Origin: Tubulanus polymorphus
Taxonomy: Eukaryota > Animalia > Nemertea
DNA length: 64,000 bases
Assembly: GCF_964204645.1 (NCBI RefSeq)
Contig: NC_134027.1
Location: 14,850,485-14,914,484, forward strand
Reading direction: 5' to 3'
The first letter of the stretch is position 1. The number at the start of each line of letters is the position of its first letter. Under the pieces are notes generated by a model, which saw only the letters and a list, made by a program, of their open reading frames with translations, was not told where the DNA came from and did not search any database. Made by a program: the position numbers and the translations under genes. This document shows, one piece after another, positions 1-64,000 of this stretch.

Positions 1-484
1 TTTTTCATAGATTTTCTATCTTTATTGTAGAATAAAACTAAAAATCTAATGTTTTCTAAAAAAAATCTTTAACAATTGAATTATATTTTTGATTTAAAAC
101 CCATGTTGTTATCCCGAAATGTCTACCAGAAAAAGCTAAATAACATAACTCACTCTCTCTAATTTTTGAATCATGTAAATTTGCGCAATCATCTATGATA
201 AATAATGTATTTGATCCTTTATAAATATCAATTGCTATTTTTATACAATTATCTAAATTTTCTTTTACTGTTTTATGATCTAATATAATAAATTTATTAT
301 TTCTAGTAATATTTCTGTCATAAGTTTGATTTAATTCATATGTTGGACAAAATAATACTATATTATCAAAATAGTTTTTATAAACAGTTTCTAATAAATT
401 TAATATAAAATAAGTTTTTCCACAATTTGTTACGCCAGAAATTAACATATTATGAGGCTCAAATATAAATAATTCCTTATTCAT
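1..484 (-). pseudogene. Genome-packaging ATPase (A32/FtsK-HerA family); frameshifted near nt 60 and running off the window
   Basis: Walker A GVTNCGKT, Walker B LFIIDD, and the downstream SGRHFGITTWVLNQ motif typical of Polinton ATPases. Confidence 0.88.
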
Positions 485-1612
485 TTATATATTTTTAATT
501 TTACTTGATAATATCCATTCATTGAATTTATCTGGCCATCCAACCCATTTTACTAAAGAATATTTTTTTCTTTTAACAGTTTTTGTTTTTAATACTTTTT
601 CAATTTTATATTCTTGTTCTAGATTTTCAGTAGTTAAACTTAATTCTTCTTCGTAAAAGTAGCCATCAACTTCTTCACCATCTAAATCTTCTAATTTATA
701 GACATATGGTTTTGTTGTTATTACCTTTTTTATTTTATATATTTCCCTAGTAAAATTTCGATCGTATCCTTTGTCAAATATCTTTTTATACTTAGAAATT
801 CTAACATTTTGACCAACTTTAAATTTAGGTTCACCAAAATCATCTACAAGAAATGCTCCATATAAATTATTCCAAACAATTTCAGCATTTTCAGGTTTTC
901 TAGCATCAATAGGTTTCATTCCAATAGAAGAATGATAAGAATTATTATATCCTTCTATCAATTTTGGTAAAACATCAATCCATTTAAAAGTATTATTTGC
1001 TGTAAAATATTTCCACATTCTTGTTCTTATTGTTCTATTAAATCGTTCAACAACTGCTGCTTTTTTATCCGATTTTGTTGAAAAATATTTAATATTATGA
1101 ATGTCTAAGAGTTCATGAACAAGTGAATTATCAAATTCTTTTCCATCATCCAATTGTATTTTTTCTGGTTTTATTTTATCATCCGAAAGAAATTTTCTTT
1201 AAACATTTGATGTTTGTGCAGCATCTTTTCTGTAAAGTGGGAAACTCCATACATAACGACTAAAAATATCAATTATATTCAATATCCACCAATAATCATC
1301 ATTATCTTTCTTAACATTATTCATATCAATTAAATCTCTTTGCCACTGTTGATCTACATAACTTACCATAGTTTTACGAGTTTTATATTTTCTAACATTT
1401 TTTTTATGTGTTGTATATGTTGGTTGTTCTAACATAAATTCATTTATATCTTTATATTTAACTAAATTTTGTGGGATTATCTTATCTAATTTATCTTGTT
1501 TTACTTGACGCCATATATTTTTGGTAGAAGAATAAGCAACCGAACTCTCAGGGTTGTAATATTAATTTCTTAAATATTGTTCTTTAGTATTAGGAGTTTT
1601 TTTACCGCCCAT
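485..1612 (-). pseudogene. Retroviral-like (c-)integrase with C-terminal chromodomain
   Basis: YYNPESSVAY N-terminus; WQRDLIDM / IDIFSRY / DDGKEF / KAAVVERFNRT DDE core; YKIEKVL...VKWVGWPDKFNEWI chromodomain. In-frame stops near 1563 and 1200. Confidence 0.92.
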
Positions 1613-1642
1613 TTATATATCGTTAGTTTTAACTTTATATTT

Positions 1643-2889
1643 CTAATATTGAATACTATCTAATTATGAATTTACAATATTTAATTGTGCGTCAGATATA
1701 ATATAAATGTGCATTTTGAAATTCAAGCTTCCTTTTTTCTTTTTCATGAATAATTGTATTCCATCTTTAGTGTTCTGTAGCTTTTTCCCAGAACCATGTA
1801 ATGAATTATCCTCTGTAGTTCTAAAATCTAACCATAATGCATATTTATTACCAGTATAATAATCAATTTGATTAATATTACAATTTTCAGATGATTTTAC
1901 TTTTTCATTCATAAAATGTTTTCTAATTTCTGGCCATTGATCTATCATTCTCATTCCTTGACAAAATATTTTATTTGCTATTCCTTCAATAGTTATTTCT
2001 ACGTTTGTTATTTCAGGATTATAATAATTATCTACCTTTATTGCACCATTAGTATATGTTGCAATGGTAAAAAATATTAATATACCTTTAATAGATCTTC
2101 TTGGGAAGTTAATATTCTCATTAATTATTTCATCATTTGCATTAATAGTTACAGTTTTAAATTTATCAATATAATCCTATAATAATGAAAATCCTTGATT
2201 GTATTGAGTTTGAATTGTATTAGCAATATTTTCATTAGTTACTGTGTTATATTCTAAACATATATTCGATAATTTATAACCCATATCTTTAACAACGTTA
2301 GATAATACAATTTCAATTACAGGAGCAAATGTTATCTCAAATATAATATCTTCTTGAATTGCATATTCATATAAAGGTGCATTATTATTTATCAATTCAA
2401 AGTCTAATGGAATTTTATTTGCTTCCATAAATCTTTTTAATCAAATTATCTACGTCATTAGCTACTACTGCATTATTGGCTTCAGATCTTAATTTATTTG
2501 GTTTTCCGATTGAATGCCTTGAAATATCATATATATCATATATTTTCTTTAGTTAACCATAAATCTTTATAATGCATAAATAAATTATAATCATCTAATG
2601 AGAAAACTGTTTCTGGACCAATCTGTATTGTTAATTTTTTAATCAAATATCTTCCAACATTATCAACAACATAATTGTTATTATTACCGGTTAATTTTAT
2701 ATCGGCTGATAAATAAATACTATTTGGAACATAAAAAGTATTTTGTGTTAACCGAGGAATTCTAACATATAAAGTTTCATCAGGATTAATATTAGAAGGA
2801 TTATGAGTAATTATATGATGAGACCTTTCTGCTTTAATAGCATTAGATATTCTATGATTCTTAGAAGGATTGATATAACTCCCACTCAT
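1643..2889 (-). pseudogene. Major capsid protein (double jelly-roll), broken into three or more ORF pieces
   Basis: Pieces 2536-2889, 2177-2428 and 1664-1954 join into ~410 aa with ITHNPSNI, LSNICLEY, YALWLDFRTTEDNSLHGSG and DAQLNI motifs, as I recall from animal Polinton MCPs. Confidence 0.75.
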
Positions 2890-2929
2890 CTATTTAACAA
2901 AAAAATTAATTATTTATTTTTTATCATAT

Positions 2930-4378
2930 TTACTTGATATTTTTTGATATCATATTCACTAACCCAAAAATAATTGCACTAACAATTGTAATTAAAAATA
3001 AAATAATATGTTCAGCAGCAAAGTTAAGAATATTACCTGGAGATTTCAATATAAAACCAACAATTGATGCAATAATTCCTGGTAAAGCTGCAGCAGATTT
3101 TTTAGATAGTTCCCATAAATATTTTGCTAATTTCTTTAAACCATCTTTAACTTTATCTTGTATAGAATTATTATCATTCGGGGGTTTATCCGGTTTATTG
3201 GGAGTAGGAGTAGATTTCAAAGAATTTGATATTGCTAAACCAATTGTTGTAAATAACATAGTTACAGCTGTTAGAATTGAAAGAATTGTTATTCCTTCTA
3301 ATTTAAATAATAACTTTATTCTATCTTTTAATGATATTTCAGAATTTGGTTTTATCAACAAATCTTTAAAAATAACTTTTAATCTATTAATATTATAATC
3401 ATATGATTTTAATAATAATTTAATTTCTTCTTTCTGCACTTCTAAATTATCTTTTAAATTATTAATTTCTTTTTCTTATCGTAATTCTTTTTGCCTATAT
3501 TCTATTTCATCAATTACTTGATGATCTAAATCAGACTTTAATTGTTCTATTTCTTTATTTTTATTTTTATCAGTTAATTCTTTTTCTAAAAATCTAATTT
3601 TAAAATCTCTTATACTTTTATTATGTGCAATTTTATCAGCTTCATTTCTTATACTAATAATTTCTCTAATTGCTTCATCAGAAAATGTATTTAAATCTTC
3701 TAATTGTTGATCTGTTGCATCAATTAATCCATTCGGTAAAAGTTTTTCAATTGGAACTTTATTTGATTTAAGTTTACTAGTTTTGGAAGTTATATTCTGT
3801 TCAGAAGTTGTTTCTGTTTCTGATTTCTTTTTTATTATTTCAAATAATTCATTAATTCTTTGTTTAAATACGTCTATATCATTACCAGTTAATTCTTGTT
3901 TTATAACATCAGTTATTACATTACTATTACTAATTCTTTTAATTCTATCTGGATCTAAATCACTCAAAGTTGATTTTGTTAATATTTTATTTTTATTATT
4001 TTTATAAGTGATATCAATATAATAATTACCTTTCAAATGATAAGACTATTTACCATTATCTAAAAATTTTAATTGATCTGCTAAAGGTCAAACGTCTTCA
4101 TCATTTATGTTAAGTTTAGAATTTTCAATTATACGTTCTAATTTAGGTATTTTGTTTAAATTATCTAAATCATGTTTTACTAAATCTGGGTCTAAATTTT
4201 CAGGATTTAATTTTGATTCTGCATTTTTAATATAATCAGGCATATTTAAATTATTATTATATTCTGGCTCATTACCGTCATTAAAACTTGTTTCACTAAA
4301 ATCAGGTTGTTGTTCATCAGTTATGCCAGGTTCATCAAAATTATCCATTCCAGTATCTTCTCCATCTTCTACATCCAT
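2930..4378 (-). pseudogene. Conserved Polinton protein: acidic N-terminus, coiled coil, hydrophobic/amphipathic C-terminal helices
   Basis: Pieces 4088-4378, 3476-4036 and 2930-3439. C-terminal LKDRIKLLFKLEGITILSILTAV...AAAALPGIIASIVGFIL. Confidence 0.6.
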
Positions 4379-4399
4379 TTATATAATAAAAAAATTAAA

Positions 4400-5782
4400 A
4401 TTTAAAATATAATATTCCTCCTATAACAATTCCTATACAAGTTAAAGCTAATTAAGCATTTTCATGGGATTTATTATCATCATTTAGTTTAATTATTTCA
4501 TGTTGAATATTATCAGTTTTAATATTTTCTGTAGTATTGTAATCTTTTATTTTAGAATCATTATCCAATTTAATATTTTTAGTTTTAGTTTTAGTTGATT
4601 GAATATGTTTTTTATTTTTTTCACCTTCCATTAATTTTGGAGCAGTAATAATCTTTTTATTTATATCATTTAATCCAAATGAATTATTTATTGTTGCAGT
4701 TTTAATAAGATTATTATAACCAATTATATTTCCCATCTTTAATACTAAATCATTAGAAATAATAAATAGATTAGGGCCTATACAATAATTTAATCTAATA
4801 TGTGATTTATCTAAATAATTTTGATATCTTACAATGTTTTCTGGAATCGATCTATTTTTATCATTATGAATTGAATCTTCAAATAATACTTTGAATTGTT
4901 TCTGCGCAACAAATGATGTATTTACATTTCCAATTATTGGGGATCTTGTTTCAACTTGTGAACCTAGAATACATATCAAATAAGTTCTAATTGATTGATT
5001 TATTCTTTGTATACCTGATTTTGTAAAACCTTAACTATTTTCTAAAATAAAATAAACCCAACCATTATTGTTTTCTTGTTTTAAATGATCATAAAATTTC
5101 GGTAATCTATTGAAATTTAATGTTTCTAAATCCTTTGTTTCTATTTTACCATAACCTAATTTATTATTATAGATATTATAAAAGCTATTAGATGGTATGG
5201 GAAGTGTACAATATGCTGCAACATTTTCAGGGCAGAAAGTGATCTTATTGTTCCAAGTTTTGTTCTAAAATCAGAATTATTAATATCTATATTAAATTCA
5301 TTGCAAATTTTATGAAACTTTGATAAACTAATATTATTATCTAATTCTTTAAAATATCTAGATCCTGGTAAAGCACACTCTAATTCATTTAATATTATTC
5401 TGATTTGAAAGTATGTATGAAATCTAAATAAACTTTGAATTAATTTATATTTAGAATTATTCAAATGATCATTCCAACTAATTCCACAACCTGTTGTTGC
5501 ACAATAAACAGCAAAATTTAATTGGTTCTGCCAATACTTCATATTAGATTTTAATAAGCATTGTTTTTCATCTTTCAATTTTTTAAAATTAATTAAATAT
5601 ACATGAAATATATTTTCCATCTTTGCATTAAAATTATTAGTTTCAGTAACATAAATTTCTAAATTAGTTAATGAATCTAAAACTTCATTTCTATATGTAA
5701 TATCTTTATTAAATTCTATTGCAGGAATATTATATTTAATTGATTTATTACATTGGAAAGCTTTTAGAAAACTATCTACCAT
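4400..5782 (-). pseudogene. Conserved uncharacterised Polinton protein
   Basis: Pieces 5156-5782 and 4452-4979; motifs WQNQLNFAVYCATTGCGIS, FRFHTYFQIRIIL, ILGSQVETRSPIIG. Confidence 0.6.
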
Positions 5783-5798
5783 TTATTTAATTAAAAAA

Positions 5799-6224
5799 TT
5801 AATAATTTATTAATTCTTTTAATAATTTATCTTGTTCTTCAACTGTAATATTACCATTTAAACTTATTATATAATCGAGTGTATTCTTTAATTTATTAAT
5901 TTCTTTTATATTAGTTTTAATCTTTTCTTTATTACTTTTTATATTTAATTTTGAACTTATGCCAGTTAAAACACTTGAACTTAATCCTAACACGCCAATT
6001 GATATAGCTAAAGGTGTTAATGGTGAAAATATTGCTAAAAATGTTATTACAGAACTAATTGTAACTGAACCACTTATAATCAAATAATATATAATTTTAC
6101 TTTTTAAATATTTTTTCTTTTTTATCTTTAAGTCACTTTCAAATTCTAATATTTGTTTTTCTAAATATATTTTTAATTTGGTTTTATTTATATCATGAGG
6201 AATAATATCAATATTATCATCCAT
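5799..6224 (-). CDS. Small viral protein with two predicted transmembrane segments
   Basis: Intact 141-aa ORF with a central hydrophobic hairpin; preceded by the shared T-tract-TAAATG motif. Confidence 0.65.
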   Translation of the reverse strand: MDDNIDIIPHDINKTKLKIYLEKQILEFESDLKIKKKKYLKSKIIYYLIISGSVTISSVITFLAIFSPLTPLAISIGVLGLSSSVLTGISSKLNIKSNKEKIKTNIKEINKLKNTLDYIISLNGNITVEEQDKLLKELINY

Positions 6225-6245
6225 TTATTTAGCAAAAAAAAATTA

Positions 6246-6668
6246 CTAATTAGTAAATCTATATGCTACAAATATAACAATAACAGTTCCTCCTAAAATC
6301 CATATTATTTCATATTTCTGTTGTTCTTTACTAGGGATATAATAATCTGATATTGTAGGTTTATGTAGATGTAATTTTTCTTTATTGGTTACCGCGTTAT
6401 ATAAACACATTGCATCATCAACTGATTGAAAATCTCTATGTGAAATCTTCTGATCATATAATTCCTTGTTAATATAATCCATATAGTTTTGTCGTTTTTC
6501 TCTATATTCTTCTGCTGCTTTATTATATTTCTCTAATGCTAAGTTATGTCTTTTTTGTTCTGTTAATGATCCATTTTTATCAATATGCTTAAATTAATAA
6601 CCACCACCAGTTAATGCTAAAGCGTTAACAATTGCCGATCCTATAAAAGTTATAATTGCAGAAGCCAT
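6246..6668 (-). pseudogene. Small viral membrane-associated protein (one in-frame stop)
   Basis: ATG at 6668 gives MASAIITFIGSAIVNALALTGGGY*FKH..., in frame with ORF 6246-6482; C-terminal hydrophobic segment. Confidence 0.6.
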
Positions 6669-6692
6669 TTATTTAGCAAAAAAATTATGCAT

Positions 6693-6914
6693 TTATATGG
6701 GAGGAATATATTTTTGTTTTTCCAAATAATCAATAGTTAAATTAGATAAAGTAACTGCTAATGTTAATTTTAAAATATCATTTATATCAAATCTATCAAC
6801 ATTAACACTTCCCATTTTGAATACTTTTTTTAATACCATTGAATAACCAACAGTTCCAACTGATAGTAATGCTCCATTATATAATCCAGTTATTATCCAC
6901 TTATTATCACTCAT
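6693..6914 (-). CDS. Small hydrophobic viral protein (73 aa)
   Basis: Intact ORF preceded by the shared start motif. Confidence 0.6.
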   Translation of the reverse strand: MSDNKWIITGLYNGALLSVGTVGYSMVLKKVFKMGSVNVDRFDINDILKLTLAVTLSNLTIDYLEKQKYIPPI

Positions 6915-7210
6915 TTATTTATCAAAAAATTACTATCATCAAAATATTTAGTAAACTTATTTATGATTAAATCAACATTTATTTCATTACTAGTTTCGTT
7001 TGTATTTATTTCAATTATTATTTTTTTAATATCATCGATGATAAAATCTTCATCTAATTCATAAAATCTTAAAGATTCTCTAATTAAATTAGTAATCTTT
7101 TCTACATTTAAAGTTTCTTTATCTATTGTTGTTTCATACTCAAATGTTGTTTCATTAGAAAATGCAATATTTTTAATATGTATAATTACATCAGAAATGT
7201 TAAATTTCAT
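6911..7210 (-). CDS. Small acidic viral protein; may originally have started at 7270
   Basis: 99-aa ORF. An in-frame upstream ATG at 7270 carries the full start motif and is separated by a single TAA. Confidence 0.45.
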   Translation of the reverse strand: MKFNISDVIIHIKNIAFSNETTFEYETTIDKETLNVEKITNLIRESLRFYELDEDFIIDDIKKIIIEINTNETSNEINVDLIINKFTKYFDDSNFLINK

Positions 7211-7286
7211 TTATTTCTCACGTTTAATATCAAACCCAAAACATATACTCGGCCCAACAGTTATATTCATTTATATAATGAAAAAA

Positions 7287-8039
7287 TTACTCTTTACATT
7301 TTATAACTAATTCATAAATTACGGGAAAGTTATTTAAATCAATTAAGTATCCATTATGATTTCTTATATCTAATTTGAAATTATTGAAATGTGAAATGCA
7401 AGGTTTAAAATCACATTCAGTTAAATGATAATTTATTTGCGTTCCAAATTGTTTAACATTTTTTAATGGTAGAATATTTAATAAACCAGAATTACAAGTT
7501 ATATCTTTAGTTGCTTCAAATGTTTTTGTAGGATCAATTAAATTGCAATAAATATAGAAATGTGTGTAAGGCATTATATTTGGTGTGGTATCAACATTTG
7601 AATAAAGTTTATCTGGTGTAATTCCTAACAGTTTAGCTACAGGTTTTTTAACTGAAAATTGATATTTTTCATTATGATCTAACCTTATCTTCATTTTATT
7701 AGAATTATCACTTTTCAAAAATCTAATGTTAAATCCAGCATCACTACCTAATTTGATCCGAGCTCTTTTATTAATTTCTTGCGTTAATGATTCTAAATTA
7801 TATAATCCTGGTTTTAAAAATAGATAATTCCGTTAATTCTTACTCCTGATTGAAAAAAATAAATGTTCAAGACTTTTATCCGATACATTATAAAAAGAGT
7901 TACATAAACTTATATTAACTAATTTTAAATCAACACAATTCTTAAATTCTCTATCTAATTGTATTAGTAAATTATGAGATTTATAATTTTTAAGTTTTCT
8001 AGAATCAACAAATATTCTGTATTCTTTTAATTCTACCAT
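7287..8039 (-). pseudogene. Minor capsid (penton, single jelly-roll) protein
   Basis: Pieces 7833-8039 and 7287-7718, ~250 aa; NSFYNV, GLYN, FYIYCNLI, LLNILP and DIRNHNGYLIDLNNFPVIYELVI pattern typical of Polinton pentons. Confidence 0.7.
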
Positions 8040-8107
8040 TATTTATAACATAAAAAAATTACCGCTCATCACTAAAAATTAATTTTAATAAAATTTTTCC
8101 TTAATAA

Positions 8108-9436
8108 ATGGATGAGAAGATAGGATGTGAAATTTGTGGTGAACTTCTAAGAAAAAGTAATATGGCTCGACATATGAAAAAACATGATGAAAATTATAAA
8201 CCCTCTAAACTAAACTGTCCAAAACGTAATAAATTATTCTCAAGAAATTATGTTAAAAAACATTCAGAGAAGTGTAAAATTAATGGCGCAACGGCTATTG
8301 TTGATAGTAACGAAAGTAATAGTAATTCTGTCGAAGTTGAACCTGAAATTATTTGGAAAAGACCTTTCTTATTCTATGATAAGGATAATATAAAAGATCA
8401 TTTCTGTGAGCCTTGTCTAATGAAATTTAGTCCTGAAAATATAGAAGATTGGGAGAATCATCAATTTCGTAAAGTACATATGGAAAAAATTTCTAATAAA
8501 TTTGAAACTGAATTCAATGAAAGAAAAAATAGTTTATTAGAAAAAATAAAATATGAGAAAACGTTACCAGATAATAAAGAAACAGTTGAAAAGTTAGAAA
8601 AACAATATAATGAATTAACAAGAAAAACATATTATTGTAAATATTGTAAATTGATTATTACAACAAGTAATTCAAATCTACATAATAGAACAATAAAACA
8701 TAAAGAAAACGTAAGAAAATACCAAGAGCTTAATGAAGATCTATTACCAATAAATTATAAACGAAAATGTCCACAATGTAGTTATGCGACCTTAAGACAA
8801 GAAGGTACTGTGTTATTTTGTGTTGATTGTGGATGGCAAAAGAATTTATGGGGTGAAGAAAAAACTAGAAATTTTCTCATAGATCCAAAATTAAATTATC
8901 TAGATGAAATTTTTAAAATATTTTCTATGGAAGATCATACACCAGAATATAAGCAATGGCTTGAAAAAATGAAAATAATAGAAAATAAAAATGGTGAAAT
9001 AACTAAAAAAGATATTATAAAAACAATTATTCCATCAACATTTAACACAAAACAAAAGAAAATGTATTTATATTTATTATTTAACGATTATTATGAAAAA
9101 CCTAAATTAACAGAAGAAGATATGGAAAATATAAAAAAAACATTCAAACAAATATTAATGTATCATTTGGAAAATAGAATAACAGATTCAATTAATTATG
9201 AATTCTTTTTAAATAAGATTGTAAATTATTTAAACATCGATATTATAATTCCATTTGACGAATTAACAAACAAAAAGAAACAAAGAGAGCGATATGAAAT
9301 GTGGCACAATATAACACGTTATTTAAATGAGAAAAATGAAATGGAAGAACCTAAACAAATTATACAAGAACAATTAAATGAAAAAGAAGAAACCAATAGT
9401 GATTTCGCGTATGATGATATTGATTTTCTGTTTTAA
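8108..9436 (+). CDS. Multi-zinc-finger protein with a putative poxvirus late transcription factor VLTF3-like C-terminal half
   Basis: Intact 442 aa. C2H2/U1-type fingers, then a CPQC-x13-CVDCG ribbon, then KPKLTEED..FKQI..SINYEFFLNKIVNYL..KKKQRERYEMWHNITRYL. Confidence 0.6.
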   Translation: MDEKIGCEICGELLRKSNMARHMKKHDENYKPSKLNCPKRNKLFSRNYVKKHSEKCKINGATAIVDSNESNSNSVEVEPEIIWKRPFLFYDKDNIKDHFCEPCLMKFSPENIEDWENHQFRKVHMEKISNKFETEFNERKNSLLEKIKYEKTLPDNKETVEKLEKQYNELTRKTYYCKYCKLIITTSNSNLHNRTIKHKENVRKYQELNEDLLPINYKRKCPQCSYATLRQEGTVLFCVDCGWQKNLWGEEKTRNFLIDPKLNYLDEIFKIFSMEDHTPEYKQWLEKMKIIENKNGEITKKDIIKTIIPSTFNTKQKKMYLYLLFNDYYEKPKLTEEDMENIKKTFKQILMYHLENRITDSINYEFFLNKIVNYLNIDIIIPFDELTNKKKQRERYEMWHNITRYLNEKNEMEEPKQIIQEQLNEKEETNSDFAYDDIDFLF

Positions 9437-12400
9437 TGGCCATAAGGTAATGTTTTTGTACCATCATCTAAAATATGCCTTTTATCATCAAATGGATTCA
9501 AACTAGTTTTTTCAACTTCATTAATGTACTATTTTCTGATCTTAAACAATTCATTTTATGTTTCATTACAATTGAGTTATATAAACACTTTATATAATCT
9601 TGAAATTCTATATGTTTATCAACCACATGTTTTGTTATTCCTTTTAACTTTTTAGCTTCATGATCTTTTTTTCTGTAACTATACATTTTACTTCTTATCC
9701 CAACAAATTCAATCATTTCATCACCCCCTAATTCATCTTTAAACTTACCAGAAATCTTTTTATTATCATTGCTAAATAGTTCATGATCTTTGGGATAATT
9801 GCTAAAATCAAAATGATGTTTTAATGTTTTTAAGTCTTTTGTTATGTCATTTGTCTTGATTTTTAGTATGTAACTGTCAGTATTGAAGCAAATTAATGGA
9901 AATCCACAGTTGAATGTGCCATCTTCAGTTGATAAATCATAAACATAATCTGTTGGGTTATATATTTCAAATAAATCTTTAACTTCTTCAGTTAAATCTT
10001 TTTCTGTGTGGCTTAAATTAAAGCAATTTGGTTTAGATTTAATCAATCCAATATTCATATTGAAGCCTAATGAATTACATAATATATTTAACCCTGATAT
10101 AGCAACTTTTCCTTTCTGTGCAAAGGTTATCTTTTTATCCTTTGTAAATTTTTTAGCACCATCTGCTGCGTAGAATCCAATGAAGAACCATTTTCTTGAA
10201 TTATTTTTTGCATTTAATACATAATCTGGAACTATCTTTTCTTTAGTTGAAGTATTACTTTTCACTATTGCATGAATATAGAATTCATCATTATATTTTA
10301 TAGCAAAATCTTTAGGATTATTTACAAGTATTCTATAAACTGCTGATGATTTCATAACATCCATGATTTTAAATATTTTATTTGGATAAACTTCTTCACA
10401 ATATTTCTTTATTCTTTCTAATAATATCAAATCTTGATTGCATAAATACCAACAATATTGAGTGCGATTAACATATTTATACACACCTGCTGAACATCAC
10501 CCATGATAAATCCTTTGATAAAATATTCTTTTTCTTCTAATGTTTCAGGTTCTATATTATGAATATTATCAATAATTTCGTCGAATGACATATGATTCAT
10601 TCTTGGGAAATATCTTTTATGTAATAATTCATCTCCAATTTTTATATCAGTTGGTTTTATTTCATCGCCATTTCGTTTAATTAAACTATGATCTTCTGTA
10701 ACATCTACAAACCCTTATTTAGTTCTAACTCTATAGATTTTCTTATTTGTTTTATGCCTAATAATATTCTTTATTTTTTTCCATCCATTTCTTGTCCAAA
10801 CATCCATTAAACCATTTATTTGTATTAATTCTTTTTCACCATATGAAATATAACATTCATTTTGTTTTGGAATTATTTCTGAAATTCTTCTTATCAATAT
10901 TTTATCATTACATTTTAATAATATTGGGGTGTCAGCTGTTACAGAATCAAAATATAATATTTCAATATGCTTTTCCCCAAAAAGTGGTTGTAAAACATTA
11001 TAATAAAAATCATACATTAATAATTTTGATACTTCTAAAACAGTTGAACCAATGAATATAGGTTTATTAAATTTAATTGACGTTCTTTTTAATTTAACTG
11101 CTGTTAAATAATCTTCAAATATTTTATTTCGTAAATGTCTAGGGCTTGATTGTAAATGCCTTAATCGTTCAGAATTATTTACTAATTCAATATCATTTCT
11201 ATTTCTAATATTTTCGCATGTTTTACCATAAAAACTATTATTCATTAATTTGAAGAAATCTTTTTCAAAATCTGTTTTTGATATGGTTCTCTGTTGAGTA
11301 TTGAAATCTATATATTTTTCTAACCCTTCGATTGATTAAATTCAATATATCTATGTACTTTCTTTAATTTCATTCCTTGTTTTAGATAAAATTTTAACAT
11401 TCTATAATGAACAATATAATTGTATTTATTATTTTGAGTAAGTATTAATTTTTCTGTAAAAACATGATCTTTCGGTTTTATTTTCTTCTGGTATTCACTT
11501 AAATAACTATCATCTACAGTTAAATGTTCTGGGCAATAAGGTAAGTTTCTTGTTTTAAACTTTATATTTTCATGATATTCTAAATCAACTACAAAGAAAT
11601 AACCAATTGGTGCTTCATCTTTTAAACTCGCAATTGCGCTTTCCCAATCAGTTTTATCATCATTTTCAACTTCTGTCAATATAAAATTTTTATATGGTTG
11701 AGGTTGCATCATTGCCCAACCATATAAATTATTGGCGTCAATATATAATAATTTATATTCATCATTTGCTTTAAAATACCTATCTCCCATAACACCACTA
11801 ATTCCACCTCTAATTGATTTTTCAAATAATAAAACCATGTCTGGTTCTTTTAATAAATCTAATTCTACATTTGTATATTTTAAACCACATTGCCAGGTTA
11901 AACCAGGACTTGAGTAGCAATAACAAGGATCAACATTAAAATGATTCAAATTAACTTCTCTAAATTTTTCAAATATGTCAGCCAATATCATCACATCTGA
12001 TTTTAAATATAAATCAACTAATTCACCATGATTTTTCATCTTAAAATGGTTCCAAATATTTAATGTTCTATTAAACACTTCGTCTTTCACATACTCCTCT
12101 TTTAATTGATCATAAAATTGATCTTTTAATAATTCTGTTACATTAAAATCATTGTGTGTTTTATAAAATGAATAAGGAATTGCGCCTTTATATCTCAATA
12201 ATTTAAAATCTTGTTCATTTGGATAATAATATCGAGTTATAACAAAATCATTATCAACTAAACTTTTTGCTAAATTATCTAATGAACTTGCTAAAAATCT
12301 ATAAGAATCTAAAAATCTAATGCAACCAAATTGAAATGAAATATAATTTTCAGATGTTTTAGCTAATAGTTTAAAATCATATTTCCTTACATTTACACCA

Positions 12401-14480
12401 TTCATAGCATTATATTCTTCTATTTCTTGATTAATTGCGCCCAATTTTCCCGATAATTGTTTTATAAATAGATGGGTATCATAGCCTGATAAATTATGAA
12501 ATAATATTGGAACGAAATTTACTTTTTTAGCTTGTAAATTACAATCTTCATGAGCAGCTCCACGATATTTTGAATTTAAATGATCATGATCTCTAACTTT
12601 TTTATCAAATGAATAAAAACGTTTTTCACAATAACAACTTTGAGTTGCATAATTAAAATCAATTTCATCTTCTTTTGTCATAACTATTCTTTTATTTTTG
12701 TTTAATAATCACTTTCTAATTCAATCATTTTGTTACAAAAATCATTAACTACATCTTCACCTCTAAAAGAAATATATTGACTTTCATATAATTTGGGATA
12801 ATTTGATTTGATGTAAATTCCATAAGCAGCAGCTCTTTGATGAACTTTTTTAATTGTATTTATAATTGGCGGGTCTTGTGTTGTGTCTTCATTTAATTCA
12901 TTTCCTTTATCCATTGATTTTAATAATTGCTTTTTGTTATATATTTCTTTTCTATCTTGATCAGTTAATTCTTTATTCAACGATTCAAAATCCCCATAAA
13001 TTACAAATGGAACAATATTCTTAAATTTATGATTAGTAAATTTCAATTTATAATCTTTTTCTGTTGGCATTATTAATTTACAAAAATCGTTATTATCACA
13101 TAATTCTTTATGTTTTAGTAACGCATTCTCAGTTCTAAATTTAGATGAACATTTTCTACATAGATAAATTTTATGACTGTTAAAATCACTTTCTGTTCTA
13201 AAGAATAAATCAATTTGTTTTAACCACATATAATGTTCATTTACATCTTTTTTGTAATATAACAAATCTATAGCATTTTCATCATCATAATATTCTGTTA
13301 AATATAAAGCTTCCAATGTATAATCTTCAATATTTTCACCTTTTGTCTTTGGTAATTGCATTAATTCGAATACATTTATTTTTAACTCATTAATTTTTTC
13401 TATTTTGGGTATCATTTTTATAATTACTGGATATTGATCAATTTTATATAATGTTTCATATTTCCGGTAATTTGTTATTCTAAAACTATGCGTAATATCT
13501 TCCGTTGGGTGTAAGCAACTAATAATTGACCATAGAAAACATTTATTATCTTCATTTTGAACATTTATTACTGCTTTTGTTGTAAATGGTAATTTAATAT
13601 AAGATGATGCTTTAATATCCTTTTCTGTTGTAAAGCTTGAATCATTTTTAAACATTGTTTTACTTTTTGATGTTTTATTCCTTTTTGTATTATAAACATT
13701 TAAATCTAAAAATATAATTTCATTTAATGATAAACCAGAACCCTCAAAATATCTTTCTTCAATAACACGTTTAAATTCATTAAATATTTTTTCTAACTTC
13801 TCTTTTATTTGCGTTTTTGAAATTATTTCTTCAGAGAGTGTTTGAATGTTATAATCCATTTTCTCTTCTGACTTTAAAAAACTTACTTTCCCAGAGATAC
13901 TAATTTTTGGATATTCAACATCTGTTATCAAATCTAGCATTTTTTCTATTATTTCATTAAATTTACTATAATCTTCTATTGTTGTACCTTTAAAAAATCT
14001 AAATATAATAGCTGCAGGACCAATTTTATTACGTAATGTTTCTAATATTTCAATTGTATCTTTTATTTCTAGTGAATCAATATAATTTCTAACATTTTCC
14101 ATGTAAGGTTTATTTGAAATGGATTTAGTTTTTGAAGTTGGTTTTTTTACTTTTTGAGGTTTATCATCGAAATAATCTTTTCCTAAAACATTATTACTCA
14201 AATTTTGATGGTGTTTTTGTGATTCGAGATGTCTATTATAATTCCTTTTTACTATAAATTCATTACAAACTTCACATTTTATTTCATCCACATTCATATT
14301 TTCTAATCGTTCTTTTCTTTCATTGGAATTTTCTGAAGTTTCAAAATCTATAACATTTTTTATATGATTTGAAGATTTTTCATGACGCGATTTTTGAGAT
14401 TTATCAATGTATTTTTTACAATATGGACAATAATATTGATTTTCATTAACATCAATTTGTTCTGTCTTATTCTCTCACAT
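9433..14480 (-). pseudogene. polB: Protein-primed family B DNA polymerase (pPolB) with endonuclease VII-like insert and an intein
   Basis: Exonuclease motifs YGDFES, FHNLSGYD, YLKSDV; motif A YIDANNLYGWAM; motif B KLMNNSFYGK; motif C LYFD/TDS split by the intein; C-terminal FDDKRHILDDGTKTLPYGH*. At least six lesions (codon 2 TGA, ~12700, ~11325, 10716, ~10496, ~9525). Confidence 0.95.
9882..10945 (-). mobile_element. Intein with LAGLIDADG homing endonuclease in pPolB motif C (reconstructed 355 aa; one stop, one 1-nt deletion)
   Basis: Block A SVTADTPILL; block B GFVDVTEDHSL; endonuclease motifs YFIKGFIMGD(GS) and WFFIGFYAADG; block F YVYDLSTEDGTF; C-terminus LICFN followed by +1 Thr. Removal restores LYFD-TDSY. 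Confidence 0.93.
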
Positions 14481-14489
14481 TTATAAGGA

Positions 14490-14819
14490 AAAAAAATTAC
14501 TTGTGGTGATGAGTGGGGATTACTTCCCCTTGTATATAACAAGCGCGCTATTAACCGTTCTCATCCAAGCCTCACAGCATCTATTTATCCGGGCACAGTT
14601 GACACGCAATCACTGTACTACTACAGTAATAGCACACGCGTTAATAACCGTTCTCAGTAGCACTCACTGTATCAATCTATCCATGCGCAGTTGTTGTTAC
14701 GCGCAATCACTGTATATGTGTATCACAGAGCAATCGTCCGTTCTCACTAGAACCTAGCTGTGATGAGTGGTGTCTCGACCTCTCGACCTCTGGTATGAAA
14801 ACGCCATCTTCTAATTACT
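14490..14819. repeat. Candidate right terminal inverted repeat of the Polinton
   Basis: Abrupt GC rise after the pPolB start; internal repeats (CGCAATCACTGTA x2, GTGATGAGTGG x2, TCTCGACC x2). The partner copy is outside the window. Confidence 0.5.
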
Positions 14820-15289
14820 AGCGTCATTCGTAATTAGTCATAAACTTTCAAATTCAAGTAGTTCAAAACGTAAACGAAACCTTCTGCTCGGCAGATGACT
14901 GGGCCGAAGATCTAGAAACGAAATTGGTAGAATTTAATATGGTTTGAGCGGCCATCTTTATATATTGTCCCTAGCACATTGTATTCAAAACATTATCAGA
15001 AAGATAAAGATCTTAAAGAAATAGCTTTTTTGATAGAAATATATTTTCTAATAATTCAAATTTATTCTCAAAATGCTTATCACGTGACCATTTGAGCCGT
15101 TGCAGTTGCTGGTAATCGTAACCGACATAAGCAGGGGAGCAACTATGGGAGGATCTCATATCCCGCTAGTCGTCCTCAGTTGCTGCGAATCGGAGCGCAG
15201 TCGACACAAGCTGGGCTGCGATCGCGGTTGCTCTCAGTTGCGTCAGTAGGTTCGACATAAGCCAGCCAAATGAACAGTGGTTGGCGTAC

Positions 15290-15890
15290 TCATTTAACAT
15301 TCCTTTATTGAGGTACGTAACTGATTTTAGGAACAGAATGTTGAATACATGGAAGTGCGCTCGTGAGCAACTGCTGGAATCACAAAACAAGATGAAAAGG
15401 TGGTATGACAAAGCTAGGAGTATAATTTTTAGTCCAGTAGATAAAGTTCTAGTTCTATTTGCAATGTCGGTAAATTTTTTACATGTTTAGTATAAAAAGA
15501 AACAGTTAGTGATGTTGATTATACATGTATGGTAGAAACTCCTGATAGAAGGAAAGACACGCACATGTGTCACATAAATATAATGAAATGGTATAAGTAC
15601 CATTAAGTAGGAAAGAATGATGTGAGTAAAAGTGATGATAGGAATCCGAAAGTTATTTGTAGTGAGTAATGAGTATGCCCCATGAGAACAAAGGTTGAGG
15701 CCACGATAATGGGTGTAGCTGAACCCAGTGATAGTGACTGGAGTTATCCATCTCCTGTTAATTCCTAAGCCAGATGGAATGTGGAGGTTTGTGACAGATT
15801 TTCCTGAAGTCAATTCAGGGACCAAAACAGATTCTTATACAATACCGAGGATATATGATTTCGTCTCTTAGATAGGTAAATCCTGTAAAT
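15290..15890 (+). mobile_element. Gypsy (Gmr1-like) LTR retrotransposon relic
   Basis: Integrase C-terminus (AREQLLESQNKMKRWYDK..FSPVDKVLVL, ETPDRRK) lies upstream of the RT start (PKPDGMWRFVTDF..VNSGTKTDSYTIPRI). Confidence 0.7.
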
Positions 15891-17623
15891 AGGTATATAC
15901 AGTCAACCTCTTAGCGGTTAATCCGCATCACTAGGGACTGAGCTTTTTAGTATGGATAATATGATATACGGCTAACAGATAATTCGTAATTGATACGAAT
16001 TAACTTCTATCCATATAAACTATGATTTAAGTGCACAATCTGTAAAATAGCCTGTTTAGAAACCATGGACGACTTCTACAGTAGAACCACCTTCTAACGA
16101 ACCATTGGGGGAATAAAAAGTTCATAGTCAAATAGATCTAATGAACCATCGGATACTATGTCATAGTATCCGCTGGTTCATTAGATCCATTTGACATCAT
16201 TTATACATGAAAAGAAAAAACCTATTTGAACTATTTGAAGCAATCGTCATCGTACATCTTAAGTAAAGATATAATATGTGAGTGTATACATACGTCTCAT
16301 GTACTTGATGAGGGCAATTAATTAAAGGATTTTTCCTTGTTGATAATAATAAGCATCTGGACAAAAATTAACTCGACCTCACTACTGAAGTCAATGGATT
16401 ATTAAGTGAAGCTTGAGACTAGTATGACTATGATTAACGTGTTTTCTGGAGTTTCTCATATTTCCTACCAACCATACATAAATTGGACAACGGGACCATG
16501 CATTTGTCTACGGAATAATTGAAAATATGGATTATACAGTGAAATAATCTGACACAGAATTTTAAAAGGAATAACATTACTGAAAAACTGGACCAATTTA
16601 TTGACACGGAATAAGCACTTATACGGTTTAACAGGAGACGGATTAACCGATGTTGACTGTATAATCAAATGATGTTGACTGTATAATCGATTCAACAAAG
16701 GGTTAGTGGCAAGTTTCTCTGACAAACCGTAACACCAGTAAACTGCATATCCTGAATAACCGCTGTTCGCTTTATTGTATCTATAAGTTTCATCTGTGTC
16801 CTGGTAGTTAGTGCGGTCGGAGTTGTAGTCCAATTTTGATTGAATCTGGTATACCCAAAAAAAAAATTCCTTCTGTATATGTACAGCTCTACAGCTAGCT
16901 AACCAATATATGTTTATTGTGTCATATATAATGGTATAAACACTGATAATAACTGGTATAAACTGATAATAACATCAGAAAGAATTAAGGAATCTTATAC
17001 AACTTTTAAAATGATAAAATACATGATGAAGATTTATCATGCAGTGCAGGATTATAGGCTGAGAGCAGTTCTATTATTTCAGACATACCATGTTATTTCA
17101 TTCAAAATTGTATTTATACAATTTTAAATCTTAAAATAAAATCCGGAAGTAAAACAGCAGACAATACCATGGGTTCACGTTAACACCTACTGATTTCTGT
17201 GGCTAAGCCAATCAGAGGAGACTTCCCTTTCACTGATCGGCTTTTCAAAACTGATATTAATGCGATCATATTTTTGCGAAAAAACTCCTGTCAGTTTCAA
17301 CAAGGTCCTTTTTCAAAATTCAGCTCCCTAGGAATTGGAAAATTGATAATGCTTTAATGAATGATTTGTATGCATATATACTTAGTTGCACAGTCAAAAG
17401 GTCTTATCTCTGGAAACCATGTCATTCAAATTCGCTCCATTTCTATAGTTATAGGCTCAGCCTATGGCTTGCGAAACGAGCTGAACCTATTAACTATCTA
17501 TAACAAATCAAGTTTTTTTTTTTAATGGAAAAACACAGCCTGTCCCACACATGTATATGTGTTGGATATAGACCTAATATACTAACTTGTTATGCCATAG
17601 CAGTTATAATATAGTTATATATT

Positions 17624-17625
<2 letters not shown>

Positions 17626-17682
<57 letters not shown>
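17626..17682. repeat. (TA)n microsatellite
   Basis: Direct observation. Confidence 0.95.
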
Positions 17683-17685
<3 letters not shown>

Positions 17686-17750
17686 TATATACATTTATAT
17701 TGGTCATATGTCGTCAGTTAAGAACGACTTCATTTTTGTAAATTATTGGA

Positions 17751-17900
17751 TCATTGGTAGGCAAAGTCATAATTCGAGGGCTCCTTTGGTATTGGTGGAG
17801 GATTTTCCGGTATTGTCACGCCTTCGATATCAAGCAATCTCAGTTTTACTTCAATTCCGAGCAATGTCTCCAGATCTTGAGCCGCCTTCTCACTTGTCAT
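17751..17900 (-). CDS. ELMO: ELMO/CED-12 terminal coding exon
   Basis: [49 protein letters not shown]; polypyrimidine tract and AG acceptor at 17901-17902. Confidence 0.95.
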
Positions 17901-18152
17901 CTGAAAACAAAAAAAAATTATCAAAACTCTTTCGAGTAACTACTGGTTGGTATGGCACCATGTAGATTGGTCAGTGGGATACCTGTAACTATAGTTAGAA
18001 ATAATAACTTTGAACAATAAATGAACACAAAGCTAGAGCAAGGAATCTAGATGAGGGAGATAATTAACACTATAGGATGAAGTTTCATTATAACTGCTAT
18101 GGCATAACAAGTTAGTATATTAGGTCTATATCGAACACATTTTGATCAGTAC

Positions 18153-18278
18153 CTCTTTTGACAATAATGCATTGATCCCATCAGTCCACATATGAAATGT
18201 TTCTTCATCTGGTGCAAAAAACTGCAGTGGCTCACCATCAACATTTGGATTCAACGAAAATGACAGATTTGTAAACGA
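18153..18278 (-). CDS. ELMO: ELMO exon (end of PH domain)
   Basis: SFTNLSFSLNPNVDGEPLQFFAPDEETFHMWTDGINALLSKE; AG/GT boundaries, phase 0-0. Confidence 0.93.
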
Positions 18279-21200
18279 CTAAAAAAAGAATTTCAAATCA
18301 TACAATTTTTATGAATTATTTTATTTACTTTAGGCGTGAATATTGCCTTATTATTGGAATATGTTATGCAGTCAAATTTTTGAGGAAAGTTCATCAGACT
18401 GGGTATTTTGGAAATCGCAAGAAATACAATAGATTTGTATAACTACATAAGAATCCCAACAATTAAAAACTTCATCATTGAATATGGAAAAATAATATGT
18501 AAAAAAAAATATGAGCATATAAGTCACGCCCACAGTAGCAATGAACAAATAGTTAGAATTTTACAGATCAATAGGTGTGACAGTATAGCAATTTAGACAA
18601 TATTGAGAGTATATGAAACACCACTAGCAAGTAGATGTGAATTGATTGAAGCTTGCCATGATTTGATATACATGGCCTCCTTGAAATAACGGTCAAAATC
18701 ATTATTTCGGCGGTTCATAATGGAACATAATATAACCCGAGGACGCTGATGTAACATGGATCAAATTACCTTGGAATATATTCGTTATCATTACCACAGT
18801 TCAAGTATGAAGAAAATCAGTCCAAATTCTACTTCTACATCTTAGAGCAGTAATAAGCTCCAAATTGGCTATTTGAGACACTGACATAACTATGGCAGCC
18901 ATCTTGGATAACCTACACATCAAAAACAGTAGAGTTAATACTCCTAATGCCCTCAATTCAAATACAAATTAAAAGAAAGTCGGTAAACAAGGGGCACTAT
19001 GGTCAGCCTGTCAGCTTTTCATAAAATGGCAAATAATGCATTCTGTGGGTTATATTTGTCAAAATACACTCCCAGCTCAATACCAATATACCAATAATTT
19101 ACACAATACAATTGTGTTTTCATAAGTAACATAGACAGCGACAAGAGCTGGCAAGAACAAATACTTCAGATGAATCTTGTCCCTTGGTCTTATTGATTGG
19201 AATACGGAATATAGCTAAATTTTCTGAAATTTGCTCAATAAAACAAAATGGAATTGAATTTGATGTTTAATTTGTTTAATAAAGCAAAATTGAATTGGAT
19301 TTAATATTTTTTGCAGATTGAAATTTGATTGAATTTGCTGTTTGAGCACATGGCTAATTAGCATATCAAGGTCATCCATCCGATTTGAGAAAAAGCTATT
19401 TTTCCGACTTTGCATAATTGTCAATGATATTAGTATCAATGAGGTAGTGCAAATAAAAATTCACCTTCAGCGCAGAAAATCGCGTATTTTTAGTGGTTCT
19501 ATGAGATTTTATTTAACACTACCGTGCAAAAACCAGTACGAACATTCATTCAACCACTGAAAGTTTAATATAGAGTTTGTATTTTCATTCGTCTAAATTA
19601 ATAAAAAAAGAGTTATTATAAGTTTTAGCTGTTAATGATGACTTTAAAAATCATGAATATTCAAAAACAAGTTTGAAAAAAACATATCAGTTTTTTTCGG
19701 GATTCGAACCCGTACAAGACGGCTAGCAAAGGACTGGGATTGAGCATGCAGGCAGTACGGCGCCATTTGCAATTATTTCCAGCAAATTCATTGCCGTCTT
19801 TAATCATTTTTCATGGTTTATCTCTTAGTTGGGACAGTCTGTTGTTTAAGATTCAAGCTCCAAAGCAAGTATTTCTTGTGTTTCATCAAATATTTGACTC
19901 ATAGTCGACGTTTTGTTAATTAAGTACTGTATATAGTCGACGTTTTGTTAATTAAGTACTGTATTCGGTACAACGTATGTGCGGCGTGCACCAAATCAAT
20001 TCAATCAAATCAAATGCGAAACTTTATTTCATGATTGATGCAATTGCAAAGCTTAGCATGCCTAGATTATAAGTTCAAGAAATAAGTAGGCCTAGATTAT
20101 ACGATGAGAATGTGAGAAGGCCTAGGCCTAGATAGATCATACGCTTGAAGGGTCATAATGATATTGACTGGCATTAACTTGATTCTCAGTCTGGCTCATA
20201 GCATTTTTGGCTCAGTAGCATTTCTTGAACCGGTTCAAATTTGGCCCGAGTTAATCGTTCAAACTGGTTCCATATCGGTCTGTGCCTGCTTGACCCAGGA
20301 CAAATTTGGACCATGCAATGGGTTTATAAGATTATTCTATTTAAATGCTAACTGGTTGTGTGTGACTCACACCTCCTGTTCCTCAATCCTGTTAATGAGT
20401 AATTTTAGCGCGATCTTAATTAGCATTAGTCAAATTTGACTTGGGTTTGGTCCAGGCCAGAATCATCCCCGCCCAAATCGTGTCATCGTGACTGCAGATA
20501 TAGATTTGCTATCATCAAGTTAATTAGTTTGTAGCTATATTCCAAATGTAATGTAAAAAGTGAACAATCTTTCATTGTGAAATAAGGCATTAATAATCAG
20601 CGCTGAATTTTTATCGCTTAACATCTTCTTTGCAAAATTTCTTTTTATTCAGCTTCTGTATGAATCTTTTTAATCCTCTATTTCAGAACTTGCATGAATT
20701 TCAAGGTCAAAAAACAAGACATGAGAAGAATGATGTGAAATAACCTCAGTGAATCTAGGAGCTGTACCCAAATAATAATGGAACTGATCAATGAGACATT
20801 ACTTCTGGCAATAAGCTGTGAATGGAAATCATGTAGAATGTTGTTATTCATATTTGTAATATATGTAAGGAGCCCATTTTAGGGCACAGTCTCCAGGGAT
20901 ATTGCGCTTACTTTTCACGTGTTCGTCCATCCGTTCATATATGAAATCGACATTTTGAAGCTATCGGCGTGCTTCAATGGATTACTTTTGAATTTAGTAT
21001 AATTGTATATCGTCCCTATAGCGTTAGAAGTGGGCATTCTGTCCCTGGACCACTAGTTTGTCATTACATTGAATCTCTTGACCCCTTATTTTGTATTGTC
21101 ATTTTTGAATTTTTGCTCATTTTAATGCTATTTCATTATGTGTGTGCTACATTTCAAGGCTCTCCATTTTGTGTGGTACCAGAAATATCAATAAAAGGTA

Positions 21201-22948
21201 AGTAAAATGTATATATATAATATATATGTAAGGAAAATTATTTTATGAACCTCTTGAGATTAAAAGCTATTCAATACGATAACATTTTACTGAAACTTGT
21301 ATTTTCCAGATGATTCAAAGTAAACCCAAAGACTAGAGTAGATGTAGCACATATAAAACATCATTGAAGGTGATGTGAAAAAAATCTTATTTTCTAACTA
21401 TCAGTAACTAAAATTTAAGTGAGTGTTAGATCCAATTGATATTAATCTCATTGTGTTGATGTATGGAGCTGTAAAACTCATCTGTCCACCAAGAGTCCCC
21501 TCCCTTCGAAACCTGATAGCATTAAGATACACTGCCACTACATTAACCCACCTGCTGTTCTATTTATAACTATATATGAATCTGCCTTATACAAGCAATC
21601 AGATTGGTGCAGCACATTTTTCAGATCGTATAATGCTAAGGTCTCTATGTGACAAGCAGGCAACTACATGCCCACATGACGTGTTCTATGATTGTAGTGG
21701 GTTGTGGGTTTCTGTATGTGTTCACCAGGGGCATTAAATGTTGCCATATTGCCAAGTCGAGCATTTTACTGTGGGCATGGTGTCCATTTACCACTAGTTC
21801 GAACAATTGAAGGATTGTAAATTTCATGTCAACAAAATGTAGGCAATATAATGGCAGGAATGAATTCAGAATTACCTGAGTGGATGATTAGATTATTTAG
21901 ATACGCTAAGATCTTTAGTTGGAATAAAAATTGTTTCATATTATAATAATGTTTATAGTCGGTTATAGGTCTTTTGGATCTTCATGGGAAACCTGAATCG
22001 TAGGAGGAAGAATATGCTGTGGAAAACCTGCACAACAACACCATAAATGCATTTTCCGGAATAAATGAAATACATTTATGAAAATGTTTTGAGAAATATA
22101 TTTCAAACGCAAAACAATATATTCGAAGCGCAAAAAATATATTGCCAAATACACAAAATCACGAATATATTTTTTAGAAATAAATATATTTGAAACGCAT
22201 TTTCAAAAATATATTTTTCGCAAAAACTCTAAATCAAAAATATGTTTTTAGAAAATAGAAATATATTTGAAACGCGTTTCTAGAATATATTTTTTCGCGA
22301 AAACTCAAAATGGAAAAATATATTTTTTCAGAAACATATATTCGGAACGCATTTTTAGAAAATATATTTTTCTCAAAAATATATTCCGAAATCAATACAA
22401 AATCAGAAATAAATTTTTTTGCGAAAAAATGTATTTCATTTTCTTAAGGGAAATCTACATGATGGTGTATGTTTAATCCAGTATCAAAATTAAACATAAG
22501 AAAATAAACTCTACAGTTTAAGCATTTATAATTCATAAAGATTTCAGTACACCTTATTTTAAAGATTTGGAACATGCACCCTTGCCGCTAGTGTTTGTGT
22601 TTTTCAACCTTGAAATTCGACCATAGAACTCCAAAATCTGTATTGCACATCCTCTCTCCGGATATGATCTTATGAAATATATATGAAATAGCAATGACCT
22701 GCTATCAACGGTTCTTCTTGAATCGCATTTACACACAAATGACTTCTACTGACCGTGACCTTTGGAGCCCAAAATCAATAGGGCACATCCTTTCCCTAGG
22801 GGTAATCGAACTATGATATAGCATTGTCCAGCTATGAATGGTTCTTCTTGAATCGCATTCACAAGGTTTCACATAATCGACCTCCAGTGACCTTGACCTG
22901 GACCCCAAAAACAATAGGGCACATCATCTAGCTAGGGGTAATATTACT

Positions 22949-23978
22949 CACGATTGGTAGAACACTATATCCGTGTTGACGCGATGTAGAGAGAATCCCA
23001 CAATGATAATAAAAAAGTCCGAAAATGAAACTTCGAGATAGCAGTTTATTTCAACGTTTCGACTATATACTAATAGTCATCTTCAGGAATAATGAGATAC
23101 TACAAAAATTATGAGATCTATATACAATCCAGAGACAAAGAGACTAATTCAAGTAATCAGAGATGATACAAACTAAAGGAAAATTAACGTAGAAACAGTT
23201 ACACACTAAAATAGATTAAAGGGAACCAAACCAAGGGGTAATTATAAACAACAATAGTGAGTATAAATATAAATTGAAACTTAAAATCAGTAGTAAAGAG
23301 ACAAACTAGGGGGCACTCAAATTAAAACAATGGTGAATACAAGTTGAGCGACTAAAATTTATGAGTGACAAATAACAAAGGATCAAAGGGGAAATCAAGT
23401 GTTGAGTTGTTTACTTGAGTTCAGTTTACAGAGGAATTTTGATATAAGTTTATTATGGGGTGAAAAACCATTGTTAAGATTTACAACGTTGTTCGAATTT
23501 TCAATTATAAATGCAGATTCCAAAATATGTCGTTTAGTTTTATCGCTGCAAGGGTAAATTAATTCAGCATTAGCGAAATCAAAATCTGTAAACTGGTTAA
23601 ACTCAACACTTGATTTCCTCTTTGATCCTTTGTTATTTGTCACTCATCAATTGTTTTAATTTGAGTGCCCCCTAGTTTGTCTCTTTACTACTGATTTTAA
23701 GTTTCAATTTATATTTATACTCACTATTGTTGTTTATAATTACCCCTTGGTTTGGTTCCCTTTAATCTATTTTAGCATGTAACTGTTTCTACGTTAATAT
23801 TCCTTTAGTTTGTATCATTTCTGATTACTTGAATTAGTCTCTTTGTCTCTGGATTGTATATAGATCTCATAATTTTTGTAGTATCTCATTATTCCGGAAG
23901 ATGACTATTAGCATATAGTCGAAACGTTGAAATAAACTATTATCTCGAAGTTTCATTTTCGGACTTTTTATTATCATT
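22949..23978 (-). mobile_element. Penelope-like element relic: GIY-YIG 3' fragment between inverted pseudo-LTRs
   Basis: Arms 23000-23408 and 23600-23980 are inverted copies. The centre encodes FDFANAELIYPCSDKTKRHILESAFI..NLNNG. GTAATATTACT is duplicated at 22938-22948 and 23979-23989. Confidence 0.8.
23045..23093 (-). ncRNA. Minimal type I hammerhead ribozyme motif (Penelope pLTR)
   Basis: Minus strand reads CTGAAGA-T-GACTAT-tagtat-ATAGTC-GAAACGTT. The plus-strand copy at ~23889-23936 has a mutated core (CGGAAGA). Confidence 0.65.
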
Positions 23979-25658
23979 GTAATATTACTATGTAATATCA
24001 TAGTCCTACTATCAATTGTTCGCCTTAAATCTCACACGAATGACCAGTAATGACATTGACCTTGATCCTTGGACCCCAAAATCAATAGGACACATCCTCT
24101 CCCAAGGAGTAATCATAATATGTAATATCATAGTCCTGCTATCAACAGTTCTTCCAGAATCGCGTTCACAAGGTTTCACATGAATGATGTCTAGTGACCT
24201 TGACCTTAAATGATCCTTGGACCCTAAATTCAATAGGGCACATCCTCTCCGTAGGAGTAATCATAATATGTAATATCATAGTTCTGTTATCAACAGTCCT
24301 TCCTGAATCGTGTTCACAAGGTTTCACATGAATGACCCATAGTGACCTTGACCTTTGATCCTTGGACCCAAAATCGAATATGGTACATTATTCTTGAATC
24401 CCCGCCTGTGGTTATAAAAAAAAAAAATTAGAATGTGGCAACACCGCGTGTATATGCCTGGTTAAGCAATAGAAGACAGGTGTCATATTGCATACTTCAT
24501 AGAAAACAGCGCAGTTAAAGGTCAAATGCCCTCTAATTCCTACTTTTTAAGATTAACTTTCCAAATAACATTTTAGTATATAAATGACAGCCTTGGATGA
24601 GCCTTATAGAAAAAAAATAACGTATTTGTCTTAAATCAGTAATATTAAATAACTGGTTCATTAACCTATATAGCGTGTGCATCGCTACATGGATCATAGC
24701 CTCAAGACCAACCAAAATTCAAAGCAGTTTGAGAAGCACATTGAAGGCTATTTACCCTCATGAAAAACATTTTCGCGGCAATATATCCTAGCTTCATCCA
24801 TTCAAAAACAATCAAAACAGCTTTAACAGTTTTTATTGTGCCACTGCTGACCAAAATTCACTGATATTTACCAACACAGCCAACTACAGCAACTTTAAGA
24901 AATTTGATAATTTCAATTTTGAGCCAGTGACCGAATGCCTACAGACTTTTTAATTAGCTGAAGTACAGATTTTCCACGTAAAATCTTGAAAATATAACGG
25001 AAGAAATAAGTGTGAAAACTGTATTGGGCTGAATTCAAATGATGGGAGAACTTACTTTTTGCAATCAATTAGGATGGAAATATCAAGAAAGAAATCTTTT
25101 ATTTTCTTAATTGTATCTGATGAAAACACAACATTTTTCAACCAGATGTTTTTGGCAGGATTTCAGAAGGGATCCATGCTCCAAGTCAATTGACATCATA
25201 GGGCCGGGCCGTAGGAGCCGTAGCGGCTCGAGCCGCCCAAATATTTTACTAGTTACATTTTTTTAATGTAACATTTTTGGGGTTTCCGCCTTGGCAAAGT
25301 TATATAGGTGCTGATTGAGATCAATTTAACAGAAAACGATTCGATGATCAGTAAATAAATTTTGTCATTCAATGATCGATTGTGGCCACGCTGGCCATTA
25401 TTAGATAATAAGTATTTTTCCCCCAAACTTATATCTAAACGATAGACTTATGAGTCCCTGACGGTTATTTATTTGAAAATGTTGATGATTTGCAGTCATT
25501 CTATGATATCGCACATGAATCTATCACACATCAGTCTATGATAGATTCTAGGTAATTTTCAGAACAATTAAAACAGATACTACGCGAGCAACACACGCTC
25601 AGATAAATAATTAATCCAACATTTCTATATACATTAATTCAAGGGAAGTATAAAATGT

Positions 25659-26874
25659 AAACTAGGGGTCCAGGGACACCATGCCCACTTGGGAAGTGGT
25701 TTCAAATGCTCAACAATCTTACAATTTCAATATTCAACACCCCCTGGTGACCATATACAAAAACCAATGACCTTGAAACTCACCACAATCATAGAACATA
25801 TTGTCAGCAGCTACAATTTTGTAATTGATTGTGATAACAAAATATGCCTCGTTACCAATTTAATATAGAAATACTAAGTTATTCTACTATTCAATGCCCC
25901 CTGGTGACCATATTCAAAACCCAATGACCATGAAACTCACCACAATCTTAGAACATATGATGAACTACAACTTTGCAATGGATCATGGTGACAAAAGATG
26001 CCTAGGTACCAATAAAGGAAATACTAAGTAATTCTACTATTCAACGCCCCCTGGTGACCATATAGAATAACTTATGTCCTTAAAACTCACCACAATCATA
26101 GACGATGTCATGAGCGACAACTTTGCAATGATTGTGGTAACAAAATATGCATTGGTACAAATATGATATAGAAATACTAAGATATTGTATTATTCAACGC
26201 CCCCTGGTGGCCATATACAGAAACCAATGACCTTGAAACTCACCACAATCATAGAACACGTTATAAGCTACAACTTTCTAAAAACTTTTTCCCACCTACG
26301 AATGAGTACTGGTAACTCCAAGATGGCCGCCAATTGCTCATAATTGGTTGATCAAAAATACCTGTCTCAGGTATAAAACATCCCTTTCCAAAGAATACCC
26401 ATCAGCAATTGCCATCAGAAATGGCAAACCAGTAGGAACCTACAGGACTCAGAATTCGGGCCAAAATTGACATTTTTGGGCACTAAAAAGGTTATATGCC
26501 ATCTTGAGTCCGATCAACCCAATTTTTGTCACGGTTATGGGCCCTGGGAGGATTCAGATATATATGAAAGATCAAAGCGTCTTCAAAATTTCTCTCAAAA
26601 AGTTCAAAAATGTGTAAAAAGTGCTGATTTTGGCAAATAACAATGGCTGCCAGTTAGCCATCTTGATTCTGACAGGGCCAGTTTTTTGGCTGAAGATTTG
26701 TCTAGGGTAGATACATGTGTAACCGAAATATCAAGACATTACATTGAAGCGTCTTCAAACTTCCAAAAATAACTGGATTCCGTCTACGGACGGACGGACG
26801 GACGCTATGAGGGACGACGGACGAAAAGTGAACGCAATAGCCCGCTGGGACCTAAGTCCCAAGTAGGCTAAAAA
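25659..26874 (+). mobile_element. Helentron-associated (HINE/DINE-like) non-autonomous element
   Basis: Four ~150-157-bp core repeats, a (GGAC)n microsatellite and a 3' stem-loop before an A-run; second copy at ~54856-55650. Confidence 0.65.
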
Positions 26875-27981
26875 CTGTATTTATCAGCTTGATGACGAAT
26901 TGGTGACGCATCCACGCACGCACGCCCACCCGCACGCGCACACACAGATTTTGTAATTCCCAAAATAAAGAACCGATTTTTTGCGCGTGTGAATGCTTGA
27001 TCTGGTCCAAGTGGGACTGGGCCAAATTAAGACTCGCCTTAATGAACGCACCTTATCATTCTACATCTGTATGAAGACGATATGTTAAACGCTCTCAAAA
27101 TGTTTTACCAAATATACATACCGAGAAATATACCAGCCAGGCTATACACTATAATTTCATCTTGGACATTTTGATAACTTTTTTAGGTATTGGAAAAGTC
27201 GCGCCATAGGGTTCGTAGGTCATATTTGTTTATACAATAGTTCATAAAATAAAGCCGTAAATGCTGAGAATTTACAGATTTTGTTACTCTATATAATTAT
27301 CACACCCTGGTATTTTTGGGGATTTTAGGGAGGTGGCCTCCCTAATGAAAGATTGCTTCCTACGGGCCTGCATCATCTCCGTGAAAAGCGCTATACATGC
27401 AGTAATCACACACAACTGAATGATGATTCATCATGAATATGCATAGAAATGCAGGGGTTAGATTTTGAGGCGAGCAATCGCGCTCGCGCGCCTACGCGCA
27501 CGTAAAATATCTCGTAGAAGCGCTACTCACAGCGCACCTTAGTCTTATTCAATAGCGAGCGCAAAATTGTAGAAAGTTTATTGATTTCCCACAACCTTGG
27601 TGCAAAGTGGAAAGTTTATTGATTTCCCAATAACTTGTAAAATAGAAAGTAAGTAAAAGTATCCTTGGAGTAATCATTTGACTACTCCAATTCAAAATAC
27701 CGGTGCAACTGGCCACTTTCCTTAGTTGGGGCGTCTGTGAAATAGCGTTTCCAAGCCCCTAGAGTTCAAAATTTTTCTGGGGGAGGGCCCGCAGACCCCC
27801 CATGAAGGACTTCGCACCTACGGCGCTCGTTTTATCACATTAACAAAATTCCAGTTGAGCACCGAACCACATCTAGGTGCTCAATTAGTAGGGCACCTAC
27901 AATTTTTAGAATCTAACCCCTGAAATGGGGTTTCCCCAATGACTCAAATAGACACCTACTGTACAACATCGGTCTCCAAGG

Positions 27982-29340
27982 ATAAACAAGAGATCCACGG
28001 ATCTCAATATCTCGGGCGCAGAATGTTATCTTTGTAATGTATAGGCGCCATCTGATTGATGCATCTTTAAGGTTTTCCTTGAACACTTCATGGATGTGTG
28101 AAATGCTGATTTCGGTGAACAACATCATCGAAATCTAATCAGCAATCATCGCAGCAATACCGGGATATCAACATATTCAAGTGCTTGAATAACTCGTTTG
28201 ATGGCGCTAGTCAGAACCGGAAATTGGAAACTTAATCCGCCATGTTCAAGTTCATTTGCAATAAAGATCTCTCGCTTCAAGTTTTTAGTTAGCGACATTT
28301 TACTTACTATACAACGGCACGCATAATCCTTTGAGTATGATATCCTGATGTGTTGAATTCGATAAAACCTCACTTTGAACCCTAAAGATCACTAGAAATG
28401 TCAAAAAACTACCAAAAATAACAAATTTAGCGATGACGCTCGAAGCAGCTAGCGGAAGTTAAGACTGGTACCGGGTGTCATCCCTTTGTTGTCGAGTTCA
28501 AGACTCTAAGGTAAATTTATTGCAGGCAACACTGATAAATATGAAATAATATAATGAAATAAAATTGATTTTAGAAGAACTAAACTCCTAGATTTATAAT
28601 AAAAATATGAAATGTACCAGGACTCGAACCAACAATCTTAATTGGGCGGTCAAGTGCTGCAACCATGTGATACCTGGCAACCAGTCTTTACATCGTCAGC
28701 CGTTGCAAAATGTTTTTTGATAATTTTAGGACATTTATAGTGATTTCTAGCCTTAGCAGTGAGGTTTTATCATATCCAACGTAGCAGTAGGGTAACATAT
28801 TTCAAGGATTATGCATGACGATACATAGTAAGTAAAATATCGCTTGAAGCGAGAGATTTTCATTGCAAATGAACTAGAGCATGGTGGATTTAGGTTCCAA
28901 TTCCCGGTTCTGACTAGCGCCATCAAACGAGTAATTCAAGAACTTGAATTTGTCGATATCCTGTATACACGAGGTTTGGGCCTAGTCGATTGTGCACGCA
29001 TAATCTTCCGTGAAGTAGCGTATTGATTGAATCTTCGGTTATTTGCATAATGAAATAGATATGGGGAGACGGAATCGATACTACGGCTATCATATTAAAA
29101 ATAAACATATAAGACTCTCCCATGACTGGGAAATGAGAAACTAGAACAGCAGATTAATAGATGAGAAGATTAAAAGACCGGTTTGTCTGCGTCAATCGAA
29201 TATGCCCTTTTACATTGATTGACAGTTATTTTCGTTCAATGTAACGTTGTACATCGGCCTTCTAGCCGTTTTATGAAACAAAATGCTCCTTGAAATTTCT
29301 TTAAAAATCGCCACAAATTCGTCGATTTCTCTTAAATGAA
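27982..29340 (+). repeat. ~1.35-kb interspersed repeat with internal inverted arms (copy 1)
   Basis: Co-linear with 59894-61253; ~28160-28440 is inverted relative to ~28710-28960. Confidence 0.85.
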
Positions 29341-32300
29341 CGCGATATTCAAAATTCCATTTCCAACAGATTTTAGCCGCATGATGAAGCTACATTTTGC
29401 ACATAAACATAGTAGATTGCATGACTTCGTGTCGAAGTTATAACCTCATTTGTTAGCAAAAATTCAAATTTTGGACCCATTACAACATCCAAGATAAAAA
29501 GAAATTAATACAATTTATCTACCATGCATTAGACATCGGCACCCTGCTATCAAAATTTCCATCGTTACAAAAAACAATCATAAATCTACAGATTTGCAAC
29601 ATTTTCGAAATTCAAGGCCCTAAAATCAAGACCAAAGTGCTGAATTCAAGGCTTTTCAAGGCTTTGAATATCCTTTTATTAGGATTTCATGGCCCGCTAC
29701 GAACCCTGCGGCAGCTGCAGCCCCGTGTCAGCACCACATCTTTGCTAAACAAACATACAAGTTTGTGAACTTAGTGCTCATAGCCTGTATATAAAATCTA
29801 TAAAACAACATCATTCCTTCACTGTATTCACAGCTCTACTGCTGGCTATCCATTGTATGTTTATTGTGTTAGGCTTTTGTATAACATCATCAAAGCTATA
29901 CATCAGAAAGAATTAAAAAATTTCTCAATTAAACAATGTCTCAAACAATTTCTAAAGGATTAAATACGCTACAAACGGTGATTATGCGGTGCAGGATTAG
30001 AGACTGGAAACTGTTGGATTATTTCAGATGTACACTGCTTGTTTCACCAAGGATTGTTTTAAAATCAATCTAATAAAGCAAAGTCCATTGTTCTTAATCA
30101 AATGTATTTTTTTGCCATAGCTTTGCTATTCATAAAGCACACCAAAAGTTTGTTATTCTTCAGCGGTACAACGCGCATGGAGATATGTGTTTGACTACAA
30201 TGACGTCAGTGATCATGGGTTTTTCACAGCAAACGCGCACCTGCTGTATATGGTAAGCTGGTGAAAATAGGCAACTTTAGTCCTATTTCTCAGTAATGGC
30301 TTTACTAAAATCAAAATTAGTAACACATTTATCATTTATACACTAATCACATTTAAAAAATATTTATTTACACAACATTCTATCTCAAGGGCATTTGACC
30401 TTTATATTCAGGGCTGCCAACCTTGTCCTTACGCAGACAGGGACAGACGGATATCTTAGAAGGAACTTGCTAAAATATTATTCTAGCGAGAGACGGCTGC
30501 CCTAATGGCCATATCAAATGGCCGGCGACCTACATTTTCATTAGGGGTAACCTCTCATCTGGTCCAATGCTGACACCAAGTTTCATAGGTATCCACTAAG
30601 AATTATGGGCTGGATTGTCCTAACAAGAACTTCAAGATAGTGGCCATATTTGATGGCCGATGACCTCCATTTGTCCACTTGGAAACAAAATAATTTTGAT
30701 CTCATCACATAACAATGTGTCCCTACACCTATGCCCTCACAGGTTTTTTTCATAAGGCATGTTTCGGCCAATTAAAAATCGTCCTACTGGAGCTATCAAA
30801 CATGCCCATTTTCAAAAGATTGCTCGGAACTTACGCGGCCGAGCAACTGCGCTGCTCGGTTTACTGCTCGGACATTCTGCTCGGTTTTGATAAATTAGCC
30901 CCGCGCAATATGAGCTGCTCGATAATCTCTGCTCGGAACTCTGTTCGGTTTCAATCGTTTGTAGATCCGCGCAAATACGAGCTGCTCGGCATGCTGCTCG
31001 GAATTGAACGTATGAAATACCGAGCAAAGGCACGATACTCGGTGACTTGCTCGACGGGTTGCTCGGAACATCTGTCATCGCTGAACTCTACGTAGTGAAC
31101 GCACCAACCTCTGAACTCTGAATGATTTGGCCGTATATCTGTCTTTGGGTTTTATATGCTACCCGAGCAATAGATAATTATCTGGCCGAGTAATTACACC
31201 GATCAGAAAGACTTACTCGGCCGAGCAGGATTTTTTTTGCCAAGTAACTGCTCCAGTAACGCAACTTTGCTCGGATTAGTGTCATAGTAGCAAATAATTA
31301 ACGCTGATGTTGCTATTCGCGTAGAGATGATGTACCACTGGAGCAAACGTTGATACATTTTTGAGCGCGCCTTTGATGGAGAAAAAAAATACATGAAAAA
31401 AAATATTGTTCATTAGTTGTAGAACTACGTATCATTAGGTTTTTGGATGTTTGAATGAACTATTGATCATATTTTACCCTTGAAGAGACAGGTGACAACA
31501 GCCCTTGATTTAGAGGCGTCTTTAATTGTTTACGATTTTATTTTTCTGGCTAATGTTTTTACTGAACTAAATCTATGAATTATTTCGTAGGCCTATTGGT
31601 ATGTATTTTTCGTGCAGCATGAATTATCTGTATACTCGACAATCGTGTGCCAAAGGCCGATGACGATGATGTCATACGATCGAATTACAAATTTGCTCCG
31701 AACATCCACCTCGGATCCATTCACAAATAGGCCTATATATGTCAACTAATCTGATGGGCTGTTTTTGAAGTGACTAAAATTTGTACATCAGAATTTGAAT
31801 AAATATGCGTCTTGACATTCAAATAGAAAAATTAATTGTTACAAGTTATATACGATGATTTTAGTTAATGATATAAGTTCACAAATATCTTGCCAAAAAA
31901 CTTTTATCCTCGATGAGGTAAGCTAAACCTTTCTAACTTGTATATACTTTACCATGTCATTCAATACGCCAAGTCTTAATATTAAATCATTAAAAGTTTA
32001 TACTTATTTTTACATTTTATTTTACTTTATTTATCAAAAATAGGCCTACGAGTCTCAAGCTTTGGCAGAGCCGCATCCATGGGTCCGCCCGGGCCGATAT
32101 TCATTCTGTTATCGATTAAATTCATTAATTTAATAGGGGATATGCAAATCACTATAATTGTGAAAACTATAGTTTAGGCCTAGCTCCGATGAAAATAACA
32201 GGGATACTTGTTTTTATTACGATAAAAATGCGTAGGACCGGCCTTTTAGTTAGACCGTGTGAAAAGTCATCACGCGGCGTACGAGAACCGTTATTTTAAA

Positions 32301-32969
32301 CGGTGCGCTTTGGTACTTAGCAGGACCGGTTTCGGTTAGACCTAATTACCGGAAGTAATACGACTGCAATAAAAACGACAACAACGTTGTCGTTGCCGCC
32401 GCCGTCGGCACCATTCGAAATCGAAAAAGAACACATGAAAAACCAAAATCCAGTGTTGTAGGGTAAGCTAAACTGTTTTTAGAAGCTATGAACTAAAAAA
32501 ATCTACCTAGCCCGTCTTCTGGCCTCTCTAGAACCTAATTTATTAATATAATATAGTTTTTGGTTAGTGACGTGAAGCGAATATATTTCATTCTTTTTTG
32601 TTCGATGACACAAATTTGGCATCTGTCTTATTCTAGCCTAAAGATTTGAACATGTGCCTGTCATGGCAACGGTAATTTTATTAGTTATTTGTATCAAACA
32701 TGTTTGGCAATCGGTTTATTCGAAATCAGGTGTAAATATTTAAAACTATCTACGGTTACGGGAGTCTATAGGCCTACTCTATATCTAGGCTATAAATATA
32801 TTAAAATTCGTCAAACCTGCGTGACCTGACCTTAAATTTCTATAGCCTAATGGAATGGGCTGAAATCACTCAACTATTGGTGGGGAATGCTCTGCTGTTC
32901 ATCGGCTCCTTTTCCTATTCCCTGTTTAATAGTCACTGTGTAATGTATGCTTATTATTCTCATTCCAGG

Positions 32970-35893
32970 GTTGTCTCTGCTGTGGTTTCGTGTGATATGA
33001 CCGACACTCAAAGCTACCTCTTGGACTTACTTAAGAATGAACAGCACTGGGAAGTGACTGGTGGAGTTTTCGTTGTTGCGGATGGTGCAGAATATTTTAT
33101 AGTGAAAAACGGACAGAAATTTTATAGTGGAGCGGAAACTTGTCTGTTATTGACATGTGACTGCAAAGAGGGAATGAATGTTCATTCAGAATTGAATGCA
33201 CTCAGTAAAATCGTTACTGAAGACATTGCTACTTTCAAAATGCGTTATACGAGTAGATACTGCAAACATTCCTTTGCAGTCGCAGAAATGTATAAAAATC
33301 GTTTAGAGAATGAAGTTTCTGATACCCTTTCAGTAGCTATTCTTTTTAACAAACCCTTCGTCGCTGCCGTTTCTGGTGTACATATTATCAAATGGAACAG
33401 TCGGTTAGGACATTTTCTTTGCCGAACATGTCGTTTCAATAACAATTGCCCTCATATTGGGCAGTATAAAGACTGGTGCGAAGAAAATAATTTTGATTTA
33501 CCGTCAAAAGCAAATAGTGATGATGAACCTACTGCGCAGAGAGAGATCAGTTCAGTGTCATCACTGAAAATACCCTATCCATTGCCAAGCAGTCTGCGGG
33601 AAGTTCTCAGGACACAAAAACTGGGCTTAGGGTATCCGGAAGCTCTTATTCCGTCATTGGTAACTCCTAGTTGCAAACATAATTTCCCATGGGATAAGCG
33701 AGATCCTGTTTTAATGGAATGGGAATCGCAGAATGCTACAATATATACGGAAAACGGAGGACAGTCTTATACTATAAGAGATGGTGCTGTCAGGCCTATT
33801 AAAGGTAATGTAAAAATAATCAATTATTTAATAATATTAATCACAATGTCTAAACATTATATTATTATTTGTCCCTAAAATAAATGCTTATTTGACTTCT
33901 TAGTATTCAGTATTTTTTTGTATTTTTTTTGTAGTGTATTACATCCCCGCCACTGGTGATTGTGATTGTCGTTTATTTTTCGATGGCGAGCAAGAACTTT
34001 TAGTGAATTTGAATAATTCAAGTCTAGTGGATTATCGTTTGTTATTCAAGTATATGCATTTAATGGTAGAAGCAAGGAGCCCGCTCTCATCATTTCAGAG
34101 GTATTTATACTTTTTGCTTTTTTCCAATCACAAGTGTACACTTTTCTTCTAAAATTGCTAAAACATAATTTTTATTTCATTTAAGGGCTATGTCACGGTC
34201 AGCTGCAAAATTATTGAATGAACAGGCGATTCCACTTCACACTTTACAGCGTGCGTGGAATGTGTTTGTGCGATTATTAGACTTTGATTGGTCTCATGAA
34301 TTTTCATGTCCAGTTTGTAAAGATCAACCTCGTACAATAATTTGTGATGGTATAGATCTGGGATTTCGGAAAGATCTGCTGCGCAACATGAAAGATGACT
34401 CACCCCGGGTAGAGAATGTTCAGGTTGAAGGCACAAAACATAAGGATAGAGTCTTCATACAAGATTCAAAATGTAAAAAATTACTCCATAAATATGCGTC
34501 TGAATCACTTGGTAAAACTGAAAAAAAACAGCTTGAGAGCATGTTAGCTAAACACAGTCACCTGGCTAATCTCAAATTGTTGGTCGAATCAAAAAAGCGA
34601 GATCTTGTGAACGCGTGTTGTTTAAAGCTTTGGCCTGCAATGGACCCATCTGTGCAGTAATGCAGTGCAATGATTATGAAGGGACTGTTGACTTGCTCTA
34701 CGATCTTCTCGGTAGTGATGTTAGATATTTCAACAGTGACAATCACGCGAACGTGTGTGAACTGCTTAAGAGAGCACCAATACTTGTTCAGTTTATACTG
34801 GATTGTCATAATGAATCAGAGTTGACTGCCTATGTACTAGGATTAGTAATTGATATTATAGAAAGATCCAAGTTTTGCTTTCAGGTAAATTTTCCACATT
34901 AAGCTACTAATTTAAATCATTTTAGTTCTTCGCCAAACTTTCTTGGATTAAACAACTTCAAAAAAACCTTATTATTGATCTGTTATTACAAAACAATGAA
35001 TTTTTAGGTTACACGAAATGACACGGACAATTACAGACCGGCACAATCCGCAGAATTATTTAAATTGTTGGAGTTCTTCCCAAGTCTTCCAAAACAACAC
35101 AGGTTAGTTACATACGAACGACTAAAATTTTTCCTTATGAGTAGATGTGAAATTCTTAGAATTATAAGTATTCCCAATTGTCAATGGCAATCTAGTACCT
35201 GTAACAATACTGAATATTATTTTTTACTAGGTCATGTCAAGTCACGAGTCACCAAGGCACCCTTTTAGTATATTCAAAACGAGATTTGCGAAAGCGCCAA
35301 AACTTATTGTTTATGACAATGCTTGCAAGCTTCACTCGTATTGTTTGAATAGGTAAGTTGATTATAGTCACTATTCTTAGTACCAGTACTAAGATAGAAG
35401 ATATTATTTGAAATTAGTTTCAATTCTAATGGACTGAATTAGGTTTGAGACAAAAGTACAGGTTTCCTTTTGATTTATTTTCAGAGAGCCGGAGTTTTTC
35501 AAGGAAACTGTATTCTGTGTAGACAGGATGCATTGGAAAAATCACACTGGGTAAGTTTTTTTTTAGCTAACTTGCAATGAAGTCCAGGGGGCTAATGTTT
35601 TCACTTTTCCGTCTGTGTTAGAGTTTACAAAGCGCTTTGATGACGTAAATTTCAATATTTTTTGATAGCCTACAATTCCATTCTAATTTCAGATGCTGTA
35701 TTGGGTACAAATTAGACACATATGGAGTCAATCTAGATATTCAGAAGATCAACAGTCAGATTAATGAACAGGCAAATGCTGGTCTCATCAGATTAAAGGC
35801 CCAGTTGGCATACAGGAATATTGAAAACTTCATGAGAAACATTTCATTATTTTTATGTATAAAAAACCGAGATAAAAAGGAAAAAATGCAATA
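32970..35893 (+). pseudogene. KDZ/HMGXB3-related transposase, multi-exon (approx. 32970-33804, 33935-34100, 34186-34884, 35008-35103, 35232-35352, 35485-35550, 35693-35893)
   Basis: SWIM/CxC clusters; FSCPVCKDQPRTIICDG; HESPRHPF; IVYDNACKLHSYCLNREPEFF; VDRMHWKNHTGC; INSQINEQAN. GT-AG introns. Frameshift at ~34590, and a conserved central segment appears to be missing. Confidence 0.8.
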
Positions 35894-35978
35894 ATTTGAG
35901 ATGTTGCATAGATTGAGAAAAAGATATCGAAACATTGGACAGCTAATTTTTATTTGTAAAATTGTTAAATTTATTGTA

Positions 35979-36833
35979 TTATATTTTCAATTTTTTGGTT
36001 TGTTGATAGGTTTTCATCCGTTCGGTCTGGCGTTTCTGTCAACTGCTTGATCTTGATGTTGTAAATGTATATGTTTCGTCAAATTCTGAAAAAAGTAATT
36101 GTAATTTTATAAAAATATTTTGTTGAGTCCTTTAAGTTGATTAATCGGAAAGCAGCTAATGAACTTACTGCATGCTGGTTCTTCGACTGTTTGCAGTACA
36201 CTCTCCTTGTTAATTGTCGATTGTGTATTGCCTGAAAAATTTTTAAAAATAATTCAGAGATAGTTTATGAGAATAATGAATTAATTTGATCATTTAATAT
36301 CAGTGTATCTATTTGTGTATATATTTAATTCGATAGTGAAATTTGCGATTTTAACTTACTGTATTCTGCTGGTTCCGAGTACTGTATACCAATTTGTGGG
36401 ACACCTTTCTCAATTACAGTTGACTGCAAATTAGCTGGAAAAAAGAATAAATGTTTACACCTGTTTTGAATACTCATAAGAGTTGAATATTGCTAATACC
36501 ATAAATATATATATATATATGTATATTAATCAAATCAGGGAATTGTACCTCTTTGGTCGTGTAACAGGGTCATTTCAAAACTGCACACTTCGGAGAGAGA
36601 ACCGTTTTCAACGCAGTTCATGATTGCATCTTCTATCACGGTTTCTTCAATTGGTGCTCGGGCAGGTGCTCGTGGTGCAGGAACCGGTCGAATCCTGGGT
36701 GCTGCAACTGGGACTGAGTTGTCACCTAAATAATAAGAAACATTTCTTAAAACTAGCTGATAGATATATATATATATATATACATACATACATACATACA
36801 ATGCATGCGTACGTACGTACGTACGTACATACA

Positions 36834-36916
<83 letters not shown>

Positions 36917-38212
36917 TTCCTACATATGTCAAATCAGAATTTGAAGGGTCCAGTTTCGTGTAATTTTCTTGAGATAACTTGTTTACACGAATGTAGTTAA
37001 TAATCCCCCCTCGGTAAATATACCCATCCCCCCAGTAAAAATCTTGAAAAAAATTTTGAAAACTATAAAATTTGTATATAAATTAGTTCCCATTTCTTTT
37101 GACCTTTTCACTGCTTACACAAAACAATGAATGATAGAGAAACGGCCTTTATATTAGATGTGGCAAGTGGTACCAATGTGACTATTGTGTTGAGTTAATT
37201 GCAAATTGTAGGGAGGTGTCCGGTCAATGGGCTATAGGCCTATGCATAAGCACGGGTTAAATTCACAAATTGAGTTGAAAAAAAATTTACAGGAAATTTT
37301 CAGAAGTTGAGGGGAAGCTCAGAATTTTAGGGTATTTAAGGACCCAACCACAGTTCCATTAATATAATTATTAATTACCACCTCCATAATGATTGGACGG
37401 CTTTTAGTTAGACGGTTTTTAAAGTTTTGTACCACCCTCTTAGTTCACGTTTTTCTCGCTTTAGACGGTCGAATTAGCTACATGTATTTTACCGTGGCGG
37501 GCGAATTGTTTCAATCGTCAATTCCATCAACGCTTATGCTTTAAAATAAATAATTCTCTCGATTGATAAAGACTTTAAAGCCAATTAAACAGAAATGATT
37601 CTCAATATGATTTAGCAGTTAAAATATTTATCATATATAATAAAACTTCAAGAATTGCTACTCACCAGTCAAATGTTCCATATCATGAAAACGATATGCA
37701 TCTGCGCACGCAGCCCGTACTGCTTCGGCCCATTTGTTGGTTCGGTCGTTTTCTGGCCGAATATCGCAGCGTGTGTTTTTCCAAGGCCAATTAGCTGGCC
37801 ACCACGGAGCTCTGAAATCATCTTTTCCCCAATGAGGATTAACATCTTTTCCGTGTCCTAATATGTTTTTGCTCGCATAAACTAAATTACTGAGCAGTCC
37901 TCTTGCGCTGTCGGTGGCCAGTGCAGATAATTTTTTCCCGTACACTTCGCACACATCTGGCAACGATTTATCGCAAACTGAGGCTCTCGGTTCTTCATTC
38001 GGAAGCTGAGGAGACATGGCCGCCTCAAAGTTAAGTTTTTGATCCGCCACGACTTTCAGAAATGAATCGGTACCTGTCGTTGCCATTTCATGTACGTTCG
38101 TAATTCTGTTACGATAGATTGTTACAGCCACGACATTGTCACCGGATATCTTATTATATCTCTCCACTGCTTTTTCAATAGCTGCCCAACATTTTTATGA
38201 CGACGCATACAT
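35979..38212 (-). pseudogene. Transposon-borne gene with an NRF1/Ewg/P3A2-like DNA-binding domain (exons 38212-37666, 36725-36549, 36434-36360, 36231-36169, 36085-35979)
   Basis: PHWGKDDFRAPWWPANWPWKNTRCDIR...WAEAVR..AYRFH matches the NRF1 pattern PGWGK..PIWWP.DIPWANVRSDVR..WTQALR..CYKQH. All introns are phase-1 GT-AG. Premature stops at codon 6 and in the last exon. Confidence 0.78.
36765..36914. repeat. Compound (TA)n/(TACA)n/(TACG)n microsatellite
   Basis: Direct observation. Confidence 0.95.
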
Positions 38213-40126
38213 GTTGTGATTTATTGTAGCTGGTCTAATTAAGTTATTATTTATCCGCAAGTGTACGCAGGTGAATGAAAGTGTAGTTGACTTGATGAAC
38301 GCAAATGAATTTATGACCAGAGGACTGGGCTTTATAGGGTGGTCCCGCACCAATTTTTTCCCACAGGCCTGCACTAATTGATTAATTAACAGTTTAAATT
38401 ACTTGTTCATTTCTAGGCGCGTATTTGCTTATACTGTTGTTACTCAACAATCGATCGATGTTATTCCGTCTGTCGTCAAATCTTATTTTGTTTAAATAGT
38501 GTCTCACTTTCTAAATTGTCAATGAGACCCTTGAATCTGACATGTTTTGTTCCAATTCTAAGATAACATCCATTTCGGCTTAATTCTTAACTGCTTTAGT
38601 TCGTTTTAGATTCAATGGTTAAACTGACAACCAAGAAGTTCGCAGTCTTTATGACAAAAGTTTTATTGTAATGAAAAGTGACGGAGGCAGACAGGTGTTT
38701 ATTTGACTTAACCTGTTTTTTAAAAAAAACTTTGAAATAAAATATTTGGAGGAGTATTGAAAAAGAGCATGATGGAGTCAACTTTTTATTTTTATTTCGG
38801 TAGAAAATGCAGTAAATATGGCATTTCGAAGGATCGAAATCACCGCATGCCAGAGCAATGGACTTAGAACCCCGATCTACACAAAATCACCTGATTCATT
38901 GCCGACAAAGCGCATTTCAAGACATTTTCTTCCATCTCCAAGCACGACAAGAAATAAGATCATATGAACAATCATTTATTGATGTGGGCGGGAGTATTTT
39001 GTCTTTTATAAAATAACCAACATAAATTATTACACTAGACGCGGGAGCGCTCGTTTTATTTCTACTAGAGTTTCGTCAATGATTTTTCCGACGCGCGTGT
39101 TGATGAAACAATGTATTTTTTTCATTATATATATAACATTTCTCCCGCGTGTTGAGCCTGGCGTGTTCAATGACCGCTATCTATTTATATATATAAATGT
39201 ATTTTTATGCAATAATGCCTGCACGGTGATTGTAAGACGCATGAAATTTTTGTAAACATCGTTTTCTTCATGAAATAAATATTGAATGTTAAAAAAATGA
39301 GAAACACAGTATCAATTTCGAATGGCCTAAAGGGGATTTTTAGCTACCTTCCAAAAACATGATTTAATGAACTGAATGTCTCTGTGGGCGATTTTGTGTA
39401 GTGTGTATCGTTCTACTGTTACTATCGGTAACCTACTAATATAGCAGTAAACACGTGCATGTCTTTAATCGATACTTGTGTTTGCTGCCGGGAGGTCGTT
39501 CAGATATGCGAGTTGAAAGGAATTTGAAAATAGTTCAAGTTGAACGAATATTCGAGCTGAGCAATTTCTTGTATAAGTGAATAATTTAAATGTAGGGGCC
39601 AATGGTTTAACGGAGACATCAATAGCTTAGATAAACTTTTCGGACTTCGTCGTTCTCGCCTAAGAGTGCTATTCGCTATATCATTAGTAGAGAGACATGA
39701 AATTTCACGATAAGTCACTCGGTCGCGATATGATATTTCAGGCAAAAATCCCCGGCCTGTATACAAGTTTTTCTGCCCATGCAGTATATATGTGGCTATA
39801 GCGGTGGAGTAGGCCTACTGAGTATCTGGGGAAATCCCGGTTCTCCGCAATATTTTACATAACACCTAGTCGAGCATAATTCCGAGCAGCATGCCGAGCA
39901 GCTCGTATTTGCGCGGATCTACAAACGATTGAAACCGAGCAGAGTTCCGAGCAGAGATTATCGAGCAGCTCATATTGCGCTGGGCTAATTTATCAAAACC
40001 GAGCAGAATGTCCGAGCAGTAAACCGAGCAGCGCAGTTGCTCGGCCGCGTAAGTTCCGAGTAATCTTTTGAAAATGGGCATGTTTTATACCTGCCTACTG
40101 GGTTAACAAGACAGTTATAGATTTAC

Positions 40127-40188
40127 CCGTTTAGCAGATTTAAGCGTTCCAGCGCCAATAGTCATCTCCCGAATGTCAACAACAGCCA
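40127..40188 (-). CDS. ELMO: ELMO exon (PH domain)
   Basis: (L)AVVDIREMTIGAGTLKSAKR; AG/GT boundaries; phases fit the neighbouring exons. Confidence 0.8.
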
Positions 40189-40282
40189 CTGCAATAAAAC
40201 AATAACACAAATTGTAACGTATGCCCAATTTCATAAATTTGATGAAACATTGAAAACGGCACTGCAGGACGCTGGGACTTAC

Positions 40283-40390
40283 AAGTAGACTTCGTTTGCA
40301 ACTGTTCCAAAGTTGGACGTGAATTTTCATCACAATCACCATAATGGAATGCTTTGTGGTTTGGTGACAAGCAACAATACCAATACTTGT
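40283..40390 (-). CDS. ELMO: ELMO exon (PH domain)
   Basis: DKYWYCCLSPNHKAFHYGDCDENSRPTLEQLQTKST; AG/GTAAGT boundaries. Confidence 0.95.
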
Positions 40391-40612
40391 CTGAAATAAG
40401 AAAATTTTAACATAAACAAGGTGCCCATGGGCACTGTTAGATTCAACGCAGAAGTTAGTGAATTGAACGAGTTATTCATATCCACCATACTAGACCATAC
40501 ATTGGTTTAGTAAGGTGCTCTATAAGCTCATACTTGACATGCACGTTAAGAAAATGCACGTTATAAAGGTATAAGGTAATTAGAATCCGTATTTTTATGT
40601 TATCGAGTTTAA

Positions 40613-41252
40613 AGGGTACATGCCCACAAAATAGAATATCATATAAAAGTTATTCTTTAAAGTAATATGTTCACAAATTATAAATATGCTACTGATTTCA
40701 ATTTTAGTTTAGCCTTCCCTGAGAAATAAGACTTTTAAATCAGCAATTTCAGCACATGCTCACTGTTATTGTTTATGTGTGCAGGTGCTTGTTTCTGACG
40801 TCATCTTTGATGAACGCTAACTGTTTCCAGTCATTTCACTAGACATTGCAAAGGTCATTTTATCCTCTCGGAAGATTTCTAGAATTAATGAATTCTATAC
40901 TATTGTATATATTGGTGCCGTCATATATGACATGATAAACATATATAAGTGGGTGTACTATATAGCTGTGATTAAAGCAAACAAATGATGTTCATTTTAT
41001 AGATTTTATATAGGCTACTGCGCACTGTGAGCACACACGTGCTTGTGTTTATAACAATGATATCGTAAAAAATAGCGCCGACTGCGGGATGTAGGTGAAC
41101 TACGTAAACTAAGTCAAGAATAATTAAATGTCTAATTTAGAGCTAATCTGTCATCTTTGTTTGATCAGTCACATCTCAGGTTGTTATTTGTATACAAAAG
41201 TAGCATTTGGTTTACTAATCACGAAAAGTACAATTTATTGGGCATGTGCCCT
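40613..41252. mobile_element. Kolobok-like MITE
   Basis: TTAA on both sides; TIR AGGG(T/C)ACATGCCCA; a related fragment lies near 29720-30080. Confidence 0.7.
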
Positions 41253-42159
41253 TTAAATACCAAAATATAGTGTAACTGTGGAGACCGGAAGAAACTATCA
41301 AAGTGCCCCAGGTGTGATGATGTAGGCCACTATGCAAAGAATTGCCCCAAGATCAGCAGGGAAACGGACCAATGGGATTCCCGAGGGCTGGGGGATAGCC
41401 ACTGCGCAAATGGTAGGCCTAGCTGGGGTAGCGAAGTATATTTCTCCGGCGAAAAGACTGTCACCGGATACGGATGGTGATTGGTGCCAGAGACCAGACG
41501 ACGAGGCTAGTAAGGCCATCCCAAAAAAATTGTCCATGCCGAAACACCGACTCAAGTTTTCAGGATAAGTAGGTAGGTAGGTGGAAATATTGTTTTGCAA
41601 AATTTTAGGGCAAAAAAAATCAAATTTATCACCTTTTTTATATGGAAACAATATCAAAAATCTGCGTTGTACACGGGAAATTTGTCTACAGCGCCTAGAT
41701 TTCAATAATAATTTTAAAATTCTTACTTTGTCTGGAGCGTCATCTCTGTGTCCAAAATGAAACACATCATTGAACATATGACTGCTATAACATTACCAGC
41801 TTTAATATAGTCACTAACAATGAATGGCAGCTTATTGGAACACTGCCAGTTTCCTGGAAGACCTTAACTAGGACACACTTGAGGCATGTTTTCTCACAAT
41901 GCACACTTGACTTCAAACATGCGCAGCTCATACATCGGTAGTGGGTCAGTCGATCGGCCATTTTTATCAAAAACAAAATTTAATTCAATGAATCCCCGAA
42001 AAAAGTTTTCACTTGGTACCTTTGAAGTCGGTCTGTCGGATTACGGCAAATGGATCATTATTTTGGGATGGCCTAATGTTTTCACCACTATATCAAAGTC
42101 ACCTCAAAATGGTTCAAACTTGTGTAGTGCGTCATCCTAGCCACGCTGACAGGAATTAA

Positions 42160-42742
42160 GTGACACCTAGATTAAGACCTGACGCTCCACCATTTTCTCC
42201 GTTGCCTACTACGGCGGGTAAAAACGCTGAGGTTTGCGTTCAGTCCCTGGATATGGTGAGGCCACCTATGGTAAATATTGGACATGTGGAGCTTCATGAC
42301 ACGGGGCTCTATTGTCGTGCTATTATAAACAACAAAACGGAAACATCAGTCCTCCTGGACACAGGCGCTGCTTGTACTTTGCTCTGCGCAGTATGGGATC
42401 CAAGTTGTCAAGAGGACAACGAGCTGAGTTGAAACCTGTCCATGGGGCGCTTACTACAGCAAATGGACAACAGTTGTCACCTCCAATTTACCACGTCAAT
42501 GGTAATTACCGATGACTTGAAACAAGAGTGCGTTTTGGGAACAACTTCTTAACCAAATTTGGCGGGAAAATTGACTGTGGTAAGGAAACTTTGTCTTTCT
42601 GTCAGTCGACTGAGATACCCTTATGTGGTACGTCAAGGAAGCGAGCGCATGCAGAGTATTTCTGAGGAAAACTCAATACATTCCGGCAGGCTACAAGATA
42701 GTTGTTGAGGGTTATTTTAGAAATAGTTACTCCCACAACAGC
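42160..42742 (+). mobile_element. Gypsy aspartic protease relic
   Basis: VLLDTGAACTLL, LTTANG, ECVLG..FL; frameshifted. Confidence 0.7.
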
Positions 42743-42746
42743 CTAA

Positions 42747-44285
42747 TGTCACCCTGATATAATTAGCATATTTCATAATCATATAAATCTACAATGTCAT
42801 ATCGAACAGTTCATAACATTTCATTGCTCTACTACATATTAATAATAATAATAATAATAATATAATATAACTTATGACTATAGTGTCAATATGTGCAACT
42901 TGTCTGACACCTAGTTCTCACATTATACTCATGATTCTGTATATAAAGACTATGTAAAGCTATGATAATCATTCTCATTCCGGGATGCAATAAAGATTGT
43001 ACATATAAGGTTTAACTGCCTTGTTGTTCCTGGTGGATGGAATCCTGTACCGCTGGTGTAAATGCTAGTTCCCCAGCCAGCCTGCCGATACAACAACCAG
43101 CCGGTTACAGATGGCGGAGAACCGGATTTACCTTCACAGATCGACGGTTACAGATGGTGTAGAACCCAAATTTAAGTCCTCGTGACTTACACAAGTACAG
43201 ATGAAGCTGTTAAATTATTGGTTGTGACTGGAACGTTGACCTCACGAGAAGATCGTATTCAACTACACCTGTGACAAGATGGCCGTACTGATCGTGAATG
43301 TTGCTGCTGTTTCAGTGGGTACAATGCATTACGGTAACTTTTTGTCAGCCGAAGGCAATACAGTTGCTTCTTTGTCTCGAATTAGTGGTCAGATGAACAT
43401 GATAGAAAATTATAGGAATTTGGATATAAGATACCACCGTACGATCAAAAAAGTTATCGCCGGTTTAAATAGTATGATTCACAATTCTTTTTTTCTAGGC
43501 ATCTAGTTCCAATCAGCATAAATCAATTTTAGTTTCATTTCGTACTATAAGTATTAGAATACGGAACACTTCTCAGGGGATATGTCTAAGGTTAATTAGT
43601 CAAATTCATCTACTTACAGTACAGTGCGTATCTATACTTTTTTCGCAACAAACTATTTCGACTATACTAAAGGTTTAATCGGCAATTTTCATTTTCATAG
43701 GTTCATATTCTTTGTTTGTTAGTCTAACTAAAACATGAAGATGAATTGGTTGAATTTTTATGTGGACAAATATATAATCTCAGTTACACCTGGCCACTTA
43801 TTTTGGATGATAATTTTTAATTATCGAAAGATCTTCAAAACAGAGAAATGCGTACTACTTGCAACTTGCGTCACCAACTGATCTTCGGGACGCTATAACT
43901 ACACAACACGTCGCTACTTCTGTTCGTCGCAGAACCAACCAGAATTCGGGGATCCTCTGCAGATCATTCAAAATCACAGTTAACGTATTATCACATCGTC
44001 CGTAAATAACTACAACATGTGACTCTTTCGTGAATGACTGAGAATCCGGCCGTTACTGTACAGCGTTTGCACATTTTCGCGCGGTGAAAGTCAATCTTTC
44101 ATGTTTTCGCTATGGAAGGAGTTTTGATGAACTTATAGTATCTGCGTTTTCCGCAAATTTGGAGGACCAAATTGAATTGGACAAGGGGGCATCTGTCACC
44201 CTGATATAATTTGCATATTTCATAATCATATAGATCTACAATGTCATATCGAACATTTTCATAACATTTCATAGCTCTACTACAT

Positions 44286-44316
<31 letters not shown>

Positions 44317-44698
44317 TAATATAACTTATGACTATAGTGTCAATATGTGCTTTAAGGTTGTAATCAACATGTGACATTACTCAACATGTTTTCACGATAC
44401 TTAGCTATAGTCAGTGCTCATCGATAATTAATTAATGTCTCTCAAACATGTCACTAGGTGTTTGTTTATGAGTCCTGATGTCTACAACTTGTCTGACACC
44501 TAGTTCTCACATTATACTCATGATTCTGTATATAAAGACTATGTAAAGCTATGATAATCATTCTCATTCCGGGATGCAATAAAGATTGTACATATAAGGT
44601 TTAACTGCCTTGTTGTTCCTGATGGATGGAATCCTGTACCGCTGGTGTAAATGCTAGTTCCCCAGCCAGCCTGCCGATACAACAACCAGCCGGTTACA
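42747..44698 (+). mobile_element. Non-autonomous LTR retroelement (LTRs 42747-43109 and 44194-44698)
   Basis: TG...CA LTR ends, CTAA 4-bp target duplication, purine tract ACAAGGGGG before the 3' LTR, non-coding 1.08-kb interior. Confidence 0.88.
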
Positions 44699-44799
44699 CT
44701 AACCCCCAGAATGATACAGGTGGCAAAATGATGGAATTCTGTACTGCTTAATCGTTAGTAGCCTAAGTCTAACTCGATTCCGGTGAGATTAACCACCAT

Positions 44800-46620
44800 C
44801 CATGGACCTCGTGGTGAAACTCGACGTCGATTACTTGTGAGATAGTACAGGGAAATGTTCCCAATATACTAAGTCTGAAAGACTCGATAAGACTAAATTT
44901 GATCAGAAGAGTAGATAATGTATCAAAGGCTGAACCAATCGTTAATAATAATATACAACATGTAGATACAGGTAGTAAACAGAGTAGTGTTAAAGAATGT
45001 AAAACCAGTATACATGATGTAACTGATGTGGAATTCGCAAGTGTAATAGAAAAATGTCCACATCCTGAAGTTAGAAAGTTATTATATGAGTTTAAAGAGG
45101 TATTCAGTGGTATTGGCAAAATGCCAGGTAAAGTTTCCTTAAAGTATGACCCAGATGTGCCACCTGTAGCGCACCCTTGTAGACCCATACCAGGGCCCCT
45201 ATTCGAACCTGTTAAAAGGAAACTAGACAAGCTTGTTGAGGATGATATCCTAGAGAAAATTCCCGTAGGTGTACCAACACCATGGTGTAGCTCTCTACTA
45301 ATAGTACCTAAGAAGGGTCAAGATGTTAATGTTGACGTGAGAGTGACTATTGATCCCCGCGATATTAACAAGGCTCTTCTTAGAGAATATTACCCTATAA
45401 ATACAGTAGACGAAATAATCATACACTCAGATAGAAAAGGATTGTTTGGCGATAGTATTTGGGTTCCGTAAATTTCATACTGACCTATATGGTCATAATA
45501 TAGTTACTGTTGAAACGGACCATGCACTGTTAGTTAGAATATTTGAGAAACCATTAAGTATAATCCCATTGAGGTTACAAAAAATGAGGATGCGATTGCA
45601 ACACTACCAATTTCAGATAAGAGCATTACCAGGTAAAGATATACTGGTAGCTGATTGTTTGAGTAGGTCATTTCTCTCGGATACATGTGCAAACTTAATG
45701 GATACCAAACATGATAGCATTTTCTCGGTCAGTAGTACAGAGTTAACCCTTTCAGTGCGTCTACACCGCAGTGCGGTGTACGAATCAGTGATGGATTTTG
45801 ATAGTACACCGCTCTGCGGTGTATTGATTAATTAGTAATTACTAATTATCTCTCTTGAAAGATGGCAGCACCTGTCAAACATAGTGAAATATTAGTAACT
45901 AACGATACACCTTGCCGCGGTGTATAAGCACTATAGTGCTATTCCCGTTATTCAACACACTAGGAATTTTTCAGAATTTTCAAATTATCTTCAGCACTAT
46001 AGGGTATTAATTAGCCAGCACTGAAAGGGTTAAAGGTAATGTACTTCTTTAGTAAAGATAGATTTAGTCAACTGAAAGTTGACTAAGTTTAGTTTCTGAA
46101 CTTAGTTCTGAGAAAGTTTAGTTTCTGAAACTAAGAAAGGTCATACTCTGCAATTGTTAATAGATAATATAGCCACTGGCTGGCCAGACAATAATTCGTG
46201 TATCAAACCGGAGTTAGTTCCGTACTGGGAGTTTAGAAAAGAAATAGCATACTTAGATGGGCTTGTATTTAGGGGGAATCGTATTATAATTCCAGTATCA
46301 ATGAGAAAATCGATGTTAAATATCATACACAAGAGCCATCTAGGAATTGTTAAATGTAAACAGTTTGATGAAGCTTTAGATGATTACGTAAGATAATTAG
46401 TTGTCATGACTGAATTTAGTTGTTTATATATCCTATAATTGAAGGGTATAGTTACAGAGTAGAGTCGTTTAGCAAGCATTTTCAATTTTACTATCGTTTT
46501 GGAGAAATTTCATCTCGTTTTGTAGTTTAGTAGCAAAATCTAAATTCGTATAGTGTCTAATTTTATTAAAGAGAGGATGTTATGTATTATGATGTACTGT
46601 ACTTAAGCGCCACCTGTGAA
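44800..46620 (+). mobile_element. Gypsy pol relic (RT N-terminus, RNase H, integrase zinc-finger), internally deleted
   Basis: PTPWCSSLLIVPKK..VRVTIDPRDINKAL; ETDHALL..PLRLQKM..VADCLSRS; GWP..PYW..HKSHLGIVKCK. Purine tract followed by TGTT at ~46578. Confidence 0.85.
45747..46029. mobile_element. piggyBac-like MITE inserted in the Gypsy relic
   Basis: TTAA target duplication; TIR CCCTTTCAGTGC / GCACTGAAAGGG. Confidence 0.85.
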
Positions 46621-46629
46621 TAAACTAGG

Positions 46630-49600
46630 GTTTTATACAAATGGCGACTTGATCGTTATTGTTTCGGATCTGTCCTGTCTATACAAAACATACAGTATGC
46701 CATACGGTAGTGGTATTGTAAGGATAAATGCTTGGTAGACTAGCCTAGCACAAGGATGGTGGGAAAGGTAGATAGAAACACCACCGCTCAAACGCAAGGT
46801 AAGAGGGAAAAAGAGAGCACTTACCCAAGCATGGAATGGAGCACTGTAGCACAGGGAAGACCAGTTGGCCACAGTGAGTCCGTCCAGCTCAGGGCCCCCC
46901 GAATTTCGCAAAATTGATACTTGCGAATATGAGCTCAAACTATGTACATGGATACACCCCTTGTGATCCTGATAATGCAAACGTAAAAATTCTACGCTAA
47001 AGAGTCTGATCCGAAAGAACAGACACCTTGAGCCATAACAACAGGACCGAGTGACGCTAATGAGCCTAACTGGCCTGAAACATCCCGTAAACAAAAAGAC
47101 GTGAATGTCGATGGAGAATTCCAAAAGGCGGCCCGACAGACTTCTTCCAACAGCTGAGTAGCAAGTAGCCATAGACCTCACTTGATGAGAAACAACTCCC
47201 TCCGAGGACAGATTCTCCTTCAATAAAATGTTCTTGATCAGTGAAGAGACCCATCGGGCCACTGTGTCCCGAGAAATATCACCCTTCAGGTGATCTAGCA
47301 GCAGAATAAATAATCGCTCCTGTGAACCCCTTCGTGGAGCAGAGGGATCTAAATAGAAACACAACGGAAGACCCGGTTCCACTCGATGTTTCAGGGCTTC
47401 AATTCGCCATTGACGAATAACCAAGCCTGGCCGTTAGTCCTTTGCCAAAAACTCCAAAGCAGGCCGCAGCGAAACAAATTCCTTCGCTGGCCAGAAGACA
47501 ATATGACCTTGTCGCACTGAAAGTGCATGAATCTCAGAACGACGGGCCGAGCAAGCCAAGAAAAGCAAGAATACAGTCTTTTTTTACAATTTCGCAAATG
47601 ACGCTGCCGGAAGAGGTTCAAATGGAGCCTCCATTAACTTCTTCAAAATTACAGAGAGATCCCATAGTGGAACTATCCTCGGTACCCGAGGCCGGGAAAC
47701 AGATGGCCGCTTAGATCCTGCGATAAAAGAGGCAGCCTGTTCCGCAAAGCCTGAAGCTGACAAGGATCGCTGGACAATGGCCAGGCGAGCAGATTTAACC
47801 ACTGGCTGTTTGGATGATGCCGAAAGTTCCCGCGAGACAGAAGCGATGGGAAATTCGGAAGAATCCTGGGGTTGTGGCACAGTAGGTTGAGAAGTGGTAG
47901 GAACCATTTCTGGGCTGGCCAACATGGTGCTACCAGAACTATATTGCAATTGACTGATCTCTCTATTTGATCTAGCAAGCGTGGGAGGACTGGTGTGGGC
48001 GGGAACGCATACGCATGCATCCCCGACCAGTCCAGAGAGAAGGCATCTACCCCCCATGCTTCCGCATCTGGAAATGGGGAAACAAACAGAGGGTACCTCC
48101 GGTTGAACGGAGCAAACAGATCCAGCAGCCGAGTCGCAAACATGCCTCGAACCCGATTGGCTACTTCTTGTTGGAGAACCCATTCTGTCGCAATAGCCTG
48201 ACCTCGACGAGAAAGGGCATCGGCCATCACGTTCCTTTTCCCTGCTAAATGTGCCACAGTCAGGGAAACGCCCTTTGTCTGCAACCAAAGAATAATTTTG
48301 GTTGACAGATCCGTGAGGATTTCTGAGTGAGTGCCACCTTGATTCTGAAGGTAAGCCCTCACTGTTGAATTGTTCGTGGCTAACCAAATGTGGTGGCCCT
48401 CCACTCTCCTGTGAAAGAACTTCAGGGCCTTCCACACGGGTCCAGCATTTCCAGGAAATTTATGTGGTTGGTGGCCTTGTAGCAAGACCACCTCCCGGCT
48501 TTGACTCGGTTCTCCAGATGTGCTCCCCACCATTGGTGACTGGCATCCGTGAATACACGAACAGGAACCTCTAACGGGGCTAGTGACACCCCGCACCGAA
48601 GATTTGTAGTTGTCAACCACCAATGAAGATCTGGACATCGGTTGGAGGTACAGTAAACAAGGTCTCCCAGTTGCCCTTCGATTGAGACCAGAAGACCTTC
48701 CAATATTGTTGCAAGCGCCTGCTTCTGAGGCGGCCTAAGGGCACCACCAGACCCATGGAGCTGATGGAGCCTAGAAGCCGTGACCAGTAACAAGCTGTTC
48801 TCGGGGTTGTGGGCACTCCCGCTACAGCTTCTTGAAGTTAGGCTACTCGAGCCATAGACGGAAAGACTTCGCTAATTCGGAGATCGTAGTCCATGCCGAG
48901 ATAAGTGAACATTTGGGCCGGGGTCAACTGAGATTTTTCTCTGTTTACGCGGAACCCTAGCTGATGGACTAAGTCCAAGACTGAGGTCATTGCCTCCCGA
49001 CATTCTTGAGCCGAGTTCGCGACTATTAACCAGTCGTCGAGATAAACGAACAGTCGAACACCCCTTGACTGAAGTACCTTCTGAACAGACTTGACCAACT
49101 TGGTGAAAAACCATGCGGCTGTACTGAGGCCAAATGGAAGAGACCTGAATTGGAACTGCAGCCTTTCCACTTTATCCTGAGAAATCGCTGATATTTTGGG
49201 TGAATTGGAACCTGAAAGAAAGCAACTTTCAGGTCCAATGAATTCCGCCCATTGACCTGGACGGAGCCCTTGAATCATGTCCTTGGGTTTGGTCATCCGG
49301 AACCTTGGAATATCTAGGTGCCGATTGAGGGATGACAGATCTATCACCGTCTGTTGACCCCCTATGGCCTTTGGTACCATGAATATTCGAGAAAACCAGT
49401 CGGGAGAAGTTTCGATGCAAACTGTTTCTATCGCTCCCTTCTCGGCCAATTCCTTGAGAGCCGGAGAGATTAAGGCCTCCTGACCTAATTTTGGCCGCAT
49501 GTCGGGAGGTGACCTCGTCAGAAAACGGAGAAGGTAGCCACAAGAGACGACCTGGGAAGGCCAACCGTCTCCAAAAAGGTCGGTCCCGAGAATTCAGTTT

Positions 49601-50760
49601 TTCCGAAAGGAAGAGCCCTTTTTTGGAGCCTTCCCCTTGCCCCGATACAAACCGGAACCGTTACGACCAGACGAGGCTTGACGCGATTGTTGAAGCTGCG
49701 CGCTAGTTCTCCAACCGGCATCCGTAGCCGCCTGAGAAAGCGCTGAACTTTAGAGTTGGTCCTGTTTGCGTCCGTGCCGAACCTTGCGCCGCCGGTGTCG
49801 GACCCGAACGCTTTTTCCACGGAGTTTGGACGGTGGACTTAGTCTGGACCTCCCGATCCTCAGCTCGGCGGAAACAGGAGCGCACCAACCGGAGAAGAGA
49901 CGTGAAGATGTCCCCAATGGAGCTCTCAGCAAAGAATTGGACACCATATCTGGTAGACGAGCTTTGGAACTGGAGACCATAACTGACTGACATGAGGCTA
50001 ACACAACATTAGCCTTACCCCGAACAGACAACGGAATTACATGTGAAACAGACCCAGCCAAAGATTGGATAATCTGGTCCATTCCCTCTAGTTTTAGGTG
50101 CCAGCCGGGTTGTGCCGGTATCTCCACAACGGCGACACGCGCTCGGTTCAGAACGGCTGAACCGGTGACCGACCAGCGACCGGTGCCGGTGAACTAGCGT
50201 TCCTCCCCGGTGAACAGCTTCCGAGCCTTATTGGCCCGAATCCAAAGGTCCTCGGACCAAACCTCGCAAATCTTGCAAAGATTACTCCTAGAACAGATTT
50301 GGCCAGATTTATGCCTGCACAACGCACACGAACCGTGGTCAACCCAGGCACTGAATAAATGTCCACATCCCTCACTGCCACGATGCTGACCTTTAGGAGG
50401 GGGCGGCATAATTATTCAATTAATCGGTCACAAAAATGAACTAAATTAAATTAAATTAGTTAAATTATTTCGGGAAAAAAGAAACAAGGGATAGCCCCCA
50501 AACCAAACGGACTCACCGTCACGAGAGTGATAACTCCCTTAAATTCCTAATCCCTTTGATTTTTTGGCAAAAAAATCCAATGCATTCATATACAAGAACG
50601 CCAAGAAAAAAGATGGCGGATTTCGCCAGTGGCTAAATGCAATACCGCAGGGCCGGGTTGTATAGTAAAAACCATTGGCGATCAATCCAAATTTAGAAAA
50701 TATTGGCAAAAACCATAGGAAAGGGTACAGTACTCGACGGAGATATACGTTGGCATGAAA
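46630..50760 (-). mobile_element. DIRS1-like tyrosine-recombinase retrotransposon, degenerate (ends approximate)
   Basis: Cys-rich gag N-terminus (50194-50409); RT with LPFGL and YLDD (48838-49500); RNase H FTDAS; methyltransferase-like DLFA..DAFSLDW..YAFPP; overlapping YR pieces ending in HQVRSMAT. Confidence 0.9.
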
Positions 50761-51266
50761 TTTGAACCCGATCACATGTTATACCTATGCTACCTATACT
50801 AACATTACATACAAAAGGATAAACAAGGAACAATTTTTAGCCTCACATATTCCTTGCAATTCATCTAAGGACTATCAAAGATAAGTAGGTTTGAAAAACA
50901 TTCATGGCGTAAATTCTGTCATACTAATATCATTCTATCATACCACTATACAACAATACTGAGGATAATTAATTCGATTCTTGCTTGTGATAGATAGAAG
51001 GTAAGACAAGATTAATCAAAGGTCCACCCGCTTTCAAGCGATGTGTTTGTTATTCATTCATTGTTGAATAAGTTCCATGTTGTATAATGCTATACCTTCA
51101 ATAGCATGTGTGTGGTAGGAAAAACTGCTATATTGCAAATCATTGTCAAATGTATGTAGTTGTTCATTTACAAGTAAGCAATCAGCCAAAATATCAACAG
51201 AGGTACGAATGACAGTGTGAATAAATTCAATCTGGATACATGTATCTCATTAATACACCTTTATAC

Positions 51267-51385
51267 CTTTTGCTCTGTTTCCTTTTGATGTATATTTAGT
51301 AAACATAGTTCCATTCACTAGATAGTTGAGTCTTTGTTCTTTGATCAATTCAATAATCTCTGGTTTAATCTGTTCTCGTAGTTCT
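51267..51385 (-). CDS. ELMO: ELMO exon
   Basis: ELREQIKPEIIELIKEQRLNYLVNGTMFTKYTSKGNRAK; AG/GT boundaries. Confidence 0.95.
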
Positions 51386-53545
51386 CTAAAAAATAAAATG
51401 AAAATTTGAATAAAGGGCCAATGGTCAAAAAGTAAAAAAATCTGTCACGCATAGGCTACCGGTATGCAAAAATTCACTTCATTGAAAAATAAACAAGAAA
51501 AAGATATATGAAAAAGGACTTTGGTCAGTGTGACTTTTAATGATAACTGACTATTTTTAACGATAGTGAAATCTTCGAAAAATTGATTGTGTGATTTTAA
51601 GATGCAACAAACGTTCATAATTTTAATACATCTCGAGAATGACCTAAAACAACTAAAACTCAGTGACCCCTTAAAATATGGTACAAACTTGGTAAGAACC
51701 TGGGTTTCATCAGAAGTTTTTCATTACCACACAGACCAATCAGGACAGAAGCTCCTAAGTTCTTCAAATTTGAAGCCAGTGCCGGTTACTGATGAAATAA
51801 AGTTTATTGACATGGTTTTTTAAAATAATTTCACGATAGGATTGCTTTAAAAAGGCAGGCAAGCTTACATCTTCACTCAGACAAATCGTTGTTATGGATG
51901 ACCTAAAGCGTGGCGAGCGTTATCTATAACTGATACATACAAGTAGTAAACGCGAGAAGGCGATATTGCCTACGCGTCAATAAAGGACTTCAATGCAAAT
52001 GCTCAATCACTGTGTCGCAATTAACAAACTAATCCAAATAATCAGGCTCCAAAACACATCGCTAATGTAAACGTCAATAAAATGACCTCGATTCATGATG
52101 ATAAAGTATTCCTGGCAGTCATGTAAATATCAGACTCATCTCTAAAAATTCGATGGTATCATCAATGAATCAGCCGTGTGGCAAACACGGATCCAAATTT
52201 TTGCATTTTGAAACCACATTTTTGTCTGATATCTTGATGCAGCGTTACCTTATTCACGGGATTTCAAAATTAGATGAATCATTGAACACATCGCACACAA
52301 TCAATCGTTATATCATACGCCTTGAGTATCAGTATTCGCGCTAGAAATGATATCAACCTATTCAATCATGCCGCCATTTTGTTTATTGAAATAACGCGCA
52401 CCTGCTGATCCAACTCATTAACATATTCAATGCTAGGAGTTCATGAAGGAGGTCAAACCGGCTCAACACAAATTATATATAACCAAGACTTTGAGGGGTT
52501 TAGTCTTAGAAAGCCCACAACTACCGAATAAAGCGTCGGATCTTGACGAGATAAAGTTCTTCCGATGCAAATAGCATTGAATTTTCACACTTGTTATTTT
52601 GGACATTTAAAGATGCTGCATAAAAAAAGTGCTCAATAAATCGAAAATTGCGTTTGAGTATGCTAAAAATAGCTTTGAGTGTAGTGTATTGATTAAGCAT
52701 ATGAATAGTTATCGATCGCCCAGACCGTTGACATAGGGTTACTAACACAAGCAAAAAAATCAGTTACCAAGCAGGTATACCAAGCAGCAATATTCAACAA
52801 ATGAACATGAGTCCCCAAGGCTTGCTGGGAGTAATTTGTAATAAGTTGTGGTAACATTTTTCAATAAATTGCCCATCGGCAAAGTGGTTTACCTTGAGCC
52901 TGTTTGGCAAGGGCATTGCCTAAGAAAATCTTTTTGATTCGTGAGGTAAAAGTTCTATTTTACATTGTATTCTATCTTTTTTCAAAGAACTATTTCGTAG
53001 TCATTTAAATAAGGTCCAACATACTCATTTAGTATAATAGAGGAATAAAATAATAGAGGATAATAGAGGAACAAAATAGAGGACCAAAGGTCCTGAGGCT
53101 AAGATATAAAACCTCAATCAAAAATTAGGCATGGTATGGATTGAGATTGGATACGATTAGAGGAATGAGAATTTTGAGAAACGAAAGTAACATTTTGACA
53201 ACACCATATCTGAATGCCTTTGTCACACTGTCAGTTTTGCCAGCACCTAGCTATCATATTTCCGGATATCAATTTCAAGATCATTTCCCGTACCGTTCGC
53301 CCTAGTCAGTACTGGAATTTTCGGAATTGTTTTTTGAAAGTTTTGATTTCCGGAACACCGGAAATTTCCGGAAGTCTGGCAACTGTACATTTAACGTGCG
53401 CTCGTGGCAACGGTAGTCATGTAAACAACTAATAGTTGTATACATTACTACTGTACTGTTGCTGCGCACATGTCTGAAACCGATGAATAAAATACATACA
53501 TGCGGCGTTGTCGTAGCAATACCGAGCTATAAAATACCCCCACTT

Positions 53546-56500
53546 TCTGTAAGTTGCTCATAAAGTTGCGCATGCACTCTTTTGTGTTTTTGCAAACTGC
53601 TCATGCACACATTATTCTTGCACATGCGAGCAGATATTTCTGGCATGAGCGGTAATTTTTGCTCATGCATGTCAAAGTACATGTGATATTTTTACCATGT
53701 CAAGAAGGTCGAGTAAAAACCTAGCACACACGACTGGTGGTACTGTCGAAAGGCCGAAAAAAGCGTTGTTTAACCACTGCCTTTTTAACGGAAGTAGAAA
53801 ATATTCAGAATCGACAACTACAACAACAAGTTTCTTTCTTGTGTTCATATTCTATCCTTGTTGCTCTACACTCAATTGTGCTTATCATCTGACTGAAGTT
53901 TTTATCTGGATTTAGGAGTTAACATAGCCTTATCTCGACTTGCCAGAACTGGTTTTAACTGGAATTTCGTGTATTTTGCTCATAAAGTTGCTTGAGCTAT
54001 TGTGTCAAAACCAGTGTAAACTGGATCTAATTGTATATTTATTGTACAAATATTGTTGAAATAATGATTCCTTGTTGTAAATTTCATTTGTGGCAAAAAG
54101 ATATATATCATACATTTAAACTACTTAAAAATTGGCTCAGGTTATTGTTTTTTCTTAACCAGTATAAACTGCCCACAAATTAGTGGCTAGAGTCAGTTGT
54201 TTTTCTTTTTTCAATTGCATTTAGATCAAATACGCAATTTACGCATATACTGTGTACATTAATTTTCTTCAAATATACAGCAGTTTAAAATCATTGACAA
54301 GGTACCATATCCCACATTTCTAAGGTTTATAAACAAATGTCCTTTTTTCATTTTCTAGTTTTAGCCATACTGTTTAATGAATGAATGTCAATTTTACTCC
54401 AAGCTTGGTATATGTTGGTAATAATATCCCGGGAAAAAACATTCCAGTGAAAAAATGTTAACGGAAATAATGTCCCATAAGGTCGAAAAAATGTCCCAGT
54501 CTATCATTACTAATTTAGAAAAATTCACATCAAAATAACACAAGAGCCCAAACACTAACCATAAAACATGATTGAGTGACCATGAGAATAATAGGCCTAG
54601 ACTTTTGGCATTAATCAATTATGCCTAGAAGAATATGAGAACTCATGAGACATCTAATTTCAGATTTTACAATTGAATTAAATGTGCAGTTGCAAAATTA
54701 CATATCATTAATGGGGAAATTATGACAAGTTATAAAGTAAATGCAGTTACTTCAATAATTACATCAAATTTAAGAGAATTTCAAATTCATTATACAAATA
54801 ATTAAATCAAATTTATAATACAAATAATTAAATGGTAAAGGCATTATTTGTTACAAATAGGAGTCCAGAGACACACTCACCACAATCATAGAACATGTCA
54901 TGAACTACAACTTTGCAATTTATTGTGGTAACAAAATATTCATAGGTATAAGTATATTATAGAAATACTAAGTCATTGTATTATTCAACACCCATGGTGG
55001 CCATATAAAAAAACCAATGACCTTGAAACTCACCAAAATCATAGTACACGTTATTAGCTACAACCTTCCAAATGATTGTTGTAACAAAATATGCTTAGGT
55101 ATCGATATAATGCAGAAAAACCTACAAATGAGTACTGATGGCCAACCTACAAATGAGTACTGATGGCACCAAGATGGCCGCCAATTGCATCATAATTGGC
55201 TGATCAAAAATACCTGTCTCAGGTATAAACATCCCTTTTCAAAGAATACCTATCACAAATTGCAATGGAAAATAGCATACCAGTAGGAAGCTACAGGACT
55301 CAGAATTCGGACCAAAATTGACATTTTTGGGCACTAAAAAGGTCATAAGACGGCCATCTTGAGTCCAATCCATCCAATTTTTCTCGAATCTTCAAAATTT
55401 CCCTCAAAAAGTTCAAAAATGTGTAAAAAGTGCTGATTTTGGCAAACAACAATGGCTGCCAGTCGGCCATCATGATTCTGACAGGGCCAGTTTTTGGGCT
55501 GAAGATGTGTCTAGGGTAGATACATGAACAACTCAATTATCAGGACATTACATTGAAGCGTCTTCAAAACTTACCAAAATAACTGGATTCCGTCCACGGA
55601 CGGATGAAAAGTGAACGCATTAGCCCGCTAAAGTCCCAAGTGGGCTAAAAATGTTAGCATTGTTATTAAATTACCAAGTTTGTTCTCTGGTGTTATTATG
55701 ATGTGAAATTAACTACATTACCAAGTTAGTAATCATAGACTGGGACAGTTGCTCATAAAGTTGCGCATGCACTCTTTTGTGTTTTTGCAAACTGCTCATG
55801 CACACATTATTCTTGCACATGCGAGCAGATATTTCTGGCATGAGCGGTAATTTTTGCTCATGCATGTCAAAGTACATGTGATATTGTATATGTATAAAAT
55901 GTTAGCATTGTTATTAAATTACCAAGTTTGTTCTCTGGTGTTATTATGATGTGAAATTAACTACATTACCAAGTTAGTAATCATAGACTGGGACAGTTGC
56001 TCATAAAGTTGCGCATGCACTCTTTTGTGTTTTTGCAAACTGCTCATGCACACATTATTCTTGCACATGCGAGCAGATATTTCGTTAACTACATTACCAA
56101 GTTAGTAATCATAGACTGGGACATTTTTACCATATACTATGCCACCCAGTTACAGAAGAGTGGCCAATTTTATTGTGTTTCAAATGACACATACGTATAA
56201 GCCGAGTCAAAGAACGATTTCAGAAGTGAAGTTGGAACTGGCCACATCATTGTATGGAAAAGTCGTCTGTTTTCCGCTGACCAGTTAGCTAGAGATTGGT
56301 TGCTAAATATGGACTGTAACTTATCAGAAGATGCATGTATATATGTGTAGTTTTTCATATTAATATTCTAATGCCACTACTAGGCCGTCACAATAAGGGG
56401 TATTTCTCGAGTTATTGTGTTTCAAAAATATCAGTTCAAATTCGTCGCATTAATTCATTAACTCTATGGTTAACATTGAACTGAATGTCCAGCGCCGTTT

Positions 56501-56692
56501 AGCAATAAAAACCTTTTATATATTGAGAACATGAGCACGAATCTATAGCTTGGATTTCCGCTCACACGTGTTTTGACATGCATGAACAAAAGTATCTGCT
56601 CATACTTCCAACCATGAGCAGGACTAATGTGTACATGAGCAACTTACAAAAACGTAAAAGAGTGCATGCACAACTTCAAGAGCAACTTACAG
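53546..56692. mobile_element. Non-autonomous TIR element with a nested HINE and an internal 248-bp tandem duplication
   Basis: TCTGTAAGTTGCTC...GAGCAACTTACAGA ends with ~120-bp imperfect arms; arm sequence repeated at ~55748 and ~55996. Confidence 0.6.
54856..55650 (+). mobile_element. HINE-like element, shorter copy of 25659-26874
   Basis: Same core repeat, body, GGAC repeat and 3' end. Confidence 0.7.
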
Positions 56693-56975
56693 ATTTAGGG
56701 CTATTATATACCTGCAATACCCGAATACGCATTGAGAAGCAATATGCAACAATAAGTAAAACAGACGCTGAATGCTTTTATGGTTCACCCGATTATCAAT
56801 TGCCCCGAGACCATCATCATCCCGCTAGTTTTTACATGACTTTTGGACTATTTGGAGAAATGCTATTTTTGGTACTGAAATCTTCCATGGATCGGCAGGG
56901 AATTTCCCCCCTCTAGGGAATAAGTTGGACAAATTTTTCTTTTCTTTTACAGGTTCGACGCTGGGCTGAACTTAC

Positions 56976-57145
56976 ACAATTGGTTTCGCCTGCGATTCCC
57001 ACTCTTCTTTTGTCTGCCGCTCTTGTTGCCAAATGTTGGTAATTTCAGCATATCTCAGCTGTTCCAATTTCTTCTTAAACTGATCAAATGTACCTGGATT
57101 AGTCTCCAATGCTCTAGTTATTTGTTCTCGAACAACTGCCAATAC
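56976..57145 (-). CDS. ELMO: ELMO exon
   Basis: VLAVVREQITRALETNPGTFDQFKKKLEQLRYAEITNIWQQERQTKEEWESQAKPIV; AG/GTAAG boundaries. Confidence 0.95.
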
Positions 57146-58582
57146 CTAGTTAAAACAGAATATAAAGTTTCCATTTAATATTGAATTTGTTTCATGTGAC
57201 CTTGAAACTTTGCTCAGATGCTTAGCACTCCACCAACTACATATCTGCAACACATTTTCGTTACCAAATCTGTTTCATTTAGAAGTTTATCTGACATCTT
57301 TTTCATATATTAAGCATCCAAGAAAACAAATATGCCCATCAGTCGGCCATCCAAGTAGGATCCAATTACAAAATAAAACGCACATGCACAACTACTACAA
57401 CGCACACAACATGCTTCCAAACAAACATATGTGTAAAGAAGATAGAACCAGTAGTTTAGGAGAAAATCTCCAGACTAGATTGTGTATTCCGATGAGGGAC
57501 AACCTGTTTACCACCCTACACTTCATTGCAGGGGGTATAATGAATGTTTAGACCATCTTTGCATGTATATATTGCATTTCAAATTCCAATGAAAGTACTC
57601 TATTAATTTTGGACATTTTTTGGACATTTTTAAGTGGTGGTCATCTCACCAGCCCCAATCCTCCCACCAAGTTTCATGAAAATTCATCAAGAATCATAGG
57701 CTGTGTCATGCTGACAAAAATTAAAGATGGCTACCCTCGCGGTCCTATTTGATGGCCAATAACCTCCATTTTCAATATGGGCTGAAATTACCAACCCAAA
57801 TCCTTACACGCAGTTCGATGGATATCCATTAAGATTTCTAGGCTGTATTGTCCTAAAAAGAAAATTCAAGATGGCGGCCCTATTGGCCATATCTAATGGT
57901 AAATGACCTCCACTTTCAATAGGGGCACACATCTCATCTACCCAAATCCACCCACTTTCATGAAAATCCATCAGAACTTTAGGCTGTATCACGCTGACAA
58001 GAACTTCAAATGTGCAGGCAGCCATATTTGATTTTCAACAGGGGTGGACATCTCACCTGCCCCAATCCTCAGACTGTAAATGTATATGGGGAGACATAAT
58101 GACCAGTGAGTATCAATAGCATATTACCAGGGCTATAGCTTACTAGCATTGTCCCATAGAAAGGCGAGCTAAGTACCTATTGATTGACAGGATTGTGCTG
58201 ACTAACGAGAGAGTCGGATATTTGCTTGTAGCAGAGCTGCCAACATGGACATTTCAGTGAGAGGAACTAAAATTCCAATTCATGTACCAAGGAGGGCTCT
58301 ACCGATAATTGCAGCCATGGAATCATATTAAATGATCACATATATTCCACACATAAATGAGGGCCCGAATCCTTAAAGTGTCAGGTTAACCAACAGAGCA
58401 AATGAGGAAATCCAGTCTCAATTGACTTCACCACTGGTTGCCCCATGCCCTCAATGCCCACTGCCATGTAAAACTGATTATTGACATTCATTTGGAACTT
58501 CAAACTTTTTAATCATTAAAATATGACATTGGACAACAAATAAAAAGTAAATCTAATCAGAAAATCAAAATGTATACATTAC

Positions 58583-58719
58583 CCTCGGAAAATCTTCAGC
58601 AGTTGCCCGCATTTCCTTCCATGTTTTGTTTAAGGTCAAAATACAAGTGCAAAAGAATTCACCAAATGGATGGTCATGGTTGAAGAAGAGTAATGATTGA
58701 ACTTGACCCTCTTCATGAG
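58583..58719 (-). CDS. ELMO: ELMO exon (ELMO domain C-terminal part); upstream exons not found in the window
   Basis: [45 protein letters not shown]; AG/GT boundaries. Confidence 0.95.
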
Positions 58720-59893
58720 CTATATGAAATGAAAACATATCAGAATATCAATCAATGAAACAATGACATACAAGCTACCTATCGGCTGATATAGCTCGGC
58801 TGCCTTTTGTTTACTTCATTATTCTTCATTCATCTAATTGCCACATTGCTTAAGGTACCTCGATGGATAAAAATATGGTTTCTAGGCAGTAGACAGAGAT
58901 GAGAACGCCTACCTTTAAAATCTGCGTTTTTTTTTCTCGAGTTACGCACGCGAAAAAGCTGACGGCGTAGCTGTCAGCAATCGCGAGCGCCTAAGGCGCG
59001 AAGCTATTTCGGGGGCTTTCGGGGGTCCCCCCCAAGAAAATCTTACAAATTAAAAGCCTTTTGCCAAGTACTTAGAGCAATCTTGATCCCATGAACAAAT
59101 ATTATATTTTGGAAGGTAATGGCTAGTTCCAATGTGGTACATCCTCATTCGATGACATTCAGCATCTCATGCATTACGGGTCGAGCCCTGAATTATTGCA
59201 GTTAAAATGCGCCGATGAATGCTCACTTAAAATCATTACCCAGTAGTATATAATATCTGAAGGCGTTCGCCACAGACGCGTGGCAACAGTAAGTAGTCCT
59301 ATTATAGGCCTACTTACATTACTATACATTACTACTGTTGCTGCGGGCACATGTCTGCAACCGATCGATAAAGTAAATACACACTCATCGTAGTACAAAT
59401 GTAGATACAAAATCAGTGTTGCAATGAATATGCAATGAAATGCGATACTTTTACGCGACGATAAGTAAAACAGGCACTGAACGCTTTTACAGTACGCCTG
59501 ATTACCGATCAAACTGGACCAATTGAGTGAGATCATCACCACCTTACTTTTACATCATTTTTTGACTATTTGGAAAATTGATATTTTTCAATACCAAAAT
59601 CCGCAGCAAACCGCGGATCCGCGGGAAATTCTCATCCCTGCAGTAGATCAACCCCTGGGGGTCAAATCCCAAAACAAGGGGTCTACATGATTGTAGTCTT
59701 TCACAACGATAGACTATCACTGGCACAAAGTTTTTTTTATCTTATGATCCGATAAAAACTGCAGGAATAGTAGAGATTCATAGAAACATTTAGATTATAT
59801 TTATATGATATCACCAATCAATTGGTAACTGAAAATTGAAAGTCTTGGTAACCTCCTCCAATGTAAGGCCGCAGAAGCTAACATACCGGTAAC

Positions 59894-61253
59894 ATAAACA
59901 AGAGATCCACGGATCTTAATATCTCGGGCGCAGAATGTTATCTTTGTAATGTATAGGCGCCACCTGATTGATGCATCTGTAAGGTTTTCCTTGAACACTT
60001 CATGGATGTGTAACATCTGCTAATTTCGGTGAACAACATCATCAAATCTAATCAGCAATCATCGCGGCAATACGGGATATCGACATATTCAAGTTCTTGA
60101 ATTACTTGTTTGATGGCGCTAGTCAGAACGGGAAATTGGAACCTAAATCTGCCTAGTTCATTTACAATAAAAATCTCTCGCTTCAAGTGTTTCGTTAGCG
60201 ATATTTTACTTACTATACAACGGCACGCATAATCCTGACAATGTGTTGAATTCGATAAAACCTCACTTCGAACACTAAAGATTACTAGAAATGTCAAAAA
60301 ACTACCAAAAATAATTTAGCGATGACACTCGAAGCAGATAATGGAAGTAATGACTGGTGCCGGGTGTCATCACTTTGTTGTTGAGTTCAAGACTCTAAGG
60401 TAAATTTATTGCAGGCAACACTGATAAATATGAGATAATATTATGAAATAAAATTGATCTTAGAAGGACTAAACTCGTAGATTCATAATAAAAATATGAA
60501 AAATACCAGGACTCGAACCAACAATCTTAATTGGGCCGTCAAGTGCTGCCACCAGACAACCAGTCTTTACATCATCAGCCGTTGCAAAATGTTTTTTGAT
60601 TATTTTAGGACATTTATAGTGATTTCTAGCCTTTGCAGTGAGGGTTCATCATATCCAACGTAGCGGTAGGATAACATATTTCAAGGATAATGCGTGACGA
60701 AAAAAAGCAAGTAAAATATCGCTCATTGAAAACTTGAAGCGAGAGATCTTCATTGCAAATGAACTAGAGCATGGCGGATTTAGGTTCCAATTTCCGGTTC
60801 TGTCTACCGCCATCGAACGGAGATTCAAGAACTTGAATTTGTCGATATCCTGTATACACGAGGTGTGGGCCTATTCGATTGTGCGCGCATAATCTTCCGC
60901 GAAGTAGCGTATCGATTGAATCTTCGGTTATTTGCATAATGAAATAGATATTGGGAGACGGAAGCGATACTACGGCTATCAAATTAAAAATGAACATATA
61001 AAACTCTCCCATATGGGAAATGAGAAACTAGAACTGAGCAGATTAACAGATGAGAAGATTAAAAGACCGGTTTGTCTGCGTCAATCGAATATGCCCTTAC
61101 ATTGATTGACAGCGGGAGCTCAGCCAACCGCAGGGAGCAGTTATTTTACTTCAATGTAACGTTGAACATCGGCCTTCTAGCCGTTTTATGAAACAAAATG
61201 CTCCTTGAAATTTCTTTAAAAATCGCCACAAATTCGTTGATTTCTCTTAAATA
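59894..61253 (+). repeat. ~1.35-kb interspersed repeat (copy 2)
   Basis: Co-linear with 27982-29340. Confidence 0.85.
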
Positions 61254-61791
61254 AACGGCGCTTTCGACCAGAAATTCTGATCTTACCTCTGCGTATCGTT
61301 ATTTCTGATTAAAATGATAATCCTGTCTGTAGCGAAAGCAAAATTTGACCGAGATCGAAAATGGGTTTCAAAATTGCGACACAGCGGCCATTAATCATAG
61401 CTCCGCGCTTAATACGAAAATCGAGATTTCGAATAAAAAACTTTTGACGCTGACATACATCGCAAATTAGACAAAATATCTTACGTTTATACAATTAATC
61501 TAAGAATATTTGTTGCGCGTTGTAGTTATTCTTAAAATGCGCAAAAATGTGATTAGAAAGCATCGCGTTATAGCATTTAGTGTGGTACTCATCAGCTGGC
61601 GCCACCATGCGGCGACCGCGGTAATTAGAGGAGCCGTCTTTCAATCTCGGCCCGGTTTTAGATTCCCTATGAACAGGATTATCAATTTAAAATGGAAATA
61701 AGGATATTCAGAAGTAAGTTCAGGGTCCAATCTTTCCAGAAAGTTCTCGTTTGTAATAATCGGTTTAGTATTTCTGGTCGAAAGCACCGTT
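61254..61791. mobile_element. MITE with ~22-bp TIRs
   Basis: AACGGCGCTTTCGACCAGAAAT at the left end and ATTTCTGGTCGAAAGCACCGTT at the right end. Confidence 0.65.
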
Positions 61792-61899
61792 CGCGGGTCG
61801 ATGGCAGAGTGTGTTGAGTCAATGGGCCTGAAAACCCTTCATTGGTGAAATGCCGACACTTTTCCCAACACTGATAGAAGGCCTGCTTGTCTGCGACCG

Positions 61900-62580
61900 A
61901 TGCATTTGGCCCTTAGTTTCCTTTAAGGCGACTTGCCAGCTCCCAGTGATATAGAATTGCTCACCGTATGGTAAAAGCTTGAGTAATTTTTTTGCAGTTA
62001 AGTTAGTTTAGCCATTCAAGGTGCGATTGGAAATCTCCTTGAAGAGCTCATGACGGAGGAGATTTTTCTTATTTCACAAGACTTCAACTTTTTTCGATTT
62101 TCGTCGAAAAAGTAATTTTGAACAGACCTGGATTATCATTTCTTCCTTACAGATGAAGGCACTTGACAATGTTGAAAGATTTTGTTTGAGTGGCTAACAC
62201 AAGTTTGTTACACAGCTCCCCAAGGTTTTCATCCACGCTCGATGGTACACTGACAGCTATTATACAAACATCTGTATTTTCGATTAGATCACATTTCGGC
62301 ATTTGGAGTTTTAGTGTATGAACAGCTTGAGTTAGTTCCTTCACCTTCTCAGAGAGTTCATTTTTTTGACTGCGTAACTCATCCCCTCCGTCTGAGTTTG
62401 CTTGTGATGTACTTTTTGATAGGCTGATATCGCTGTCATGGCGTGTTACCGATAACTTGAGTTCCCCGAGACTGATGACAGTTTTCTCGACCATTTTATT
62501 AAGTTACGTTAGATTTTTCTTGATAGAACTGAGAGAGTCAAGTTTTCTCAAAACAGTCTTTTCGAATGCGCTTGACATCC
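61900..62580 (-). pseudogene. LINE (CR1/L2-like) ORF1 relic
   Basis: Coiled coil followed by an RRM-like segment (VCIIAVSVP...PGLFKITFST); stops and frameshifts. Confidence 0.5.
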
Positions 62581-63544
62581 TCGCTAGTGTGTGTGTATGT
62601 CACTAACTTCTAAGCTAAAAGCGGACTATACAGTTTGGGTATTTCGGTATTTCAGCAAAATCACTAGACCGGAACAGATCTCCACGTATGCCGGTGTACT
62701 AGGGTGTTGTATTACATTTAAATATTGAATGTCAAATATTTGAGAGTAAAGCGTCTCCAATTGTTACAACACTACATGCATCACTTAAATCATATCTCCA
62801 GAAACACCGGATTTTCTTGATTACTATGTTCACAAATTCGATAAATATTGACCGTTACATTTGACTATAATTCGTTATTCCTAACAGAACCTCGAACACC
62901 GCACTAAGCAAGATCCGCCATATTGTCTATGCTGGCTAATGCTCCTTGATAACTGAGTAAACAAAATAGAAATAACAAAGGCAGAAAAAATTATTCATTC
63001 ATATGGGATCCTTTAGATATGATTATAGCCATGGACTAGATCCACGATAAGCAAATCGAATTCGCAATCATTTCTTTATTCAACACATTGAAATCTTTTT
63101 ATGCACGCAGGCATGCATGGATATGCCCTTGGTTTTAAATGAAACACATTGAAATCTTTTTATGCACGCAGGCATGCATGGATGGATATGCCCTTGGTTT
63201 CAAATGACATTTGGATATAACTAATCTACAGTATATACGTCTACTGTTTTTCGGTTATAACGTATAAATAATCTGGTCCCCACTGCTACGTTACATCCAT
63301 GTAGACTGTAACTAGATAGTCTACAGACAAATGAATGATCGACAGAGTGTGAACACAATGGAATCAGAATATTTAACAAGGCAATTCGATACTACATATC
63401 TATGTCCCCCTCGATAGCCAGTAGGGAATGAATGACCCCTGAAGACATTGATCTTTGGTATAGAAAAATGATGAGTGTATGCAGGGATAACCATACTATG
63501 AAATATCATTTTCCTGCTATGAATGGTTATGAATGGTTAGGCAA

Positions 63545-64000
63545 AAGACGTCTCCTCAGGGGTTATCATACTATGAAATAGCATTGTTCTGTTATCAATG
63601 GTTCTTCTTGAATCGTGTTTACAAGGTTTTATATGAATGATATCTAGTGACCTTGACCTTTTCCCCCAAAATCAATAGGGCACATCCTCTCCCTAGGGGT
63701 AATCATACTACGTAATATCATGGTACTGCTATCGACGGTTCTTCTTGAATCACGTTCACAAGGTTTCACATGAATGACCTGTAGTGACCTTGACCTTTGA
63801 TCCTTGGACCTCAGATTCAATAGGGCACATCCTCTCCCTAGGGGTAATCATACTACGTAATATCATGGTCCTGCTATCGTCTTAAATGACGTTCACAAGG
63901 TTTCGCATGAATGACCTGTAGTGACCTTGACCTTTGGTCCTTGGAACCCAAAATCAGTAGGGCACATCCTCCCCCTAGGGGTAATCATACAGTGTAATAT
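63545..64000. repeat. Tandem array of the ~120-bp GACCTTGACCTTT repeat family
   Basis: About four units; same family as 22690-24390. Confidence 0.85.

Follow-up and report, generated by a model that had tools for sequence, protein, structure and literature searches.

The Polinton element and its host surroundings

The window, i.e. the whole stretch of 64,000 nucleotides that was analysed, starts within a cluster of decayed virus-like genes and runs on into DNA with a spliced gene of animal type. Judged from its predicted genes, the stretch from position 1 to 14,500 is a Polinton-type element, in which a decayed DNA polymerase B of the protein-primed kind (pPolB) occupies the minus strand of 9436-14480 (PF03175 54.6 bits, cut-off 25.8). 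The following features were assigned to the element:

56..484, minus strand: piece of an A32-like packaging ATPase (PF04665 46 bits, cut-off 22.8)
485..1612, minus strand: integrase-like gene with chromodomain, in pieces (rve E 0.0085, Chromo E 4e-5, both under cut-off)
1664..2889, minus strand: fragmented gene, likely for a double jelly-roll major capsid protein (weak Capsid_N match, E 0.0034; Atlas 0.95-0.96)
9436..9881, minus strand: C-extein of the pPolB, begins with TDSYIL, frameshift near 9525 (tblastn with P0002 and P0144)
10946..14480, minus strand: N-extein of the pPolB, in pieces, breaks near 14477, 12710 and 11325 (PF03175 54.6 bits; tblastn with P0002 and P0144)
14478..14500, minus strand: T-run and TAAATG at the pPolB start, also present at the majority of the element's intact gene starts (sequence)
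484, 2889, 4378, 5782, 6224, 6668, 6914, 7210, 7270 and 14480 (minus strand), 8108 (plus strand): TA(A/G)ATG gene starts, most with an upstream T-run (motif scan)

The Atlas matches of the capsid gene are clusters in which 10-45% of the members carry DJR or capsid families. Outside the insert described below, the polymerase has at least four breaks, namely a stop that immediately follows the start, near 14477, and further ones near 12710, 11325 and 9525. Only one long gene of the element is open on the other strand (8108-9436, plus, 442 aa); it is convergent with the polymerase and contains zinc-finger motifs (zf-U1 E 2.5e-7).

The GC content amounts to 21-25% over 1-14,500 and mostly to 32-41% beyond, with a step at about 14.5 kb. 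Terminal inverted repeats or a target-site duplication were not found in the window; the left end of the element lies outside it, the right end was not recognised, and other copies of the element diverge from the window sequence after 14800. A stretch of 254 nt at 14506-14759, which is bounded by an 11-nt direct repeat and is absent from 241 reads of run X6, probably represents a short insertion or a duplication at the element end in the window copy.

Beyond the element, three host exons were recognised:

17754..17900, minus strand: last coding exon of host ELMO (human ELMO1 E 2e-16; spliced contig in run X3)
18153..18278, minus strand: PH-domain exon of host ELMO (human ELMO1 E 4e-5; joint 17900/18153)
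56975..57145, minus strand: upstream exon of host ELMO (human ELMO1 E 3e-10)

The first-pass annotation had placed a spliced metazoan ELMO gene near the element, and this proved correct, since all three exons match human ELMO1 and a contig of run X3 splices 17900 to 18153 across CT..AC ends; approximately 39 kb separate two of the matched exons. Spliced ELMO exons with matches to human ELMO1 mark this DNA as animal-type. The last coding exon is bracketed by a 54-nt inverted repeat with 98% identity (17557-17610 downstream and 18087-18140 in the intron). Furthermore, the host part contains a GC-rich retroelement at 46633-50400 on the minus strand (PF00078 reverse transcriptase, E 3e-14), whose frames overlap and which looks DIRS-like on visual inspection, and tandem repeats of 137-150 nt at 24032-24388, 25731-26277 and 63551-63990.

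An intein insert in motif C of the polymerase

An insert of 1064 nt (9882-10945, minus strand) interrupts the pPolB in motif C as YFD|TDS, at a position which we take to be the 'pol-c' site of PolB inteins. Its N-junction reads EILYFD|SVTADTP at 10946/10945 and its C-junction GFPLICFN|TDSYIL at 9882/9881. The motif C split, the insert length and the exact restoration of LYFD-TDS upon excision had been claimed in the first-pass annotation, and the coordinates bear this out: removal of the insert restores motif C, and the empty relatives P0142-P0144 show YFD-TDSY at this place. One of these intein-free relatives, P0144, matches both flanks of the insert with residues 1062-1199 and then 1183-1307 at 73-74% identity. 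Within the insert, the expected Hint blocks A, B, F and G and two LAGLIDADG motifs with acidic ends could all be located:

9882..10945, minus strand: broken intein of class 1 type (Ser1 to terminal Asn, +1 Thr), LAGLIDADG domain in its centre (junctions, motifs, TIGR01445; fold taken from the homologue P0002)
10610..10945, minus strand: N-terminal splicing region with block A SVTADTP and block B TEDH, the latter at 10688-10699 (TIGR01445 35.7 bits)
10715-10717, minus strand: in-frame stop within the N-terminal splicing region (sequence)
10496..10522, minus strand: LAGLIDADG motif 1, FIKGFIMGD, with a single-base frameshift immediately after it, near 10495 (sequence)
10158..10187, minus strand: LAGLIDADG motif 2, FFIGFYAADG (PF14528 E 0.018 here, over cut-off in homologues)
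9882..9986, minus strand: C-terminal splicing region with block F YVYD, block G ending in FPLICFN and penultimate Phe (sequence)

Class 1 inteins are defined by Ser or Cys at position 1, Asn at the end and Cys, Ser or Thr at +1 (excerpts of PMC4031507), and the insert has Ser1, a terminal Asn and Thr+1. Block B includes the Thr and His residues and block F the Asp residue. The penultimate residue is Phe instead of the usual His, unlike the common assisting residue of class 1; some inteins without a penultimate His are on record (PMC4031507, in part), and among the relatives of the pPolB intein His, Lys or Ser is found at this position. A Hint profile search, as proposed in the first-pass annotation, gave a TIGR01445 score for the N-half above the cut-off of 24.5, and PF14890 reached 20.8 bits, under its cut-off of 35.8. 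The match of the C-half to LAGLIDADG_3 (PF14528) is weak and below the cut-off, which is exceeded by unbroken homologues.

Taken together, we regard the window insert as a LAGLIDADG intein of the giant-virus PolB motif-C family inside a Polinton pPolB and predict splicing and cutting activity for its intact relatives. The particular copy was described as dead from the outset, and the TAA at 10715-10717 as well as the single-base frameshift near 10495 are indeed present. With these two lesions and the breaks in the polymerase, the window copy is unable to make a working protein.

Unbroken relatives and predicted fold

Both intact and intein-free alleles, which the first-pass annotation had suggested to look for, exist among database proteins. 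A search with the N-half of the insert gave 204 matches among 722 candidates; in the best 120 of them, P0002 ranks first, an open pPolB of 1693 aa on a contig of 12,969 nt with an intein at the same site, which is 67% and 60% identical to the window intein over the two halves. Further open carriers are P0017, P0158, P0010 and P0472, and the partial carriers include P0477, P0496 and P0513, the last being 74% identical to the C-half of the window intein. Only P0010 exceeds the PF14890 cut-off among the four full pPolB carriers that were scanned. Both acidic LAGLIDADG motifs are kept in all 17 full-length pPolB inteins examined, seven of which are near-copies in one cluster. A comparison of the window C-half with viral contigs yielded 25 pattern matches, none of which was confirmed as a relative, and the Atlas search with the intein returned only PolB-intein clusters, all below 0.9.

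The structural check that had been proposed for the window insert was made on the homologue P0002. Its intein was modelled with AlphaFold at pLDDT 86.9 and pTM 0.88, and the top Foldseek matches of the model were the inteins TliVMA (E 1e-15), PhoVMA, PI-PfuI and PI-SceI as well as I-DmoI, with E values from 1e-15 to 1e-6. Hence, the unbroken homologue is predicted to fold like archaeal endonuclease inteins.

Patchy distribution and the footprint at the insertion site

Carriers of the intein are rare among Polinton-type polymerases. In the best 120 of 2995 pPolB matches, 78 sequences were empty, two had a full intein and one an intein start, four showed an altered site, and 35 ended or diverged before reaching it. 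A quick extein tree of 45 rows, calculated without bootstrap and without P0157 and P0159, whose sites were not parsed, requires nine changes to explain its 12 carriers, at least six of which are forced by starred branches. The four exteins closest to that of the window (about 70-78% identical) are all empty. Moreover, the extein of P0017 barely aligns with that of the window and the inteins are 53% and 44% identical over their two halves; such intein identity between barely alignable pPolB classes calls for transfer between the classes. In the main pPolB class, the intein tree and the extein tree coincide in their deeper branches, grouping the window with P0002 and P0158 with P0010.

The finest resolution was obtained in the cluster of P0158, which comprises 136 members at 90% on contigs of up to 1.0 Mb; 15 of them were listed and 13 aligned, P0263 and P0265 being dropped as too short. 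Among these 13 sequences, seven carriers and six empty alleles differ in approximately 1% of the extein residues, but in four to five of the ten residues on each side of the site. This divergence peak is significant in four pairs (Fisher p 1e-10 to 1e-14), fades across some 60 residues downstream, and is accompanied by at least three distinct empty-site flanks on a 99%-identical backbone. In the wider P0158 family, a Cys five residues upstream of the site occurs in 19 of 24 carriers and in one of 71 empty alleles, these being related and not independent sequences. Furthermore, 35 of the 71 empty alleles (P0155-P0293) have Cys for Thr at +1, i.e. YxD-CDS versus YxD-TDS, and such alleles may possibly have escaped from the endonuclease. 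The divergence peak, the upstream Cys and the exchange of Thr for Cys in empty alleles are what co-conversion and target-site escape predict. Hence, we read the peak at the intein site as a recombination footprint, and database proteins lend good support to the spread of the intein among Polinton polymerases by recombination at this site.

It must be added that the divergence peak is also compatible with repeated loss by conversion from empty alleles. One or two ancient entries into a Polinton ancestor might have been followed by mere inheritance of the intein, with repeated losses by recombination with empty alleles and without any ongoing homing. The agreement of the two trees at depth within one pPolB class is in line with such a history, as are the small minority of carriers and the different empty-site flanks in the P0158 backbone, which fit separate losses. 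Nevertheless, we consider it rather improbable, because the endonuclease motifs persist in all 17 full-length copies examined, which is unexpected without selection on cutting, because the intein also occurs in a very distant pPolB class, and because Cys so often replaces Thr in empty alleles, as predicted for nuclease escape. The first-pass annotation had proposed homing among animal Polinton polymerases. Recombination at the site, as seen in the P0158 footprint and the patchy tree, agrees with this proposal, although gain as well as loss may underlie the patchy pattern and animal hosts are putative for the other carriers.

Copy number and presumed contiguity with the host

Three sequencing runs with the same species label, X2 and X3 from one study and X6 from another, cover the element as well as the ELMO region. 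In the 12% of X6 that was read as raw reads, the depth over the element is about 240x compared to 12-25x in single-copy host bins, the element reads are diverse, and 122 of 145 reads do not show the frameshift near 10495. This depth and the high proportion of reads without the frameshift place the intein in a multi-copy family, most copies of which are open near 10495. The X6 depth dips over the intein to 136 and 195 versus 244-277 in the flanking bins, which could be caused by empty alleles or by faster divergence; no intein-skipping joint was seen among 15 of the 180 joints.

The summed contig depth in X2 over 8000-14500 is 18,000-59,000 versus about 40 for single-copy host contigs, a ratio that far exceeds the roughly 20-fold one in X6, and such sums do not represent copy numbers. 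In X3, the run with the spliced ELMO contig, element contigs at 8070-12348 including the intein have depths of 22-130 versus 2-13 in host intron bins, and it is possible that they reflect transcription. Run X1, a marine metagenome (share 0.05), was set aside as evidence, as it contributed short scattered pieces only.

The Polinton could also stem from a symbiont, a food organism or a free virus and could have been fused to the animal contig during assembly. Such a join would agree with the change in GC content near 14.5 kb, where 33-40% gives way to 21-25%, with the fact that terminal repeats and a target duplication were not found, and with the excess of summed element depth over single-copy host contigs in X2; furthermore, no listed piece crosses the junction, and no listed read or contig links the window copy to single-copy host DNA. 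We regard an artefact of this kind as very unlikely, given that same-species-label runs from two studies contain both the element and the ELMO region, that the depth and diversity of the X6 reads are as for many integrated copies, and that at least six breaks in one gene would not be kept by a replicating virus.

Relationship to giant-virus inteins

The position of the pPolB inteins was analysed in two quick trees without bootstrap and with midpoint rooting, from the second of which five rows had been dropped. The pPolB inteins form one side of a branch with an SH-aLRT support of 100 in both cases (7 of 50 rows in the first and 8 of 32 rows in the second tree). This clade is nested among PolB inteins in the first midpoint-rooted tree, with supports of 84-96, and is sister to them in the second. 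On these comparisons, the nearest kin of the pPolB intein clade are inteins of giant-virus-type PolB. That the insert could be a Hint domain without splicing activity, be it hedgehog-like or of another animal kind, or could resemble an intein merely by chance, is nearly negligible and can be seen as largely refuted: the broken halves stay under the PF14890 and PF14528 cut-offs and the penultimate His is lacking, which speaks for this idea, but the insert lies inside a catalytic motif, ends with Asn|Thr, contains an endonuclease domain and passes TIGR01445, and it is most closely related to inteins lodged in this motif of PolB, among which penultimate Lys or Ser is common. A terminal Hint domain of the hedgehog type was rejected specifically, the insert being internal with an endonuclease and an Asn|Thr junction.

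Outside pPolB, the intein family was found in two genes, RNA-primed PolB with the junction YGD|TDS and topoisomerase II with D|TDG, at identities of up to about 42%. All 160 viral and metagenome loci listed with this intein family belong to one of these two genes and none to pPolB; the underlying profile scans spanned 62 of 64 and 19 of 64 parts, respectively, and do not bound the carrier frequency. A GVMAG label is attached to 19 of 80 viral loci. Similarly, the best 150 of 4132 matches among 50%-cluster representatives consist of 141 PolB, three topoisomerases and six unassigned sequences with YGD or GGD junctions, without any pPolB. The topoisomerase II carriers are L146, L147, L152, L156, L157 and L160 as well as P0003. 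The resemblance between the topoisomerase D|TDG and the polymerase D|TDS junctions suggests jumps between genes. The far greater diversity of the intein outside pPolB suggests a giant virus as the donor, the direction being one that trees without a true root do not prove.

A further hint to large viruses comes from the gene starts of the element. A T-run followed by TA(A/G)ATG is present at six of eight intact element gene starts versus four of 415 other first ATGs (p 8e-10), and three of these four resemble starts of broken genes. Vaccinia late promoters are characterised by TAAAT(G) across the start codon with T residues upstream (excerpts of PMC11980589), and entomopoxvirus occlusion bodies contain Polinton-like viruses (PMC11296320, in part). 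Such poxvirus-late-promoter-like gene starts hint at a large virus as helper for the element.

Proposed mechanism

We think it probable that the window contains a broken LAGLIDADG intein in motif C of a Polinton pPolB, the intact relatives of which are predicted to be self-splicing, were likely spread by homing and likely derive from giant-virus polymerases, and that integration would carry them into animal chromosomes. For the mechanism, we infer splicing, cutting, the direction of the jump and homing during co-replication. The precursor would splice by the class 1 route with an ester at Ser1, transfer to Thr+1 and Asn cyclisation, which would restore YxD-TDS. The freed endonuclease would then cleave motif C in the DNA of an intein-free Polinton that shares the cell, and with the carrier as repair template the intein together with a short flank would be copied into the cut element. 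Homing would occur mostly during the co-replication of elements, perhaps in the presence of a large DNA virus of the cytoplasm, and the intein would finally reach animal chromosomes when the Polinton integrates.

A more far-reaching scenario is a homing gene drive in animal nuclei, in which the giant-virus-derived intein would convert integrated germline Polintons, copies would alter their motif-C targets, and helper-transcribed Polintons would bridge inteins into animals. We put it forward tentatively and think it unlikely in this full form.

Implications and comparison with known systems

Inteins are said to be absent from animal genomes. An endonuclease-bearing intein of a multi-copy element in an animal-type genome qualifies this statement, though the gene is viral and does not belong to the host. 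Protein-primed polymerases join the known intein hosts, within the literature covered. As homing depends on carrier genomes meeting empty ones within a cell, the observed pattern is indirect evidence for co-replication and recombination of Polintons and for their contact with giant viruses. Moreover, the near-identical carrier and empty alleles make it possible to test, in a virus-like element of eukaryotes, for homing, for escape of the target site and for the length of conversion tracts.

The first-pass annotation had conceded that an earlier report of inteins in animal Polinton pPolB would remove the novelty; the literature on inteins combined with Polinton, Maverick, adintovirus, protein-primed polymerase or Metazoa gave no such description. 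In the papers covered, no intein is described from a Polinton pPolB or from the chromosomes of an animal, and supplements, Repbase or subscription papers could contain one. The word intein is absent from the main text of 10.1101/2023.08.22.554363, PMC8502044, PMC11296320, 10.64898/2026.06.19.733378 and 10.64898/2026.10.13.758929, and PMC12220804 and PMC13768754 treat inteins in general terms only. Already known are iridovirus inteins and inteins in endogenous viral polymerases of algae. The presence in Polinton polymerases of an intein that has an endonuclease and belongs to the giant-virus PolB family is apparently an unreported combination of known parts.

Eukaryotic inteins have been assigned to fungi, to protists, to plastids and, among large DNA viruses, to four families including Iridoviridae, with 67 viral DNA-polymerase inteins counted (excerpts of PMC5784728). 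Animal hedgehog/Hint domains share the Hint chemistry in an animal genome, but they have no endonuclease, do not ligate two exteins and are situated outside catalytic motifs (PMC5784728, in part). TliVMA, PhoVMA, PI-PfuI and PI-SceI, which are endonuclease inteins from archaea and yeast, resemble our case in the predicted Hint and LAGLIDADG architecture, whereas the sequence identity is only 11-17% and they reside in other host proteins of cellular microbes. Nuclease domains within Polinton polymerases are known as well, namely HNH and VSR insertions (10.1101/2023.08.22.554363; PMC11071308, both in part), which were suggested to 'result from intein invasions' (PMC11071308, in part). In contrast, the window insert combines a full splicing domain with a location in the catalytic motif C; the main text of 10.1101/2023.08.22.554363 mentions neither Hint nor LAGLIDADG nor inteins.

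Nuclear scaffolds of Klebsormidium, Tetrabaena and a labyrinthulomycete were reported to carry viral-like DNA polymerases with inteins (excerpts of PMC10710043). In these cases, too, the intein enters a nuclear genome within an endogenous viral polymerase gene, but the hosts are algae and a protist, whereas the carrier in the window is a multi-copy Polinton family; PMC10710043 makes no mention of Polintons, animals or Metazoa. The closest likeness is to the polymerase inteins of Nucleocytoviricota, with which the pPolB inteins share the motif C site (YGD|TDS), the S...N|T ends, the two LAGLIDADG motifs and, along the entire intein, as much as about 42% identity. Unlike those, the window intein has as its host the protein-primed PolB of a small integrating virus in an animal-type chromosome, and the pPolB inteins form a clade of their own.
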